Positions 1 through 54,968 of a stretch of 54,968 bases of DNA are shown here, piece after piece. Each line of letters begins with the position of its first letter. Position 1 is the first letter of the stretch. Both the position numbers and the translations under genes were made by a program. A model generated the notes under the pieces. The model saw only the letters and a program-made list of their open reading frames with translations. It ran no database searches and had not been told where the DNA came from. Origin of the DNA: a virus (taxonomy: Duplodnaviria; Caudoviricetes); IMG/VR virus record IMGVR_UViG_3300013005_000003, positions 1 to 54,968 of that record. One strand, written 5' to 3'.

Positions 1-123
1 TTAATCCTCCCTGCGGATGATGCCACGATCAGCAATCTGGCGGATATCTTCGCCGTTCAACGCGGCGACGGATCGGTCGTAGAATCCTTGCCAGATCGGG
101 ATGATCTCTTCGTTCTTGAGGAA
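1..123. repeat. 123-bp direct terminal repeat (copy 1), circular-assembly overlap
   Basis: 1-123 is identical to 54846-54968 and lies inside a CDS end. Confidence 0.97.
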
Positions 124-654
124 CGGGGCGGCCTCCATAAGCGAGGCGTAGAGCAAGGCGTTTGGCGCGTATTCCGTGAACCAGTTCGTTTGAACGTCGT
201 CACCGAGAAGCGGCGGCAGTTCATAATAGATCAGTTCGTAAGGGAACGGGGCGTTCGGTGTAGGCGCGAAGAACCAGTGCGAATAATCATAATCAGCATA
301 AAACCTCGGCGTCCCGGTCAGCGTCTGGTTCGGCCAGTACTGGCGCATATATTCATACGCGCGCGGAAAGACTTCCTGCGTGGTGTTATAGCCGGCGCCC
401 GTGCCAACCCGGATGCTGACGGTTTCGCGCCAGCGGTCGGGCTTGGGGTAGGTAGGCTCTCCCACAGTCATGGTCGATGAGACCACAGTGACGGTACCTT
501 GGATCTTCAGTTCCCGGGCGAGGCGGCGCTCAGCGAGGCCGATCAGGCTGGGAAGCTGGAGGTAGACCGAAGGATCCGTTGCAAGCGTTGCCCCGCGCTC
601 CAGATAGTTCCGGAGGTCGTTCAGCAAGCTGCTATAGGTCATCGCTGTGGCCAT
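1..654 (-). CDS. putative head-tail adaptor protein
   Basis: 217 aa; GTPRFYA, FFAPTP and YAPNALLYASLMEAAPFLK resemble podophage adaptor proteins; stop overlaps the next start (TAATG) across the junction. Confidence 0.65.
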   Translation of the reverse strand: MATAMTYSSLLNDLRNYLERGATLATDPSVYLQLPSLIGLAERRLARELKIQGTVTVVSSTMTVGEPTYPKPDRWRETVSIRVGTGAGYNTTQEVFPRAYEYMRQYWPNQTLTGTPRFYADYDYSHWFFAPTPNAPFPYELIYYELPPLLGDDVQTNWFTEYAPNALLYASLMEAAPFLKNEEIIPIWQGFYDRSVAALNGEDIRQIADRGIIRRED

Positions 655-674
655 GATGCGACCTTATACCACTT

Positions 675-914
675 TCAGGGGGCTACGCCAGCAGGACAAT
701 CTGATTCGCACAAGCAAACCCATTTGCTGTTATGGGCCTCTACCGCCGCTACTGTCTCAGCCGTATCTTTAGTGGCGTCATAGCCAAGTGGCCGGGCAAT
801 CGCGCAGTAGCTATTAACGGGAACGGTCGAAACGGTCGCGCAGCCGCTCATCACGGACAGGGTCAGGCACAGCGACAACCGCCTCACCAAGTTCAATTTG
901 GTGTTTGATGACAT
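675..914 (-). CDS. o-spanin (Rz1-like lipoprotein)
   Basis: hydrophobic stretch and lipobox-like VMSG-C; overlaps the upstream i-spanin candidate; exact start uncertain. Confidence 0.7.
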   Translation of the reverse strand: MSSNTKLNLVRRLSLCLTLSVMSGCATVSTVPVNSYCAIARPLGYDATKDTAETVAAVEAHNSKWVCLCESDCPAGVAP

Positions 915-1026
915 CGTCCATTTCCTTAACCGCTTCCTGACGCCCCTGTGTCTGCAACTTCACGTCCCTCCTGTGGGTAAACAGGCGGTCAAGTAGCGAC
1001 AGCAGGAGCGTTACGAGTTTAATCAC
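814..1026 (-). CDS. i-spanin (Rz-like)
   Basis: N-terminal hydrophobic segment and helical C-terminus, downstream of holin and endolysin. Confidence 0.6.
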   Translation of the reverse strand: MIKLVTLLLSLLDRLFTHRRDVKLQTQGRQEAVKEMDDVIKHQIELGEAVVAVPDPVRDERLRDRFDRSR

Positions 1027-1199
1027 GCGCTGGGCTTTTCCGCCAAGACAATTGCAACCAAGCCAGCAATAGCGGCGATAACTGACGATGCGGCGGCGTA
1101 CAGGTCGCTGGAGACACCAAAGGCCAGCGCGAGGCCCGACAGGCCGGCGTAGGTTGATGGCTCCTTGAGCCGCGTCAGGACGAAGGTTACGATATTCAT
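1023..1199 (-). CDS. holin (58 aa, not in ORF track)
   Basis: hand translation MNIVTFVLTRLKEPSTYAGLSGLALAFGVSSDLYAAASSVIAAIAGLVAIVLAEKPSA; two hydrophobic segments; RLKEPST motif; GAGGAG SD. Confidence 0.8.
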   Translation of the reverse strand: MNIVTFVLTRLKEPSTYAGLSGLALAFGVSSDLYAAASSVIAAIAGLVAIVLAEKPSA

Positions 1200-1200
1200 G

Positions 1201-1641
1201 TCACTCTCCTAATGGGTATTGCTTCCACGGTAATTCAAAGTGCGGGCCGTCCGGAAATGACCGGCTAAGAATCTTCGCTGTTATTGGCCCCTGTATCGCT
1301 GATAGCAGCTTCCAAGTTCCGCCCCACCGTATCGGCACTTTTTCATGGGCGGACGCCGCGCGCATTACGTCTGCCAGACGGTAATAAAGTGGCCAGTCCC
1401 AAGCCACACTGCCACTTATCATTGGCGCCAGATCAACAGCATGCCCGGTCAGGTGCCGAGAATTAAGCACTCTGGTGGCTTTTTCCGCCAGCAATTGCTT
1501 CTGACGATCCAACGTCCGCCACCCTTCCAGAACGGTAAAATCCAGACTGGACATAGCAGCGGCGCGGTGGACGACGCGCACCAGATCTGAATGCACGTCC
1601 GTAAGGCGCGAGATAGACCGGGGACCAAGGACAATGCTCAC
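1201..1641 (-). CDS. endolysin, M15-family (L-Ala-D-Glu-type) peptidase
   Basis: EGxRTxxRQ, SRHLTGHAVDL and DGPHFEL motifs. Confidence 0.92.
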   Translation of the reverse strand: MSIVLGPRSISRLTDVHSDLVRVVHRAAAMSSLDFTVLEGWRTLDRQKQLLAEKATRVLNSRHLTGHAVDLAPMISGSVAWDWPLYYRLADVMRAASAHEKVPIRWGGTWKLLSAIQGPITAKILSRSFPDGPHFELPWKQYPLGE

Positions 1642-1696
1642 TGTTTAACGCCCCTGCGTTTTCCATATCTGAAGACGTAATACCATAGAAGGTCGA

Positions 1697-2743
1697 TCAT
1701 AGGCCAGCCTTTCTGCGCTTGTACGTCAGGAAGGCCGCGCCTTCTTGCACGTCCTCGAACACGCTGACCGCCGGGGCAGCGCCGTCGCGCGGCGTGATGA
1801 CCGTGACCACTGACTGTCCGCTGCGCTGTTCTGCAAACTGACCTTTCAGCGCGTAGTCGTCGGACTCTTTGTAACCCTTGGCGCGCACCAGCGTGTACCG
1901 CCGCCCGCCAGCAAACTCGCCTTGACCGGTGCCAAAAGTATGCTTGTGAAACGCTGCGTAGATGTCGGCATGTTCGTCAATCATTGCCGCCCGCTTCAGG
2001 CCGTGCAGTTCATTGTACATCGAATGGCCTTTGAAGTCGTGCCGCGCCCAGACACGGGTGACGCCGCCGCATGGTGAGATTAATTGTAGCTTGGCGTCCC
2101 AATCGCGCATCCGGATGCGTTCGGTGTTCATGCCTTCAAAAATTCTTTTTCCGTAATTCCATGTGTCGTGGTTGCCCAAAATCCACAGCAACCAATTGAC
2201 GCCTAGATGCTTCAGCGCCCACTCGACCAGTTCCCAGCCTTCTGATACCGTGGCGGACTGTTCGCCATACAAGCGCTCCAACTTGCCGACCCAGTTGTTA
2301 ATTGAGTCCCCGCCGTTTGCGCCATACAGCCCTTCGGTTTCCGCGCAGGTTGTGGCGTCACGCTCAAAGCCGACCAGATCGCAGTACGGATCGTCAAGGT
2401 GCGGATCGCCGAACCAGCAGATGGCGTATGGCCCTTTGATCGGTATCCGCACGGTCTGCCATGCTTGCGCCTGCGCGTGCGCAATCCGCAAGGCGTTGCG
2501 CTTCTTCATCAACGCCAGCCGCTCTGCGAACGGCAGATCAAACGGCGGCAGCGGGTCTGCCTTGGGTCTGTCGAGCGATAAAACAGCGGCTGACCGTTCC
2601 AGATGGCGACGGCAGGCGTTTTGGACAGCCGCTTTACTGACGCCCAGTTTACGCGCTGCGGCGCTTTGGCTGCCAAGAACGGAGGCTAACTCAGCTATCT
2701 TAGCGTCGCCCTTTGGGTCAACGTCATACTGATTGACTGCCAT
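1697..2743 (-). CDS. calcineurin-like metallophosphoesterase with N-terminal HTH
   Basis: GDPH, GGD, GNHD, ARH and FHKH motifs; SQSAAARKLGVSKAAV HTH. Confidence 0.8.
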   Translation of the reverse strand: MAVNQYDVDPKGDAKIAELASVLGSQSAAARKLGVSKAAVQNACRRHLERSAAVLSLDRPKADPLPPFDLPFAERLALMKKRNALRIAHAQAQAWQTVRIPIKGPYAICWFGDPHLDDPYCDLVGFERDATTCAETEGLYGANGGDSINNWVGKLERLYGEQSATVSEGWELVEWALKHLGVNWLLWILGNHDTWNYGKRIFEGMNTERIRMRDWDAKLQLISPCGGVTRVWARHDFKGHSMYNELHGLKRAAMIDEHADIYAAFHKHTFGTGQGEFAGGRRYTLVRAKGYKESDDYALKGQFAEQRSGQSVVTVITPRDGAAPAVSVFEDVQEGAAFLTYKRRKAGL

Positions 2744-2784
2744 AAATCACCTTGTGAAGCAGCCTTTCAGACAGACTGCGGTGG

Positions 2785-2952
2785 TTAGCTAATCTTTAGT
2801 ACGATAGTGAGCAGTAGCATGATGATTGTGCCTGCTGCGCCAATCCCAATGTTTTCAAGGCGTTTCAGACGTGCGCAGATGCCTTCATAGCGAATCGCGC
2901 ATACCTCCTCATGGGTGTTCAGCCGCGCTTGGGTTTCGTCTATTTCAGCCAT
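2785..2952 (-). CDS. small coiled-coil plus C-terminal TM protein (XhlA-like; not in ORF track)
   Basis: hand translation MAEIDETQARLNTHEEVCAIRYEGICARLKRLENIGIGAAGTIIMLLLTIVLKIS. Confidence 0.75.
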   Translation of the reverse strand: MAEIDETQARLNTHEEVCAIRYEGICARLKRLENIGIGAAGTIIMLLLTIVLKIS

Positions 2953-2963
2953 AAATAATTCCG

Positions 2964-3326
2964 CTACTTAAGGTTTCGCAGCTTATAGATGGCGTCGAGG
3001 TAGACCCCCGTCACGTTGTCGATCCGGTTTGCAACGGCGCGGTTGCCTTTGCAGATCTCTTCGTGATGCTCCTCAATCCACTTAGCGTCGGCCTCTAGGC
3101 ACTTCAGGCTATCGCTCATCGTCTGCTCAGGAGCCGGGATGGCGCCGATCAGCGAGAAGGCACCCTGATACGCCTCGACGAGCGGGTCGATGGTGTCGAT
3201 CACGCCGTCATAGAATTCGCCCAGAGCTATGTGCTTGGCATAACTGCCCTCACCCTTGGCGCGCCAATGCTCGAAGTGCGCCAGATTGCGTGCGTAAAAC
3301 ACGCGAGAGATAAGCTCCTCAATCAT
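2964..3326 (-). CDS. ferritin/Dps-like four-helix protein (DUF5856-like)
   Basis: HFEHW, SYAKHIALGEFYD, LVEAYQG and YKLRNL motifs. Confidence 0.75.
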   Translation of the reverse strand: MIEELISRVFYARNLAHFEHWRAKGEGSYAKHIALGEFYDGVIDTIDPLVEAYQGAFSLIGAIPAPEQTMSDSLKCLEADAKWIEEHHEEICKGNRAVANRIDNVTGVYLDAIYKLRNLK

Positions 3327-4021
3327 CAGGCAATCCGCATGGCGGGGCAGATGATGGATGGGATTGCAGGCGCGATGGCGCCGGCTGCGGTAAAATCAAT
3401 CGTTACGTCAACATCTTCCGGCAGCCACATGATTTCAATGTATTGGCCAGCCGTGACAGTGTCAAAAAAGCTTAGGCTGAAGAAGGTGGCGCCGCCGTCA
3501 GCGACTTTTGGAACGTTCACAATTGTGGCCGAGTTCGCAATATTGGTACCATTTTTGCGGAACCAGACGGTTGCGTCGTGATCGGCAGCGTCGGTGTTTT
3601 TAAACTGAATTGACGGCGAAAGCATGTACGTGCCAGCGACAGCAAACGTAATCTGCGTGCTGGCAACGACGCTGATGCCCGTACCGGTCAGGTCAGTATT
3701 AAACGTCACAGCGGTTGCCGCTGCTACGTTGCCCGTCTGATCCGTTAGGCTCGAAGGCTGAGCAAACGCGCGCCCTGCCAGATCGGCGTATGGCACAGTT
3801 GCAGCCGCCGTAAATGCGGACGTGCCGTTGCCCTTGACGTACCCTGTGAGCGTTGCCGCGCCGGTACCACCCGTGGCGACAGTGCGGACGTTCGTTGCCG
3901 TCGCCGCAATGTCAGAGGCTGCCACCTTGCGGCTAAAGCTGCTCTGGACGATCTCCAGCAGTTCGGTCCCCGCGAGCGGGGTGGTGGCTGCTGTAAGGTC
4001 AGGGATCTTTACGTTAGCCAT
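3326..4021 (-). CDS. virion structural / short fibre-like protein
   Basis: KIPDL..ATTPLAGTE N-terminus, VATGGTGAATLTG repeat shared with the tail fibres, beta-rich C-terminus. Confidence 0.6.
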   Translation of the reverse strand: MANVKIPDLTAATTPLAGTELLEIVQSSFSRKVAASDIAATATNVRTVATGGTGAATLTGYVKGNGTSAFTAAATVPYADLAGRAFAQPSSLTDQTGNVAAATAVTFNTDLTGTGISVVASTQITFAVAGTYMLSPSIQFKNTDAADHDATVWFRKNGTNIANSATIVNVPKVADGGATFFSLSFFDTVTAGQYIEIMWLPEDVDVTIDFTAAGAIAPAIPSIICPAMRIA

Positions 4022-4371
4022 TATGCCAATCCGTATAGCTGATTCAGGTAAAGCGAGAAAGCGTTAGCAGCGACTTCCTGAGCATCCGTCTGTGCGTCCT
4101 GAGAGTCTGGACGCGGATTCCTCACTGGCACGGGATCAGGACGCAGGAGCAGGCGGCTGAAATACGGCTGCGGAACATCGTCGCACGAAGCGCAGACGTA
4201 GAGCTTCAGACCCACTGGGGTCGAGCCGCCGCGATAGTCCTTCTTCTCCCGAAGGTGAGTGTGCTGCACGAGGAAGCCGCAGCCATCGCATATCGCAATA
4301 GCTCTCGGATTCTTCGCGTCGAACTCGGGCCCAGTCCGATGCTTCTTTCCCCGTCCATATGCGTACTGCAT
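4021..4371 (-). CDS. conserved phage protein with two CxxC motifs
   Basis: AICDGCGF and VCASCDDVPQP; coupled to neighbours. Confidence 0.7.
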   Translation of the reverse strand: MQYAYGRGKKHRTGPEFDAKNPRAIAICDGCGFLVQHTHLREKKDYRGGSTPVGLKLYVCASCDDVPQPYFSRLLLRPDPVPVRNPRPDSQDAQTDAQEVAANAFSLYLNQLYGLA

Positions 4372-5057
4372 CAGTAGCCTCCGGTGGGATCAATGGTGAT
4401 GCGAAGCGGAACGCGCTCACGATCTTCGGCAGCGGCACGAGCGTAGGCGCCGTCAGCAAGTTCCTGCAGGAACGATAGGCGATCAGGCGCAAACTTAACG
4501 GACAGCTTCGCAGCCAGTCCGGCGGCAATGGCTTCCATCCAGCGGTTCGGAGCGTCCATGCTATCCGTGAATGCGCCTGCGTCCTCTTGGATCTTCATGC
4601 GGTGATAGAAGAGCGTGACGCCCGCGCTCTGCGGCGCCTGCCAGATGTAGATGCGAGGCGTGATGGTGCGCTCAAAATAATACTGGAACGGGCGCTGACC
4701 CAGCTGCGCCTTATTCGGGATGGCATCGTATTCAGCGCGGCTGATCGGCGACATCATAAGGTCAGTGGCCTGAGCGCCTGACATCGTGCGCGTATAGACC
4801 TGAAGCAGCGAGACCGTGCGTGGCTGCAGATCGTAGTAGAGCGTGCCCGGAGTGAGCACAATCGACTGCAGATCCACGGCCCACAGGTTTGGGCCGTTGT
4901 TCGCCCAGTCGGAGAACATGTAGTTGATCGAGCGACGGGCGCTGTCGATGTCGTTGGAGCTCAGCGACGAAGGGTTCCGCCCCACGCGCTCGTAGGCTTC
5001 CGTGATGATATCGATCTGTTCGGTGTTCCCGAACGTGTATGTCCCCGAAGTGGTCAT
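4371..5057 (-). CDS. putative head completion/adaptor protein
   Basis: 228 aa; SARRSINYMFSDWANNGPNLW, ISRAEY and RPFQYY; position in structural block. Confidence 0.6.
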   Translation of the reverse strand: MTTSGTYTFGNTEQIDIITEAYERVGRNPSSLSSNDIDSARRSINYMFSDWANNGPNLWAVDLQSIVLTPGTLYYDLQPRTVSLLQVYTRTMSGAQATDLMMSPISRAEYDAIPNKAQLGQRPFQYYFERTITPRIYIWQAPQSAGVTLFYHRMKIQEDAGAFTDSMDAPNRWMEAIAAGLAAKLSVKFAPDRLSFLQELADGAYARAAAEDRERVPLRITIDPTGGY

Positions 5058-5293
5058 CGGAACCTCGCCGCCTTTTTGGCGATGGCTTTGGGCTGAGCGA
5101 CAAACTGCTTACCCGCCTTTTTGCCTTCGCGCTTGGCCTTAGTCGTAGCAGCATATTCGCTCGGAGTCAGCGATTTAATCGCCGCCGCGGGGAGATACCG
5201 CTCGCCAGTCTTGCTCGACGGCTTGCCGGACTTCGTCGTCCACTTCTGATCGGTCCAGTCCTTGAGAGACTGCTGGGGCTTTCTAATCGGCAT
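5054..5293 (-). CDS. small basic protein (DUF5872-like)
   Basis: Lys-rich; QQSLKDWTDQKWTTKSGK..GERYLP. Confidence 0.7.
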   Translation of the reverse strand: MPIRKPQQSLKDWTDQKWTTKSGKPSSKTGERYLPAAAIKSLTPSEYAATTKAKREGKKAGKQFVAQPKAIAKKAARFR

Positions 5294-5471
5294 AACCGCC
5301 GCCTTTGGCTTTATATTCCTTGGCCAAAAGCTGCGCCTTGCGCGCGGACCATTGCCCCGCCTTGGTGCCGTGGGTCTCTCGGCCCTTGATGCTGTTAAAC
5401 AAACGCTCGCGGAGGCCGGGCTTGGTGTAGTTCCCGGCCTCGTTCACACGCGATTGTTTGCGGCCACGCAT
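5283..5471 (-). CDS. small basic protein
   Basis: NYTKPGLR, GQWSARKAQLLAKEYKAKGGGY. Confidence 0.7.
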   Translation of the reverse strand: MRGRKQSRVNEAGNYTKPGLRERLFNSIKGRETHGTKAGQWSARKAQLLAKEYKAKGGGYAD

Positions 5472-5659
5472 TACTTGCCTTTGACCTTCGGCTTAGCGAC
5501 AGGGGCAGCAGCGGGTGCAGGCGCCGGAGCGGGGGCAGCCGGGGCCGTAAAGCCGAGCATGTCCTGCAGCTGCTCGTCCGTCAGGGCTTCCCACTCAGCA
5601 GCGGCCATAGCCACTTCCTGACGTTCTCCCTTGGCGTTCTGATATGCGCGAGTGATCAT
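5471..5659 (-). CDS. hypothetical protein, Ala/Pro-rich tail
   Basis: GGGAG SD; TAATG coupling to the next gene. Confidence 0.65.
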   Translation of the reverse strand: MITRAYQNAKGERQEVAMAAAEWEALTDEQLQDMLGFTAPAAPAPAPAPAAAPVAKPKVKGK

Positions 5660-5670
5660 GATAAGCTCCC

Positions 5671-6075
5671 TCAGTTGTAGTATTTGGTCATCTCAAGGAT
5701 GAGCGTGTAAGTATCGCCAGAAGATGCGTCAGCAGTACTTAGCAAAATATTCCCGGTTTTCCCAGCGCCAGCGTTGTTGCGAAGACCGCCGAAATTTGAC
5801 AAGTCGAATGTTGCTTGATTATTCTGGGCCGATCCAAAGAAAAACACGTTACTGGTCGCACCCCAGAAAAGACGAAACTCCATCCCGTGACATGCCGTGT
5901 GAATTTTTTGAACACTCACGCCCGTGCAGGCTTGGCCAAGAGCGTTGGCTGCGAGGTTAGCGACGTTAACCTTGGTCACGAGCGATTCGCCCGTAGCATC
6001 TGAAATGTTTGTGAACAGCATAACAGCGGTTGTCTGATTATCGACCAGCGTCTGAGAGGTTACTGCATCAGCCAT
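5671..6075 (-). CDS. putative virion structural protein
   Basis: 134 aa, beta-rich; MADAVTSQT..GDTYTLILEM; within head module. Confidence 0.6.
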   Translation of the reverse strand: MADAVTSQTLVDNQTTAVMLFTNISDATGESLVTKVNVANLAANALGQACTGVSVQKIHTACHGMEFRLFWGATSNVFFFGSAQNNQATFDLSNFGGLRNNAGAGKTGNILLSTADASSGDTYTLILEMTKYYN

Positions 6076-6254
6076 TATTTCATTCCTTTAAGTGTCATGG
6101 CAAAGCGAGCGCGCTGACCCAGCTTACCGGGCGCTTTTGCGGCGGCTTCGAGCTTACCTGCAGGGATCGGCATGCCAGCCTTTGCCCCGAGTTGTTTGCG
6201 GAGGGCGCCGGGCTTTTTAATGGCTTCGGCGATGAAGTTCTTCTTACCACGCAT
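6075..6254 (-). CDS. small basic protein (59 aa, not in ORF track)
   Basis: hand translation MRGKKNFIAEAIKKPGALRKQLGAKAGMPIPAGKLEAAAKAPGKLGQRARFAMTLKGMK; fills the gap exactly, TAATG overlap. Confidence 0.8.
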   Translation of the reverse strand: MRGKKNFIAEAIKKPGALRKQLGAKAGMPIPAGKLEAAAKAPGKLGQRARFAMTLKGMK

Positions 6255-6255
6255 G

Positions 6256-6501
6256 TCAGCAGTTCCACGCTTTGCGGGCGAGCCGCAGCCGAGAGTTAGG
6301 ATCCTTAGCAGCCTTCGGAAACATCTTCATCTGGCCAGCAGAGCGGGCGCAGTAGCTATCGCGACGAGAACCACCTTCCGGTTGCGGACGCTTCAGATTA
6401 CTCCCAGTGGCAGCATTGTAAGCCTTTCGGCCAGCCTCGTTGAGACCGCCCTTCGGGTTCTTATGCTTAGCCTTGAACTGGAAGTCTTTCTTCGCGCGCA
6501 T
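6256..6501 (-). CDS. small basic protein (DUF6321-like)
   Basis: KNPKGGLNEAGR..SYCARS..KDPNSRL..WNC; start moved to the ATG after a GGAG SD. Confidence 0.7.
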   Translation of the reverse strand: MRAKKDFQFKAKHKNPKGGLNEAGRKAYNAATGSNLKRPQPEGGSRRDSYCARSAGQMKMFPKAAKDPNSRLRLARKAWNC

Positions 6502-6519
6502 CCCGGTCTCCATATAACT

Positions 6520-6541
6520 GGGGCGACCCGAAGGCCGCCCC
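6520..6541 (-). terminator. C(UUCG)G stem-loop downstream of 6547-7212
   Basis: GGGGCGGCC-TTCG-GGTCGCCCC; no U-tract, so it may be a stabiliser rather than a terminator. Confidence 0.5.
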
Positions 6542-6546
6542 AATCA

Positions 6547-7212
6547 TTAGGCTTGAGTGACGCCGTAAAGGCCAGTCTGAGTATCGTCATCAAGGACAAA
6601 CACCCAGAGCGTCAGGCGCTTCGTGCCATCAGCAGCGTCAGCGGGAGCAAAAGTACCGCGAACGTCGCCGGTGGTGGTCGTAGCAGGGCTTGTCGTAACA
6701 GCTGCTGTAAACGTGCCGGTTGTGACAAACGCGCCACCCCAAGCGGTCAGCACGTAGTTACGGCTGTCCGCACGGATCGGAAGACCGAAGACGTCACCAG
6801 TGCCAACGAAGAAATCGGTGGCAGCAGCGGATGCCGCGATGCTGGTAATCGTCTTGAAAGCCTTCTTACCGGCAACAGCAGTCGTGCCGTTCAGGGTGAT
6901 CGCTTCCGACATTGGGATACCGTAGACGTCAGTGCCCGTGATGGTCAGCACAGCCGTAGCAGCGCCAGCAGCGTCGACAACGACGTTCCGGGGAACGTCG
7001 AGGGTGACGGTGCCCCCCGAAGCCAAGGCGCCGTTCAGCGTAGCGTTGCCAGCCGCAGCCAGCGTCTGTTGAGCGCAGATGCCGTCGGCGTCCAGCGTAG
7101 CCGGAACCACGTCATAGACGTTGATCGGCGACATGAAGACGCCGGGCTGATTAGCGGTGCCGTTGTTGGCGAAGTTCCTGCCTGCCCGAACGCCGTCAGA
7201 GAAATGAGTCAT
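6547..7212 (-). CDS. putative capsid decoration/minor head protein
   Basis: 221 aa, Ala/Thr/Gly beta-rich, directly after MCP. Confidence 0.55.
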   Translation of the reverse strand: MTHFSDGVRAGRNFANNGTANQPGVFMSPINVYDVVPATLDADGICAQQTLAAAGNATLNGALASGGTVTLDVPRNVVVDAAGAATAVLTITGTDVYGIPMSEAITLNGTTAVAGKKAFKTITSIAASAAATDFFVGTGDVFGLPIRADSRNYVLTAWGGAFVTTGTFTAAVTTSPATTTTGDVRGTFAPADAADGTKRLTLWVFVLDDDTQTGLYGVTQA

Positions 7213-7231
7213 GAGTTTTCTCCATAGCTAA

Positions 7232-7253
7232 GGGTGGGGCCGAAGCCCCACCC
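7232..7253 (-). terminator. C(UUCG)G stem-loop after MCP
   Basis: perfect GGGTGGGGC-TTCG-GCCCCACCC; weak U-tract. Confidence 0.55.
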
Positions 7254-7260
7254 CCGGGAT

Positions 7261-8166
7261 TTAGGAAGCGCCCTGCGAACCCCAGCCTGCGCGGAAGTTC
7301 GAGCAGCCGAACGAGTAACGCTCAATGGCCTTCGCCTTGAGGTTGTCGGTGTCGAAGTCCGTGTAGACGTCGGTTTCCAGCTTTTCACGCTCGTAGTACT
7401 TGAAGCCGTTCGGAGCGTCGGTCAGCAAGAACCAGCCGTTCGTGTCGGTCAGGAACATGTTAACGCGATGACCCTGCGGAACCGCAGAGTTGTTGTAAAT
7501 CGCGTTAATGTCGTTGTTCGCCGTGTCGACGCGGAACTGCGACTGGAGCAGGCGGGTAGCCGTCCACTGCAGTTCAGCCGGAACGATCAGCTTCGTCGGC
7601 TTCGTCATGATGCGGAGGCCCGCAGCATCACGGAAGCGCTGAACGCCAACGATGGCGTCCTGAAGCGAGGTTTCGTTCAGGTCGGCTTGGACCGAGAAGG
7701 TGTTCGCGACCGTACCGTTGTCGATGGGGTGAGCCGTCGAGAACAGCGGCTGGCCATCACCAATCGGGAAGTTCGACGAGAAGCCGTTGTTCAGAACGGA
7801 CGCGCCGAGAACTTCCTTGGTCTGTTCCATCGACTGGCGAAGAGCCTTCGCCTGCAGCGGGAACGACGACTGATACAGGTTATCCTTGATAGCCTGACGG
7901 GTGATGATGAAGCCGATGCTGGTGTAGCGGTTCACGTAGTTCGTGACGAACCGCTGACCCATTTCACCGTAGGCGGTCGAGGCGCCTTCAGCCTTGATCT
8001 GAGCCAGACCAAGCAGCTTGACTTCGACTTCGATTTCAACGGCCTTATCGGACGTGTGCTTCTCGAAGATTTCCGACCACTGACCCGGATACATGGGATA
8101 GTCGCCAAAAACGGCGGCCAAACCGGGCCGGAGCAGGTCGCGGATTGCGGTAGTGTTAATAGCCAT
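7261..8166 (-). CDS. major capsid protein (HK97 fold, Mu gpT-like family)
   Basis: 301 aa; LLRPGLAAVFG, GDGQPLFSTAHP, KLIVPAEL and FDTDNLKAKAIERYSFG; strongly biased codon use. Confidence 0.9.
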   Translation of the reverse strand: MAINTTAIRDLLRPGLAAVFGDYPMYPGQWSEIFEKHTSDKAVEIEVEVKLLGLAQIKAEGASTAYGEMGQRFVTNYVNRYTSIGFIITRQAIKDNLYQSSFPLQAKALRQSMEQTKEVLGASVLNNGFSSNFPIGDGQPLFSTAHPIDNGTVANTFSVQADLNETSLQDAIVGVQRFRDAAGLRIMTKPTKLIVPAELQWTATRLLQSQFRVDTANNDINAIYNNSAVPQGHRVNMFLTDTNGWFLLTDAPNGFKYYEREKLETDVYTDFDTDNLKAKAIERYSFGCSNFRAGWGSQGAS

Positions 8167-8190
8167 TTTTCAAATCTCCTGCTGGACCGA

Positions 8191-8787
8191 TCAGAGGCCA
8201 GTCACCCCACCCCGATAGAGGTGGTTGTTGATGACAACGAGCCAGTTCGCGAAGTTTCCAATGGCGTTACCCGGGGTCGGGTCCAGCTGCAGGATCTTCA
8301 GGTTCAGCGTCGAGGTTGCAGCTTCAGTCGAGTTGTCGAGCGACACGGCTGAAGTACCCGTTGCGGTAGAACCGGCGGTGTACAGGAAGTTCGCGTTCAG
8401 ACCACGATCAGCAAGGGCCAACGGGGTGCCCGCAGCGCCAGAAGCATTCGTTTCCTGAATGGTGAACACGGTGTTCGGATCGTCGATCACGAGAGCTTCA
8501 ACGACCGAACCGGTGAGAACACCGGGGTTACCCGGCCAGTAGTTCTCGAAACGGACGCGGCCAGTGCTGTCGATGAACTTGACGCCCCAGAAAACGCCAA
8601 TAGTGGTTGCACCCGCGACGCCCACGCCAAGCGTGCCATCGGAGAGAGTGGTGACGGGATCGCCACGGAAGAGTGCGGTCGCGTAAGCGTTAGCAATCTG
8701 ATACGGATTAGTCGCGCCAGTCCAAGCAGAGCCATCCAGCTTCTTGACGGGGACGAGCCCCTGAGGCGCATTGGTACCGTAAGCCAT
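8191..8787 (-). CDS. putative capsid-associated protein upstream of MCP
   Basis: start reassigned to MAYGTNAPQGL after a GGAGA SD; FRGDPV, GVFWG and DDPN motifs. Confidence 0.7.
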   Translation of the reverse strand: MAYGTNAPQGLVPVKKLDGSAWTGATNPYQIANAYATALFRGDPVTTLSDGTLGVGVAGATTIGVFWGVKFIDSTGRVRFENYWPGNPGVLTGSVVEALVIDDPNTVFTIQETNASGAAGTPLALADRGLNANFLYTAGSTATGTSAVSLDNSTEAATSTLNLKILQLDPTPGNAIGNFANWLVVINNHLYRGGVTGL

Positions 8788-8822
8788 ACGGATTCTCCAT
8801 GCTGAAGTTGAGGGTTGGTTTC

Positions 8823-8917
8823 TGCCGGTACGTAACGGCAATCGTTTTTTTGCTACGATACGTGACGTAGCCTCGAAGTGAGCCTGCCATGCTCAGGGAC
8901 CACGGTACGTGACGTGG
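8823..8917 (-). promoter_or_regulatory. structured leader: three hairpins with shared loop UYACGUAY plus a fourth hairpin
   Basis: hairpins at 8823-8840, 8852-8871 and 8900-8917 have different perfect stems and a conserved 8-nt loop; fourth hairpin at 8879-8895. Confidence 0.75.
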
Positions 8918-8932
8918 CGTCGATGTAGATGT

Positions 8933-8961
8933 AAATTATGCTTAAATAGGACTGCTGTCAA
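8933..8961 (-). promoter_or_regulatory. sigma70-type promoter for the capsid operon
   Basis: TTGACA-17 nt-TAATTT on the minus strand. Confidence 0.7.
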
Positions 8962-8969
8962 CAGCATAC

Positions 8970-9003
8970 AAAAAGACCCCCGCCCAGTTTCCCGAGCGGG
9001 GGT
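8970..9003 (-). terminator. intrinsic terminator
   Basis: ACCCCCGCTCGG-GAAA-CTGGGCGGGGGT followed by CTTTTT on the minus strand. Confidence 0.85.
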
Positions 9004-9043
9004 AAGTTGCCACAGCGAAGGGAAACACACTGTGGACCGGAGG

Positions 9044-9523
9044 TTAGTCCTTGAACGAAGTGACGCGCTCAAACGCCACTCCGGTGCCCTTATCCTCAAA
9101 GCGCGGCAGGTTCGGGTCGTTCTGACCGGTCCATGCCACATCCTGCAGGGTTTCGATGTTTTCCAGATCGCGCTCGCGATTGCGCTCCTCGACGTCGCGG
9201 GTCGGGCATTCACAGAGCATCAGACCACCGCGACGGATAACCATCACTTCGGTGCCTTCATAGCCCGGAAGCGGAGGTGGAACCATCTCCGGGTGACGGC
9301 CAGCGGGAACCGGCTGCCAGCCGCGGATCATGCGGTCGGTCATGTTATCGGGATCCGGCTCGTTTAGAGTCGACTCACGAACCCAAGCGTAGGTCATGCC
9401 CGCCGGGATCTTATCCTTCGGGACATAGAGCTTGGATTGGAAGTGCGTCTCAGGGCGCTTGCGCAACCCAGCTTCACGAGTTTCGGTGGCACGCGTGGTG
9501 CTAATGCGAGAAGAACGAGCCAT
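9044..9523 (-). CDS. conserved head-module protein
   Basis: GMTYAWVRES, GWQPV and RGGLMLC motifs; TAATG coupling. Confidence 0.7.
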   Translation of the reverse strand: MARSSRISTTRATETREAGLRKRPETHFQSKLYVPKDKIPAGMTYAWVRESTLNEPDPDNMTDRMIRGWQPVPAGRHPEMVPPPLPGYEGTEVMVIRRGGLMLCECPTRDVEERNRERDLENIETLQDVAWTGQNDPNLPRFEDKGTGVAFERVTSFKD

Positions 9524-10149
9524 TAGTTTGCTCCCTTTTTAGTTTTCAGGATGTAGATTGCATGATATTTTTCAGCTTCCAAGTCATTCATGCGACTGCC
9601 GTTTGGATTCCGATACGCGCCTGACTGCGCCATCTGGTGCGCCATGCGACGCTCATCAGCGCTCAGACGAATGCTCGTCGACTTCTTCGGAGGCTGCCCC
9701 GGAGCGGTGCGCTGGACGGGTGCAGCATTTGAATCACGGCTCATTGGCGGTGCCCTCTTAGTTGGAGTTGATTGCGCTGCGAACGCGTCGGGAAACTCCC
9801 GGCGCATATGGCGGTCGATCTCCGTGAAGTAGTCGAGGCTGCCAATTTCGTCATCGCGACCCTCAGCGCGGAAGCGGCGCTCTACGCGGCGTGCGTAGAG
9901 GGTGGCCTCTTCGTGCATCTCAGGATCGAAATCCTCGGACTTGGGCTGGAACCACGTATTCTTCTGGATCCAGCTTGCCGTGCGAGGCTCAAGCGTAACC
10001 TGCTGCTGCGATGGCTGAGGCGCCGCTGGCTCAACAGGGCGAGACGCCTTGTTCTGCTGCTCACGCTCCCAGTTCGTGACCGCTTCGAGGTCATTCATCG
10101 TCTTGTTGAACTGATACTGAAGATCGTCAATCTTCTCGTTGTCCATCAT
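9523..10149 (-). CDS. scaffolding-like protein, C-terminal part
   Basis: WIQKNTWF, DYFTEIDRHMRREFP and IRLSADERRMA; appears to continue 10160-10552 in another frame. Confidence 0.65.
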   Translation of the reverse strand: MMDNEKIDDLQYQFNKTMNDLEAVTNWEREQQNKASRPVEPAAPQPSQQQVTLEPRTASWIQKNTWFQPKSEDFDPEMHEEATLYARRVERRFRAEGRDDEIGSLDYFTEIDRHMRREFPDAFAAQSTPTKRAPPMSRDSNAAPVQRTAPGQPPKKSTSIRLSADERRMAHQMAQSGAYRNPNGSRMNDLEAEKYHAIYILKTKKGAN

Positions 10150-10159
10150 GGAACGAGCT

Positions 10160-10552
10160 TCAGAGCTTCTGCTTCAGGTCCATCGCAGTGACGCTCAGGT
10201 TGTTCCTGTAATGCGTCATCATCGCCTGCTCAGACTGCTCGCGCAGCTGCGACTCCTTCTGCAGACGAGCCTCCAGTGCCTGAGCGCGCTGCTCTGCCTC
10301 AGCCGCCTTACGGGCCAATTCAGAGATACGCTTCTCAGGCGAGCGACGGCGCTTGGGAGCTTCTTCCTCTTCAGGCTCTTCCTGTTCGGCTACCTCTTCA
10401 GGCGCCTCAGGCTGTTCCTCTTCGGGCTCTTCCTGCTGCTCGTAGTCCTCAAGGCTCTCGCCAAGATCCTCTTCCGTAATCTCGATATCGACGTCCTCGG
10501 TCGGACCGTCGTCGGTATACGGAAGCTCTTGATTTTCTGGATCAATAGACAT
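10160..10552 (-). CDS. scaffolding-like protein, N-terminal part
   Basis: very acidic N-terminus, then KRISELARK coiled coil; start after a GAGGAG SD. Confidence 0.65.
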   Translation of the reverse strand: MSIDPENQELPYTDDGPTEDVDIEITEEDLGESLEDYEQQEEPEEEQPEAPEEVAEQEEPEEEEAPKRRRSPEKRISELARKAAEAEQRAQALEARLQKESQLREQSEQAMMTHYRNNLSVTAMDLKQKL

Positions 10553-10562
10553 GCTTAGCTCC

Positions 10563-11024
10563 TCAGAAGTTTCCAGCAAACTTACCTGACATCACATCTT
10601 CCGGCCCGCTGATCACGGCCATCACACGGTCGTCGGGGAGCAGAGCCATCGCAACGCCGCGATAGGAAACCATCGTCGACTCGTAGCGCGGAATCAGGAT
10701 CCAATCGCCGACCTTGCACCAAGGCCCGGAACGTTCGAACTTTTCGCCCTGATAGGCTTCGGGACCAACGGCGCACACCAGCGCGGACACGGAGGAATAC
10801 TTGTCCTCGGCGCGCACGGTATCCGGCAGATACAGCGTGACTTCCGTCCCGTCTTCCTGCGTAATCGTCTTAAGCTCTTCAGGACGCACGTAAATTTTTA
10901 CGGCCACGAGGTAGCCCGCTGGCTGCATATCGAACGAACGACCCGTGATGGCCGTGAATTCTTCGTCGATCAACTCCTTAGCCAGAGCCTCTTCGTGCGG
11001 CTCGATCTTGCTCATACTCATCAA
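10563..11024 (-). CDS. groES: GroES/Cpn10-like co-chaperonin
   Basis: QPAGYLVAVK, LYLPD, VCAVGPEAY, WCKVGDWIL and LLPDDRVMAVI. Confidence 0.85.
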   Translation of the reverse strand: MMSMSKIEPHEEALAKELIDEEFTAITGRSFDMQPAGYLVAVKIYVRPEELKTITQEDGTEVTLYLPDTVRAEDKYSSVSALVCAVGPEAYQGEKFERSGPWCKVGDWILIPRYESTMVSYRGVAMALLPDDRVMAVISGPEDVMSGKFAGNF

Positions 11025-11302
11025 TACATACTCCCTTTTCTGGTATCCGGTTTTTTATCGTCGTCTGGCTGCAACATACGCTTGTACTCGTCGTTGATGA
11101 CGCTAATCGCAGCCGTGTAGGCGCGCACCAACGCATTACCCTCCAGAACCTGAAGGGCAATCTCTTCTGCCGTCAGCGCAGGGATGTGCTTCTCCCCGAA
11201 GCTCGACGGCCTAAAACGGACATTAAGACTATATTCGGTGGCGCGGTCGCGCAGTTCGCCTATGCGCTCAATCGCGCGGCGCCCGAGTTCCTCGGCTGAC
11301 AT
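11021..11302 (-). CDS. hypothetical protein
   Basis: ATGA-coupled; GGAGAG SD. Confidence 0.65.
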   Translation of the reverse strand: MSAEELGRRAIERIGELRDRATEYSLNVRFRPSSFGEKHIPALTAEEIALQVLEGNALVRAYTAAISVINDEYKRMLQPDDDKKPDTRKGSMY

Positions 11303-11450
11303 TCACACTCTCCGGTAGTTTTTTGTAACTCTTTGTTGCAGCAGTGAATTCTTTGCCCACTTTCTGCGAAATTCCAACCTTCTTAGCGAAGGCCGGGTTA
11401 TGCGCGGCTGCACTCATCAAGCGATACTGACGCTTTGATCTTGCAGGCAC
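11268..11450 (-). CDS. small basic protein
   Basis: MPARSKRQYRLMSAAAHNPAFAKKVGISQKVGKEF, a type common in phage head modules. Confidence 0.7.
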   Translation of the reverse strand: MPARSKRQYRLMSAAAHNPAFAKKVGISQKVGKEFTAATKSYKKLPESVNVSRGTRAPRD

Positions 11451-11466
11451 AGCCGCGCACTCGCCC

Positions 11467-13008
11467 TTATTTGCCGCGCATCTTGTTCATGACGTCGATG
11501 ATGTTGCCCTCAGGCGTCATCATGCCCTTGCGGACCTTCGCAGCGCCGCCCTGAGCCTTCTTGATCGGCGCCTGACCCTTGCGCGTCTTACCAGCGCCGC
11601 CAGCTGCGTAGCCCATCGGAGAGCCGCCACCCATGTAACCCATCGGGTCACCGCCCATAGCCATAGCACGCGTCACCTTCGACGCTTCCATGTCCTTCGA
11701 GCCAGCAGCCATCGCGCCGCCATTCATCTTCTTGGCCGGCTTCATCGGCTTACCAATGGCGATCATGACAGCCAGACTGTTCTTCGGCTTGGCTTCCTTG
11801 ACCTTGCCGCCCTTCTTGTAGCCCGGGTTCATCGTCATATCGACAAACTGAGATACCAAATCGGGATTGGCCTTGCGGCCAGCCTCAAGGGATCTCTTCT
11901 TGCGCTCCTGTTCCGCCCTATAGCCAGACATCTTGCGCACATTTTCAGCTTCAGCACGAACCGCCTCGCGGGCTTGCTCCATGTTCATTGGAGATCCGAA
12001 CAAACCTCGGTCTTTGGCCATTAGCTTTTTAGCTTCAGCGTCAAGATTGAAGCCGGTGTTGAGGTTGCGAATAACCGAAGACATGGGTGAGCCCGTGTTA
12101 ACCGGCTTGTTCGCAGGGGCGGCAGGCGGATTGCCACGAGTCGGGGCGGCAGCAGCAGGCGCATTCCCGCGCGTGGCAGGCGCCGGAGCAGCAGCTGGAG
12201 CGGCAGCGCGAGTCGGAGCCGGAGCAGCCGCGCGAGTCGGAGCAGCCTTCGACGTTTCACCCGCCATCTTGGTGTTGTAGGTGTTACCCCGCCAAGTGAA
12301 GACGCCATTCGGGCCCTGATCGCGGCGCGCTTCAGCAAAGGCTTCCTTGAACGACTTGCCCTTCGCCGCTTCGGAAGTTTCCTTGGCGCGCACAGTGTTC
12401 AGGTTGCGGGCTTCCGCCACCCTGTTCTCAAGATTCGGTAGCGGGGCACGGGGCCGGGACATTTCCTCCAGACCCTTCATGTCGAGCTCAACGGGCTTAA
12501 CCTTGCCGCCCTTTCTCATGCCGCCCATCTCGGTGGCCAGCTTGCGTGCGGTATCCGACGACGTCTGAACGCCGCCCTTAGCGAAACCCTTAACGCCGCG
12601 CCCCTTGAGGACATCGGCCCGAGTGACCTTACCATCACCGGTAAGATCGGGCATCTTACCGCCCTCAGCCATCCTCATCTTGCGCATCTCAGCGCCTTCT
12701 TCGCGCGCCATGCGGTTGCCCGACTTCACGGACTCTGCAGGCGACGGCATCGGACGCTTCTTCTTCTCCATCATCTCCATGAACCGCATCTCATCGGCTT
12801 CTTCACGCGCCATGCGGTTCCCAGAAGCTGCGCTCTCAGCAGGCGTCGGCATCTTCTTCACCGGACCGCCAACCTTATAGGTCGGGATCGGGCGAGCGTT
12901 CGCGCGCTGCTGCAGCGCCTTCGCACCGTTCGGCTGGTTCGGCATGGGCTCAGCAATCGCCGGGCCGAAAATCGCACGAGCCTTGGCCCGCATATCAGTC
13001 GTCTTCAT
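11467..13008 (-). CDS. basic Met/Lys-rich modular protein with ten xxxGG motifs
   Basis: 513 aa, directly after portal; internal duplications and DLTGDGKV loop. Confidence 0.8.
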   Translation of the reverse strand: MKTTDMRAKARAIFGPAIAEPMPNQPNGAKALQQRANARPIPTYKVGGPVKKMPTPAESAASGNRMAREEADEMRFMEMMEKKKRPMPSPAESVKSGNRMAREEGAEMRKMRMAEGGKMPDLTGDGKVTRADVLKGRGVKGFAKGGVQTSSDTARKLATEMGGMRKGGKVKPVELDMKGLEEMSRPRAPLPNLENRVAEARNLNTVRAKETSEAAKGKSFKEAFAEARRDQGPNGVFTWRGNTYNTKMAGETSKAAPTRAAAPAPTRAAAPAAAPAPATRGNAPAAAAPTRGNPPAAPANKPVNTGSPMSSVIRNLNTGFNLDAEAKKLMAKDRGLFGSPMNMEQAREAVRAEAENVRKMSGYRAEQERKKRSLEAGRKANPDLVSQFVDMTMNPGYKKGGKVKEAKPKNSLAVMIAIGKPMKPAKKMNGGAMAAGSKDMEASKVTRAMAMGGDPMGYMGGGSPMGYAAGGAGKTRKGQAPIKKAQGGAAKVRKGMMTPEGNIIDVMNKMRGK

Positions 13009-15368
13009 TGAAAACCTCCAAGGTTCCGCAGGGCCTCCGACTGCAGCTTCATTGCCGCAATCTTCTCTCTCGATGCGCGATTCGCCGCGTCAGTCTGAGC
13101 TTCCATCTGAGCCTTCGCAAGCTCCACCTGAGCATCACGCTCATTATCCGCCTGTTTGATCTGCAGCTTCTGCATCTCAACCTGCGCCATCTGATCGACC
13201 TCAGGCTGCGGCTTATACATCGGCGCCAGCTGCTGCATAGCCTGCGCAACCATGACCGCCAGCTGGTTCTCAAGCTCCGGAGGCATCGGCATGCCCGGAG
13301 GCGGCAGCGGCTGACCAATGATCTGCTCAACCTGCTGACGCATCTTCAGCGCCAAGTGCTCGTTAATGTGCGCCTGCAGAATCGGATTATCCTGCGCAAT
13401 CGGCGCGTGTGCCGCGATGTGCGCGTCGTGATCCTGATACGCACCCGCCACCAGCGGCATGCCCACAATCGCGTTCTGGTTCTCCGTCAGCGGATCCAAC
13501 GGACGCGGCTTCTGACGCTCCGGCGCCAGAATCAATTCAATCTTCTCAGGCGCAACGCCCATCTCGACGTACATCTGCCGATACGCTTCCCGCAGATTGT
13601 GCTGATCCGGCTGCTGCGTCGCAAACCGCAGCAACGCCTCCGCCCGCATCATCCGCTGGGCCGACGACGAAATGTTCGGATCCGACACCGGGATCACGTC
13701 GATGTTATTCGCGAAATCCTCGCGCATAATCGCCGCCATGCCGCCCCGAACCGGGAACGGATACGGCTCATCCGGCAGATACTTCCCGAACAGATCCGCA
13801 ATCAGCTTCAGTTCGCGGCTAAACGCCCTGTGGCAGCGCTTCAGCGTCGCCGACTGCAGACGGGTCGCCGCCTCCATCAACGCCACTGTCGTGCCTACAG
13901 GCGCATCCTGACGCCCCTCGCCGACCGCAATCTCCGTCGTGTTCGCCAGATTCCGGGCGGCTTCGTAGGTTTCCTTCAGCAGCGCCAGCGATACCTGTGA
14001 CGGCTCCTTATACGGCATCGTCATGATCGCGTTCTGGATCGGCAAGCCGCCGGTATCGATCTCACGGAACTCCGTCGGACCAATCCCAATGTTATTGTCC
14101 TCCAGCCGCATGCCCTTCACGCGCAAGCCGCCCGGGAAGTTATTCAGCGTGCCCGCATCAATCAGCTGACGGCGGATCGACGTCGCCGTCTTCGCCGAAT
14201 TCCCCAGCAAGTGCGCATAACCCAGACCGTAAAACCCCACCCCCGGCATGAACTTATAGTGCGTGAACGGGTTCTTCCGCTGAAACGTCGGATCCCCCTC
14301 GTCGTAGTTCCGATAAACCGACAGAACCTTCCGGGTCCCCTCTTCAATCGTCACGACATACGGCAGCGGGATGCCATCCTCGTTCTCATACCCCACAAGG
14401 TTCAGATCCGCGTACACTTCGTAGATCCGGTACTCCTCAGTGCCCTCAGCACCCGGCTCCACGCCCTGAACGCCGTCCACTTCCGCCTGAATCGGCGTCT
14501 GCGAGCTATCGTCCGCCTGCGGATCACCCAGATCGATGTCCCGATACACGCCCGCCAGCTGCGCCAACCGGAAATTCCGGCGCGTCATCGGCGTGATGTG
14601 GCAGAACCGCGGCGACGTCGCCAAATCCGTCGTGCCATACGACGCGATGAAGTTATCCGGCAGCACGAAACGGCTCACCGGACGCCCCAGAAGCCGATCC
14701 TGATACGTCTTCTTGAACGTCGAACCCACCAGCGGCAGCCAAAACAGCATCTGGTCGAATTCTTCGTAGAATTCCGGCGCCAATTCCGTCAGGTACAGGT
14801 TCATAAACTGCTGCACCCGGGACGCCTGCGCCTCCAGCTGCTCGTTCGCGACCCCAATCACCTGCGTTTTCACCGGTCCAGCCGCCGGCATCAACTCACC
14901 AGCGGCCACAGCCTGCCAGCGCACCACAGCCTCAGCCATCAGCGGGTCATAGACGCCGCACGCACCCTTAAACGGCATCGTGCGGTCCTCAATCTTCAGA
15001 CCCATCAGCTTGATGCCCTCAGACATCGTCGCTTCCCAGTCCCCACGCGACTGCTTGTCTTCCTCGACACCGCTCAGCAACGTCTCGCCGAGCGTGTTCA
15101 TGTCCATATCGTCCATGTACAACGCCAGATTCGCGTCAAACGGCGCATCTTCCAGCCGCTCGACCTCCGGCTCGAAATCAATTTCGACCCCGCCGTCGTC
15201 CAGTTCCGTGAACTCCGCGCCGTCAACCATCGCCGGGCCGTCGTCGTCGATCTCAATATCGGCGGCATCCAACGGCAAATCCACATCGACGCCGCCAATT
15301 CCCTCGAACGCAGGGCGGAGCGTGTCAGCGAGCGATGTCGGTCTGCGTGCCATAGTCCACCTTACCAA
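13005..15368 (-). CDS. portal protein
   Basis: 787 aa after TerL; GSTFKK, GFYGLG, RQLIDAGTLNN, APVGTTVAL and VSDPN; Gln-rich coiled C-terminus. Confidence 0.9.
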   Translation of the reverse strand: MVRWTMARRPTSLADTLRPAFEGIGGVDVDLPLDAADIEIDDDGPAMVDGAEFTELDDGGVEIDFEPEVERLEDAPFDANLALYMDDMDMNTLGETLLSGVEEDKQSRGDWEATMSEGIKLMGLKIEDRTMPFKGACGVYDPLMAEAVVRWQAVAAGELMPAAGPVKTQVIGVANEQLEAQASRVQQFMNLYLTELAPEFYEEFDQMLFWLPLVGSTFKKTYQDRLLGRPVSRFVLPDNFIASYGTTDLATSPRFCHITPMTRRNFRLAQLAGVYRDIDLGDPQADDSSQTPIQAEVDGVQGVEPGAEGTEEYRIYEVYADLNLVGYENEDGIPLPYVVTIEEGTRKVLSVYRNYDEGDPTFQRKNPFTHYKFMPGVGFYGLGYAHLLGNSAKTATSIRRQLIDAGTLNNFPGGLRVKGMRLEDNNIGIGPTEFREIDTGGLPIQNAIMTMPYKEPSQVSLALLKETYEAARNLANTTEIAVGEGRQDAPVGTTVALMEAATRLQSATLKRCHRAFSRELKLIADLFGKYLPDEPYPFPVRGGMAAIMREDFANNIDVIPVSDPNISSSAQRMMRAEALLRFATQQPDQHNLREAYRQMYVEMGVAPEKIELILAPERQKPRPLDPLTENQNAIVGMPLVAGAYQDHDAHIAAHAPIAQDNPILQAHINEHLALKMRQQVEQIIGQPLPPPGMPMPPELENQLAVMVAQAMQQLAPMYKPQPEVDQMAQVEMQKLQIKQADNERDAQVELAKAQMEAQTDAANRASREKIAAMKLQSEALRNLGGFQ

Positions 15369-16897
15369 TAGAAGCTTACAGGTTCAAGCGGCGTGTCATA
15401 CACGGGTTCATACGGATCTTCCGTGTTCGCCACCCAGCCACTCTGCTTAATCCGCAAAAACGCCATCGTCATCGTGTCGACCCAGTCCCGCGAATCCGCC
15501 GCCGGAAATTGCACGCACTGCTCCATAAAATCCCGCGCCCACGGCCTCAACTGATCCGGCGAATTCTTCATCGTCGGCAGCCATACCCGACCGTTCTCAA
15601 TCAAATCCGTCACCAGCCGCACACGCGCAATCTTATCGCCGAACTTATCCGGGTTAAACGGCGTCGCCACAATCCCGGCCCGACCCAGATCCTGTATCAG
15701 CATCTGACCGTTCGCCTTCGCCTCCACCAGCACCGTATCCGGCGCCCGCTCCCGCGATGCCTTGATCGGCAGCTTATAGTTATCGTCCCGGTAATCCGTC
15801 GCCATCCGCTGCACCATGCGCCTCAGAATCGGCCACTCAGCCCGCTCCCGCCACACACTCAGCAAAATCAGGTTTGGAATCCCATTGTCGTCGTCAAACA
15901 CACCCCACGTCGTCGACGCGCTAAACGCCGACGTCTTGTTCGCCGTCAGCGCCGTGTCCCATGCCTGCAAAACATACTTCACCTTCGGCGGCTCGGGGGA
16001 GCGCCACCACTTAAACCACGTCTGATCGATGATACCCCCATCATCAACCACCGGGTTCTGCTGATACAACGACGACCAGATCCTAGACGTCGTCGATGGC
16101 TGGCGGCGGATATTCTCAAGTTCCTCTTTCGGGAACTGCTCCGGCCACAGTGCATCCCCGGGCTTGCGCCCAAGAATGTCCTTATCCACCGCCATAGCGG
16201 GCAATATCACCCGCTCCCACTTCTCCCCCTCACCATCCCTCTCCGCCTGATCCAGACGACCCATGTGGTCACCCAGATGCCAGCGCGTCCCAATCAAAAC
16301 TATCGGCGTGTCCTTGTTCTTCCGGCGCGTGAAAAAATCCGCGCCATACCACGACCACAACTTGTTACGCTCACTCTCACTCTCCGCCGCCTGAATCCCA
16401 GACAGCAAATCGTCCCCAATCAATATGTCCCCACGACGACCCGTCACGTTCGCCCCAACCGCGGTCGCGTGATAACCACCACTCCCAGTCGTCATCCACT
16501 CCCCAGCCGCCGTCTTGTCCGCGCTGATCCCAACGCCCGGGAACAGCCGCCGATGCTCGTCACCCTTGATGACGTTGCGCACCTTCAAACCAAACGAATC
16601 CGACAACTCCTGCTTGTGTGTCGCAAAAATCACATTCCGGTCAGGGTTCTTCGACAGATAATACGCCGGGAAATAGTGAGACGCCGCAAACGACTTCCCG
16701 TGACCCGGAGGCATGCTGATCATCAAACGGCGAATCTCACCCCGCGCAACCGCATCCAGCTTCTCACACACCAACCGCAAATGCGGCGGCGGCGTCAACC
16801 CACTCACATACTCAACATACTTCGCAAACGACGATATCGCCTCCTCGCGGGAAACCAACTCCGCCAGCAATTCATCCAGCGTCAGGTCGTCGTTCAT
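15362..16897 (-). CDS. terL: terminase large subunit
   Basis: MPPGHGKS Walker A, ILIGDD Walker B, GTRWH, YQQNP, QAWDTA and DWVD nuclease residues. Confidence 0.95.
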   Translation of the reverse strand: MNDDLTLDELLAELVSREEAISSFAKYVEYVSGLTPPPHLRLVCEKLDAVARGEIRRLMISMPPGHGKSFAASHYFPAYYLSKNPDRNVIFATHKQELSDSFGLKVRNVIKGDEHRRLFPGVGISADKTAAGEWMTTGSGGYHATAVGANVTGRRGDILIGDDLLSGIQAAESESERNKLWSWYGADFFTRRKNKDTPIVLIGTRWHLGDHMGRLDQAERDGEGEKWERVILPAMAVDKDILGRKPGDALWPEQFPKEELENIRRQPSTTSRIWSSLYQQNPVVDDGGIIDQTWFKWWRSPEPPKVKYVLQAWDTALTANKTSAFSASTTWGVFDDDNGIPNLILLSVWRERAEWPILRRMVQRMATDYRDDNYKLPIKASRERAPDTVLVEAKANGQMLIQDLGRAGIVATPFNPDKFGDKIARVRLVTDLIENGRVWLPTMKNSPDQLRPWARDFMEQCVQFPAADSRDWVDTMTMAFLRIKQSGWVANTEDPYEPVYDTPLEPVSFYW

Positions 16898-17251
16898 CTA
16901 AACAGCCAAATCCAAGGGCAGAAACTCAACCCAGTTTTTAACGGTTTTTTCCGTTGCACCCACCGCCACGCCGCACTCTCTCCAAGTCGACCCCTGCCTG
17001 CGCATAATCACAATCCGCCTTATCTTCGCTGGGCTGCTTTTACCGCCTAACCTGCAGTTGCCGCCCCGAAACCATTTTTCGTAATCAGCCAATGGCAGAA
17101 TAGGCTTCGCCTGTATCGCAATTCTACTCCCGTTGTGAGGCGCAGAAATTATCAAACCCGAACTCTTGGTAACAGCAGGACTGTATATCCTGTTACCCAA
17201 ATACATTCTGGCAATCGTGCCGTTTCTCATCCCAGTCAGACGCTGCGTCAT
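16898..17251 (-). CDS. hypothetical protein with C-terminal HTH
   Basis: GSTWRECGVAVGATEKTVKNW; ATGA overlap with terS. Confidence 0.55.
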   Translation of the reverse strand: MTQRLTGMRNGTIARMYLGNRIYSPAVTKSSGLIISAPHNGSRIAIQAKPILPLADYEKWFRGGNCRLGGKSSPAKIRRIVIMRRQGSTWRECGVAVGATEKTVKNWVEFLPLDLAV

Positions 17252-17763
17252 ACATCATCTCCAATGCCCCGGACCAACGTCCCCTCAATCACCTTCACCG
17301 GCCTCGCCCGATCCGCAACCATCGCCCTGAGCGTCGCCAAATCCAGATCCTTCGCGCTCACCGAGTGGTTCACATTCACCGTCTGATCCAACATCCCCAG
17401 CAACTGTGCCTGCGTCTTCACAGCACTAATCGCACTCGGATACGCACCCTTGTCCATCGCCGCCTGAACAACAGCCTGCAACTCATCCAAAAACAAATCC
17501 CGCGTGTATTCCCGGCGCTCAACATCAACACCCGAAGCCTCAGCCGCCATAATCAAACGCTGAACCTCAGGCCGCGCCAATTGCCTCGATGCAACAATCG
17601 ACATGTTCAACTCAGGACTCGTAATCCCAGCCCTGACGCACGCAATCTCAGCCGCGTTCCCCTTCTTCAGCGCACGCTGCTCAACATAAACACGCGCGAA
17701 AATCGCGTCCCGCTCCTCAGCGGTTATCGTGTCTAAATCATCCATGCCAGCAAACATAATCAT
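17248..17763 (-). CDS. terS: terminase small subunit
   Basis: FARVYV..ACVRAG..ASRQLARPEV HTH; SAISAVKTQAQLLGM; position upstream of terL. Confidence 0.75.
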   Translation of the reverse strand: MIMFAGMDDLDTITAEERDAIFARVYVEQRALKKGNAAEIACVRAGITSPELNMSIVASRQLARPEVQRLIMAAEASGVDVERREYTRDLFLDELQAVVQAAMDKGAYPSAISAVKTQAQLLGMLDQTVNVNHSVSAKDLDLATLRAMVADRARPVKVIEGTLVRGIGDDV

Positions 17764-18116
17764 CCAAACCGTTCAGCGCAATAAATTATTATATATGGAA
17801 CCACAGTTAAAACGAAAGGGGGGTGTTTTAGCGGGTGGGGGGTCTGTGCGTAGCCCAGACGGATTTGGAGCGAAATGTGGGGGAGAGTGGGTATATATAG
17901 GATAAAACCCCGGCCTCGCGGGCGCGAGTGGGTGGGTGGGGGTGCGCGGGCAGTGCCAGAGCCGCCCCCAGCCGGAAACGGGCAGGGCATTGCACCACAT
18001 CCGGCTGAATATATGTCCGCATCTGGTGCGGTCTGTTGAAGTGGGCTGTTGACGCTATGTGTTGCGATATGGCAGGCTCAAAAGAAAAAACTGCAGCACA
18101 GAGAGGAAAAACGAAG

Positions 18117-18458
18117 ATGACAATTTACGTAATCACCAGCCGCTACACGTGGGGCGAGACCGAATGCGAAACCATTATGGAAGTAACGGCTCGCGCGACA
18201 GATGCAGAATTCTACCGCGCACATTTTCACGTCACTGAAGAGCCTGACGCCAGCGACGAAGAGCTGGCGCGTGTTGTCGACCTGAACGAATGGCTGCACG
18301 CCAACTACAACGCCGGGGCGCACTGGATTGTTGAGACAACAGGCGACAGCCGCCACGTTGTAGAAATGCGCCGCCAAACGCCGGGGCAGTATCGCGTTGC
18401 GTTGCAGCGCCAATGGGAGACCATGGACGAATATCGCGACGACATTTGCAACGCCTGA
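18117..18458 (+). CDS. early hypothetical protein
   Basis: start at MTIYV after a GAGG SD. Confidence 0.6.
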   Translation: MTIYVITSRYTWGETECETIMEVTARATDAEFYRAHFHVTEEPDASDEELARVVDLNEWLHANYNAGAHWIVETTGDSRHVVEMRRQTPGQYRVALQRQWETMDEYRDDICNA

Positions 18459-18496
18459 CCACCACAGGGCCGGCCACAGCGCCGGCCCGCCACCAC

Positions 18497-18515
18497 AGGG
18501 AGCAACAGACAATGA
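18497..18515 (+). repeat. start-associated repeat AGGGAGCAACAGACAATGA (also 18656-18674; 17/19 copy at 19407-19425)
   Basis: direct sequence comparison; each copy contains SD and ATG. Confidence 0.85.
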
Positions 18516-18646
18516 TTGACCGCAGCGAAGTCGCCCGCGCTATGGCGAAGGCCATCGCCTACAAGCAATGCGGCAAGCAACGCGAGGCGGAACAATGGGC
18601 GCGAGAGCTAGTGCGCTTGCTCGAGTGTGCCGAGATATTGCGTTAA
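18512..18646 (+). CDS. small hypothetical protein (44 aa)
   Basis: MIDRSEVARAMAKAIAYKQCGK, begins inside the start-associated repeat. Confidence 0.7.
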   Translation: MIDRSEVARAMAKAIAYKQCGKQREAEQWARELVRLLECAEILR

Positions 18647-18670
18647 CCGAGAGAGAGGGAGCAACAGACA

Positions 18671-19348
18671 ATGACAACCCATTACATCCAAGTCACCCGC
18701 AAAAGCCGCAACAGCAAAACGGGTGATATCCCCGTCACCACTACCAGTGAGGAAACATGCCCCCATGCATGTCCGCTCAAGGCAAATGGTTGCTATGCAG
18801 AAGCCGGTCCGCTGGCGATACTGTGGCGCAAGGTGACGGCCCACAAGATGGGCATGGCATGGGATGCCGCAATGTCCGAAATCGCCGCGCTTCCCAATGG
18901 TACGCTATGGCGCCACAATCAAGCCGGGGATCTCCCCGGCATTGGTGATGCAATTGACGTTGCCGCGCTCGCTGCACTGGTAAAGGCCAATCGCGGCAAG
19001 CGCGGCTTTACCTATACCCATAAGCCGCTCGCTGGCGGCAACGGTGGCGCGATAGCGGCGGCAAACGCTATGGGTTTCACGGTAAACCTAAGCGCCAACA
19101 ATCTGGCGCATGCTGATGAACTAGCCGCCAGCAACGCCGGCCCTGTTGTTGTTGTGCTGCCGGCTGATGCAACGCGCGCCACTGTCACGCCGGATGGCCG
19201 CAAGGTTGCCATATGCCCAGCAACGATATCGGACAACGTGACGTGCAAAACATGCGGGCTTTGCGCCATTGCCAACCGCAAGGCCATTATCGGCTTTCCG
19301 GCGCATGGCCCTAGCAAGCGCAAGGCAAGCGCCATCGCCGCCGCCTAA
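18671..19348 (+). CDS. Cys-rich phage protein (gp88/DUF7227-like, radical-SAM-like Cys pattern)
   Basis: NSKTG, TCPHACPLKANGCYA, RHNQAGD, FTYTH and CPA..TCKTCGLC. Confidence 0.7.
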   Translation: MTTHYIQVTRKSRNSKTGDIPVTTTSEETCPHACPLKANGCYAEAGPLAILWRKVTAHKMGMAWDAAMSEIAALPNGTLWRHNQAGDLPGIGDAIDVAALAALVKANRGKRGFTYTHKPLAGGNGGAIAAANAMGFTVNLSANNLAHADELAASNAGPVVVVLPADATRATVTPDGRKVAICPATISDNVTCKTCGLCAIANRKAIIGFPAHGPSKRKASAIAAA

Positions 19349-19421
19349 AGCCACCATAGGGCCGCCCGTCACGCGCGGGCGGCTATATGGCCGCTTCTGG
19401 CCAGATAGGGAGCAAGAGACC

Positions 19422-19670
19422 ATGAACACCGCCACCGCCGCCCGCCCGCTGCATGCCATCGCGCGCGATATCCAGCGCGACTGGACAAAGCCGAATTATG
19501 CCGCCGTGCCATATCTTACCGCGATGCGCGCGTTGTCCGATATCAGCGACAGATATTACTACGATGATGCCGAGAGCGTTGTCCGGTATTTCCTCTCGAA
19601 TGCTACATCATGGCGCGGGGACAAGGCTCGCGAGATCAAAGCGGAGCTAAAGGCCATGCTGGCGCGCTGA
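19422..19670 (+). CDS. conserved phage hypothetical protein
   Basis: AVPYLTAM, YFLSNATSWRG..AREIKAELK. Confidence 0.75.
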   Translation: MNTATAARPLHAIARDIQRDWTKPNYAAVPYLTAMRALSDISDRYYYDDAESVVRYFLSNATSWRGDKAREIKAELKAMLAR

Positions 19671-19694
19671 TCCACATCCCCCAGCCCCAAACTG

Positions 19695-19721
19695 GCCCGG
19701 CCTTAGCGCCGGGCTTTTTTT
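19695..19721 (+). terminator. intrinsic terminator
   Basis: GCCCGGC-CTTAGC-GCCGGGC followed by TTTTTTT. Confidence 0.85.
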
Positions 19722-19936
19722 GCCCGCTGCACAGGCCCAGAGGCGCGCTGGCAGCGCCTGTCTGTCGCCAGCGCCCCCACATCCCCCAGCCCCAGAGAGG
19801 CGTTCAGCGGGCTTTAAAATCGGCCATGCCGACAGAGCATGTCTGGCAACCCGGCTGTTGCAGCGCCTGTTGACGCGACAGACAGCGCCTATCTGCTGTG
19901 TCACGGGCTAAGAGCTTGTTTTCGCTGCATAAAAAG

Positions 19937-20277
19937 GCGCTTTGAAACAGAAAAACGCCATTTGTCACACCCCCCGTTTCACTCCAAGCCTTTGAAAAAC
20001 CATCCCTTTTCTTATTATTATTATAAATGAAACGAGATTTAGATATATATAGTTATAAGGAGGTGGTGCGTTGTATACATAATACAGTAGGGGGTGTGTG
20101 TTATATATGGGGCTATATTTCCCGAAAAACCGTTTCATTTCGATTTTTGCCCCGATTTAGGTAATGTTATCAGCGCCTTGGAGTGAAACAGCCAACCGTC
20201 ACAGGGGCGTTTCACCCGTTTCAAAACGCTGTTTTATCGTTTGGTTTCAGGGGCTTGGCCCGTGACATTTTGTTTCA
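19937..20277. other. candidate replication origin: AT-rich core with nested inverted repeats and GTTTCA iterons
   Basis: non-coding; three IR pairs share a centre near 20083; nine GTTTCA/TGAAAC hexamers. Confidence 0.7.
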
Positions 20278-20466
20278 TGAGCAATCTCAATGGGTTAAGC
20301 CTTCGTTGTAAGACAATCTTAATCGACGGATGGCGTTTCCCTGTCGATCCGATTGCGGATGTGAAAGCTCCGTTTTCGGTGCTGATTTACTGTTGCGTGA
20401 ACCGTCATGCTGAATTAGAGGCTGCGTTACGGTTCTGACGGGCCGTTTGATACGGAGGGTTTAGAA

Positions 20467-20670
20467 ATGACTGTTGGATTGTTCACCGTTTACGAGGCGT
20501 CCGGGGTTGCACACCGCACCCTTCGCGGCACATTCGAGACGTTCGAGGCGGCTTGCGATTACGTGCAGGCGCTGAACCCGATTTGCTTTGAAGTGGACAC
20601 TGATCATCCGGGTTGCGCTGATGCGTTCCTGCCGGGTGGTGTGATTTATGCGATTGAGGCGCGGGCATGA
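20467..20670 (+). CDS. hypothetical protein
   Basis: GGAGGG SD. Confidence 0.65.
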   Translation: MTVGLFTVYEASGVAHRTLRGTFETFEAACDYVQALNPICFEVDTDHPGCADAFLPGGVIYAIEARA

Positions 20671-20744
20671 GCGAAAGCCGCTTGCAGTCCGCGCTGGCTG
20701 TTGCCGCGCTGGTGATTATCTTGGCCGTTCTGGCCGCTGTTTGA
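20667..20744 (+). CDS. 25-aa membrane peptide
   Basis: MSESRLQSALAVAALVIILAVLAAV; ATGA overlap. Confidence 0.45.
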   Translation: MSESRLQSALAVAALVIILAVLAAV

Positions 20745-20754
20745 GGGAGATTGT

Positions 20755-21090
20755 GTGATGCTGAATTTGGATTATGCCCGCCGGGGCGAGGGCCATTACT
20801 ATGGCCACGGCGCGGCGCTGATTGCCGAGTGGGTGGCGCTGGCTGCGAGCAAGCGCAAAAGCTGCAAGGGCCGGGCGAAGGCCGCCTATGACGCGATGTG
20901 CAAGTTTGCGGCTGCTATCGGCTGCAACCCGGACAAGGAATGCTTCATCCGGCAGGAAGGCGACAGCTGGCGCGTATCGTTCGAGGCTGGCCCGTATGAA
21001 TGGGCCATCGTGGCGAGTGAGGCGCTGTGCCAGTGCGGGATATTTGCGGAGCCGCATTACAGTTTCGACCTCTGTTTCTACCCGGAGTGA
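20755..21090 (+). CDS. hypothetical protein
   Basis: WRVSFEAGPYEWA..FAEPHYSFDLCFY; SD present. Confidence 0.7.
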   Translation: MMLNLDYARRGEGHYYGHGAALIAEWVALAASKRKSCKGRAKAAYDAMCKFAAAIGCNPDKECFIRQEGDSWRVSFEAGPYEWAIVASEALCQCGIFAEPHYSFDLCFYPE

Positions 21091-21095
21091 AGGGC

Positions 21096-21350
21096 ATGAT
21101 CACACCCACGTTGAACCACAACGGCAGCAGCGCCAGCGATTTGATCGACCCGCGCATCGCCGCCTATGACGCCCTGCAGGACGCCATCAAGGCGTTGCAA
21201 CAGGTGACGCCGCATGGCCGGGATTATCCGGGCGACATTGACCGCTGCACTATCGACCGCAACGCGCACTATGACCGGCTGAACACGCTGCACGTCATGG
21301 CGGCTGAGATTGTCGCTGAGGCGGTTGCTATCAGGGAGCAGGGAGCATGA
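21096..21350 (+). CDS. hypothetical protein
   Basis: MITPTLNHNGS..PHGRDY. Confidence 0.65.
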   Translation: MITPTLNHNGSSASDLIDPRIAAYDALQDAIKALQQVTPHGRDYPGDIDRCTIDRNAHYDRLNTLHVMAAEIVAEAVAIREQGA

Positions 21351-21643
21351 GCGCGACGCACACGCCGGGGCCGTGGTTTGCGGTCGGATATCAGGTGGAA
21401 ATTGAGCGAGAGAATGTCGCGGATATCTGCACGACGAACGCCCACTCGTTTGGACAACCCGGCTTGCATAACGATGCAACGGCGATGGCGAATGCCCGCC
21501 TGATCGCTGCCGCGCCTGACATGCTGAAAATGCTGGAGGTCGCGCGTGATTCTCTGGAGGTGTCGAATTACGAGGGCGAGGAAGACGAAGTGCTGGCGGC
21601 GATTGCGGCAGTGATAGCGAAAGCGAAGGGAGAAGTGAAATGA
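21347..21643 (+). CDS. HTPGPW/ANARLIAAAP-family phage protein (copy 1)
   Basis: characteristic motifs. Confidence 0.8.
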   Translation: MSATHTPGPWFAVGYQVEIERENVADICTTNAHSFGQPGLHNDATAMANARLIAAAPDMLKMLEVARDSLEVSNYEGEEDEVLAAIAAVIAKAKGEVK

Positions 21644-21915
21644 CGAAGGGTGTGATGGAAACGCTGGTCGCTGCGGCTGGTTCACTGGCCTATGCAGCGG
21701 ATGCGCTGGAGGCCCCGGCTGGCTCGCACATGCGCGAGGTAATGCACGATCTGAGGCGGGCGGCGGATACGACGCTGCGGATATTGGCCACACTGGAGCA
21801 TCTGGTTGAGAGGCATGGCGCGTTAAGGGACTCACCGTCTTGGGACGTGCGAGACGAAATTCTTCAGGACGATGCTCGCTGGCAAATCGCGAATGCGAAG
21901 GGGGAATTGAAATGA
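21640..21915 (+). CDS. hypothetical protein
   Basis: ATGA-coupled on both sides. Confidence 0.6.
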   Translation: MTKGVMETLVAAAGSLAYAADALEAPAGSHMREVMHDLRRAADTTLRILATLEHLVERHGALRDSPSWDVRDEILQDDARWQIANAKGELK

Positions 21916-22232
21916 CGGGACACACGCCGGGGCCGTGGTTCGTTACCCGCAAGGGGTTCGGGATCAAGAAAGGGGTTGAGGCGCTGTGCGAGCCGGGGCC
22001 TGATGGCGAGGCACGCTGGCTGCCAGTCTGCACCATGGAGAAAGATTGGGACGCGCAGACCGCAGATGCGAATGCGCGATTGATCGCTGCCGCGCCTGAC
22101 ATGCTGGAGGTGCTGGAGGAGCTTTTGTGGCTGAGGGAGCAGCAGTTTAAATCGGCGGTGAAGAAGAAGAACGCCTACGAGCGGGCGATGTCAATGACGC
22201 CGATGGGCCTTATAAAAGGAACGATGAAATGA
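21912..22232 (+). CDS. HTPGPW/ANARLIAAAP-family phage protein (copy 2)
   Basis: same motifs as 21347-21643. Confidence 0.8.
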   Translation: MTGHTPGPWFVTRKGFGIKKGVEALCEPGPDGEARWLPVCTMEKDWDAQTADANARLIAAAPDMLEVLEELLWLREQQFKSAVKKKNAYERAMSMTPMGLIKGTMK

Positions 22233-22387
22233 CGGGACAGCAGGCATTGCAGGCGCTGGATGCAGCGATTGCGGAGCAGGAGCGGGCGCGGTGGGTTCAT
22301 GCCCGCCGGGTGCGTGACGAGGCCGCGCAGGTGGCGCGTGAGGCGCTGGCGCGGTGGACGCAGGCTGAGAGGGAGCGGCGGAAATGA
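22229..22387 (+). CDS. hypothetical protein (52 aa, not in ORF track)
   Basis: MTGQQALQALDAAIAEQERARW; ATGA overlaps on both sides. Confidence 0.55.
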   Translation: MTGQQALQALDAAIAEQERARWVHARRVRDEAAQVAREALARWTQAERERRK

Positions 22388-22545
22388 TGGAAGAAATACT
22401 GGATATGCTGGCCGAGTGCGCGGAATTTCTGGATCGGTATGCCGATTACGAATCCGACGGCTATGGCGGCATGGAGCCGAATAGCGCGGCGCGGTTGCTG
22501 TATGACGTGCAGCAGATGATTAACAGGGTAGAGGGGACGGAGTGA
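22384..22545 (+). CDS. hypothetical acidic protein (53 aa, not in ORF track)
   Basis: MMEEILDMLAECAEFLDRYADY; coupled overlaps. Confidence 0.6.
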   Translation: MMEEILDMLAECAEFLDRYADYESDGYGGMEPNSAARLLYDVQQMINRVEGTE

Positions 22546-22727
22546 TGTTCACGCACGATAATACCGATTACGTTTACACCGCCGACGAACTAGCCGCGCT
22601 GAATGAGGCGCTGAAGATTCGCATGGCGGCTGGTGAGCGGGTCAAAGGCGCGATGGACGCCATCAACAACTATTGGTTCGACGGCGCAACCGTTGCCGAT
22701 CTTATCTGCGAAGGCGCGGCGAATTAA
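22542..22727 (+). CDS. hypothetical protein
   Basis: coupled to upstream gene. Confidence 0.6.
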   Translation: MMFTHDNTDYVYTADELAALNEALKIRMAAGERVKGAMDAINNYWFDGATVADLICEGAAN

Positions 22728-22771
22728 TTTCGAGGCGCGGCGAATTAATGGCGAGTTAATGGCGAATTAAT
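22718..22771 (+). repeat. four copies of GGCGARTTAAT
   Basis: 22718-22728, 22739-22749, 22750-22760 and 22761-22771. Confidence 0.9.
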
Positions 22772-22799
22772 TTGAGGGGATGTGTGATGGGCGAGGGCG

Positions 22800-23264
22800 A
22801 TGTCGGATAGGCGTGTGATTATCCACGACCGTAGGTTCATGTGGTGGGATGGGCAGAAGTTGACGCCTGTGCGCCTGTCTGAGAAAGCGCGGGCGCACCT
22901 GTCGCAGGTGAAGGCGGTGATTGCGCGAGGGACTCCGGTGCCGGAGATTTTCCCGGCGCTGGCGGATCGCAGCAATGAGGAACTGGCGCAGCGGCTGGAC
23001 GTGGATCGAGAGACTGTCCGGTTGTGGCGCAAGGACACGGGGCTGCACCGCCGTCGTGGGCCGAGAACGCTGCCGGCGCCGGGCCAGTATGACGAGACGT
23101 TGACTCTCTCGGAACTGGGCCGGGCGTGTGGCTGGGGCTGTCTATCGAGATTTGGCGAGGCGCTGAAGAAGAACCGGCCAGAGATACACGCACGGGCTGT
23201 GGCGAATGGCCGAGCGCGGAGCATGGGCCACCTGAGGCAGATGAAGAAGGAGAAGGGGGAATGA
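22800..23264 (+). CDS. HTH DNA-binding protein
   Basis: SNEELAQRLDVDRETVRLWRK; second HTH-like TLSELGRACGW. Confidence 0.7.
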   Translation: MSDRRVIIHDRRFMWWDGQKLTPVRLSEKARAHLSQVKAVIARGTPVPEIFPALADRSNEELAQRLDVDRETVRLWRKDTGLHRRRGPRTLPAPGQYDETLTLSELGRACGWGCLSRFGEALKKNRPEIHARAVANGRARSMGHLRQMKKEKGE

Positions 23265-23680
23265 CGCGACCCGTCTATGAAAGCGATGCGGATCGCGTCA
23301 ATCAGGCGGGCGTCATCGCAAAACTGGAGCGCGCTTTCGGGTTGACGGCCACTGCGCCCAGAGACCCGTTCGCGCCATACGATGCCGTTTTCCGCTGCCA
23401 GCCGCGACCCCGTGTCGTTGAGATCAAAGTGCGTAGGAATGAGCGCGCGCGATACGAAACCTATCTGCTGAGTCAGCATAAATACAATGCGCTATGCGCC
23501 ATCGACGCGAGGGGCGCTGACGCGCTGCTGGCGGTGCAGTGGACGGATGAACTGGGCATCGTGCAGGTGCCTGTCGAACACACGGTATCCACCGGGGGCC
23601 GCTATGACCGGGACGACAGCCGCGATGTCGAGCGCGTGGTGCTGATACCGACGAGCAGTTTTATCACTGTGACGGAGTGA
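23261..23680 (+). CDS. PD-(D/E)xK-family nuclease-like protein
   Basis: PYDAVF..VVEIKVR; start at MTRPVYE. Confidence 0.65.
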   Translation: MTRPVYESDADRVNQAGVIAKLERAFGLTATAPRDPFAPYDAVFRCQPRPRVVEIKVRRNERARYETYLLSQHKYNALCAIDARGADALLAVQWTDELGIVQVPVEHTVSTGGRYDRDDSRDVERVVLIPTSSFITVTE

Positions 23681-23925
23681 CTGAGATGATTGCGACTGCG
23701 ACATACGAAAGCGAAGACCTGCGGGTGACGTTCGTCTGCCAGATGGAGCGCGCCGACTACGGTGTGCCGCGCTCACCATCATGGTGGGAGCCTGTGCAGG
23801 AGACCGCTGAGATCGACGAGCTTGAGATACTGGGCGTGTCTGTGGATGCGGCGGCGCTGCCGAAGGATTTGCGTGACGCGATTTACGGACTGACCGACGG
23901 AATCGATTGGGAGGGGGAAATATGA
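23677..23925 (+). CDS. hypothetical acidic protein
   Basis: coupled; DYGVPRSP motif. Confidence 0.65.
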   Translation: MTEMIATATYESEDLRVTFVCQMERADYGVPRSPSWWEPVQETAEIDELEILGVSVDAAALPKDLRDAIYGLTDGIDWEGEI

Positions 23926-24230
23926 AACACCATGAATTCAATCTGTGCTTCGGCATCAGGGCCGAGGATGAGACTGAGGCGTGGGCGCAGTTGGGCGACC
24001 TGCTGAAGTCGATCACGCGGGATCAGTTGATCAGCGCGATGCATCTGGAGAAGCCGGGCGACCTGACGGCGCGCGATGCTGGCCGGGCGCTGCGGGTGCT
24101 GGACAATCTGGTGGATGCGTTCGACGCATTCACGGATGACAGCATCATACCGGGTCGCCTGTATGCCGAGATGGAGCGGGCGCTGGATCTGCTCCGGGAA
24201 TACGGCATGCGGCCAGCCGCGAAGCACTGA
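23922..24230 (+). CDS. hypothetical protein
   Basis: GGAGGGGG SD, ATGA overlap. Confidence 0.6.
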   Translation: MKHHEFNLCFGIRAEDETEAWAQLGDLLKSITRDQLISAMHLEKPGDLTARDAGRALRVLDNLVDAFDAFTDDSIIPGRLYAEMERALDLLREYGMRPAAKH

Positions 24231-24243
24231 GGGGAGGGGGAGC

Positions 24244-24441
24244 ATGACTGAGAATGAAGTGATTGCGGCTGCGGCTGCTGAGTTTGACAGGCGCGATGCG
24301 CTGAAGTTGCAGATGGATGCCGTTGACGCGGAGATTGCGGAGTTGGTGAAGCACTACAGCGAGGCGATGCGGATGTGGGGATTCACCCCGCTGATGCTGC
24401 GCCGTGCGGTTGAAGCGCGGACGGGCCGGAGGGCGGGCTGA
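24244..24441 (+). CDS. hypothetical coiled-coil protein
   Basis: MTENEVIAAA start after a GGAG SD. Confidence 0.6.
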   Translation: MTENEVIAAAAAEFDRRDALKLQMDAVDAEIAELVKHYSEAMRMWGFTPLMLRRAVEARTGRRAG

Positions 24442-24776
24442 TGCGGTTTGCGAACCGTTGCACCGAAGATGGGAGTATCCTGCCCTTCGAGGTGCTGGAG
24501 CCTGTCAGTCCGACCGAGATGATCATCTGCGAGATGGATTGCACCCTGCGTAAAGGCTGGAAGCCGATCATGCTGTTGGGTAACTGCACGAACGAGCAGG
24601 AGCAGCAGTGGGACATCAAGGTTGATCCAGAGGCACTGATGTTGCGGATTCGGCTGACGAAGTTCGGGGAGTGGAAGGACGCGCAGGGTCACACCTATGT
24701 GCTGTCGGAAATCCCTAAGCGTTTCCATAGGTTTAGCTTTGTCAGTGGCATTTACGATGCTGATGCTGACGAATAA
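24441..24776 (+). CDS. hypothetical protein
   Basis: TGATG coupling. Confidence 0.6.
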   Translation: MRFANRCTEDGSILPFEVLEPVSPTEMIICEMDCTLRKGWKPIMLLGNCTNEQEQQWDIKVDPEALMLRIRLTKFGEWKDAQGHTYVLSEIPKRFHRFSFVSGIYDADADE

Positions 24777-24832
24777 TTTTGCTGACAGGCTTGTCAGTTC
24801 AATTTGAAACTGTAGCATTGGCGCCCCCGCGT

Positions 24833-24861
24833 TTGACGGCGCGGATACAGAGGGATAATAT
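24833..24861 (+). promoter_or_regulatory. sigma70-type promoter for replication genes
   Basis: TTGACG-17 nt-TAATAT. Confidence 0.55.
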
Positions 24862-24865
24862 CGAA

Positions 24866-25258
24866 ATGACCGGGAATTGTGGCGATGTCCAAGGCTTGCC
24901 TAAAAACCACAAGAGCGGCGGGAGGCGTGCTCCCCCCTGTTCCCCCGCCGTATCCGTCAAGTCCCGGTCTTACTCCATCCGTGACATCAAGGATCGCCTG
25001 AGCCCGTCTCACATTGAGGCGCTGTGCCGTGACTGGTTGCCGGGTGGCAAGCGGCAGGGCGGTTGGTATCTGGCGTGTGCGCCGTGGCGCGACGACCGCA
25101 ACCCATCGCTGGGCGTATCGTTCAGCACCGGGCGCTGGCAGGACTTCGCGACGGGCGAGAAGGGCGACATGATTGATCTGTCCATGAAGCTGTTCGGCGA
25201 CAGCCTGCAGGAAACCATCAATGGCTTCGCCGAAATGCTGGGCCTGACCCATGCGTAA
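24866..25258 (+). CDS. primase N-terminal recognition domain (degenerate zinc-binding domain), standalone
   Basis: WLPGGKRQG..PWRDDRNPSL..GRWQDFATGEKGDMIDL; start uncertain. Confidence 0.75.
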   Translation: MTGNCGDVQGLPKNHKSGGRRAPPCSPAVSVKSRSYSIRDIKDRLSPSHIEALCRDWLPGGKRQGGWYLACAPWRDDRNPSLGVSFSTGRWQDFATGEKGDMIDLSMKLFGDSLQETINGFAEMLGLTHA

Positions 25259-27659
25259 GGTAGACCTGAAGGCGCTGGCGATTGCTGAGGACATCACGGC
25301 TAAGGCCGAGATCGTCACGCCGATGCCTGAGCCGGTGGTGATCCCGGACTCGCTGCGGAAGTCTCTCGGCCCAGAGCCTGATGCGATGTGGATCTACCGC
25401 ATGGCTGATGGCGCCGCGTTTGGGGCGGTGGCACGGTGGAATCCGCCGGGTGCGCGCAAAGAGATCAGGCCGATTGTCTGGGACGGGAAGAAGTTTCTCA
25501 CGTCCGGGTTCGGCAAGGAGCGCCCGCTGTATAACGGCGACCTGTTGGCGGCATCGCCGAGCGCACCGGTGCTGATCGTCGAGGGCGAGAAGGCCGCCGA
25601 TGGTGCAGCGCAATATGTGCCTGAGGGCTGGGTCATTACGACGTGGCAGGGCGGGGCGAAGGCTGTCGACCAGACGGACTGGAGCCTTCTGGCTGGGCAT
25701 AGCTGCGTGGTCTGGCCTGACAACGACACGCCGGGCATCGAGGCGGCGCTGGAGATTCAGAAGAAACTGGGTGAGCACCGTGTGCCGGTGTCGATTGTGA
25801 CGCTGAGTGCGGTGTTCCCGGATGGCTGGGATCTGGCCGACACGCTGCCGTTGAAGGCGAAGCCGCAGCAGATCACGGACATCCTGCGCCGGGAACTGAA
25901 GCGCGCGGCGGTGCCTGAGGTGGTCGTCGATGTGACACCGCTGGAGGGCGATGACCCTGACGAGGAGCCCGCGCGTGAGTGGCGACCGCTGGGGTTCGAT
26001 AAAAATAAATTTATGGTTATGTCGCAGGCCGGGCAGCAGGTGGACACATACGATCCGAGCTATTTGATGAGCCAGAAGGGGTGCATCAATATCTATCCAG
26101 ACCCGGGGCACTGGGGCGCGCCTCAGGGCAAACCGGATGGGAAGAACGTTGATTGGATTATGGCTGGCGCGCGAATTATGAAGATGTGTCACGACGTTGA
26201 CGTGTATGATTCGAGGCGACTGCGCGGGCGCGGTGTCTGGATTGATAAGGCAGAGGACGGCGTTGAACGGGCGATTATGAACACGGGCGGCAAGCTGATC
26301 GTCAGCCGGCCCGGTGCGGAAACGCGCAATATTTCGTTCGTTCGGATTAAGAGCCGCTGGATTTACAGTAAAAGTCAAAGCCTTATCTTGGATGTGCATG
26401 ATTACAGCCAGCAGGCGACCGACGATGATGGGCGCAAAATCCGTGAACTGTGCAACAAGGTGCAATGGGATGCCCCGATCTACGGAGACCTGCTGGCTGG
26501 CTGGATTGCAACGGCGGTGGTGTGTGGTGGACTGGATTGGCGCACCCACGCATGGGTCACGGGTAACCAAGGGTCAGGGAAGTCCACAATCGTGAATCTT
26601 GTGGCGGGTTCTTGCCTTGGCGGTCTAGGGCTCTATCCACTGGGGGCTACGACGGAAGCTGGCATCCGGCAGATGATCGATAACGACGCCATGCCTGTGA
26701 TTTTCGACGAAGCTGAAGACGGCGACGATAAGTATAAGATGCAGATGGCGGCGCGTCGTAAGGCGGTGCTTGATCTGATGCGGCAGGCGTCGACCGAAGG
26801 GCGTGGGCGCATCATGAAGGGGTCAGCGAACCACCAAGCGCGGGCCTTCACCATGCGGTCTGCGTTCCTGATGTCGTCGATTGGCGTGGGCCTGAAGGAA
26901 GCTGCCGACCTGACGCGCACGGCGGTGCTGACGATCAGGCCAATGGAATCGTTCACGGCTGAGGAGCGGCGCAAGAAGGAGGAGAATTTCAAGGAATTCC
27001 TCAATCTGGCCGCTGGGATACCAGACGACATGCCGCAAAGGCTGTTGGCGCGGCAACTGCACAACCTGTTCACGCTGCGCCATAACATTGGTGTCTTCAA
27101 AGAAACGATTGCGACGGTGCTGGCCAACCGCCGCATCGGTGACCAGCTAGGGACGCTGATGGCTGGGAACTTCAGCCTCTACAGCACGAAGCGGTTGGAC
27201 ATGAAGCAGTGCGAGAAATACCTGAACACGGTGAACCTCGACGAGTTTCTGCAAGTGAAGTCGGAGCGTGAGGATCGGGTGCTGCTTGATCATATCGTGC
27301 AGAGTGCGATCCGCGTTGAAACCGTGCATGGCGTGCAAGACCGGACGATTGGTGAGCTTCTGCTGATCTCCTTCACCCGGCAAGAGCACGCAGACGTGGG
27401 CCTGAAGATTGCGGACGAGTCGCTGTCGCGCGTCGGCTTGAAGGTTGAGATCGAGCATGGGCTGGCGGTCGGGGTGTGGATTGGTCAGAGCATCGTCGGC
27501 ATGAACAAGATAATGCAGACGTCGACCTATTACGAAGGATGGTCGGGCGTGTTGCTGCGCCATCCGAGTGCGCGGAAGAGTGAAAACTCGATCCGCTTCA
27601 AGGGGGCGATGTCGCGCGGGATCTTTCTGCCGAAACATGAGTGGCCAGTAGGGTTATGA
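25251..27659 (+). CDS. TOPRIM primase fused to P-loop helicase
   Basis: RPLY, IVEGEKAAD and WPDND (TOPRIM); GNQGSGKS Walker A; VIFDEAE Walker B. Confidence 0.9.
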   Translation: MRKVDLKALAIAEDITAKAEIVTPMPEPVVIPDSLRKSLGPEPDAMWIYRMADGAAFGAVARWNPPGARKEIRPIVWDGKKFLTSGFGKERPLYNGDLLAASPSAPVLIVEGEKAADGAAQYVPEGWVITTWQGGAKAVDQTDWSLLAGHSCVVWPDNDTPGIEAALEIQKKLGEHRVPVSIVTLSAVFPDGWDLADTLPLKAKPQQITDILRRELKRAAVPEVVVDVTPLEGDDPDEEPAREWRPLGFDKNKFMVMSQAGQQVDTYDPSYLMSQKGCINIYPDPGHWGAPQGKPDGKNVDWIMAGARIMKMCHDVDVYDSRRLRGRGVWIDKAEDGVERAIMNTGGKLIVSRPGAETRNISFVRIKSRWIYSKSQSLILDVHDYSQQATDDDGRKIRELCNKVQWDAPIYGDLLAGWIATAVVCGGLDWRTHAWVTGNQGSGKSTIVNLVAGSCLGGLGLYPLGATTEAGIRQMIDNDAMPVIFDEAEDGDDKYKMQMAARRKAVLDLMRQASTEGRGRIMKGSANHQARAFTMRSAFLMSSIGVGLKEAADLTRTAVLTIRPMESFTAEERRKKEENFKEFLNLAAGIPDDMPQRLLARQLHNLFTLRHNIGVFKETIATVLANRRIGDQLGTLMAGNFSLYSTKRLDMKQCEKYLNTVNLDEFLQVKSEREDRVLLDHIVQSAIRVETVHGVQDRTIGELLLISFTRQEHADVGLKIADESLSRVGLKVEIEHGLAVGVWIGQSIVGMNKIMQTSTYYEGWSGVLLRHPSARKSENSIRFKGAMSRGIFLPKHEWPVGL

Positions 27660-27829
27660 AACTGACGAAGAGATCGAAGGGCTTCGAGCTTGCGCTCCAG
27701 ACGGTGCGCGCATGGCCTGATTCCACACTGATGGAACGTGAGCCGCACGAGTTGACATACACGTTTGGTATTAGCTCTGATGAAGCAAACGTGATATTTA
27801 GGGACGAGCGGTATCGCCGTGACTTATAA
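27656..27829 (+). CDS. hypothetical protein
   Basis: ATGA overlap with the primase gene. Confidence 0.55.
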   Translation: MKLTKRSKGFELALQTVRAWPDSTLMEREPHELTYTFGISSDEANVIFRDERYRRDL

Positions 27830-27851
27830 GTTTAAAAAACCGGAGGACAGA

Positions 27852-28079
27852 ATGACATTCCAAGTTGAAGATGGTTACGCAATCCCGGCAGCGCGCCAGC
27901 CTAGCAGCCGGCGTCCGAAGTATCCGTGGACGAAGCTGGAAGTGGGGCAGAGCTTCTTCGTCGAGGGCGCACCGCTCCGCTCGATGACCAGCACTGCGTC
28001 ACATGCGGGTCGGCGCTACGGTAAGAAGTTCGTCGTCCGCTTGGCCGATGGCGGTGTGCGCGTGTGGCGTTACGAGTAA
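27852..28079 (+). CDS. small DNA-binding-like protein
   Basis: KYPWTKLEVGQSFFV..GVRVWR; GGAGG SD. Confidence 0.75.
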   Translation: MTFQVEDGYAIPAARQPSSRRPKYPWTKLEVGQSFFVEGAPLRSMTSTASHAGRRYGKKFVVRLADGGVRVWRYE

Positions 28080-28101
28080 GCTGAGAAACAGGAGATCTGA
28101 C

Positions 28102-28278
28102 ATGAAGAAACTGATTATCGCCGCTGTGATTGCAGTGACCGCCGCCACCCCGGCGCTGGCTCTGGCGAGCTACCTCGTCGCTGAGTGGTATGCCAACGGC
28201 AATCACTTCTGCCGCTACGACAACGGCACTGTGCTGAACGTCGGCTATCGCATCTGCCCGCTGAAGATTGAGGGGTAA
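28102..28278 (+). CDS. small exported protein
   Basis: MKKLIIAAVIAVTAATPALA signal peptide, two Cys; AGGAG SD. Confidence 0.75.
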   Translation: MKKLIIAAVIAVTAATPALALASYLVAEWYANGNHFCRYDNGTVLNVGYRICPLKIEG

Positions 28279-28284
28279 TTCGAA

Positions 28285-28506
28285 ATGGTTGCGAATCTAG
28301 AATACGACCTGCAAAACGATGGTCATTACCTGACGGGCCTTCTCAAAGAGGAGATGGAGCACTGCGGGTTTACCAAAGAGCAAATCGCCGCTCTGTCCTT
28401 GAGATTCAACAAGCGCGGCTTGATGGTTGTGGATGTGAACGACCAACTATGCGGCCCGCCATTCGAGTGGGGCACTCACATGTGGATCAGGGGGGATCAG
28501 GGGTAA
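28285..28506 (+). CDS. hypothetical protein
   Basis: GAGGGG SD. Confidence 0.55.
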   Translation: MVANLEYDLQNDGHYLTGLLKEEMEHCGFTKEQIAALSLRFNKRGLMVVDVNDQLCGPPFEWGTHMWIRGDQG

Positions 28507-28508
28507 CT

Positions 28509-28637
28509 ATGTCGGGCCGATACCTGCTGGCAGTCATGGTCGCGACGTTTGCGACTGCGATCTTCCTGATCGTCCGTAACAAGGCGACCGAGCAGGAGAC
28601 GCTGGACATGCTATACGACGACGACATCTGGCCATGA
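28509..28637 (+). CDS. small membrane protein
   Basis: one TM segment and an acidic tail. Confidence 0.55.
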   Translation: MSGRYLLAVMVATFATAIFLIVRNKATEQETLDMLYDDDIWP

Positions 28638-29173
28638 GTAGCCGGGACATCCCCCTGCACCAGTATGTCTGGGTGTCGAGCGCCCTGATCCGGCGCGACG
28701 GGGAAGGCTGGGAGCCTGCGGTGTGGTTCGCCATACGCAGTGAACCGGGTCGGGCTTGGGGTTGCCACGTCATGCTGGAGTGCGGCGCCGTTTACCGCGG
28801 TGTCCCACCTCATGCGATTGCGTTCAGTCCCAAGCCCGGTCAGCCACACTGGACGCTGAGGCAGGCGGAGGTGTGGGATTGCTACGGCCATGAGTTCGAC
28901 GTCGTGCGCTATGCGTATCTGTCGGATCTCACGGCGCGCTATGACTGCACAGATCACCGGGCGCGTTATCTGTTCACGGCTTGCCCGCGGGACGATGGGT
29001 TCAGCGCGGCGCCGGAGCAGAGCAAAGAGTTTATGTTTATGCGGACGGAGGGGGACAGGCTCCTGATTCGACCGACGAATATGCTGCTGTTCGAGGAGCG
29101 CAGTTTCACTGAGGACTTCGGCTGGCCGAGCAATCTGGCTACGTCCAGCGAGATATGGAGGTGCGAACAATGA
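28634..29173 (+). CDS. conserved phage hypothetical protein
   Basis: GRAWGCHVMLECGAVYRGVPPHA, WDCYG and RPTN. Confidence 0.75.
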   Translation: MSSRDIPLHQYVWVSSALIRRDGEGWEPAVWFAIRSEPGRAWGCHVMLECGAVYRGVPPHAIAFSPKPGQPHWTLRQAEVWDCYGHEFDVVRYAYLSDLTARYDCTDHRARYLFTACPRDDGFSAAPEQSKEFMFMRTEGDRLLIRPTNMLLFEERSFTEDFGWPSNLATSSEIWRCEQ

Positions 29174-29334
29174 CTATTCTGATTGCACTTGCTCTGCTGG
29201 CAGCTATCTTTGCCTTGATGCACGTCGAGGGAAAGCTGCGCCGTGAGCTTCACGAGCTAAAGATGGAATGCGAGACGATGTTCCATCGCGACCGAAAGAC
29301 CGGGCGTATCGCCAAGGGCCGGCGCAAAGATTGA
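29170..29334 (+). CDS. small membrane-anchored protein (54 aa, not in ORF track)
   Basis: MTILIALALLAAIFALM..RDRKTGRIAKG; ATGA overlap. Confidence 0.6.
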   Translation: MTILIALALLAAIFALMHVEGKLRRELHELKMECETMFHRDRKTGRIAKGRRKD

Positions 29335-29437
29335 TTAGAGCTTGGACGGGCCGGGAAGACTTTCCAATATTGGGGAGTCGGCACGTCGCCCCCCGCTGGC
29401 AGACCGGGCCAAGATGTCTGCCAAACAAGGACATACA

Positions 29438-30925
29438 ATGCAGCTTCGAGATTACCAAGAATCCGCCGTGCAGGCGGTGCGCGATAGCTTTCGCTCTGGT
29501 CACAAGAACACCCTGCTGGTCAGCCCGACCGGTTCAGGGAAGACGGTGATCTTTTCATACATCGCCGCCGGCATGGCCCGGAACAACAAGCGCATCCTGA
29601 TCGTGGCCCACCGCCGCGAACTGCTGAAGCAGATCAGTGCCGCCTTGAAGAAGGTTGGCGTGGCGCATGCGGTGATGACCGGCGGGTATCGCGGCGTGCC
29701 TACGGCGAACGTCGTCGTGGCCTCCGTGTTCACGCTCGTGAAGCGAATCAAAGGCATGCAGCCATTCGATCTCATCATCGGCGACGAGGCCCATCACTTC
29801 ACGCCTGACTCCAGCTGGGGCAAGGTTGTCGCCGGTTTCCCGGGCGCCCGCGTATTGGGCGTCACAGCCACCCCTGAGCGCCTCGACGGCAAGGGACTGG
29901 GTCAGATGTTCGGCGACATGGTGATGGGCCCTACGGTGGCTGAATTGACCGCTCAGGGGTTCCTATCCCACGCCATCGTCTATGCGCCGAGCGCACCGGA
30001 TCTGAACGGGGTGGGCACGCGCATGGGCGACTACGTGCAGAAGCAGCTTGAGGAGGCGATGGTGAAGACCGTCATCACCGGGAGCGCGGTCAAGCACTAC
30101 GGGAAATATGCGCCGGGCAAGAAGGCTATCGCGTTCTGCGTGAGCGTGAGACACGCCAAGGATGTGGCTGCAGAATTCCGGGAGGCTGGCTACACGGCCA
30201 GTCACATCGACGGCGGCATGAACGAAGAGGAACGCGATGGCGTCCTGAAGGCGTTCGAGGAAGGCCGGGTGCAGGTGCTGACCAGCTGCGATCTGGTGAG
30301 CGAGGGCTTCGACCTGCCGGCGGTGGAGGTGGCGATCCTGCTGCGCCCGACGAAGTCTCTGGGCCTATACCTGCAGCAATGCGGGCGCGCGATTCGTCCT
30401 CACCCTGACAAGGAGAAGACCATCATCCTCGACCACGCTGGCAACACGGCGCGGCATGGGTTCATCGACGACGACCGCGAGTGGTCGCTGGCTGATGGGT
30501 TCGTTCAGGAACGTGGCAAGGGCGAAAAGGCGGAGACGGTTCGGACCTGCACCGCCTGCTTTGCCATGCACAAGCCGAGCCCCACCTGCCCGGTGTGTGG
30601 CCATGTCTATCCCGTGAAGCCGCGGATGGTGAAGCACGTCGATGGCGATCTGGTGATGATGGCCCGTGAGGGTGAGGAGAATGTCGCGACCCCAGAGGGC
30701 ATGCTCCAGAACAAGTTCAAGGTGCTGACCAGCGTCGCGCGCAAGCGTGGGTATAAGAACCCGACGCACTGGGCGTTCAATGTCATCTGCGGGCAGGAGG
30801 CTGCGCGCATTGCGAAGAAGGTGGGGGCGCGCAACGCTCAGACCACGAACGGGCTAACCGAAGAAGAGAGGACAGCAATATGGAAGATGACGATGGGAAC
30901 GAGCCAGAGCTCGATGCGGTCTTGA
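29438..30925 (+). CDS. SF2 DEAH-box helicase with C-terminal zinc finger
   Basis: QLRDYQ, PTGSGKT, DEAHH, TATP, EGFD, QQCGRAIR and CxxC..CxxC. Confidence 0.95.
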   Translation: MQLRDYQESAVQAVRDSFRSGHKNTLLVSPTGSGKTVIFSYIAAGMARNNKRILIVAHRRELLKQISAALKKVGVAHAVMTGGYRGVPTANVVVASVFTLVKRIKGMQPFDLIIGDEAHHFTPDSSWGKVVAGFPGARVLGVTATPERLDGKGLGQMFGDMVMGPTVAELTAQGFLSHAIVYAPSAPDLNGVGTRMGDYVQKQLEEAMVKTVITGSAVKHYGKYAPGKKAIAFCVSVRHAKDVAAEFREAGYTASHIDGGMNEEERDGVLKAFEEGRVQVLTSCDLVSEGFDLPAVEVAILLRPTKSLGLYLQQCGRAIRPHPDKEKTIILDHAGNTARHGFIDDDREWSLADGFVQERGKGEKAETVRTCTACFAMHKPSPTCPVCGHVYPVKPRMVKHVDGDLVMMAREGEENVATPEGMLQNKFKVLTSVARKRGYKNPTHWAFNVICGQEAARIAKKVGARNAQTTNGLTEEERTAIWKMTMGTSQSSMRS

Positions 30926-31104
30926 TACCGCTCTCGCTGATACAGGCGCTGTCAGTTGGCCTGCTGCGGGCACTGGATGAGTGGCAGGAAGAGCGCGGCA
31001 TCGAGGAGATCGAGGCCAGCAGGTGCTTCGTGGCGATGGCCGCAGCGGTCAACGCCGCAATGGATTGCCTGAGCGGTGAGACGGAAGGGGTGACGCTGCA
31101 ATGA
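30880..31104 (+). CDS. hypothetical acidic protein
   Basis: GAGG SD; ATGA overlap with the next gene. Confidence 0.55.
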   Translation: MEDDDGNEPELDAVLIPLSLIQALSVGLLRALDEWQEERGIEEIEASRCFVAMAAAVNAAMDCLSGETEGVTLQ

Positions 31105-31421
31105 AAGAAGCAATCCTCCAAGCCGAGATCCGTCTCGCTTTAGGGCGGCGCACGGACATCATGATGTTCCGCATCAACGTGGGTAAGTTCCGCCCTCTGG
31201 ACGGCGGGGCTCGCGTGATTCAGTCGGCGCCGGAGGGAACCCCGGACTTGCTGGGTGTCATTACCCCGGGTCGCGCGTTTGCCATCGAGGTGAAAGCACA
31301 GCGCGGTAAGCAGCGTCAGGTGCAGGCTGCGTGGCAGCTTGCATGGGAAAGGCGCGGCGGAATCTATATCTTAGCCCGCTCTCTCGATGACGTTTACAAG
31401 GGGCTTGACATAAAACCGTAG
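31101..31421 (+). CDS. VRR-NUC domain nuclease
   Basis: E..LQ, GTPDL, AIEVK, Q..WQ and ARSLDD. Confidence 0.9.
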   Translation: MKEAILQAEIRLALGRRTDIMMFRINVGKFRPLDGGARVIQSAPEGTPDLLGVITPGRAFAIEVKAQRGKQRQVQAAWQLAWERRGGIYILARSLDDVYKGLDIKP

Positions 31422-31434
31422 ACAGCGGTATGCC
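31405..31434 (+). promoter_or_regulatory. possible sigma70 promoter for recombination genes
   Basis: TTGACA with a weak -10 (TATGCC at 18 nt). Confidence 0.4.
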
Positions 31435-31467
31435 TGTAAGCCCACAACAACAATACCGGAGGCATAC

Positions 31468-32406
31468 ATGGGAGCACTATCCGTCCGTGACCAGACGCAC
31501 TGGCACGAGCTACGATCTCAACACATCGGCGCAAGCGAAGTCGCGGCGCTGTTCGACATGTCCCCGTTCACGACGCTATGGCAGCTGTGGATGGAGAAGT
31601 CTGGCAAGCTGCCGCCCGAAGATCTCTCGGGCAACAAATCCGTTCAGGCCGGCACCTTCCTCGAAAGCGGCATCGCTAACTGGGCGGCGCATCGTTGGGA
31701 CATGAAGATCGAGAAGGTCGTCGATTACTATACCGCAGACGACTGTCCCGGCATGGGCGCATCGCTGGACTTCCAGACGGACGGCGGTCACCCGGTCGAG
31801 ATCAAGTGGTCGGCCCACGGTGACGGCTGGGAATACGAAGGTGACACGATCACCTGCGCTCCCGACAACTACGTCCTTCAGGTTCTGCACCAGATGGCTT
31901 GCACTGGCGCTGAGTATGGCTGGCTGATTGCGCTGATACGGAACGAGCCACGCCGCATGAAGGTTCCTCGCAGCGTGGAAATAATTTCGAAAATTAAATC
32001 TCATGTCGCGAAGTTCTGGGACAGCGTCCGGGCAGGCGAAGAACCACCGGTGGACTTCAATAAGGACGGAGACGCCGTCGTGCGCCTGCTGGACTTCGTG
32101 CCCATGTCTGAGGTGACGCTCACCACGGAGCATGCCCACTTGTTCCAGACGTATCAGGAGAACGCTGCGATTGAGAAGGAGGCCAAGGCCAAGAAGGACG
32201 CAGCGAAGACCGAGCTTCTGACCCTCAGCATCGAGGAGATGAAGAAGATGAACACGTCGCAGGACAAGGCCGTCGTGAAGTGCGGCGACCACAAGCTGTC
32301 GATCAGCACCATTAAGGCGTCGGTCGGCACTGAGATCACGGAGCAGATGATCGGCACGTTCTACGGCGCTCGCTCCGGCTACAAGAAAGTGACGGTGTCA
32401 AAGTGA
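31468..32406 (+). CDS. YqaJ-like (lambda Exo family) exonuclease
   Basis: WHELR..IGASEVAA, GTFLE, ASLD, EIK and YVLQV. Confidence 0.92.
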   Translation: MGALSVRDQTHWHELRSQHIGASEVAALFDMSPFTTLWQLWMEKSGKLPPEDLSGNKSVQAGTFLESGIANWAAHRWDMKIEKVVDYYTADDCPGMGASLDFQTDGGHPVEIKWSAHGDGWEYEGDTITCAPDNYVLQVLHQMACTGAEYGWLIALIRNEPRRMKVPRSVEIISKIKSHVAKFWDSVRAGEEPPVDFNKDGDAVVRLLDFVPMSEVTLTTEHAHLFQTYQENAAIEKEAKAKKDAAKTELLTLSIEEMKKMNTSQDKAVVKCGDHKLSISTIKASVGTEITEQMIGTFYGARSGYKKVTVSK

Positions 32407-32570
32407 AGAAAGAAGACGTGATGATGCGGGTAAACCGCGAACTGCTGGGCAAGCTACGCTCAGTGGCTGGACGCCACCCGCTCAAGCCCACCCTGCGCGC
32501 CACCGTTGAGCGCGCGATTGAACTCATGATCGAAGACATGGAAGAGGAGCAGAACAATGCAAACAAGTAA
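32403..32570 (+). CDS. small ribbon-helix-helix-like protein (not in ORF track)
   Basis: VKKEDVMMRVNRELLGKLRSVA..TLRATVERAIELMIED; GTGA overlap. Confidence 0.6.
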   Translation: MKKEDVMMRVNRELLGKLRSVAGRHPLKPTLRATVERAIELMIEDMEEEQNNANK

Positions 32571-33597
32571 CCTCCCGGCCAAACCGATGGACCGGTTCAA
32601 GCAGGAGCTCGCCATGCGCGAGAGCCACCTGCGCAGCCTGCTTCCGCAGGCCATGACCGTCGATAAGTTCCAAGGCATCGTCGTCGCCGCTGTGGCCGAC
32701 AACATGGATCTGCTGGAGTGCGACCGAGGCTCGCTGCTGAAGGCATGCCTGAGCGCCGCAGAACTGGGCCTGAGCCTCAACAAGAACATGGGTGAGGCAG
32801 ATATCCTGAAGGTGTGGGATGGGCGCCTGAAGAAGAACGTGGCGCAATTCCGGCCCCGCTATAAGGGCCTGATGAAGCTGGCCATGCAGTCGGGTGAGGT
32901 GCTGAAGATCGAGAGCCGGCTGGTCCACGAGAACGATCTGTTCGAGGTTGTGGAAGGTCTGGACTCCAGCATCGTCCACAAGCACGGCCTGTCCAATCGC
33001 GGCGCGATGGTCGGTGCCTACTGCGTGTGGAAGCTGAAGAACGGCGAGACCCAGTTCGAGGTGATGAGCAAAGAACAGATCCTTGCTATCCGTGATCGCT
33101 CATCGGCCAAGACCAAGGACGGCAACATCGTCGGCCCGTGGAAGACGGACGAAGCCGAGATGTGGCGTAAGACCGTGGTCCGCCGGGCCAGCAAGTACAT
33201 GCCGCTCTCGACCGAAGCGCAGCGCGCCGTGGCCGTGGACAATCAGGCGGAAGGCGTGGTCGAAGCTGACGAGTACGCCGGCAGCGAGGTCGACATCACG
33301 GACTTCGAGGAAGCCCCAGCTGCAGAAGTGCAGGTGCAGAGCCTCGAAGAGAAGCTGGCTGCCAAGACAACGGCAGCACCGCGTCAGAAGAAGGAACTCC
33401 ACATCGACATTCTGGAGCCGCAGGAAGAAGGCGACATGGTCGATTGGGATGAATGGTGCGAGGCCGCATGCGAAATCGTCGCGAAGCTGACACCGGAAGA
33501 GCGTGGCGAGTGGCGAGATCTGCACAACGGCTATCTCGACGAAGCCGAACTGATGGCACCGCGCGGCGCCTTGAAGCTGCGCAAACTGTTTAACTGA
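32557..33597 (+). CDS. recT: RecT-family single-strand annealing protein
   Basis: SAAELGLSL, YKGLMKLA, GAYCV, GPWKTDEAEMWRKTVVRRASKYMPLS. Confidence 0.92.
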   Translation: MQTSNLPAKPMDRFKQELAMRESHLRSLLPQAMTVDKFQGIVVAAVADNMDLLECDRGSLLKACLSAAELGLSLNKNMGEADILKVWDGRLKKNVAQFRPRYKGLMKLAMQSGEVLKIESRLVHENDLFEVVEGLDSSIVHKHGLSNRGAMVGAYCVWKLKNGETQFEVMSKEQILAIRDRSSAKTKDGNIVGPWKTDEAEMWRKTVVRRASKYMPLSTEAQRAVAVDNQAEGVVEADEYAGSEVDITDFEEAPAAEVQVQSLEEKLAAKTTAAPRQKKELHIDILEPQEEGDMVDWDEWCEAACEIVAKLTPEERGEWRDLHNGYLDEAELMAPRGALKLRKLFN

Positions 33598-33608
33598 GGA
33601 GAGAGTGA

Positions 33609-33908
33609 ATGGGTAAGAAATACGATCTGGTCGTCAAGGTTGGCGAATACACTGACGGCCAAGGCCAGACCAAGGGCCGCTTCAAGAATGTCGGCGTCGT
33701 GATGGATGGGCAGAACGGCCCCTACATCCTGCTCGACCGCACGTTCAATCCTGCTGGTGTCGGCGGCAACGATGGCCGCGAGAGCATCATCGTCTCGATG
33801 TATGAGCCCAAGCAGGACGGCGCTCAGCCCGCCCAGCAGCGGTCAGCGGCACCCGCTCAGCGGCAGCCTGCGCCGCAGCGTCCGCTGGACGACGAAGTCC
33901 CGTTCTGA
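33609..33908 (+). CDS. SSB-like protein
   Basis: follows RecT; Pro/Gln linker and acidic DDEVPF tail. Confidence 0.7.
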   Translation: MGKKYDLVVKVGEYTDGQGQTKGRFKNVGVVMDGQNGPYILLDRTFNPAGVGGNDGRESIIVSMYEPKQDGAQPAQQRSAAPAQRQPAPQRPLDDEVPF

Positions 33909-33915
33909 GGGATGA

Positions 33916-33941
33916 GAGAGGCGACCTTAGCGGGTCGCCTC
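33916..33941. terminator. hairpin at the convergence of the two arms
   Basis: AGAGGCGACC-TTAGCG-GGTCGCCTCT, overlapping the stop of the giant minus-strand gene. Confidence 0.6.
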
Positions 33942-36900
33942 TTCTACCTGATTGTAGATCCGGTTGAAGCGCACGAACTCCGCATCGGTGCGCTCCCGAA
34001 GAGCTTCAAGGCGCTCAGCCTTCACACCCTCATCGATATCCAGATTCCGAATGCGCTTGCGCTCTTCGTTCAGTTTACGAACCGCAGAGCGGGTAGCGGT
34101 CAAGGCCGACTGGACACGCGGATTGGTTTCCGCCGGGAACTTCTCGATCAGCGCACGCCTTTCAAGACCCGTCAGATCCTTCATCTGCTGGTTCACGACG
34201 CGCGCCCGCTCTTCGCGTTCGTAATACTCACCCACGTTGCGCCCCTTACCCGGCTGCCCAACAAGGCGGCGGACCACAGGAGCGGCCACGGCATCACCCT
34301 CTTCACCCGTCCGATAGAGTGACTTGGCCAGATTGGTCACGCCACCGAAGGCAAACTCTGTGAGGTATTCGAAGCTCTCAGCAGGGGCATTCAGGTTGCC
34401 CTTCAGCTTGCCCTCTCCGCCGCTGATGTCGTTCAGGAACTGAGACAGTTCCTTGTAACCCTCAGGCGTATTGAACCGGGCGACAGAGGCGTAGGACTGA
34501 CCCTTGTCGAACGGCTCATTGTAGATCGGCTTGCCCATGAAGTTCTCGTTGAGCATGAGTTCAACGAACGGCTTGCCCATCGTCGGCGTTGCCGCGCGGG
34601 CAATCGAACTGGGGATGTTGCCGGCACTGAACTGCACTGGCGAGAAGTTGCCAAGGCCGGCAGTTGCGATGTCCAGACCGACAGCGCCGAGATCGTCACC
34701 GCGACGGGCGGCATCCATCGTCCGGGTTGCCAGATACGGGAAGAAGCCAAAGCCGTAGGGCATCGGGATCTTGGTATAGGTCTTACCGTCCAGCGGGTTC
34801 ATGATGATGAGGTTGCGCTCTTTCTCGTAGTCCGGGATCTTATCCCAGAAGAGCTTGCCGTCATCGTCTTCGTCGGACAGCGCCGCGTTCGCAGCTGCCA
34901 ACGTGGCAGCCGTGGTCATCATGCCGAGCAGCGCCGCCTGCGTGGTGGACAGCTTGCCGGTCTTCAACGGGTTGTTCGACAGCGCCCGCGCGGTGCGGAC
35001 GCTACCCTGAATGCCGGCATTGAAGAAGGCGTACAGAGCGTTCAGCAGAGCGCCAGCCTCACCCCGACGGTTGAAGTCCACGGTCGCCTCGCGCGAGATC
35101 ATAGCCGCCTGCTCGCGGGTCATGCCGATTTCGAGCGCCGCCCTGTAAGCGGCGAAGCGGACACTGTTTTCGAAGGTGGCGTTGGTGCTTTCGAGGGCAC
35201 CGACCATCGCGCGGAAGCCCTTGCCGGTCGGATTCCACACAGCTTCGATAGCCTGCTTGGCGCTGCGGGCGTCCTTCAAATCCTTCAGGCTGTCATTGAC
35301 CGTCTTCAGATCCTTCTGGATCCGAGCCGCGGCCTCTTGCGGCGTCTCGCGCTGCACCCACGACACCGATCCACCGTCGAGTTTGAACTGCTCGTACAGT
35401 TCGCGCAGCGCGGGATCTCCACCCTCACGGCCATACTCGAAGGCGGCGACACTACGGAATGCCTTGCCGTCCTTAATCTTATCCCTGAACGCCTTCAGCA
35501 GACCGGGCGCCTCAGCACCAAGGTTCAGCGCCGCGGACTGCAGATCGCGGAAGACGTTCGGCACGAAGAAGTCCGGGTTCGCCGTCGTGAACGAGCGTGA
35601 CAGCATGCGCGTCAGGTTGCTCGAAATCTGCAGGAGCGAGTTCATCTGCTGCGGGTTCAGGTTCTTCGCAGCCTTCGCCAACAGGGGGTCATCGATGCGC
35701 AGGTAGAACGTGTCGCCGCCGCGCTTCACCACCATGAAGTTCGGGTCGAACGGCGACGGGCGCTGGATGTCGCCGTTCCGATTGCGCGGCGGGTTCCGAT
35801 AGCTGAACACCTTCCACGACTCAGACGGGTTATCGATGAAGAACGTCATCAGCTTCTGGCCAACGCGGTTGCGCTCGCCGCGAACGATGGACGTGCCCAC
35901 ATCGGAGACAAACGTGCCAAGCGGAGAGAAGCCCAGACTGGTGCGACCGCGCGTATCGTACCACTCGCGGACGCTGACACCGAAGCCGCTGCCGCCGTAG
36001 CCCATCACGTCCTCGAAGTCCTCAGCGGGCTCAGTCAGGTTCTCGTCAATGATGGATCCCTTCATCGGGACGTAGTCAGGCTCTTCGCGCAGCAGCTGCT
36101 CGCCGATCTCGCGGGACACGAGGCCGCGCTGGATGTTATTCTCCATCCGCTCCTTGTTGGCACGGTTGAAGATCTCGCCGATGCGCTCAAGGGCCGGGAA
36201 GTAATCCTGACTTCGGTAGCCGTTCATTATTCGGTCGGCTTCCTGATCCGTCATGCCGGAACCGGATTCAGGAATCTTGCCGTCAGCTGCGGCCTTTGCA
36301 ATCGCCGCCTGAACGTCGGCGTCCGCGTCAATGATGGCTGTTTGGATTTCCGCTTCGGTAGCGCCATCAGCCTCCATCTCGCTGATGATTTTATTGTACA
36401 TCTTGGTGCGGATCTCGTTCTCCGCCTTGGCCTTCAGGCGCGCGTTACGAGCCCGCGCCGCACGGGCGTAGAGATAGGCGTCAACTGTTTCCAGACTGAG
36501 CCCAGCCTCCTTCATGATCTTTTCAATAGGCTGGAAGTAGTCCCGGTTGAACTTCGCCATCAGTTCACCGGCACGGCTATCGAACTTGCGGGCAGCCTCG
36601 TAGAAACCCTCGATGCCAGCGCGCAGCTGGCCAAGGTTTTGCACCACGCGCAGCCGCTCGAAGCGGTCGATGATCTTGCGAACCCAGCCTTCGACGCGCG
36701 TCTCTTTGGTCGGCGTGATGGGAGGCGGCGGCGACGGGGCAGGCTGCTGCGGCGGAGGCTGCTGCGGAGGAGGTGGCGGCGGGGGCTGCTGCGGAGGAGG
36801 CGGGGGTGATGGCGGCGTGGGCGAAGGGGGTGATGACGGAATCCCCCCAAACTCAACTGCAGACGCCACAACGCCAGCGGTCACATCAGCAATCCCCGCC

Positions 36901-39476
36901 TGACTTTCTGGAATGATCCTGTCAGAAATCTCAATCAGCCGAGCGAGTGCGTTCTGATCTTTTGGACCCACGCCAAGCAGTTTACCGATGTAGCGCACGA
37001 AGTCGGTGAACGCATTGCCCGTCTTGGTCGGGATGGTCTTCAGATAGTTCTGAAAATTGCTGTCAGTCAGGCCCCACGCGAGTATCTCGTTGGGATCTTG
37101 ACGGTAAAGCCTAAACTTCTTAGTCCATCCAAGCGTCCCAGCTTTCTCGTCTTCACGCATCCTCTTTGCAACGACCCTAGACAGGGCCTTCAAATCTTTA
37201 ACCGCCTTGCTGATTTCAGAGTTGGGAGGGAGTTTATCCGCCTTATCAATCGCAAGTATAGTAACCGCGTGGATAAGCTCGTGAGCCAGAGTTCTTTCAG
37301 CTGTGCCGGGGATAATCGCATCCATGCCGCCCACAACGACGCTCACCGACGGTTCCCGCAATCGCCAAGAAGTCTGACCCCGCTCAGTCGTTTTAAGCTG
37401 AATGCCGGGCAGGCCCTGCTTGCCCTTAGTCTGAACGCCAATGCGAAGCTGGATACCAACTTTCTCGAACTCATCCAAAATGTTTGCAACGCGCGGCATG
37501 ATGGTGCGAGTGGTGTCGAGGATGGCATTCTGACCCAGTTCGCGCGCCACCTGCGGCATCGTCTTGCCGGCAATCATCTTCTGGATTTCAGCCGTCGCAG
37601 TCTCCGCAGCGGCGAACTGCTCAGGCGTGATCGGCTCGACGTCCTCAATCGGAGTGGCGGATATGGCTCCCTTCGGAGGGGTTATATCAATCGGACCTGA
37701 CGGCGTTTCGACCGATGCAAACCTAGACACGGGTTCAGCGGAAGGCGCCTCGACTGGCGGTGCGGTAGGCGCAAACTCTTGGTTGCGCTTAATAATATCA
37801 GGCAGAACGTCAACAAGATCTCCGTTTCGGTTTTCCCAAACATGCTCCAGCTGATCGATGGAGATGGGGCCTTCCTTGCCCACGAGGTTCTCGCTTTTAC
37901 CTACAAGGGTAAACTCACCCTCCTTAGGCCGCGCAAACACACCGGTTGGCACTGCCGTATCGGATTCCCCAAAATAAATCTGCGCAGATTTCTGCTTACC
38001 GTAACCACCGGGTTTTGGGCGCACCAAGCCGGATGAAATCATATCGTCAATTTGATCTTGCTTCGTACCACGGACAACGAAAGGCTTATCCGTTTGCTCC
38101 ACAGTAATTTTGGGAACGCCGCTCCCTCGGAATACATCGTCTGGACGTACAACTGCAGCCCTAGCGGACGTCGGCTCAGTCTCCGCCGCGCGCTCAGCGT
38201 TCGCCGTTTCCTCTGAAGGCGGCGTCGCAGCCGCCTTCTGTCTTGCCTCCCACTCCTCACGGGGGATGGTCTCGATCCTGCCATCCGGATATTCGATAGT
38301 TACTTCGTCGTCTTCAATCGTGACAGTCGCGCCAGCAGGGCCAGCAGGCGGTGGCTTAGAGACGGGCGGAACACCGAACGGTGTAGCCGGGACGCCAAGC
38401 CCAGCCTCAGGCTCCCCAGCCGGCGGCGGCGGAGGCGGCTCTGTTCCCGGCTCAGCTTCCGGCTCAGCTTCCGGCCCACGCAAGCCGCTAATAGCGCCTG
38501 CTCCGCCGCCCATCGTTCCGCCAAGGATCAGACCGGCAGCCGCGCGACCGCCGAGACCTTCGGTGAGTTCCACGTTCGGATCGATGGCCTGCGCGCCGAC
38601 GTTTTCAGCGACGCCCTGCCCGGTTTCCTGAACGATTTCGGTGCCGCCTTCACGGATGGCACCTTCAGCCCCACCGCGAAGAACACCCCGACGCAAGCCA
38701 CCGGTCAGCAACGCGGCTTCAATTCCAAGCGGGCCAGTGACAGCCGCAATCGGAACGGCGACAGCAGCAGCGCGGCGAGCAGCAGAGATAGCCGCAGCGT
38801 TACGTGCCTCTTCAGGTGTTGCCCCTTCAGCGATGGCGGCCTGATATGCGTCTGAGCGTGCCACCACTTCCTGCGGCATCTGGCTCACGCGGTCATAGGT
38901 AGCCTGCGCCGCGTCGCCACCAACGATGGCCGACTCGCCAGTGGCAGCGCCTACCAGAGCGCCACGCTTTGCTGCCTGCTGGCCAATCAGACGTCCAGCC
39001 AGAGCGCGACCAGCAAGGCCAGCGCCGCCCGTACCGATCATAGCCGGCGCCGTCTGGGCAATGCCTGCCGCCAGCGACAGAGGATCGGTCAGTAGTTCTT
39101 TGGCCTGCTGCCCGAAGCCAGAGAGGAAGCCTTCCTTCCCGGCCTCTTCAACGCGCGCCGCCTGCTGGCGCTGGCGCTCACGGAAAGCCTCCGTCTGGAG
39201 CTCTTCGCCGAACTCCTCGACAGACCGACCGGCGCGCGTAGAGATGTTGTCCATGTCGCCGGTAACAAGGCCGGCAAGCTGGCCGGGAAGAGATACGATC
39301 TGACCAGCGCCGCGCACGAGCGCGCCACCCACGTCACGGAGGACGGAGGTTTCAGCTTTCGGAATGCTCGCAGCATTTGCCTGCACGTATGCGATAGCAT
39401 CCTGCTGGGTCGCCCCTTCAGGTGCATTCACCTCATACATTGTTCCATCTGGGGACTTAACGCGGAACCTAGGCAT
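33927..39476 (-). CDS. large ejection/polyvalent protein with C-terminal LPD38-like domain
   Basis: 1849 aa; Gly/Ala hydrophobic N-region; HELIH zincin-like motif; TVDFNRRG..LYAFFNAGIQG, IPDYEKERNLI and NENFMGKPI. Confidence 0.8.
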   Translation of the reverse strand: MPRFRVKSPDGTMYEVNAPEGATQQDAIAYVQANAASIPKAETSVLRDVGGALVRGAGQIVSLPGQLAGLVTGDMDNISTRAGRSVEEFGEELQTEAFRERQRQQAARVEEAGKEGFLSGFGQQAKELLTDPLSLAAGIAQTAPAMIGTGGAGLAGRALAGRLIGQQAAKRGALVGAATGESAIVGGDAAQATYDRVSQMPQEVVARSDAYQAAIAEGATPEEARNAAAISAARRAAAVAVPIAAVTGPLGIEAALLTGGLRRGVLRGGAEGAIREGGTEIVQETGQGVAENVGAQAIDPNVELTEGLGGRAAAGLILGGTMGGGAGAISGLRGPEAEPEAEPGTEPPPPPPAGEPEAGLGVPATPFGVPPVSKPPPAGPAGATVTIEDDEVTIEYPDGRIETIPREEWEARQKAAATPPSEETANAERAAETEPTSARAAVVRPDDVFRGSGVPKITVEQTDKPFVVRGTKQDQIDDMISSGLVRPKPGGYGKQKSAQIYFGESDTAVPTGVFARPKEGEFTLVGKSENLVGKEGPISIDQLEHVWENRNGDLVDVLPDIIKRNQEFAPTAPPVEAPSAEPVSRFASVETPSGPIDITPPKGAISATPIEDVEPITPEQFAAAETATAEIQKMIAGKTMPQVARELGQNAILDTTRTIMPRVANILDEFEKVGIQLRIGVQTKGKQGLPGIQLKTTERGQTSWRLREPSVSVVVGGMDAIIPGTAERTLAHELIHAVTILAIDKADKLPPNSEISKAVKDLKALSRVVAKRMREDEKAGTLGWTKKFRLYRQDPNEILAWGLTDSNFQNYLKTIPTKTGNAFTDFVRYIGKLLGVGPKDQNALARLIEISDRIIPESQAGIADVTAGVVASAVEFGGIPSSPPSPTPPSPPPPPQQPPPPPPPQQPPPQQPAPSPPPPITPTKETRVEGWVRKIIDRFERLRVVQNLGQLRAGIEGFYEAARKFDSRAGELMAKFNRDYFQPIEKIMKEAGLSLETVDAYLYARAARARNARLKAKAENEIRTKMYNKIISEMEADGATEAEIQTAIIDADADVQAAIAKAAADGKIPESGSGMTDQEADRIMNGYRSQDYFPALERIGEIFNRANKERMENNIQRGLVSREIGEQLLREEPDYVPMKGSIIDENLTEPAEDFEDVMGYGGSGFGVSVREWYDTRGRTSLGFSPLGTFVSDVGTSIVRGERNRVGQKLMTFFIDNPSESWKVFSYRNPPRNRNGDIQRPSPFDPNFMVVKRGGDTFYLRIDDPLLAKAAKNLNPQQMNSLLQISSNLTRMLSRSFTTANPDFFVPNVFRDLQSAALNLGAEAPGLLKAFRDKIKDGKAFRSVAAFEYGREGGDPALRELYEQFKLDGGSVSWVQRETPQEAAARIQKDLKTVNDSLKDLKDARSAKQAIEAVWNPTGKGFRAMVGALESTNATFENSVRFAAYRAALEIGMTREQAAMISREATVDFNRRGEAGALLNALYAFFNAGIQGSVRTARALSNNPLKTGKLSTTQAALLGMMTTAATLAAANAALSDEDDDGKLFWDKIPDYEKERNLIIMNPLDGKTYTKIPMPYGFGFFPYLATRTMDAARRGDDLGAVGLDIATAGLGNFSPVQFSAGNIPSSIARAATPTMGKPFVELMLNENFMGKPIYNEPFDKGQSYASVARFNTPEGYKELSQFLNDISGGEGKLKGNLNAPAESFEYLTEFAFGGVTNLAKSLYRTGEEGDAVAAPVVRRLVGQPGKGRNVGEYYEREERARVVNQQMKDLTGLERRALIEKFPAETNPRVQSALTATRSAVRKLNEERKRIRNLDIDEGVKAERLEALRERTDAEFVRFNRIYNQVEEATR

Positions 39477-39490
39477 GCCCGGACCCTATA

Positions 39491-40930
39491 TTAAAACTTA
39501 ATGGCTGACCACCCTGCGCCACCGGTCGGAGCAGCTATCGCCGTGCGTGTCGAGGCGCCCCTTCCCTGACCCGGGGCAGGAGCAGCAGGGGTGCCATCCG
39601 GTAGAAGCATCGGGCCAGCGCCGCCCGGGGGACGCCCAAACGTCTTCTGAAAAGCAAGACGCATGGCCTCCCTGCGGTTGAGGGCCGCCTTGTATTTTGC
39701 GAATTTAGCCGCGTCCATGCCGGCTTTAACACCCTTAGCCTGTTCGTAATCTGCCTTATACTCTTCGAGGGCCTCTCGCATTTTTTCGTCAGCCGCGATG
39801 AAATTTTGCTCGGCGGTGTACTGCTGATTGGCAGTCATTTCGCGCGCCCGATCAGCAGGCCCACGCCGGTTTTCGTCGGCTTGTGATCGTGTCAAATCAA
39901 GACCAGCCTGCGCCTCTGCCTCCGCATATTTTGCGTTGACCCCAGCCGTCTGGGCCTGCGCCAAGGCGGTATCAAGAACCGGCTTACCCAGAGCAATATT
40001 TCGAACTAAGCCTTCGCTCGCAGTGGCAAGTTCCAATGTGCCCTTGTCATAGTCACGACCGGACCGGATGATGTCTCTGGCCTCCTTCTGGGCCTGCTTT
40101 AGTGCATCATAATTCCTGAGCACCAGATCGTCGCGGGCCTCACCTACACGCTCAATGCCTGACAATCTCTGCTGACGAGACTGTTCATACTTCTCAGTCC
40201 CAGCTTGAAGACCACGGCTCAGCGCTTCGACGAGGCTCTCACCGTCACGACCCTGAGCCAACGCGGCGCCGCCAGCAATCAGCGCCTCCCACGGGGAGCG
40301 GGCCCTCGCTTCCTCCATCAATTCTTCGCGGCGGGCTAATCGCGCTTCTTGATTCGTCAAAGCGGCCCGCACTTCCTCTGGGATCTGGGCATTCTCTGTG
40401 GCCAGCGCCTCGCCTTCCAGCGCGCCCGCGCGGTCGGTCAGCATTTGCAAACGAGTCTGTAAACGAGTCCGGTCGAGGATGTTGTCTTTGTTTGCTGGCA
40501 TGGCAGCCAGCGCGGTTTGAACTTCCGCGATCTGTTGCTGCGTGCTTGCCAGCGCCTGCCGATAGCTCGACTGAGGAGCCGCCCTCTCAGGGGCTGCACG
40601 CTGCGGGGCGGCGGCCACGGGCAGTTCTTGCACCTGCGGCTGAGGGGCCTGCGGTGGCGCCATCGGCGGAGCCTGCGGCGGCGCCACCGGAACCGTTGGC
40701 TTAGGAGCAACCAGCTGTACGCCGGGTTGCATTGGAGCAGGCGTGGCAGGCGTCACAGTGCGCGGCGCCGCCATCAGTGCTGCGCTAATCGCCGTACCGG
40801 GCGCACCCGCACCCTCTGCTTTTGCAATGATCTGCTGCACAAGATCTTCTCTGGTCAGACCATCATTCTGCCCGGACATGATCAACTGCTCAGCGAGAGC
40901 GCGAGCCTTTCTAATATCCATCCGTGCCAT
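39491..40930 (-). CDS. putative ejection (DNA transfer) protein
   Basis: helical, Ala/Gln-rich; between nozzle and the giant protein. Confidence 0.6.
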   Translation of the reverse strand: MARMDIRKARALAEQLIMSGQNDGLTREDLVQQIIAKAEGAGAPGTAISAALMAAPRTVTPATPAPMQPGVQLVAPKPTVPVAPPQAPPMAPPQAPQPQVQELPVAAAPQRAAPERAAPQSSYRQALASTQQQIAEVQTALAAMPANKDNILDRTRLQTRLQMLTDRAGALEGEALATENAQIPEEVRAALTNQEARLARREELMEEARARSPWEALIAGGAALAQGRDGESLVEALSRGLQAGTEKYEQSRQQRLSGIERVGEARDDLVLRNYDALKQAQKEARDIIRSGRDYDKGTLELATASEGLVRNIALGKPVLDTALAQAQTAGVNAKYAEAEAQAGLDLTRSQADENRRGPADRAREMTANQQYTAEQNFIAADEKMREALEEYKADYEQAKGVKAGMDAAKFAKYKAALNRREAMRLAFQKTFGRPPGGAGPMLLPDGTPAAPAPGQGRGASTRTAIAAPTGGAGWSAIKF

Positions 40931-41877
40931 CAGCGTACATCCTTCAGCCAGCCAAGCCCGTGCATCGGGCTCTTAATGTTACGCTTACCGTCCTTGACGG
41001 GGCTCTCGACCTTGCCGCCTTTCTTGAATCCACCAAACCCACCGAATCTACCGAACGCCCCCAAGGCTTGGCTTGCTAAGCCCAAAATGGCGGCAGTGTT
41101 ATTCCTACCCGGCTCGTCGGTAATCCGCGTCCCAGTCCCCTGCGCCGAAGGCGTGCCGCCAATGCCTGCCAACTGCTGCAACTGCGTGAGCGGGTAATCA
41201 CGCTGACGCTCAAAATCGCTATACGCCAGATTCGCAGACGTCTGACCCAGTTCCTGACGCTTCGCGCCGATAGCCTCAAGGCCGGTCAATTCACGCAAGC
41301 GCTGCTCTTGAGCGCTTTGTCCCAGCTGCGAATATTGTTGAGCCCCCGTCAGCGCGCGGGCGGCTTCATTGCCATACAGATCAGCGCCCGCCCCATATGC
41401 GTCGGCCAGCGCTGCTGTCTGCTTGTCCAACGCCTGACTCTGCGTGTCGCGAACCGCACGGCGCATGAACTCAGCACTGCGCGAGCCGCCGAACGTGCCG
41501 CTGCCCACGAAGGTGCGATTAAGCTGAGGCAGAATATTCTCAGACAGGTTGCGCGCTGCCGTCGATCCAATCCCAGAAATGACGTTCTGGATGTACGGAT
41601 TCATGTATCGCTGAGCCACGCCGGGATCCGTGAACGATCCCGTGCCCCGATTGAGCGCCTGCGTGGCAGAGTTCACGTAGGGCTGATACGAGCCCATGCC
41701 CTGCTTAAACAGGTCGAACGCCTGCTGCTGCTCCTGCTGGAACGGCGCAATGCGGGCAACGTCATACCGCTGATACGGCTGCGAAGTGGCGGCTTGCGCC
41801 TTGGTCAGAAGGTTCGTGGCGTAATCAGTATACCACTGCGGCAAGATAGTCTGGGTCTGGGTAGTCTGCGTAGCCAT
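40930..41877 (-). CDS. putative ejection (DNA transfer) protein
   Basis: YMNPYIQNV, GTFGGSR and DFERQRDYP; C-terminal FKKGGKV. Confidence 0.7.
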   Translation of the reverse strand: MATQTTQTQTILPQWYTDYATNLLTKAQAATSQPYQRYDVARIAPFQQEQQQAFDLFKQGMGSYQPYVNSATQALNRGTGSFTDPGVAQRYMNPYIQNVISGIGSTAARNLSENILPQLNRTFVGSGTFGGSRSAEFMRRAVRDTQSQALDKQTAALADAYGAGADLYGNEAARALTGAQQYSQLGQSAQEQRLRELTGLEAIGAKRQELGQTSANLAYSDFERQRDYPLTQLQQLAGIGGTPSAQGTGTRITDEPGRNNTAAILGLASQALGAFGRFGGFGGFKKGGKVESPVKDGKRNIKSPMHGLGWLKDVR

Positions 41878-44750
41878 TACACTGCACCTCCGACAGCCTT
41901 CAGCATATCTTCAATTCCACGCTGCGGCTTCGCAATCTTTTTCACGTCTTTACGTCCCGCCTGCTGACGCACCATCTTCCGCATACGGTCAAGGCGGCGG
42001 ACGCCTTCAGCGTTCGAACCATCGCCAAGATCGGAGACATCCTGCGCACTCCAGACATACTCGCCGTCCGAAAGCCAAGCGGGGATCTTGTCCTCCTGAC
42101 CGCTGCCGATGCCCTTAACCTCTCCCGGGCCTATGTGACCGCCACCCTTACGATACTCAATAAGGTGCCTTACCATATCGTCGTCGACTTCACCACCTTC
42201 GGCCATCGCCGGGCCGTCGGTTATAGTGCGGGTTCCGAAGAACTGACCTTGATCGTTAATGCCGTAGTTCTCATACCCCGGATTCGCCGCGCGAACCTGA
42301 TCGAGCGTCACCGGAGCACCCGCCGTGGTCGTGGTTACGTTGCGGTAACCGTAGAACCTACCGTCGGGACCCTGCTCGATACGAGTAAAGCCCGGATTGG
42401 CAGCCTGATAATCAGCAAGCGTAGGCGCGCGCGTCGATGCCGGCGTTGTACGCGTGCCAACATACTGCCCAGCCGCGTTCTGCGTAATATTCTGATAGGT
42501 GGGATTCGCCGCGCGGATCTGTTCAAGCGTCATGCCCGGCGCCCCGGGAACGTCAACTGTCCGCGACCCGACGTATTGCCCAGCCGCGTTCCGCTCAATG
42601 CTCTCAAAGCCCGGGTTGAAAAGCCCGTAGTCTTCAACCGTCGGGTTAAAGGTGCCTCCAGCAGTTACACGCAAACCAGTCGGAGCCGGTCCGCTCGCCG
42701 TGTAACCGGGAATAGGTTCGCCAAACCACCGTCCATCAGCGGCCTGACGAATATTGGTATACCCCGGGAAGGCCGCGCTAACTTCAGCGGCGGTCGCGGC
42801 GGGGCCCGGTGTACCAGCCGTCGTCCTGCCAGTCGTTGTAGTGCCGGTTGTTCCCGTCGTTGTGGTGCCGGTTGTTCCCGTCGTTGTGGTGCCGGTTGTT
42901 CCCGTCCCGCCAATGCCGGTCACGGTGCCAGTCGTAGCGGGCGCGTTGCGGAAGAAATCAAACTCGCCTTCGCGCTGACCATAGGTGAACGGATCAAAGG
43001 TTGCAGGATTCCGAATCCGACCACCGCCGATTCCTCCCACGGGAAGACCGGGGCCGGCATCAATAGTACCGCCACCGCCACCGCCGCCACCAACAGCCTC
43101 AGCGAGCAAACCAATCAGCGGCGTGAGGCCACCAATAGTTTTTAGCGCGGACAGGACTTTCTGCTTCGTAGTCGGGCCCGCTTGGCTGTCGCCCAAGATT
43201 TGCTGAACAGTTATGGCTGAGAGCACTTCAGGGGGCAGCAATTCGAACGGCATGCGCTGCTCATTGGTGCTCGTATTCGAGGGCGTTTGAACCGGCAGAA
43301 CAACGGTTTCGGTGCGGCTTGTAGGAGTATTCGTGCTTGGAGTCTGTATCGGCACCACAGGCGTCGTCGTGTCGCCGCCACCGGTATCCGTGTTTGAACC
43401 CACAGGCGGCACAGGCGGTGTTGTCGTGTCGCCACCCTGCTGAGCGGCAGTGTTTGAACCCACAGGCGGCACAGGCGGTGTTGTCGTGTCGCCACCCTGC
43501 TGAGCGGCAGTGTTTGAACCCACAGGCGGCACAGGCGGTGTTGTCGTGTCACCACCACCGGTATCAGTGTTTACAGTAGACCCAGCGAGCGCTCCCCCAA
43601 TGCCGGCGATAGTACTGGCGCCCGCTCCCGCACCTGCGTTCGCCAAGGTTGAGGCTGCGCTACCCGCAACGTTACCTGCGGCGCCAGCTTTCAAAGACAC
43701 TGCAAAGTCTAAGGCCGCCTGACTTCCGGGGATTAGCCCGGTTTCGATGATGTTCCCGGCGGCGTCGCTAAGCTGCCCAGCATTTGTAAGCAAATACCCC
43801 TCAGGGTATCCGTTCATAAATGCGTTATACGCAGCGCGACCGCCAAAGTCTTCGGGCTTCAGGCTGTTAATATAATCTACAGATCTCTGATTTGCATTGG
43901 CCTGATTAACAACATCCCGACCAATATCGCCTACGCCCGCGGACGCGAGGTTTCCAACAATGCTACCAAGAGTTGTATTCAAGCCGGCGCCCGCTATCCG
44001 GGGACCAAGCACCGTTATAAGAGCATCATCAAGGGCGCTAGAAGCAACGTTGCTACCAATACCGGCGCCAACGTTGGCAGCACCCGGTGCGATATTAGAC
44101 GCGGTCGCTCCGAGCTTCTGACCTAAGACATCGGTGGAAGCGCCTACATCCGGCATGATACCCTTGAACGCGCCGGCAGTCAGACCCGATATGCCCGCAT
44201 TGATCAAAGATTGTTCGAGATTTCTGCCAACCGCTAAGTTGCCAGCAAGCGAGCCAGCCGCAGTGCCCAGACCGGCACCAAGGGCGGAGGCGCTGCCCGC
44301 AATCTGCCCGGCCTGAATTAACGGGCCCAACGTGCCGGCGCTTATGACGGAAAGCGCAAGCGGTATGAGGGTCTCAAGGGCCCCCATGTTGTTTTCTTTG
44401 TTGGCGTAAATGTCGTTAAACGCCGTGATCGCCTCACCTGATCGCGTCGCGGCTTGCACTTCCTGCTGCAGACGCACGTCAACCGCGGCACCGCCCTGAG
44501 CGGAAATCTTATTCGCGGCATCTACTAGCGCGGCAACCTCTGCCGGCGAAGACGCCGTTCCAATTACATTGCCGCCAACCACAAGCCTGTAGTTCGTTCC
44601 CGGCAGCGGCTGAAAATCAAGATTTTCGTATTCCGTGTTGCCCTTCAGGGACAGGATTGGCGCGGTCTTCGCATAGTTATACAGCGGATCAAACTCGCTG
44701 AGCGTGCCAGCCTGAAGCGAGCCAAGTCCTCCTGCACCTGCAATCGCCAT
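41877..44750 (-). CDS. putative ejection protein with repeats and C-terminal GSGQEDKIPAWLSDGEYV module
   Basis: 957 aa; glycine zippers, Thr/Pro tandem repeats, MAEGGEV. Confidence 0.65.
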   Translation of the reverse strand: MAIAGAGGLGSLQAGTLSEFDPLYNYAKTAPILSLKGNTEYENLDFQPLPGTNYRLVVGGNVIGTASSPAEVAALVDAANKISAQGGAAVDVRLQQEVQAATRSGEAITAFNDIYANKENNMGALETLIPLALSVISAGTLGPLIQAGQIAGSASALGAGLGTAAGSLAGNLAVGRNLEQSLINAGISGLTAGAFKGIMPDVGASTDVLGQKLGATASNIAPGAANVGAGIGSNVASSALDDALITVLGPRIAGAGLNTTLGSIVGNLASAGVGDIGRDVVNQANANQRSVDYINSLKPEDFGGRAAYNAFMNGYPEGYLLTNAGQLSDAAGNIIETGLIPGSQAALDFAVSLKAGAAGNVAGSAASTLANAGAGAGASTIAGIGGALAGSTVNTDTGGGDTTTPPVPPVGSNTAAQQGGDTTTPPVPPVGSNTAAQQGGDTTTPPVPPVGSNTDTGGGDTTTPVVPIQTPSTNTPTSRTETVVLPVQTPSNTSTNEQRMPFELLPPEVLSAITVQQILGDSQAGPTTKQKVLSALKTIGGLTPLIGLLAEAVGGGGGGGGTIDAGPGLPVGGIGGGRIRNPATFDPFTYGQREGEFDFFRNAPATTGTVTGIGGTGTTGTTTTGTTGTTTTGTTGTTTTGRTTAGTPGPAATAAEVSAAFPGYTNIRQAADGRWFGEPIPGYTASGPAPTGLRVTAGGTFNPTVEDYGLFNPGFESIERNAAGQYVGSRTVDVPGAPGMTLEQIRAANPTYQNITQNAAGQYVGTRTTPASTRAPTLADYQAANPGFTRIEQGPDGRFYGYRNVTTTTAGAPVTLDQVRAANPGYENYGINDQGQFFGTRTITDGPAMAEGGEVDDDMVRHLIEYRKGGGHIGPGEVKGIGSGQEDKIPAWLSDGEYVWSAQDVSDLGDGSNAEGVRRLDRMRKMVRQQAGRKDVKKIAKPQRGIEDMLKAVGGAV
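42832..42907. repeat. 24-bp tandem repeat (about 3 copies, encodes GTTGTTTT)
   Basis: GTCGTTGTGGTGCCGGTTGTTCCC units. Confidence 0.85.
43390..43550. repeat. 60-bp tandem repeat (nearly 3 copies, encodes GGDTTTPPVPPVGSNTAAQQ)
   Basis: identical 60-nt period visible in consecutive sequence lines. Confidence 0.95.
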
Positions 44751-44751
44751 C

Positions 44752-45009
44752 CTACGATCCCTGACTAATCACGTCGTTAAAACGCATCGCCCATTCGCGC
44801 CAATCGTCAAACTGATACGCATTGGGAACTCCAAGCTCGGCGAGGGACGCGATACTTGATAACCCAGAGGCCCAGTTTTTCCAATCTCTTTCGTCCATGA
44901 GGCGGACCGCCACGCCGAAGTCCTCGATGGAGGGGAACATGAAGTCCGCCCAGTCCACCACGTTGTCGACGATACGCGGATCGATGGTCGTCGTGACGCG
45001 CTTCAACAT
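44752..45009 (-). CDS. hypothetical tail-module protein
   Basis: Trp-rich; PNAYQFDDWREWA; TAATG coupling. Confidence 0.7.
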   Translation of the reverse strand: MLKRVTTTIDPRIVDNVVDWADFMFPSIEDFGVAVRLMDERDWKNWASGLSSIASLAELGVPNAYQFDDWREWAMRFNDVISQGS

Positions 45010-46613
45010 TAGCTCTGATACCTGCCGTCAGCCGGTTCAATGTGAACGATAACTTGCCCCATCTGGTAGTTGCCGCCCACCGTGTTCGACGCAAAGCGGA
45101 AACGAAGCTCGCGGCGCTGTTCCTTGAAAAACACCTGCTGCTCATACTTCTCAGCTGGCACTGCCGGGAACGTCCGCAGCGGACCATAAACCTCAGGCGC
45201 CCGCGCGTTGATGCGGCCCGTAATCTGCACGGTCATGTCGCCGGCCTGCACGAAGTCAGGCTCCATCATCTCGACGTGGATCGCCCGGTTCTTCGGCGGA
45301 TCCGAGACGATAAGCGCGATGTCGCCAGTCTCGAAAAAGCTCTCGACCGCATTGATCTGAGCGCCATCAATCTCGTCGACGCCGAACTCGTGCTGCCAGA
45401 TTTTATAGCGCGTCGGCCCATTGCTCACGACGCGGATCTGATTGTCCTCCGTGATGCGGGTGTCGTCGTTCTGCGCGATACGGATGTCAGGCACGCCCGG
45501 GCTGATCGGGTCGATGCCCGCGAGGATCGGTTCGTTCAGGGAGCCTGAGTAGATACCCGCAGAGCGCCCGGCGTTGGGCAGCTGCGTGTCGTACCACGTA
45601 TTCTCGCGGAAGTTATAGATCACCGCATGGGTGCATTCCGTCGCCTCGCCGCGCGGGTAGCACCACCAGATCTCCCCGAAGCGCGGAACCTTGTAGGCGA
45701 AAATCTTGTTCGCGAACGGCAGGTTCAGCCCGTCGAAGAAATAGTTGATATTCATGTTGTTAGGCACTTCGCGAACGACGCCGTTGTACATCATGAAGCG
45801 GCCATCACCGACCCAGAAGTAGATACCGTCATACTCGATCACGCTGTTGGCCGCGATGATCGACGACGACGAGCTAATCGTGTCGAACGCGAACACCTCC
45901 GGGCCACCCGTGTAATACGTGCGGATCAGGCTATCGAGCGTCCAGAAGAGGCCCGCCGGGTTCTGACCACCGCCACGCAGCGGCAGGCCCTTGACGATCT
46001 TCGAGGATGAAATGAACGCGTCGCCCGCGTCCCCTGTCACGAAGTTCGTCGGGTCGTTCGCGTCAGACCACTTCACGAATCCGTTCGAGGAAAACATAAA
46101 CAGATACGGGTGCAGCACCACAACGCCGCCCGAGACGCCGGATGTCGGGATTGGCGTCAGGGGCGCCGTGCCAATGACGTCGCCGATGTAGGCCGAGTAG
46201 ATCCCGTCAGTGGAAATGTCGTTCGCCGAATTGACCGCATGGGCGATCAGCGCCGTCGCGCTCCCAGCACCGTCATAGAGAGCATCGAACTGCCACATGA
46301 ACTCAGGGCCACCCACGTAGGTCGTAGGCGTCCGGTCCGTGACGGAGCTCGTGTTGCCGAGATTGTCGATGGTCATGCGCTGCAGCCCGGTGCCGTAGCC
46401 CATGTGCGTGTAGGTGAAATTGTTCTGCGCCTGCAGGTGAAACTGGCGCACGACCCCCTCAGCGAAATTGCTGATCTGCCGATAGCCGCCGATCTTACGC
46501 GGCAGCCCGCGCTGAAACCGGCACCACTGCCCGTCGACGTAGAAGTTCCCCTCGAACTTCGTGCCGTCGCGCTTGATGCCGGCCTCTGATCTGACGTTTA
46601 CGGGTACGAGCAT
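45009..46613 (-). CDS. tail nozzle/stabilisation protein (P22 gp10-like position)
   Basis: 534 aa, beta-rich; RFQRGLPRKIGG, VKWSD, FGEIWWCYP and VIYNFRENTWY. Confidence 0.75.
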   Translation of the reverse strand: MLVPVNVRSEAGIKRDGTKFEGNFYVDGQWCRFQRGLPRKIGGYRQISNFAEGVVRQFHLQAQNNFTYTHMGYGTGLQRMTIDNLGNTSSVTDRTPTTYVGGPEFMWQFDALYDGAGSATALIAHAVNSANDISTDGIYSAYIGDVIGTAPLTPIPTSGVSGGVVVLHPYLFMFSSNGFVKWSDANDPTNFVTGDAGDAFISSSKIVKGLPLRGGGQNPAGLFWTLDSLIRTYYTGGPEVFAFDTISSSSSIIAANSVIEYDGIYFWVGDGRFMMYNGVVREVPNNMNINYFFDGLNLPFANKIFAYKVPRFGEIWWCYPRGEATECTHAVIYNFRENTWYDTQLPNAGRSAGIYSGSLNEPILAGIDPISPGVPDIRIAQNDDTRITEDNQIRVVSNGPTRYKIWQHEFGVDEIDGAQINAVESFFETGDIALIVSDPPKNRAIHVEMMEPDFVQAGDMTVQITGRINARAPEVYGPLRTFPAVPAEKYEQQVFFKEQRRELRFRFASNTVGGNYQMGQVIVHIEPADGRYQS

Positions 46614-46634
46614 GTCGTGATTATCCTAGACAGA

Positions 46635-46904
46635 TCACGCGGGGGTGGGCGGCCAGACGATATCGTCGGGAAACCCTTCTTGTGCTGGTACGTCGCGCAG
46701 AGCTTGGCGGTACGCCGTATAGGCGTTTCGGGTCGCTTCAGGAACATCAGGAAGCTGGGTCCAGTCAGTAGCCGCAAGAAGGGCATCCCGGCGACAGCGT
46801 TCAGCAGCGGGGCGCTGAGCCTCGACTTCAGCCTGTGTGGCTTCGTACTGAGCGATATCCTCATCGGTCATGTCCATCAGGACACCATCAAGCATCTTTT
46901 TCAT
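46635..46904 (-). CDS. tail fibre assembly chaperone
   Basis: RDALLAATDWTQLPD..YRQALRDVP..WP. Confidence 0.85.
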   Translation of the reverse strand: MKKMLDGVLMDMTDEDIAQYEATQAEVEAQRPAAERCRRDALLAATDWTQLPDVPEATRNAYTAYRQALRDVPAQEGFPDDIVWPPTPA

Positions 46905-46905
46905 A

Positions 46906-49431
46906 TCAGCCAATCCCGTAGAGAGTGACGACACCGCCGTTAGTAAGCGTACCAATGTTGGAAAGTATTGCGGTTACAGGTAAACCGCTAAAGTAACCGG
47001 TGCTGCTAAAGTACGCATCTCCGCCAATATAAAAGCTCGTCATTAAAGTATACGACCATATGTTACTGGCAGTAGCAGTAGATTGGAGCAGCAGGCTACC
47101 ACCAAATATTTGATTGGCACTATGATTTTGTCCGCCGGTCAAAGCAAGTAAGTTAGCGCTTTGTGTGTAGGAACTAACAGAACTAGAAGGTAAGAAAGCT
47201 TGCCCGCGCCCAAGGACACTAACGGCGGAACTACTTGAGTTAAACCCGGTTAGTACAGGGGGCGATGCAGTATCCCCTCTTACGTTTTGGAACGTAATCT
47301 CAAACTGGGTGTACCCAGAGGGGAGGGTAAGAGCCACGTTACTCGGGCTACCCGAGATAACCGTTTGTGAAATAAGTTTCTTAAAGGCACCGCCGGTAGT
47401 AACCTGCACGGAGGTTGCGCTTAGCGCGCGGGCAACGATGCCATACGCAGACGGTGTTGTGGACAACGCCCCAGTAACCTGAAGGTAATACGCCAAGCCG
47501 GTTGTGAGCGCGCTCTGGTTAGTGTTTACCCCGCCAAGAGTTGTAACCGTGACCGCCGCACCTGTGGACACAGACTGCGTCGAGAACCCGATAAACTTAT
47601 CGGCAGTTGTTGAGAATGCGGCGGGCAAAACACCAATTGTAAGTGGTATCGTAGTAGTACTATTACGCGTTGTAATGCCACCACGTGCAAGTGTGGAGTC
47701 GTAAACGTAGGAAGTCCCTCTTGAGTAACCTGAACCCGAAAGGTTGGCTCCGTTCGTATATGCGATACTGGACGCAGTAAGCGTATAGGTCCACGTGTAC
47801 AGCCCGGTACCACCACCGGAGTCTGTACCGGCACAATACGCCACATTATTGACTGTGTCGTACGAATTAGCAAAACCATAATTTTCCCAAGCATAATATA
47901 TATTACTGCTTGGTACTGTAGTCGTATTTGTTACTTGGTAACCCGTATTTGGGTCAATTAACCGACTAACCGCAGAGCTTTGCATCGAGCTTTGCAAAAG
48001 AAAACGATTAATACTTGGGAAATATGCCGCACGAGCGAAGCCGCCAAACGTTTCACCAACAATAGTTCCTGCGTCAACAATCGTAATTGTATTACCGGCG
48101 GCATTAATTGAAACGGTAAGGGTCGCTAGACCACCAGCACCGGCTCGATAAAAAACTCTACCTGTGTTTGTGTTTGTATTGAACGCGGCAGCCATGGCAT
48201 TAGTGCTGCCGCCAGCCGTACTAAAGCTGCCGGTAGCTGTTTGACTAAACCCTACTCCGATAGTGTAGCTAAAAGCCCGAACACTCCCGCCACCGCTGTC
48301 GTTAGTTGTAACTAGAACAGTGCGATTGGAGAAGGTGTCAAAATATCCATCAAGCGCGGCTTTAGCCGAGCCCGGAACGCCGGCGAAAGCAGTCCCAGCA
48401 GTTGTCATAGCTCCAGTTGAGGTATTAAATGTAACGGCAGTCAAGAGATTCGATCCATACGCGCCATTGCAAAGTGCAATCATTATTGCACCAGAAGTGG
48501 TATCTTTGAACACAGAGCCACGCTGATACAGAAAGCTGCTATTAGTGGCTATAAAAACGATATTTAAGTTTGTAATAGCGCCAGCCGAGCTAACCTTATA
48601 CGACGATAAATAGACAGCTTCGTTACCACTACTACCGAGACCAATACCAGCGAAGTGCCACCCGGTGGACGAGTCGTAAAATGATCCAAAGCTGTAGTCA
48701 GCATAGCCATTGGTTGCACTAAAAGTAGTATCTGGAACAAACGTAGCGGTCTGACTAACACCAGTCGTCGTAGACACCGTGCCGTTCGAGTTAAGCGAAA
48801 CAGCCTGACCCGCTGTGATTGAGCCAGACGAGGTGAACTGCTGGGTGCCGCTTACAGCAGCCGCGCTCGTCCAAGTCGTCCCATTGCTCGTCAACACATT
48901 CCCTGTCGTCCCCGGAGCAACCGCTGTTACCGCAGACGTGCCGTTACCTATAAGCACAGCGTTAGCCGTCAGCGTCGCCGCACCCGTACCGCCATTGGCG
49001 ACGGGCAGCGTACCAGAGACCTCCGCGGTCAGGCTAACCGCGCCTGCCGTGAGCGCGCTCGTGCCGGTTCCCTTGACGACACCAGTCAGCGTCACCGCGC
49101 CGGTGCCCCCGCTAGCCACCGGCAGCGTGCCAGACACTTCCGTCGTTAGGCTAACCGTACCCGCCGTAAACGCCGATGTGCCGTTCCCCTTCACCACACC
49201 AGTCAGCGTTGGCGCACCCGTGCCGCCGTTGGCAACAGGCAGCGTGCCGGTGACGCCCGTCGTGAGCGGCAGCCCCGTCGCGTTCGCCAGCGTGATCGAA
49301 GGCCCGTTTGACAGCACCACGCTCCCAGCGCCAGTGGACGTCGTGACGCCCGTGCCGCCGTTGCCCACAGGCAAGGTTCCAGTGGCCGAAGCGAGGCTGA
49401 TCGGGGGAAGGATGGATGAGAGTGTCGTCAT
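46906..49431 (-). CDS. tail fibre / receptor-binding protein
   Basis: GTLPVANGGTG shaft repeats, then an AT-richer beta-rich head; followed by a chaperone. Confidence 0.85.
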   Translation of the reverse strand: MTTLSSILPPISLASATGTLPVGNGGTGVTTSTGAGSVVLSNGPSITLANATGLPLTTGVTGTLPVANGGTGAPTLTGVVKGNGTSAFTAGTVSLTTEVSGTLPVASGGTGAVTLTGVVKGTGTSALTAGAVSLTAEVSGTLPVANGGTGAATLTANAVLIGNGTSAVTAVAPGTTGNVLTSNGTTWTSAAAVSGTQQFTSSGSITAGQAVSLNSNGTVSTTTGVSQTATFVPDTTFSATNGYADYSFGSFYDSSTGWHFAGIGLGSSGNEAVYLSSYKVSSAGAITNLNIVFIATNSSFLYQRGSVFKDTTSGAIMIALCNGAYGSNLLTAVTFNTSTGAMTTAGTAFAGVPGSAKAALDGYFDTFSNRTVLVTTNDSGGGSVRAFSYTIGVGFSQTATGSFSTAGGSTNAMAAAFNTNTNTGRVFYRAGAGGLATLTVSINAAGNTITIVDAGTIVGETFGGFARAAYFPSINRFLLQSSMQSSAVSRLIDPNTGYQVTNTTTVPSSNIYYAWENYGFANSYDTVNNVAYCAGTDSGGGTGLYTWTYTLTASSIAYTNGANLSGSGYSRGTSYVYDSTLARGGITTRNSTTTIPLTIGVLPAAFSTTADKFIGFSTQSVSTGAAVTVTTLGGVNTNQSALTTGLAYYLQVTGALSTTPSAYGIVARALSATSVQVTTGGAFKKLISQTVISGSPSNVALTLPSGYTQFEITFQNVRGDTASPPVLTGFNSSSSAVSVLGRGQAFLPSSSVSSYTQSANLLALTGGQNHSANQIFGGSLLLQSTATASNIWSYTLMTSFYIGGDAYFSSTGYFSGLPVTAILSNIGTLTNGGVVTLYGIG

Positions 49432-49443
49432 GCTTCTACCTTA

Positions 49444-49917
49444 TCACACAGCGGGAGGGGCGGGCCAGACGATGTTGAACGGGTCGCTCTGGATAGTTAT
49501 GTCCCTGAGCGCCTGCCGATAGGCATGCTGATTGTCGCTGATAATAGCGCCAGTTTCAGCGGCTTTCGTCACCCACCAGTCGGTGCGGGCCAGCAGTGCG
49601 TTACGCTCAGCGCGGATAACACCCCACTGCTCGCCGACCTTTGCCGCTGATGCGTCTGCGTCAAGGTCCGTTACGATGTAGTTCTGCGTCCACACGCCGT
49701 CGATCAGCAGCGCCGGGCCATGCTCACGGGCTTGCGTCGCAGGATCGAAGTACGGCGGCGTAACCAGCTTAAGCTGATGCACACCGAACTGCACGACCTG
49801 CTCAGGCGTCAGCTTGGCCACGCGGCAGAAGTTATCGTCGTCCCAGCGCGTCGGCTCGACATCGTGGATGTGCCGGATGAACGTGTCGCCTTGGGCTTGG
49901 ACGTAATAGAGGTTCAT
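49444..49917 (-). CDS. tail fibre assembly chaperone
   Basis: RAERNALLARTDW..YRQALRDIT..WP. Confidence 0.85.
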   Translation of the reverse strand: MNLYYVQAQGDTFIRHIHDVEPTRWDDDNFCRVAKLTPEQVVQFGVHQLKLVTPPYFDPATQAREHGPALLIDGVWTQNYIVTDLDADASAAKVGEQWGVIRAERNALLARTDWWVTKAAETGAIISDNQHAYRQALRDITIQSDPFNIVWPAPPAV

Positions 49918-50219
49918 CCCTCGGCTTCCTTTGCCTTGCGCTTGGCAGTCACGCGAACCACCGCCGCTTCGTATTCCGCTTGATCGTCGATCTGGGCGTG
50001 CAGCGCGGCCATGACGGCCTCGACGTTGGCCATCTGCTTGCGAGTGGCATCGAGACGCTCTGCGACGTTAGCCGCAAATTCGTTGTCAGTGGCGTTGACC
50101 AGCAGATGCTCAAAATTGATGCGGTCGAAATCATAGTGAAAATACTCCACCTCGCGTGCGTACACGGCATCCGCGAGCGTGTCGTATTTGTAGGTTGTGG
50201 GGATTTGTGTGTATTGCAT
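49914..50219 (-). CDS. hypothetical helical protein (possible fibre chaperone)
   Basis: lies between a fibre gene and a chaperone gene. Confidence 0.6.
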   Translation of the reverse strand: MQYTQIPTTYKYDTLADAVYAREVEYFHYDFDRINFEHLLVNATDNEFAANVAERLDATRKQMANVEAVMAALHAQIDDQAEYEAAVVRVTAKRKAKEAEG

Positions 50220-50231
50220 GTGGTGTCCTAT

Positions 50232-52361
50232 TTAAATCGTGGTAAACGCGACGCCGTAGCCATCGCCAGTCGGCAGCGTAGCGGGGTTGGTGAACTTAGT
50301 TCCGAAGCCAGCGCCAGACCACGGGTAGGCAGTAACGAAGGGCGATGTGGAGTGCGCTATAGCGATGGCGTCACCCGCAGGGCTGAATGCGATGCCGTTG
50401 CCAGTGCCAGTCGGCAGCGTAGCGGGGTTGGTAAACTTAGTTCCGAAGCCAGCGCCAGACCACGGGTAGGCAGTGACGAAGGGCGATGTGGAGTGCCCTA
50501 CAGCAATGGCGTCACCCGCAGGACTGAATGCAACGCTGTAACCAGTGCCAGTCGGCAGCGTAGCGGGGTCGGTGAACTTAGTTCCGAAGCCACTAATAGA
50601 CCACGGGTAGGCGGAGATAAATGGCGACACGCCGTGCGCTATAGCGATGGCGTCACCCGCAGGGCTGAATGCGACGCGGAGGCCAGTGCTAGCAGGCAGC
50701 GTAGCGGGGTTGGTGAACTTAGTTCCGAAGCCACTAATAGACCACGGGTAGGCGGAGATAAATGGCGACGTTGCGTGCCCTACAGCAATGGCGTCACTCG
50801 CAGGGCTGAATGCGACGCCAATGCCAGAGCCAGTAGGCAGCGTAGCTGGATTGGTGAATTTTGTTCCGAAACCAACGCCAGACCATGGGTAGGCGGAGAT
50901 ATATGGAGATGTATTGTGCGCTATAGCGATGGCGTCACCCGCAGGGCTGAATGCGACGTCGTTGCCAAGGCCAGTCGGCAGCGTAGCGGGGTTGGTGAAC
51001 TTAGTTCCGAAGCCAGCGCCAGACCACAGGTAAGCAGTAACGAAGGGCGACACGCCGTGCGCTATAGCGATGGCGTCACCCGCAGGGCTGAATGTGACGT
51101 TGTAACCATCACCAGTCGGCAGCGTAGCGGGGTTGGTGAATTTCGTTCCAAAGCCACTAACAGACCACGTATAAGCGGAGACAAAGGGCGTTGTGGTATG
51201 CGCTACGGCTATAGGGTTGCCAAAAGGCTGGGTGCTACCTGTTTGATATAGATAATTTGCCATCCACTTAGTTGCGGTAACTTTAATCGCCATTAAAGTG
51301 TTATTTGCAAAAACACCTATCGACCCCGTTGTTCCGCTACCAAAAACGAGCGTATCACTATTTATAAGGACGCCAACAGAAGCACCCCCATTCTCCACCG
51401 TGAACAACACCACAGTCCCAATCGGAAACGCAACGCTGCTGTTGGCTGGAATGGTGTATGTGCGAACATTAGCATCAGCAACCGGGTGAAATATCTGCTT
51501 GCCAGCATCGCTCAGCACAAGCGTGTAGTCGGCTGACTGGATATTCTGCGGGTATTGGACGGCGGTCGACAGCGTTGCAAACGTCGGGGCAACGCCAGCG
51601 CCGCCCGACGTCAGTACCTGACCAGCCGTACCTTCAGATATAGCTCCAAAGGCACCAGCGTTATTGACCTGCACTTGCCCTGTCGTGCCACTCGGGGTCG
51701 TTGCCGGGATAGCGGTGCTCGCCCACGTCGTCCCGTTGCTAATAAGCGCATTGCCCAACGTACCCGGAGATACAGTCGTTACTGCAGACGTGCCATTGCC
51801 GATGACGACAGCGTTTGCGGTCAGCGTAGTCGCACCAGTGCCACCCCGCGCCACACCAAGCGTACCGGTGGTCTGCGTGTTGATGTCGATGATCCCGCCA
51901 GCGCCGCCAGCCTGAGCGTACACCTGCCACGACGTTCCAGTGTAAATCAGCGTAATAGCGACGCCGCTGATATTGCAGATGAGGTCAGATGCAATACCTT
52001 CGATCAGTGAGCCGTTGCGGGCCACAGTAAGGTTGTTGACGCCCCATGATTCTGCAGCGTCTGTGATGATAAGCTGATCACCGCTCGCGGGCGTGGCTGG
52101 CAGCGTAACCGTGAAGGCACCGCCGGTCGTGTTAGTCTGAACACCCTCGCCCACCTGTGCGGCATAGTTCGCGGTCTTGACGGTCGTGTAGGAAAAACCA
52201 CCTGAAAATTCAACAACACTGCCACCAGCGTTTTTGAAAAACAGCTTCTCATCGGAAGTGTTGATAGCCAGTTCGCCAGCCGAGAGGTTGGCTGCAAGCG
52301 GAACAGCACCCGGCGTTGCCGTGCGATAGAGTTGAACAAGCGTGAAGCCTGAAGCCGCCAT
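50232..52361 (-). CDS. tail fibre with C-terminal beta-propeller of 44-aa repeats
   Basis: LSAGELAINTSDEKLFFK and TVTLPATP fibre motifs; seven GFGTKFTNPATLP..VAFSP repeats. Confidence 0.85.
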   Translation of the reverse strand: MAASGFTLVQLYRTATPGAVPLAANLSAGELAINTSDEKLFFKNAGGSVVEFSGGFSYTTVKTANYAAQVGEGVQTNTTGGAFTVTLPATPASGDQLIITDAAESWGVNNLTVARNGSLIEGIASDLICNISGVAITLIYTGTSWQVYAQAGGAGGIIDINTQTTGTLGVARGGTGATTLTANAVVIGNGTSAVTTVSPGTLGNALISNGTTWASTAIPATTPSGTTGQVQVNNAGAFGAISEGTAGQVLTSGGAGVAPTFATLSTAVQYPQNIQSADYTLVLSDAGKQIFHPVADANVRTYTIPANSSVAFPIGTVVLFTVENGGASVGVLINSDTLVFGSGTTGSIGVFANNTLMAIKVTATKWMANYLYQTGSTQPFGNPIAVAHTTTPFVSAYTWSVSGFGTKFTNPATLPTGDGYNVTFSPAGDAIAIAHGVSPFVTAYLWSGAGFGTKFTNPATLPTGLGNDVAFSPAGDAIAIAHNTSPYISAYPWSGVGFGTKFTNPATLPTGSGIGVAFSPASDAIAVGHATSPFISAYPWSISGFGTKFTNPATLPASTGLRVAFSPAGDAIAIAHGVSPFISAYPWSISGFGTKFTDPATLPTGTGYSVAFSPAGDAIAVGHSTSPFVTAYPWSGAGFGTKFTNPATLPTGTGNGIAFSPAGDAIAIAHSTSPFVTAYPWSGAGFGTKFTNPATLPTGDGYGVAFTTI
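50250..51190. repeat. 132-bp tandem repeat, about 7 copies
   Basis: GGCAGCGTAGCGGGGTTGGTGAACTTAGTTCCGAAGCCA recurs at a 132-nt period. Confidence 0.9.
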
Positions 52362-54229
52362 TAGAACGTCCCTCCGTCAATGCCACCGAACGCGGGGGCG
52401 GACGCGCCATTAGATAGCAAAACCTGACCGGCTGTTCCAGCGGCAGTAAAGGCGTAAGCCGTACCCGTACCATACGGCATAGCGCCAGCCGTCGGCGCAG
52501 CGGTTCCATTCGTGCCGCCATTGGCAACAGGAAGAACGCCAGAGACGCCCGTCGTCAGCGGCACGTAGCTCCAGCTTGCATTGGTGCCATCAGTGGTAAC
52601 GAACTTACCAGCGTTACCTGCTTGACCCGGAAGGGCCGTAACGAACGACGTCGCCGTTACGAAAGCGGTTGTTGCAATCTGGGTGGTACTGGTTCCGACG
52701 GTCGCCGTCGGGGCTGTTGGTATGCCGGTCAGTCCGGGGCTGGCAGCCAGCGCTACTACTGTGCCGGTGCCGCTCGTGCTGTAAGAGGTGCCCCACGCTG
52801 TACCCGTTGAGTATGCTATACCGACGCCCGGAAACGAGTCAGGGCCGGTGTTGGTAATCGTAATCGAGCCGGTGCCGTTCGTGACCGTGATCCCGGTGCC
52901 GGCGGTCAGCGTGGCCTTGGTCAGCGTGTTGCCGGTAGTGTTGCCGATCAGCAACTGTCCGTTCGTGTAGGTCGTCTGACCGGTGCCGCCCTGAACCACG
53001 CTGATTGGCGTCGTAAGGCCCGAGAGGGACGTGATGTCCGCGTTAGCGCCTGATGCAGCTGCACCAATGGATGCGCGTGCCACGGCAGCGTTGACGGCGG
53101 TAAAAATCCCGATACCCAGCGACGTGCCGCCGAGATTGATGAGCGCCGTACCTGCAGTGGTGGCGCCGGTACCGCCCTGAGCGATGGCGATTGGCGTCGA
53201 CAGGTTGTTGGTGTCTGCCTCGACGACGTTCGTGCCGTCGCAGTACAGGATTGCAGCGCCGTTCTGAACGACAGAAATGCCCGTGCCGGCAGCAGTTTTA
53301 ACGGTGAGCGTGTAGCTTCCGGTGGTCGTGTTTCGAACCCAGTATTGCTGAATCGTGTTCGGCACGATGATCTGCATGTTCGCGGTCAGGACGCCGCTGA
53401 ACTGGTAGGCGATGCGGTTCAGGTTGGTGCCCGAGAGCGTGTACGGGCTGGGCTGCCCAGTCAGGCTGATCGACACATAGTCGAACGCGAACGACGCGCT
53501 CTGGCCGTAGCCAATTGTGTAGAAGCTGGTGCCGTCAGTCAGGATCCGCGCGCTGTCACCCGGGTTGAACACCAGAGACGCTTGGCCGTTGATGAGCTCG
53601 CCGCCCGCAGGAGCGATGGTCAGACCGCCTGAGCCGGAGTTGCGCGCGTCGAAGAACCAGTCGTTTCCGACCGCAGCCGCTGACGGCATCGTGAACGTAC
53701 CAGCGCCGCCGTTCCACACGAGGACGCGAGCGCGGTCTGAAGCCGTGAGCGTGTAGTCCGCCGAGAGCAGAGTCGTCGGCGCAGCCTGATTCAGCGTCGT
53801 CGTGATGGCTTTGAGGCCGGCCCCAGCCAGCGCACTCGCGGACGGGGATGACGTGCCGGCGCCGTATTCAATCGCGCGCCATGTGCCGTTTACGGTCGAG
53901 TTGCCGGTGAGGTAGATCTGCCACGCTTCGCCGGAGGCAATCGTTTGAATCGTGTTGCCGCTGTTGTCAGCGACCGTGAACGAGAACGCGCCGACGTTGA
54001 AGAACAGCGCCGTCTCACCGACCGAAGCCTGCGAAGCGTCGGGCATGCGGATCGTGAAGCTGCCCGCAGACGGCGTGACGTCCATGATGGAGGCAACGAC
54101 GTTGGTGTTGGTGGCGACTTCAGTCGGCCACGTCAGAGTTACGTTAGCAGTCAGCGCGATGGCGCGATAGCTGACGTTCGCAGAGTAAATGTTTGTACCG
54201 CCGAAGGTGTTGACGAAGGACGGGCTCAT
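52361..54229 (-). CDS. tail/proximal fibre protein
   Basis: YCDGTNV, GANADITSLSGLTTP, PTAPTA..TTQIATTAFV and GGTG repeats. Confidence 0.8.
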   Translation of the reverse strand: MSPSFVNTFGGTNIYSANVSYRAIALTANVTLTWPTEVATNTNVVASIMDVTPSAGSFTIRMPDASQASVGETALFFNVGAFSFTVADNSGNTIQTIASGEAWQIYLTGNSTVNGTWRAIEYGAGTSSPSASALAGAGLKAITTTLNQAAPTTLLSADYTLTASDRARVLVWNGGAGTFTMPSAAAVGNDWFFDARNSGSGGLTIAPAGGELINGQASLVFNPGDSARILTDGTSFYTIGYGQSASFAFDYVSISLTGQPSPYTLSGTNLNRIAYQFSGVLTANMQIIVPNTIQQYWVRNTTTGSYTLTVKTAAGTGISVVQNGAAILYCDGTNVVEADTNNLSTPIAIAQGGTGATTAGTALINLGGTSLGIGIFTAVNAAVARASIGAAASGANADITSLSGLTTPISVVQGGTGQTTYTNGQLLIGNTTGNTLTKATLTAGTGITVTNGTGSITITNTGPDSFPGVGIAYSTGTAWGTSYSTSGTGTVVALAASPGLTGIPTAPTATVGTSTTQIATTAFVTATSFVTALPGQAGNAGKFVTTDGTNASWSYVPLTTGVSGVLPVANGGTNGTAAPTAGAMPYGTGTAYAFTAAGTAGQVLLSNGASAPAFGGIDGGTF

Positions 54230-54846
54230 GACACTTTCTCCACCCTCTGCGCATCTAGAGCTACCTTGGGTTTAATCCTAGCATCTCTTTGAGCTTGCGT
54301 CCAAGGCCTTCCCTTCAGAGCTTTTGACAGTTTTTGCCTAGCTTCTTCAGAGTTTACTCTACCTTTTTGAGCTTCCGACATTTTGCAACGAGTTTCTTCG
54401 CTACGCTTAGATCCGAGACGCTTGGCAACGCCCTTAGCAATGTGCTCCGGAGACTGCTTGACACCCCTTCTGCTATTGAAGTGGGCGCGCATTTTTTCAG
54501 TAACGATTCCGCGCTTCCGCCTGCCGGCTTCTATATGGACTTCAATCGGGACAGGTACACCATCACCTCCCCGAGTCATATTATAACCATTGGGAAGCAT
54601 GGAGTTCAGTTCGGCTATAAATTTAATTTCCTCAGCGCAGGCTTGAGCGTGGGTTTCGCATTCAACTAAAAGCTCAACTGAAAACGAGTCGTTTCCGTAG
54701 GCCCTTATCGCGTCGTACAGCGCGGTCTGTTTGCGCCAGCGCGCATTAAGAAGGTGCGCTTTAAAGCGCTCTTCGGCGGTCTTTCCTGTGTAGCCAATAT
54801 AAATCTTGCCATTCACAGAGCAGGAAATTTTGTACACCCTGTACAT
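54226..54846 (-). mobile_element. free-standing GIY-YIG homing endonuclease with NUMOD3-like repeats
   Basis: VYKI..NGKIYIGYT, ERF, GYNMTRGGDG and SEETRCKMSEAQKG; lower GC than flanks. Confidence 0.9.
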
Positions 54847-54968
54847 TAATCCTCCCTGCGGATGATGCCACGATCAGCAATCTGGCGGATATCTTCGCCG
54901 TTCAACGCGGCGACGGATCGGTCGTAGAATCCTTGCCAGATCGGGATGATCTCTTCGTTCTTGAGGAA
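54846..54968. repeat. 123-bp direct terminal repeat (copy 2)
   Basis: identical to 1-123. Confidence 0.97.

Follow-up and report, generated by a model that had tools for sequence, protein, structure and literature searches.

The locus raises the question of why a gene placed directly behind the portal gene of a tailed phage should encode a long basic protein punctuated by a recurring Gly-Gly motif, and whether this motif marks sites of proteolytic processing or serves in targeting to the head, the two roles that an earlier note on this DNA had considered. In the window, which is the whole stretch of 54,968 nucleotides analysed, the 513-aa ORF after the portal is real and is located on the minus strand, a strand common to TerL, portal, GroES-like, scaffold and MCP genes (Table 1). 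The scaffold gene carries a 2-bp frameshift near 10160. The ATG of this gene, called here the GG gene, and the TGA of the portal gene overlap by 4 nt as ATGA. Among 79 related viral loci a portal ORF is present in 74, the GG gene abuts the portal in 70 of these, and the identical 4-nt overlap is found in 63 of the 70. In most related loci the GG gene is followed by the 60-aa basic neighbour, whose first 50 residues also form the N-terminus of two PHROGs named 'virion structural protein'; a second lineage has this protein fused to a tail with one or two motifs. A Gly-Gly pair at the C-terminus of the portal (..GGFQ) was rejected as a motif copy, because the GGAGG ribosome-binding site is embedded there.

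Table 1. Coordinates of the features discussed in the text; bit scores refer to an 11-residue profile derived from the GG-protein family.
Feature	Position	Strand	Remarks
GG-motif ORF, 513 aa + stop	11467..13008	minus	ATG start
Portal gene, upstream neighbour, translationally coupled	13005..15368	minus	PF23899 SU10_portal / phrog_1216
GGAGG ribosome-binding site, within portal gene end	13015..13019	minus	context GGAGGTTTTCAATGAAG
Neighbouring 60-aa basic protein	11268..11450	minus	phrog_16759
Conserved N-terminal module	12853..13008	minus	residues 1-52, YKVGGPVKK at end; alignment A1
YKVGG	12865..12879	minus	residues 44-48; 12.3 bits
MPxPAES..SGNRM..EMRKM module, two copies	12658..12852	minus	residues 53-117, MAEGG at end
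MAEGG	12658..12672	minus	residues 113-117; 11.8 bits
Optional cassette KMPDLTGDGKVTRADVLKGRGVKGFAKGG	12571..12657	minus	residues 118-146; dockerin/EF-hand-like loop
FAKGG	12571..12585	minus	residues 142-146; 4.4 bits
VQTSSDTARKLATEMGGMRKGG module	12505..12570	minus	residues 147-168
MRKGG	12505..12519	minus	residues 164-168; 13.8 bits
SFKEAFAEARR..FTWRGNTYNT mini-domain	12271..12354	minus	residues 219-246; helix + beta-hairpin
Ala/Pro-rich linker, length variable	12109..12249	minus	residues 254-300; pLDDT 34-39
Variable helical cassette	11830..12108	minus	residues 301-393
Conserved C-terminal region	11470..11829	minus	residues 394-513
YKKGG	11806..11820	minus	residues 397-401; 17.3 bits, top score in GG protein
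MAMGG, YMGGG, YAAGG	11596..11664	minus	residues 449-471, inside PMGY tandem repeat
C-terminal basic tag ..IKKAQGGAAKVRKGMMTPEGNIIDVMNKMRGK	11470..11577	minus	residues 478-513
LPD38 polyvalent protein, 1849 aa	33927-39476		N4 virion-RNAP-like N-terminal domain
DNA-ejection protein homologue	40930-41877	minus	phrog_4287
FKKGG in ejection-protein homologue tail	41014..41028	minus	residues 284-288 of 315
MAEGG and YRKGG in 957-aa internal protein (41877-44750)	42141..42206	minus	residues 849-853 and 866-870

All ten pentapeptides listed in the earlier note are present in the ORF, and two further GG sites, TEMGG and an overlapping GYMGG, were absent from that list. Distinct GG sites number 11, with F/Y/M at position -3 in seven of them, and the reported count of eight sites fitting [F/Y/M]xxGG holds when one overlapping register is included. 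Enrichment against a shuffled background was indeed observed, with eight [FYM]xxGG copies as compared to 0.68 +/- 0.81 expected and none of 20,000 shuffles reaching eight, and GG dipeptides are in excess as well (12 vs 6.2 +/- 2.2, p = 0.013, full shuffle). When glycines were kept fixed, the mean was 1.33 and the maximum 7, and eight copies were reached in 0 of 50,000 shuffles, while F/Y/M at -3 in 7/11 distinct sites compares with a background of 0.109 (binomial P = 4e-5). The same preference extends across the family, in which 1,072 unique GG contexts carry F/Y/M at -3 in 47% of cases against a 10% background, L/I/V/W are almost never found at this position, and K/A/V are preferred after GG. 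Ten small proteins of distant phages have F/Y/M at -3 in 17/26 GG sites, and the number of motif copies varies from 3 to 11 among the 119 homologues listed. The occurrence of the motif is non-random, and its conservation extends throughout the GG-protein family. Literature searches with six motif strings gave no phage context among the matches listed, and those naming DUF6321, DUF5872 and DUF3008 found only unrelated matter.

The modular makeup ascribed to this protein was borne out, and several of its modules are separate small genes in other phages. The N-terminal module is nearly invariant in an alignment of 54 sequences (A1), and where tandem genes are present it is confined to the first one after the portal. 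The duplicated MPxPAES..SGNRMAREE is present at residues 53-71 and 86-104; this cassette is replaced by an alternative allele in phages with portals 98-99% identical, and occurs as stand-alone small proteins, e.g. P0224 and P0225. The Ca-loop-like peptide DLTGDGKVTRAD was found at residues 121-132 within the KMPDLTGDGKVTRADVLKGRGVKGFAKGG cassette, which is present or absent between near-identical phages and constitutes the stand-alone 88-aa gene gp44 of Pelagibacter phage HTVC027P (tblastn E = 5e-6); the Pfam Dockerin_1 match to its dockerin/EF-hand-like loop lies below threshold (E = 0.23). The VQTSSDTARKLATEMGGMRKGG module, with an invariant G168, belongs to the best-conserved blocks in the family and is found in many small relatives. 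The SFKEAFAEARR..FTWRGNTYNT peptide, located as claimed, is the sole confidently folded part (pLDDT ~83, helix 220-231, strands 236-239 and 242-245), and this mini-domain alone matches many otherwise unrelated proteins. The Ala/Pro linker described earlier is likewise present, at about residues 254-300, and the helical cassette beyond it (AlphaFold2 helices 310-318, 322-332, 343-380 and 382-393) has at least three alleles among near-identical phages. The C-terminal region holds YKKGGKVKE, GLAVMIAIG, KKMNGG, the PMGY repeats and YAAGGAGKTRKG, and its stand-alone versions include P0123 and P0162. The C-terminal basic tag (..IKKAQGGAAKVRKGMMTPEGNIIDVMNKMRGK) is also carried by the unrelated second gene in 13/13 two-gene loci examined, and two such ORFs are found in 18/79 loci. 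A reading of some loci as 'split' genes was rejected, since these hold two paralogues in tandem, each having a start and a stop of its own and both sharing the terminal tag GGAxKVRKGMM..MNKxRGK. In the second lineage a different tag, KGGSVxxRADGxAxKGKTKGKxV, is common to several neighbouring small proteins.

The GG protein has a pI of 10.4, a net charge of +46.6 (about +47), a GRAVY of -0.75, 41 Met residues and no Cys. AlphaFold2 with the 54-sequence alignment gave a mean pLDDT of 50.7 and a pTM of 0.18, with all GG motifs in low-confidence coil in segments of pLDDT < 50, although low pLDDT is by itself no proof of disorder. The protein is a strongly basic and probably intrinsically disordered mosaic. 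Helix C-capping of the Schellman type (Phi-x-x-G-G) was dropped as a general explanation of the motif because only some sites fit: in the AlphaFold2 model the helix 90-114 stops before EGG, but Pro-rich coil precedes YKVGG. Pfam searches with the whole protein at E <= 0.01 yielded no family, those with five segments at E <= 1 gave only sub-threshold, chance-level matches, and neither a Phage_Mu_F domain nor any LPD or enzymatic domain was found in Pfam. No PHROG family was found for the GG protein, nor for any of 19 small relatives scanned, where no annotated family was matched, and the Protein Atlas matches were all unnamed viral clusters, none scoring above 0.86.

Relatives are numerous, with 530 representative clusters at E <= 0.001 and hundreds of members in metagenomes; the large family defined here is absent from Pfam and PHROGs. 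A tblastn search with the whole 513-aa protein against 50,697 phage records found no match, segment searches recovered only HTVC027P (E = 5e-6) plus weak mini-domain matches, and a scan of genome contigs matched four MAG contigs, from which no host was inferred. Modules encoded as independent genes include gp44 and gp47 of HTVC027P, DSL-LC04 and many relatives of 50-200 aa; these genes are not discussed in the accessible parts of the HTVC023P/027P literature, and no virion proteomics of this phage or its cultured relatives was found in the literature searched. The GG gene is the fastest changing of the head module, with a median identity of 45.8% as compared to 97.7% for the MCP at the same loci, and phages whose portals are 98-99% identical differ by whole cassette alleles. 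It is missing between portal and GroES in Planktothrix phage Pag-Yong1, Caulobacter phage RW and Roseobacter phage CRP-901, so it is not universal in the wider group and is therefore accessory.

These patterns bear on the proposal that the GG protein is an assembly factor, i.e., a portal-associated or scaffold-like chaperone, which would nucleate or size the procapsid and depart before or during packaging without being carried into the host. Translational coupling to the portal, conserved termini suited to binding conserved head proteins, and the neighbouring GroES-like and scaffold genes are consistent with such a role, and the scaffold, very acidic in its N-terminal part, could pair with a polycation. 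However, an essential role fits poorly with extreme cassette turnover, in which the length of the GG protein ranges from 150 to 632 aa while MCP, GroES-like protein and p159 remain 87-98% identical; several relatives with the same head module lack the gene, and in four loci a related gene lies not at the portal but about 2 kb downstream of the MCP. An assembly factor is on this balance quite unlikely.

The other half of the initial idea, that the protein is a precursor cut after Gly-Gly by a phage or host protease into a set of small basic peptides, the counterparts of small proteins that related phages encode separately, has established precedents. Adenovirus and ASFV mature basic, DNA-associated core proteins at repeated xxGG sites and encode a clan-CE protease for this, adenain and pS273R, respectively, both favouring a hydrophobic P4 residue, (M/I/L)xGG-x. 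The occurrence of modules as separate genes elsewhere is in line with such processing, as are the modelled position of the motifs in exposed, low-confidence linkers between predicted helices and some cassette insertions that begin right after GGK and finish in their own PhixKGG. In contrast to the viral precedents, if the GG protein were cut after GG the conserved hydrophobic residue (F/Y/M) would lie at P5, in 7/11 sites, and M/I/L is found at P4 in 1/11 only (KMNGG). The absence of a recognisable prohead protease, as first reported, was confirmed, and no peptidase family was found by Pfam and/or PHROGs in the 62 ORFs of the complete genome with terminal repeats; a very divergent phage protease or a host protease is possible. 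The conserved 159-aa head-module protein p159 (9044-9523; AlphaFold2 pLDDT 66) was rejected as a hidden protease, as no fold match supports it: no PDB structure was matched by Foldseek at E <= 0.001, the top-ranking entries (E 0.4-4) being of unrelated fold. Podovirus types with an SU10-like portal and adaptor, which the head module indicates as related, are not known to use a prohead protease, and this also speaks against processing.

Stand-alone relatives carry the motif in mid-protein or at the extreme N-terminus (MKKGGK.. in P0196 and P0211), not at module ends, and cutting there would be purposeless. Cassette boundaries coincide with GG in a few clear cases, but such coincidence was unsupported as a rule by a test of distinct gaps of >= 8 columns with GG 0-2 residues before the gap: in alignment A1 (1,215 columns), where gap placement is noisy for a mosaic low-complexity protein, 11/152 gap boundaries lie next to GG against a background of 7.3% (p = 0.56), and 14/151 inserts end in GG. 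A double-glycine leader is not indicated either, as the motifs are internal and multi-copy with no single N-terminal leader, and no C39 peptidase or ABC transporter gene was found in the genome. With nothing pointing to cutting, cleavage at GG is possible but unsupported, and the polyprotein explanation appears unlikely. The earlier interpretation as a whole is partly supported, and 'head-targeting tag', a putative role, seems the better half of it.

The lack of gap enrichment at GG also argues against the motif as the usual recombination joint, and thereby bears on the possibility that it is a functionless residue of duplication and unequal recombination of Lys/Gly-rich cassettes, its DNA serving as microhomology for cassette exchange. 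Such an origin would account for the DNA of the YKKGG copy (AAG GGC GGC AAG GTC AAG), which is identical at 17/18 bases to that of MRKGGKVK, for the relative L024, which resembles a deletion joining exactly these two copies, and for the obvious tandem duplication PMGY-xGG. However, most motif copies diverge in DNA outside the GGC GGC core, and the preference for F/Y/M over L/I/V/W persists where the surrounding sequence is non-homologous and also in lineages sharing <= 30% identity. A mere by-product of recombination is accordingly considered very improbable.

Outside the family, the motif had been noted near the C-termini of two ejection proteins. Three such sites do exist, of which only GGFKKGGKVES in the 315-aa ejection-protein homologue exceeds chance, whereas the two in the 957-aa protein do not. 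Its 13.3 bits are above the best of 300 null proteomes (maximum 11.6), which makes it the only out-of-family profile match above chance in the genome, while MAEGG of the 957-aa protein (6.0 bits) falls in the null range and YRKGG (-1.4 bits) is no match; both sites lie just before the conserved GPG..IPAWLSDGEYV domain. Simple motif counts do not rise above composition (1 vs 0.41 in the 315-aa protein, 2 vs 1.43 in the 957-aa protein). In close homologues of the ejection protein the tail is kept and the register drifts (FKKEGG, FKEGG, FKDGG, LKEGG), and YRKGG varies to YRKSGG, YRKGCG and YHKNGG. Within the last 60 residues of 57 non-redundant homologues (from 69 complete ORFs, 12 being dropped for identical last 80 residues), 12 motifs were counted against 6.8 expected, a marginal enrichment (odds ratio 1.8, p = 0.07). 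The link to the ejection proteins stands on one significant site, a point that counts against the explanation preferred below. The ..HLY[RK]GG.. end of a 216-aa protein was rejected as a GG motif, since it varies to RAG/RSG. The phage encodes an LPD38 protein of 1849 aa with an N4 virion-RNAP-like domain, and therefore packages large proteins. Its MCP is HK97-like (Mu-like_gpT / Phage_capsid_4, Pfam), and co-folding of the MCP (A3) with residues 440-513 (A1), run without controls, gave a score of 0.00 against a mark of 0.32, a result that is neutral as to binding.

The explanation preferred here, for which the chances fall a little short of even, is that the GG protein is a polycation, built with a multivalent motif and exchangeable cassettes, which is packaged in the head and ejected with the DNA, its expression being coupled to the portal. 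The protein, made late and together with the portal, would be loaded into the procapsid, remain with the packaged DNA and exit the head with the DNA at infection, i.e., it would be an internal, ejected head protein and a functional analogue of T4 internal proteins or T7 gp6.7. The motif, written as (K/G)-[Y/M/F]-[A/K]-K-G-G-[K/A]-[V/A]-K, may provide the flexible chain with several 'sticker' or docking points rather than with cleavage sites, each placing an aromatic or Met side chain beside lysines and the flexible Gly-Gly; the repeated partner bound could be DNA, the capsid interior or the acidic scaffold. Contact with conserved assembly machinery would fall to the N-terminal module, itself conserved, and to the basic tag shared at the C-terminus, and the variable middle cassettes would be cargo that is rapidly swapped between otherwise near-identical phages. 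Virion presence, ejection, the binding partner and the absence of cleavage are what we infer from these data. Against this reading, the gene is accessory in the wider group, neutralising 55 kb of DNA would need a high copy number, which portal-coupled expression alone would not suggest, and the fast change of the GG protein might mean no more than that a low-complexity sequence is weakly constrained. A bolder reading, judged rather unlikely, takes Phi-x-K-G-G-K-V-K and the basic C-terminal tags as a portable loading and ejection signal and the post-portal gene as a magazine of injected mini-effectors. Any peptide with the signal would then enter the procapsid and be injected with the DNA, the mini-effectors would be hypervariable, serving anti-defence or host take-over and shuffled between near-identical phages, and the signal would be common to unrelated lineages, here HTVC023P-like podoviruses.

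The preferred head-packaged polycation can be set beside several known systems. IPI-IPIII of T4, encoded by the variable ip locus, are small, basic, non-essential and fast-varying proteins, which enter the prohead, stay with the DNA and are injected along with it; their loading is directed by a short shared peptide, which is single and N-terminal and is removed by gp21 at LxE-type sites. In contrast, no protease is detectable here, several copies of the recurring element lie within the protein, the tag in common is found at the C-terminus, and there is no sequence similarity to the GG protein. A likeness is also seen to T7 gp6.7 and gp7.3, which are small charged proteins with Gly-Gly pairs, have their genes next to that of the portal and are ejected into the cell. 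When sequences were compared, gp6.7 was found to have VEFGG and to end in SAFGGKK, with gp7.3 having AGG/GGG runs; however, the hydrophobic residue of gp6.7 directly precedes GG (xFGG), unlike Phi-x-x-GG, no homology was detected, and T7 has two small genes where a 513-aa concatenate is found here. Encapsulin cargo-loading peptides are short, Gly-rich, located on disordered tails and sometimes repeated, and dock cargo inside an HK97-fold shell; the HK97-like MCP of this phage resembles that arrangement, though the consensus differs and docking of the GG motif on the MCP is putative.

As with MuF and SPP1 gp7, the GG gene lies directly downstream of the portal, although there is no Phage_Mu_F domain and the protein is predicted to be largely unfolded. 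In PMC5512222, MuF-fused, post-portal head components are described as carrying variable effector parts into the host, and polyvalent proteins as combining many independent modules in one polypeptide; these modules also occur solo or recombined, the genes lie among those for virion proteins, and injection is proposed. The LPD38 protein of this phage is a classical example. The GG-protein modules likewise occur solo, re-assorted and in other combinations in a head-module context, as in polyvalent proteins (Iyer et al. 2017), but they are peptides of 20-40 residues, not globular enzyme domains, and no processing metallopeptidase domain was found.

The phage molecules that a host cell encounters first are internal and injected proteins, which are poorly known outside T4, T7, P22, N4 and P1, and the GG gene is the most variable one in the very conserved head module of abundant uncultured aquatic phages. 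If the protein were only a DNA counter-ion, it would represent a phage 'protamine' of modest interest. Should the motif or tags be a loading signal, they would provide a sequence rule for the prediction of virion cargo from genomes and a handle for packaging foreign peptides into capsids. Cassettes that turned out to be injected effectors would, by their turnover, point to a front in the arms race between phage and host that is still unexplored.

ORF calling places a gene for a 513-aa protein, here called the GG protein, directly after the portal gene (PF23899 SU10_portal, E = 8e-10; phrog_1216, E = 2e-37), with its ATG start overlapping the portal TGA and a GGAGG site located 6 bases 5' of this start. 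The observation of a motif-rich post-portal ORF is solid. Every pentapeptide listed in an earlier note made from the sequence alone is found in it, as are the remaining features described there, and further sites are TEMGG and an overlapping GYMGG. Enrichment above composition holds for [FYM]xxGG, with 8 copies observed as compared to 0.68 +/- 0.81 after whole-protein shuffling (0 of 20,000 shuffles attaining 8) and a mean of 1.33 and maximum of 7 with Gly fixed (0 of 50,000). F/Y/M occupies position -3 in 7 of 11 distinct GG sites (background 0.109; binomial P = 4e-5), and the GG dipeptide is mildly enriched (12 vs 6.2 +/- 2.2, p = 0.013). The protein is basic and hydrophilic (pI 10.4; net charge about +47, K+R 96 vs D+E 49; GRAVY -0.75), with 41 Met and no Cys. 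Its AlphaFold2 model, based on a 54-sequence alignment, has low predicted order (mean pLDDT 50.7, pTM 0.18), comprising short helices and just one confidently modelled part, made up of a helix and a hairpin (residues about 220-246, SFKEAF..FTWRGNTYNT, block pLDDT about 83), with all GG motifs lying in segments of pLDDT < 50. Neither the whole protein nor five segments gave a Pfam or PHROG family match, and Dockerin_1 on the DLTGDGKVTRAD loop fell far below threshold (E = 0.23).

Features of the window discussed here
Feature	Position	Strand	Remark
MCP	7261-8166	-	
159-aa head-module protein	9044-9523		
Scaffold gene	9523-10579	-	broken near 10160 into 139-aa and 208-aa ORFs
60-aa basic protein (phrog_16759)	11268-11450	-	adjoins GG gene
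GG gene	11467-13008	-	513 aa
Portal gene	13005-15368		
LPD38 polyvalent protein	33927-39476	-	1849 aa; LPD38 domain at residues 1544-1725
Ejection-protein homologue (phrog_4287)	40930-41877		
957-aa internal protein	41877-44750		
C-terminal domain of 957-aa protein	41880-42150	-	
GIY-YIG/NUMOD3 homing endonuclease	54226-54846	-	adjoins tail-fibre genes

The record is a complete virus genome of podovirus type, bounded by direct terminal repeats of 123 bp and with a G+C content of 58.8%. It encodes a portal and an adaptor, both SU10-like, a TerL of T4 type, Mu-gpT/HK97-like MCP, GroES-like protein, scaffold, ejection proteins, tail fibres and an assembly chaperone. Its nearest named relatives by portal (26-43% identity) are phage DSL-LC04, Pelagibacter phages HTVC027P and HTVC023P, Roseobacter phages CRP-901 and CRP-902, Planktothrix phage Pag-Yong1 and Caulobacter phages. 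The 1849-aa protein is probably a packaged polyvalent protein; its residues 150-329 align with residues 261-439, in the N-terminal region, of N4-type virion RNA polymerase chains of solved structure (E = 1e-7), and a polymerase part was not detected in it. The break in the scaffold gene is due to a 2-bp deletion (CTCT--GAAG vs CTCTCCGAAG in the related locus L011, where one 343-aa ORF covers the gene and where MCP, portal, scaffold parts and GroES-like protein are 99-100% identical to those of the window phage). Other related loci with a complete scaffold gene have a single ORF of about 308-373 aa, and the split points to an error of assembly or else to a defective genome.

A word-seeded search among proteins of 282-898 aa revealed 318 relatives of the GG protein at E <= 0.001, and an exhaustive search of cluster representatives 530 matches of 49-722 aa, 102 of them at E <= 1e-10 and many covering a single module only. 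None is named in any source, neither Pfam nor PHROGs contains the family or its motif, the motif strings occur in no phage paper among the matches listed, and papers on HTVC023P-type phages, in the parts available, do not discuss post-portal GG genes. All 119 homologues among the matches listed carry 3-11 copies of [FYM]xxGG, counts that are nearly unchanged when L/I/V/W is allowed at the first position, and 1,072 unique GG contexts give the consensus (K/G)-[Y.21 / M.18 / F.08 / K.21]-[A/K]-K-G-G-[K/A]-[V/A]-K (F/Y/M background 10%). The order TerL, portal, GG gene, 60-aa basic protein, 93-aa protein, GroES-like, scaffold, 159-aa protein, 216-aa protein and MCP is conserved in 79 related viral-contig loci. 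A portal ORF is present in 74 of these, the GG gene adjoins it in 70 of the 74 and overlaps it by 4 nt in 63 of the 70; its product ranges from 150 to 632 aa, and 4 loci have a related gene some 2 kb downstream of the MCP. A gene so placed could encode a non-packaged assembly factor of portal or scaffold, which we regard as rather unlikely. By tblastn the neighbouring 60-aa protein is matched in 124 phage records, almost all of them from jumbo phages (phiKZ PHIKZ165.1, 201phi2-1, PA7, EL, large E. coli and Serratia phages), and part of the matches fall under features annotated 'virion structural protein'.

Alignment separates a conserved N-terminal module (1-52) and a conserved C-terminal region (about 394-513) from a mosaic middle. 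The discrete peptide modules proposed earlier are indeed independent units, occurring as separate genes in other phages: HTVC027P gp44 (88 aa) equals the PDLTGDG..FKKGG cassette (tblastn E = 5e-6), gp47 of the same phage bears YKVGG, MRGG and YKKGGSVKK, two small proteins encoded after the DSL-LC04 portal contain MKSGGSV and YAKGGLV, and dozens of 50-200-aa relatives represent other combinations of the blocks. Ten small proteins of distant phages carry F/Y/M at -3 in 17 of 26 GG sites. Two GG-type ORFs are present in 18 of the 79 loci; a split-gene reading was ruled out in the 13 inspected, all holding tandem genes, the product of the second being unrelated in its N-terminal part and carrying the common C-terminal tag ..AAGGAAKVRKGMMxPEGxIxxAMNKxRGK. 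In the MCP-downstream lineage several adjoining small proteins share another ending, PhixKGG-SVxxRADGxAxKGKTKGKxV, and the 60-aa protein family is extended by one or two motifs. Among related phages, many of the small proteins with GG motifs have a C-terminal Cys (..KGKIC, ..KMSGC, ..RKGMC, ..TRIC; examples are P0203, P0220, P0229 and P0252, and loci L001, L049, L052 and L055-L057), in contrast to the Cys-free GG protein of the window.

The GG protein is hypervariable, with a median identity to the window of 45.8% (range 27-82%), while medians over the same loci are 97.7% for MCP, 89.7% for TerL, 88% for the GroES-like protein, 87% for the 159-aa protein, 84% for portal and about 65% for scaffold. 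Cassette turnover is striking: phages with portals 98-99% identical to that of the window differ in whole cassette alleles, the PDLTGDG cassette being present or absent among them, and one near-identical phage has a deletion fusing two KKGGKVK copies that share 17 of 18 bases. Such a gene might be a recombination by-product without function, which seems improbable. Location of cassette edges at GG was not borne out when tested globally (gap events next to GG, 11 of 152 vs 7.3% background, p = 0.56). Capsid conservation is unusually tight for a diverse metagenomic set, the MCP being 97-100% identical in 39 of 45 compared loci and 43.6-50% in the other six; portal identity spreads from 29.4% to 99.5% over 74 loci.

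The motifs could mark a polyprotein cut at GG sites. The earlier note recognised no prohead protease, and Pfam and/or PHROG scans agree, detecting no peptidase in the 62 ORFs; the 159-aa protein, a suspected protease, gave a moderate model (pLDDT 66) to which no fold in the PDB was matched at E <= 0.001. Cutting after GG would put the conserved hydrophobic residue at P5, and the P4 register is fitted by KMNGG only. The GG-specific proteases adenain, ASFV pS273R, Ulp/PLpro-type LxGG and C39 leader peptidases, however, prefer P4. With peptidase and register both against it, cleavage is unlikely; the GG protein, which is not a demonstrated member of GG-cleaved polyprotein systems, is presumably uncleaved.

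Simple motif counts show no enrichment in the ejection proteins. An 11-residue profile built from the GG-protein family was scored on 136 GG sites in 49 other proteins of this phage, and of the sites in two ejection proteins pointed out in the earlier note only one exceeds chance. The phrog_4287 ejection-protein homologue has the top outside site in its tail, GGFKKGGKVES, with 13.3 bits, above all 300 Gly-fixed null proteomes (maximum 11.6), but MAEGG (6.0 bits; 95th percentile of the null range 7.9) and YRKGG (-1.4 bits) of the 957-aa protein do not stand out. Close homologues keep the tail with register drift (FKKEGG, FKEGG, FKDGG) and YAKGG-type sites end some distant ones; over the last 60 residues of 57 non-redundant homologues the excess is marginal (12 vs 6.8 expected, p = 0.07). 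The 957-aa protein ends in a domain, GPGxVKGIGSGQEDKIPAWLSDGEYVWSAQDV..LGDGS..RLDxMR, which many unrelated viral contigs also have at the C-terminus of internal proteins encoded upstream of ejection-protein homologues, and which recurs inside several 'tape measure' PHROGs, often preceded by Phi-x-x-GG.

The reading we favour, tentatively, is that the GG protein would be packaged in the head and ejected together with DNA as a polycation, its Phi-x-K-G-G-K-V-K elements acting as multivalent stickers along a flexible chain, its conserved ends and tags addressing conserved assembly machinery, and its middle serving as cargo under rapid exchange. Virion location and ejection are inferred, and the binding partner may be DNA, acidic scaffold or the capsid interior; the probability left over belongs to explanations not thought of. 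By analogy, T4 internal proteins and T7 gp6.7/gp7.3 would be closest in mode of working, the T7 sequences having GG sites but in a different register; MuF/SPP1 gp7 proteins share the gene position, and the organisation of the GG protein resembles that of a polyvalent protein in miniature (PMC5512222). The defining sequence tests of each of these families are negative for it. Roseobacter phage CRP-901 gp73 (L003 5168-6748), a second post-portal gene, begins with MCFGGGGGGGG.., reminiscent of the N-terminal MCF.. of T7 gp6.7, and has an acidic, Asp/Asn-rich remainder unlike the GG protein. The GG protein is a putative member of the internal, injected phage head proteins, and its family is large and ecologically widespread.
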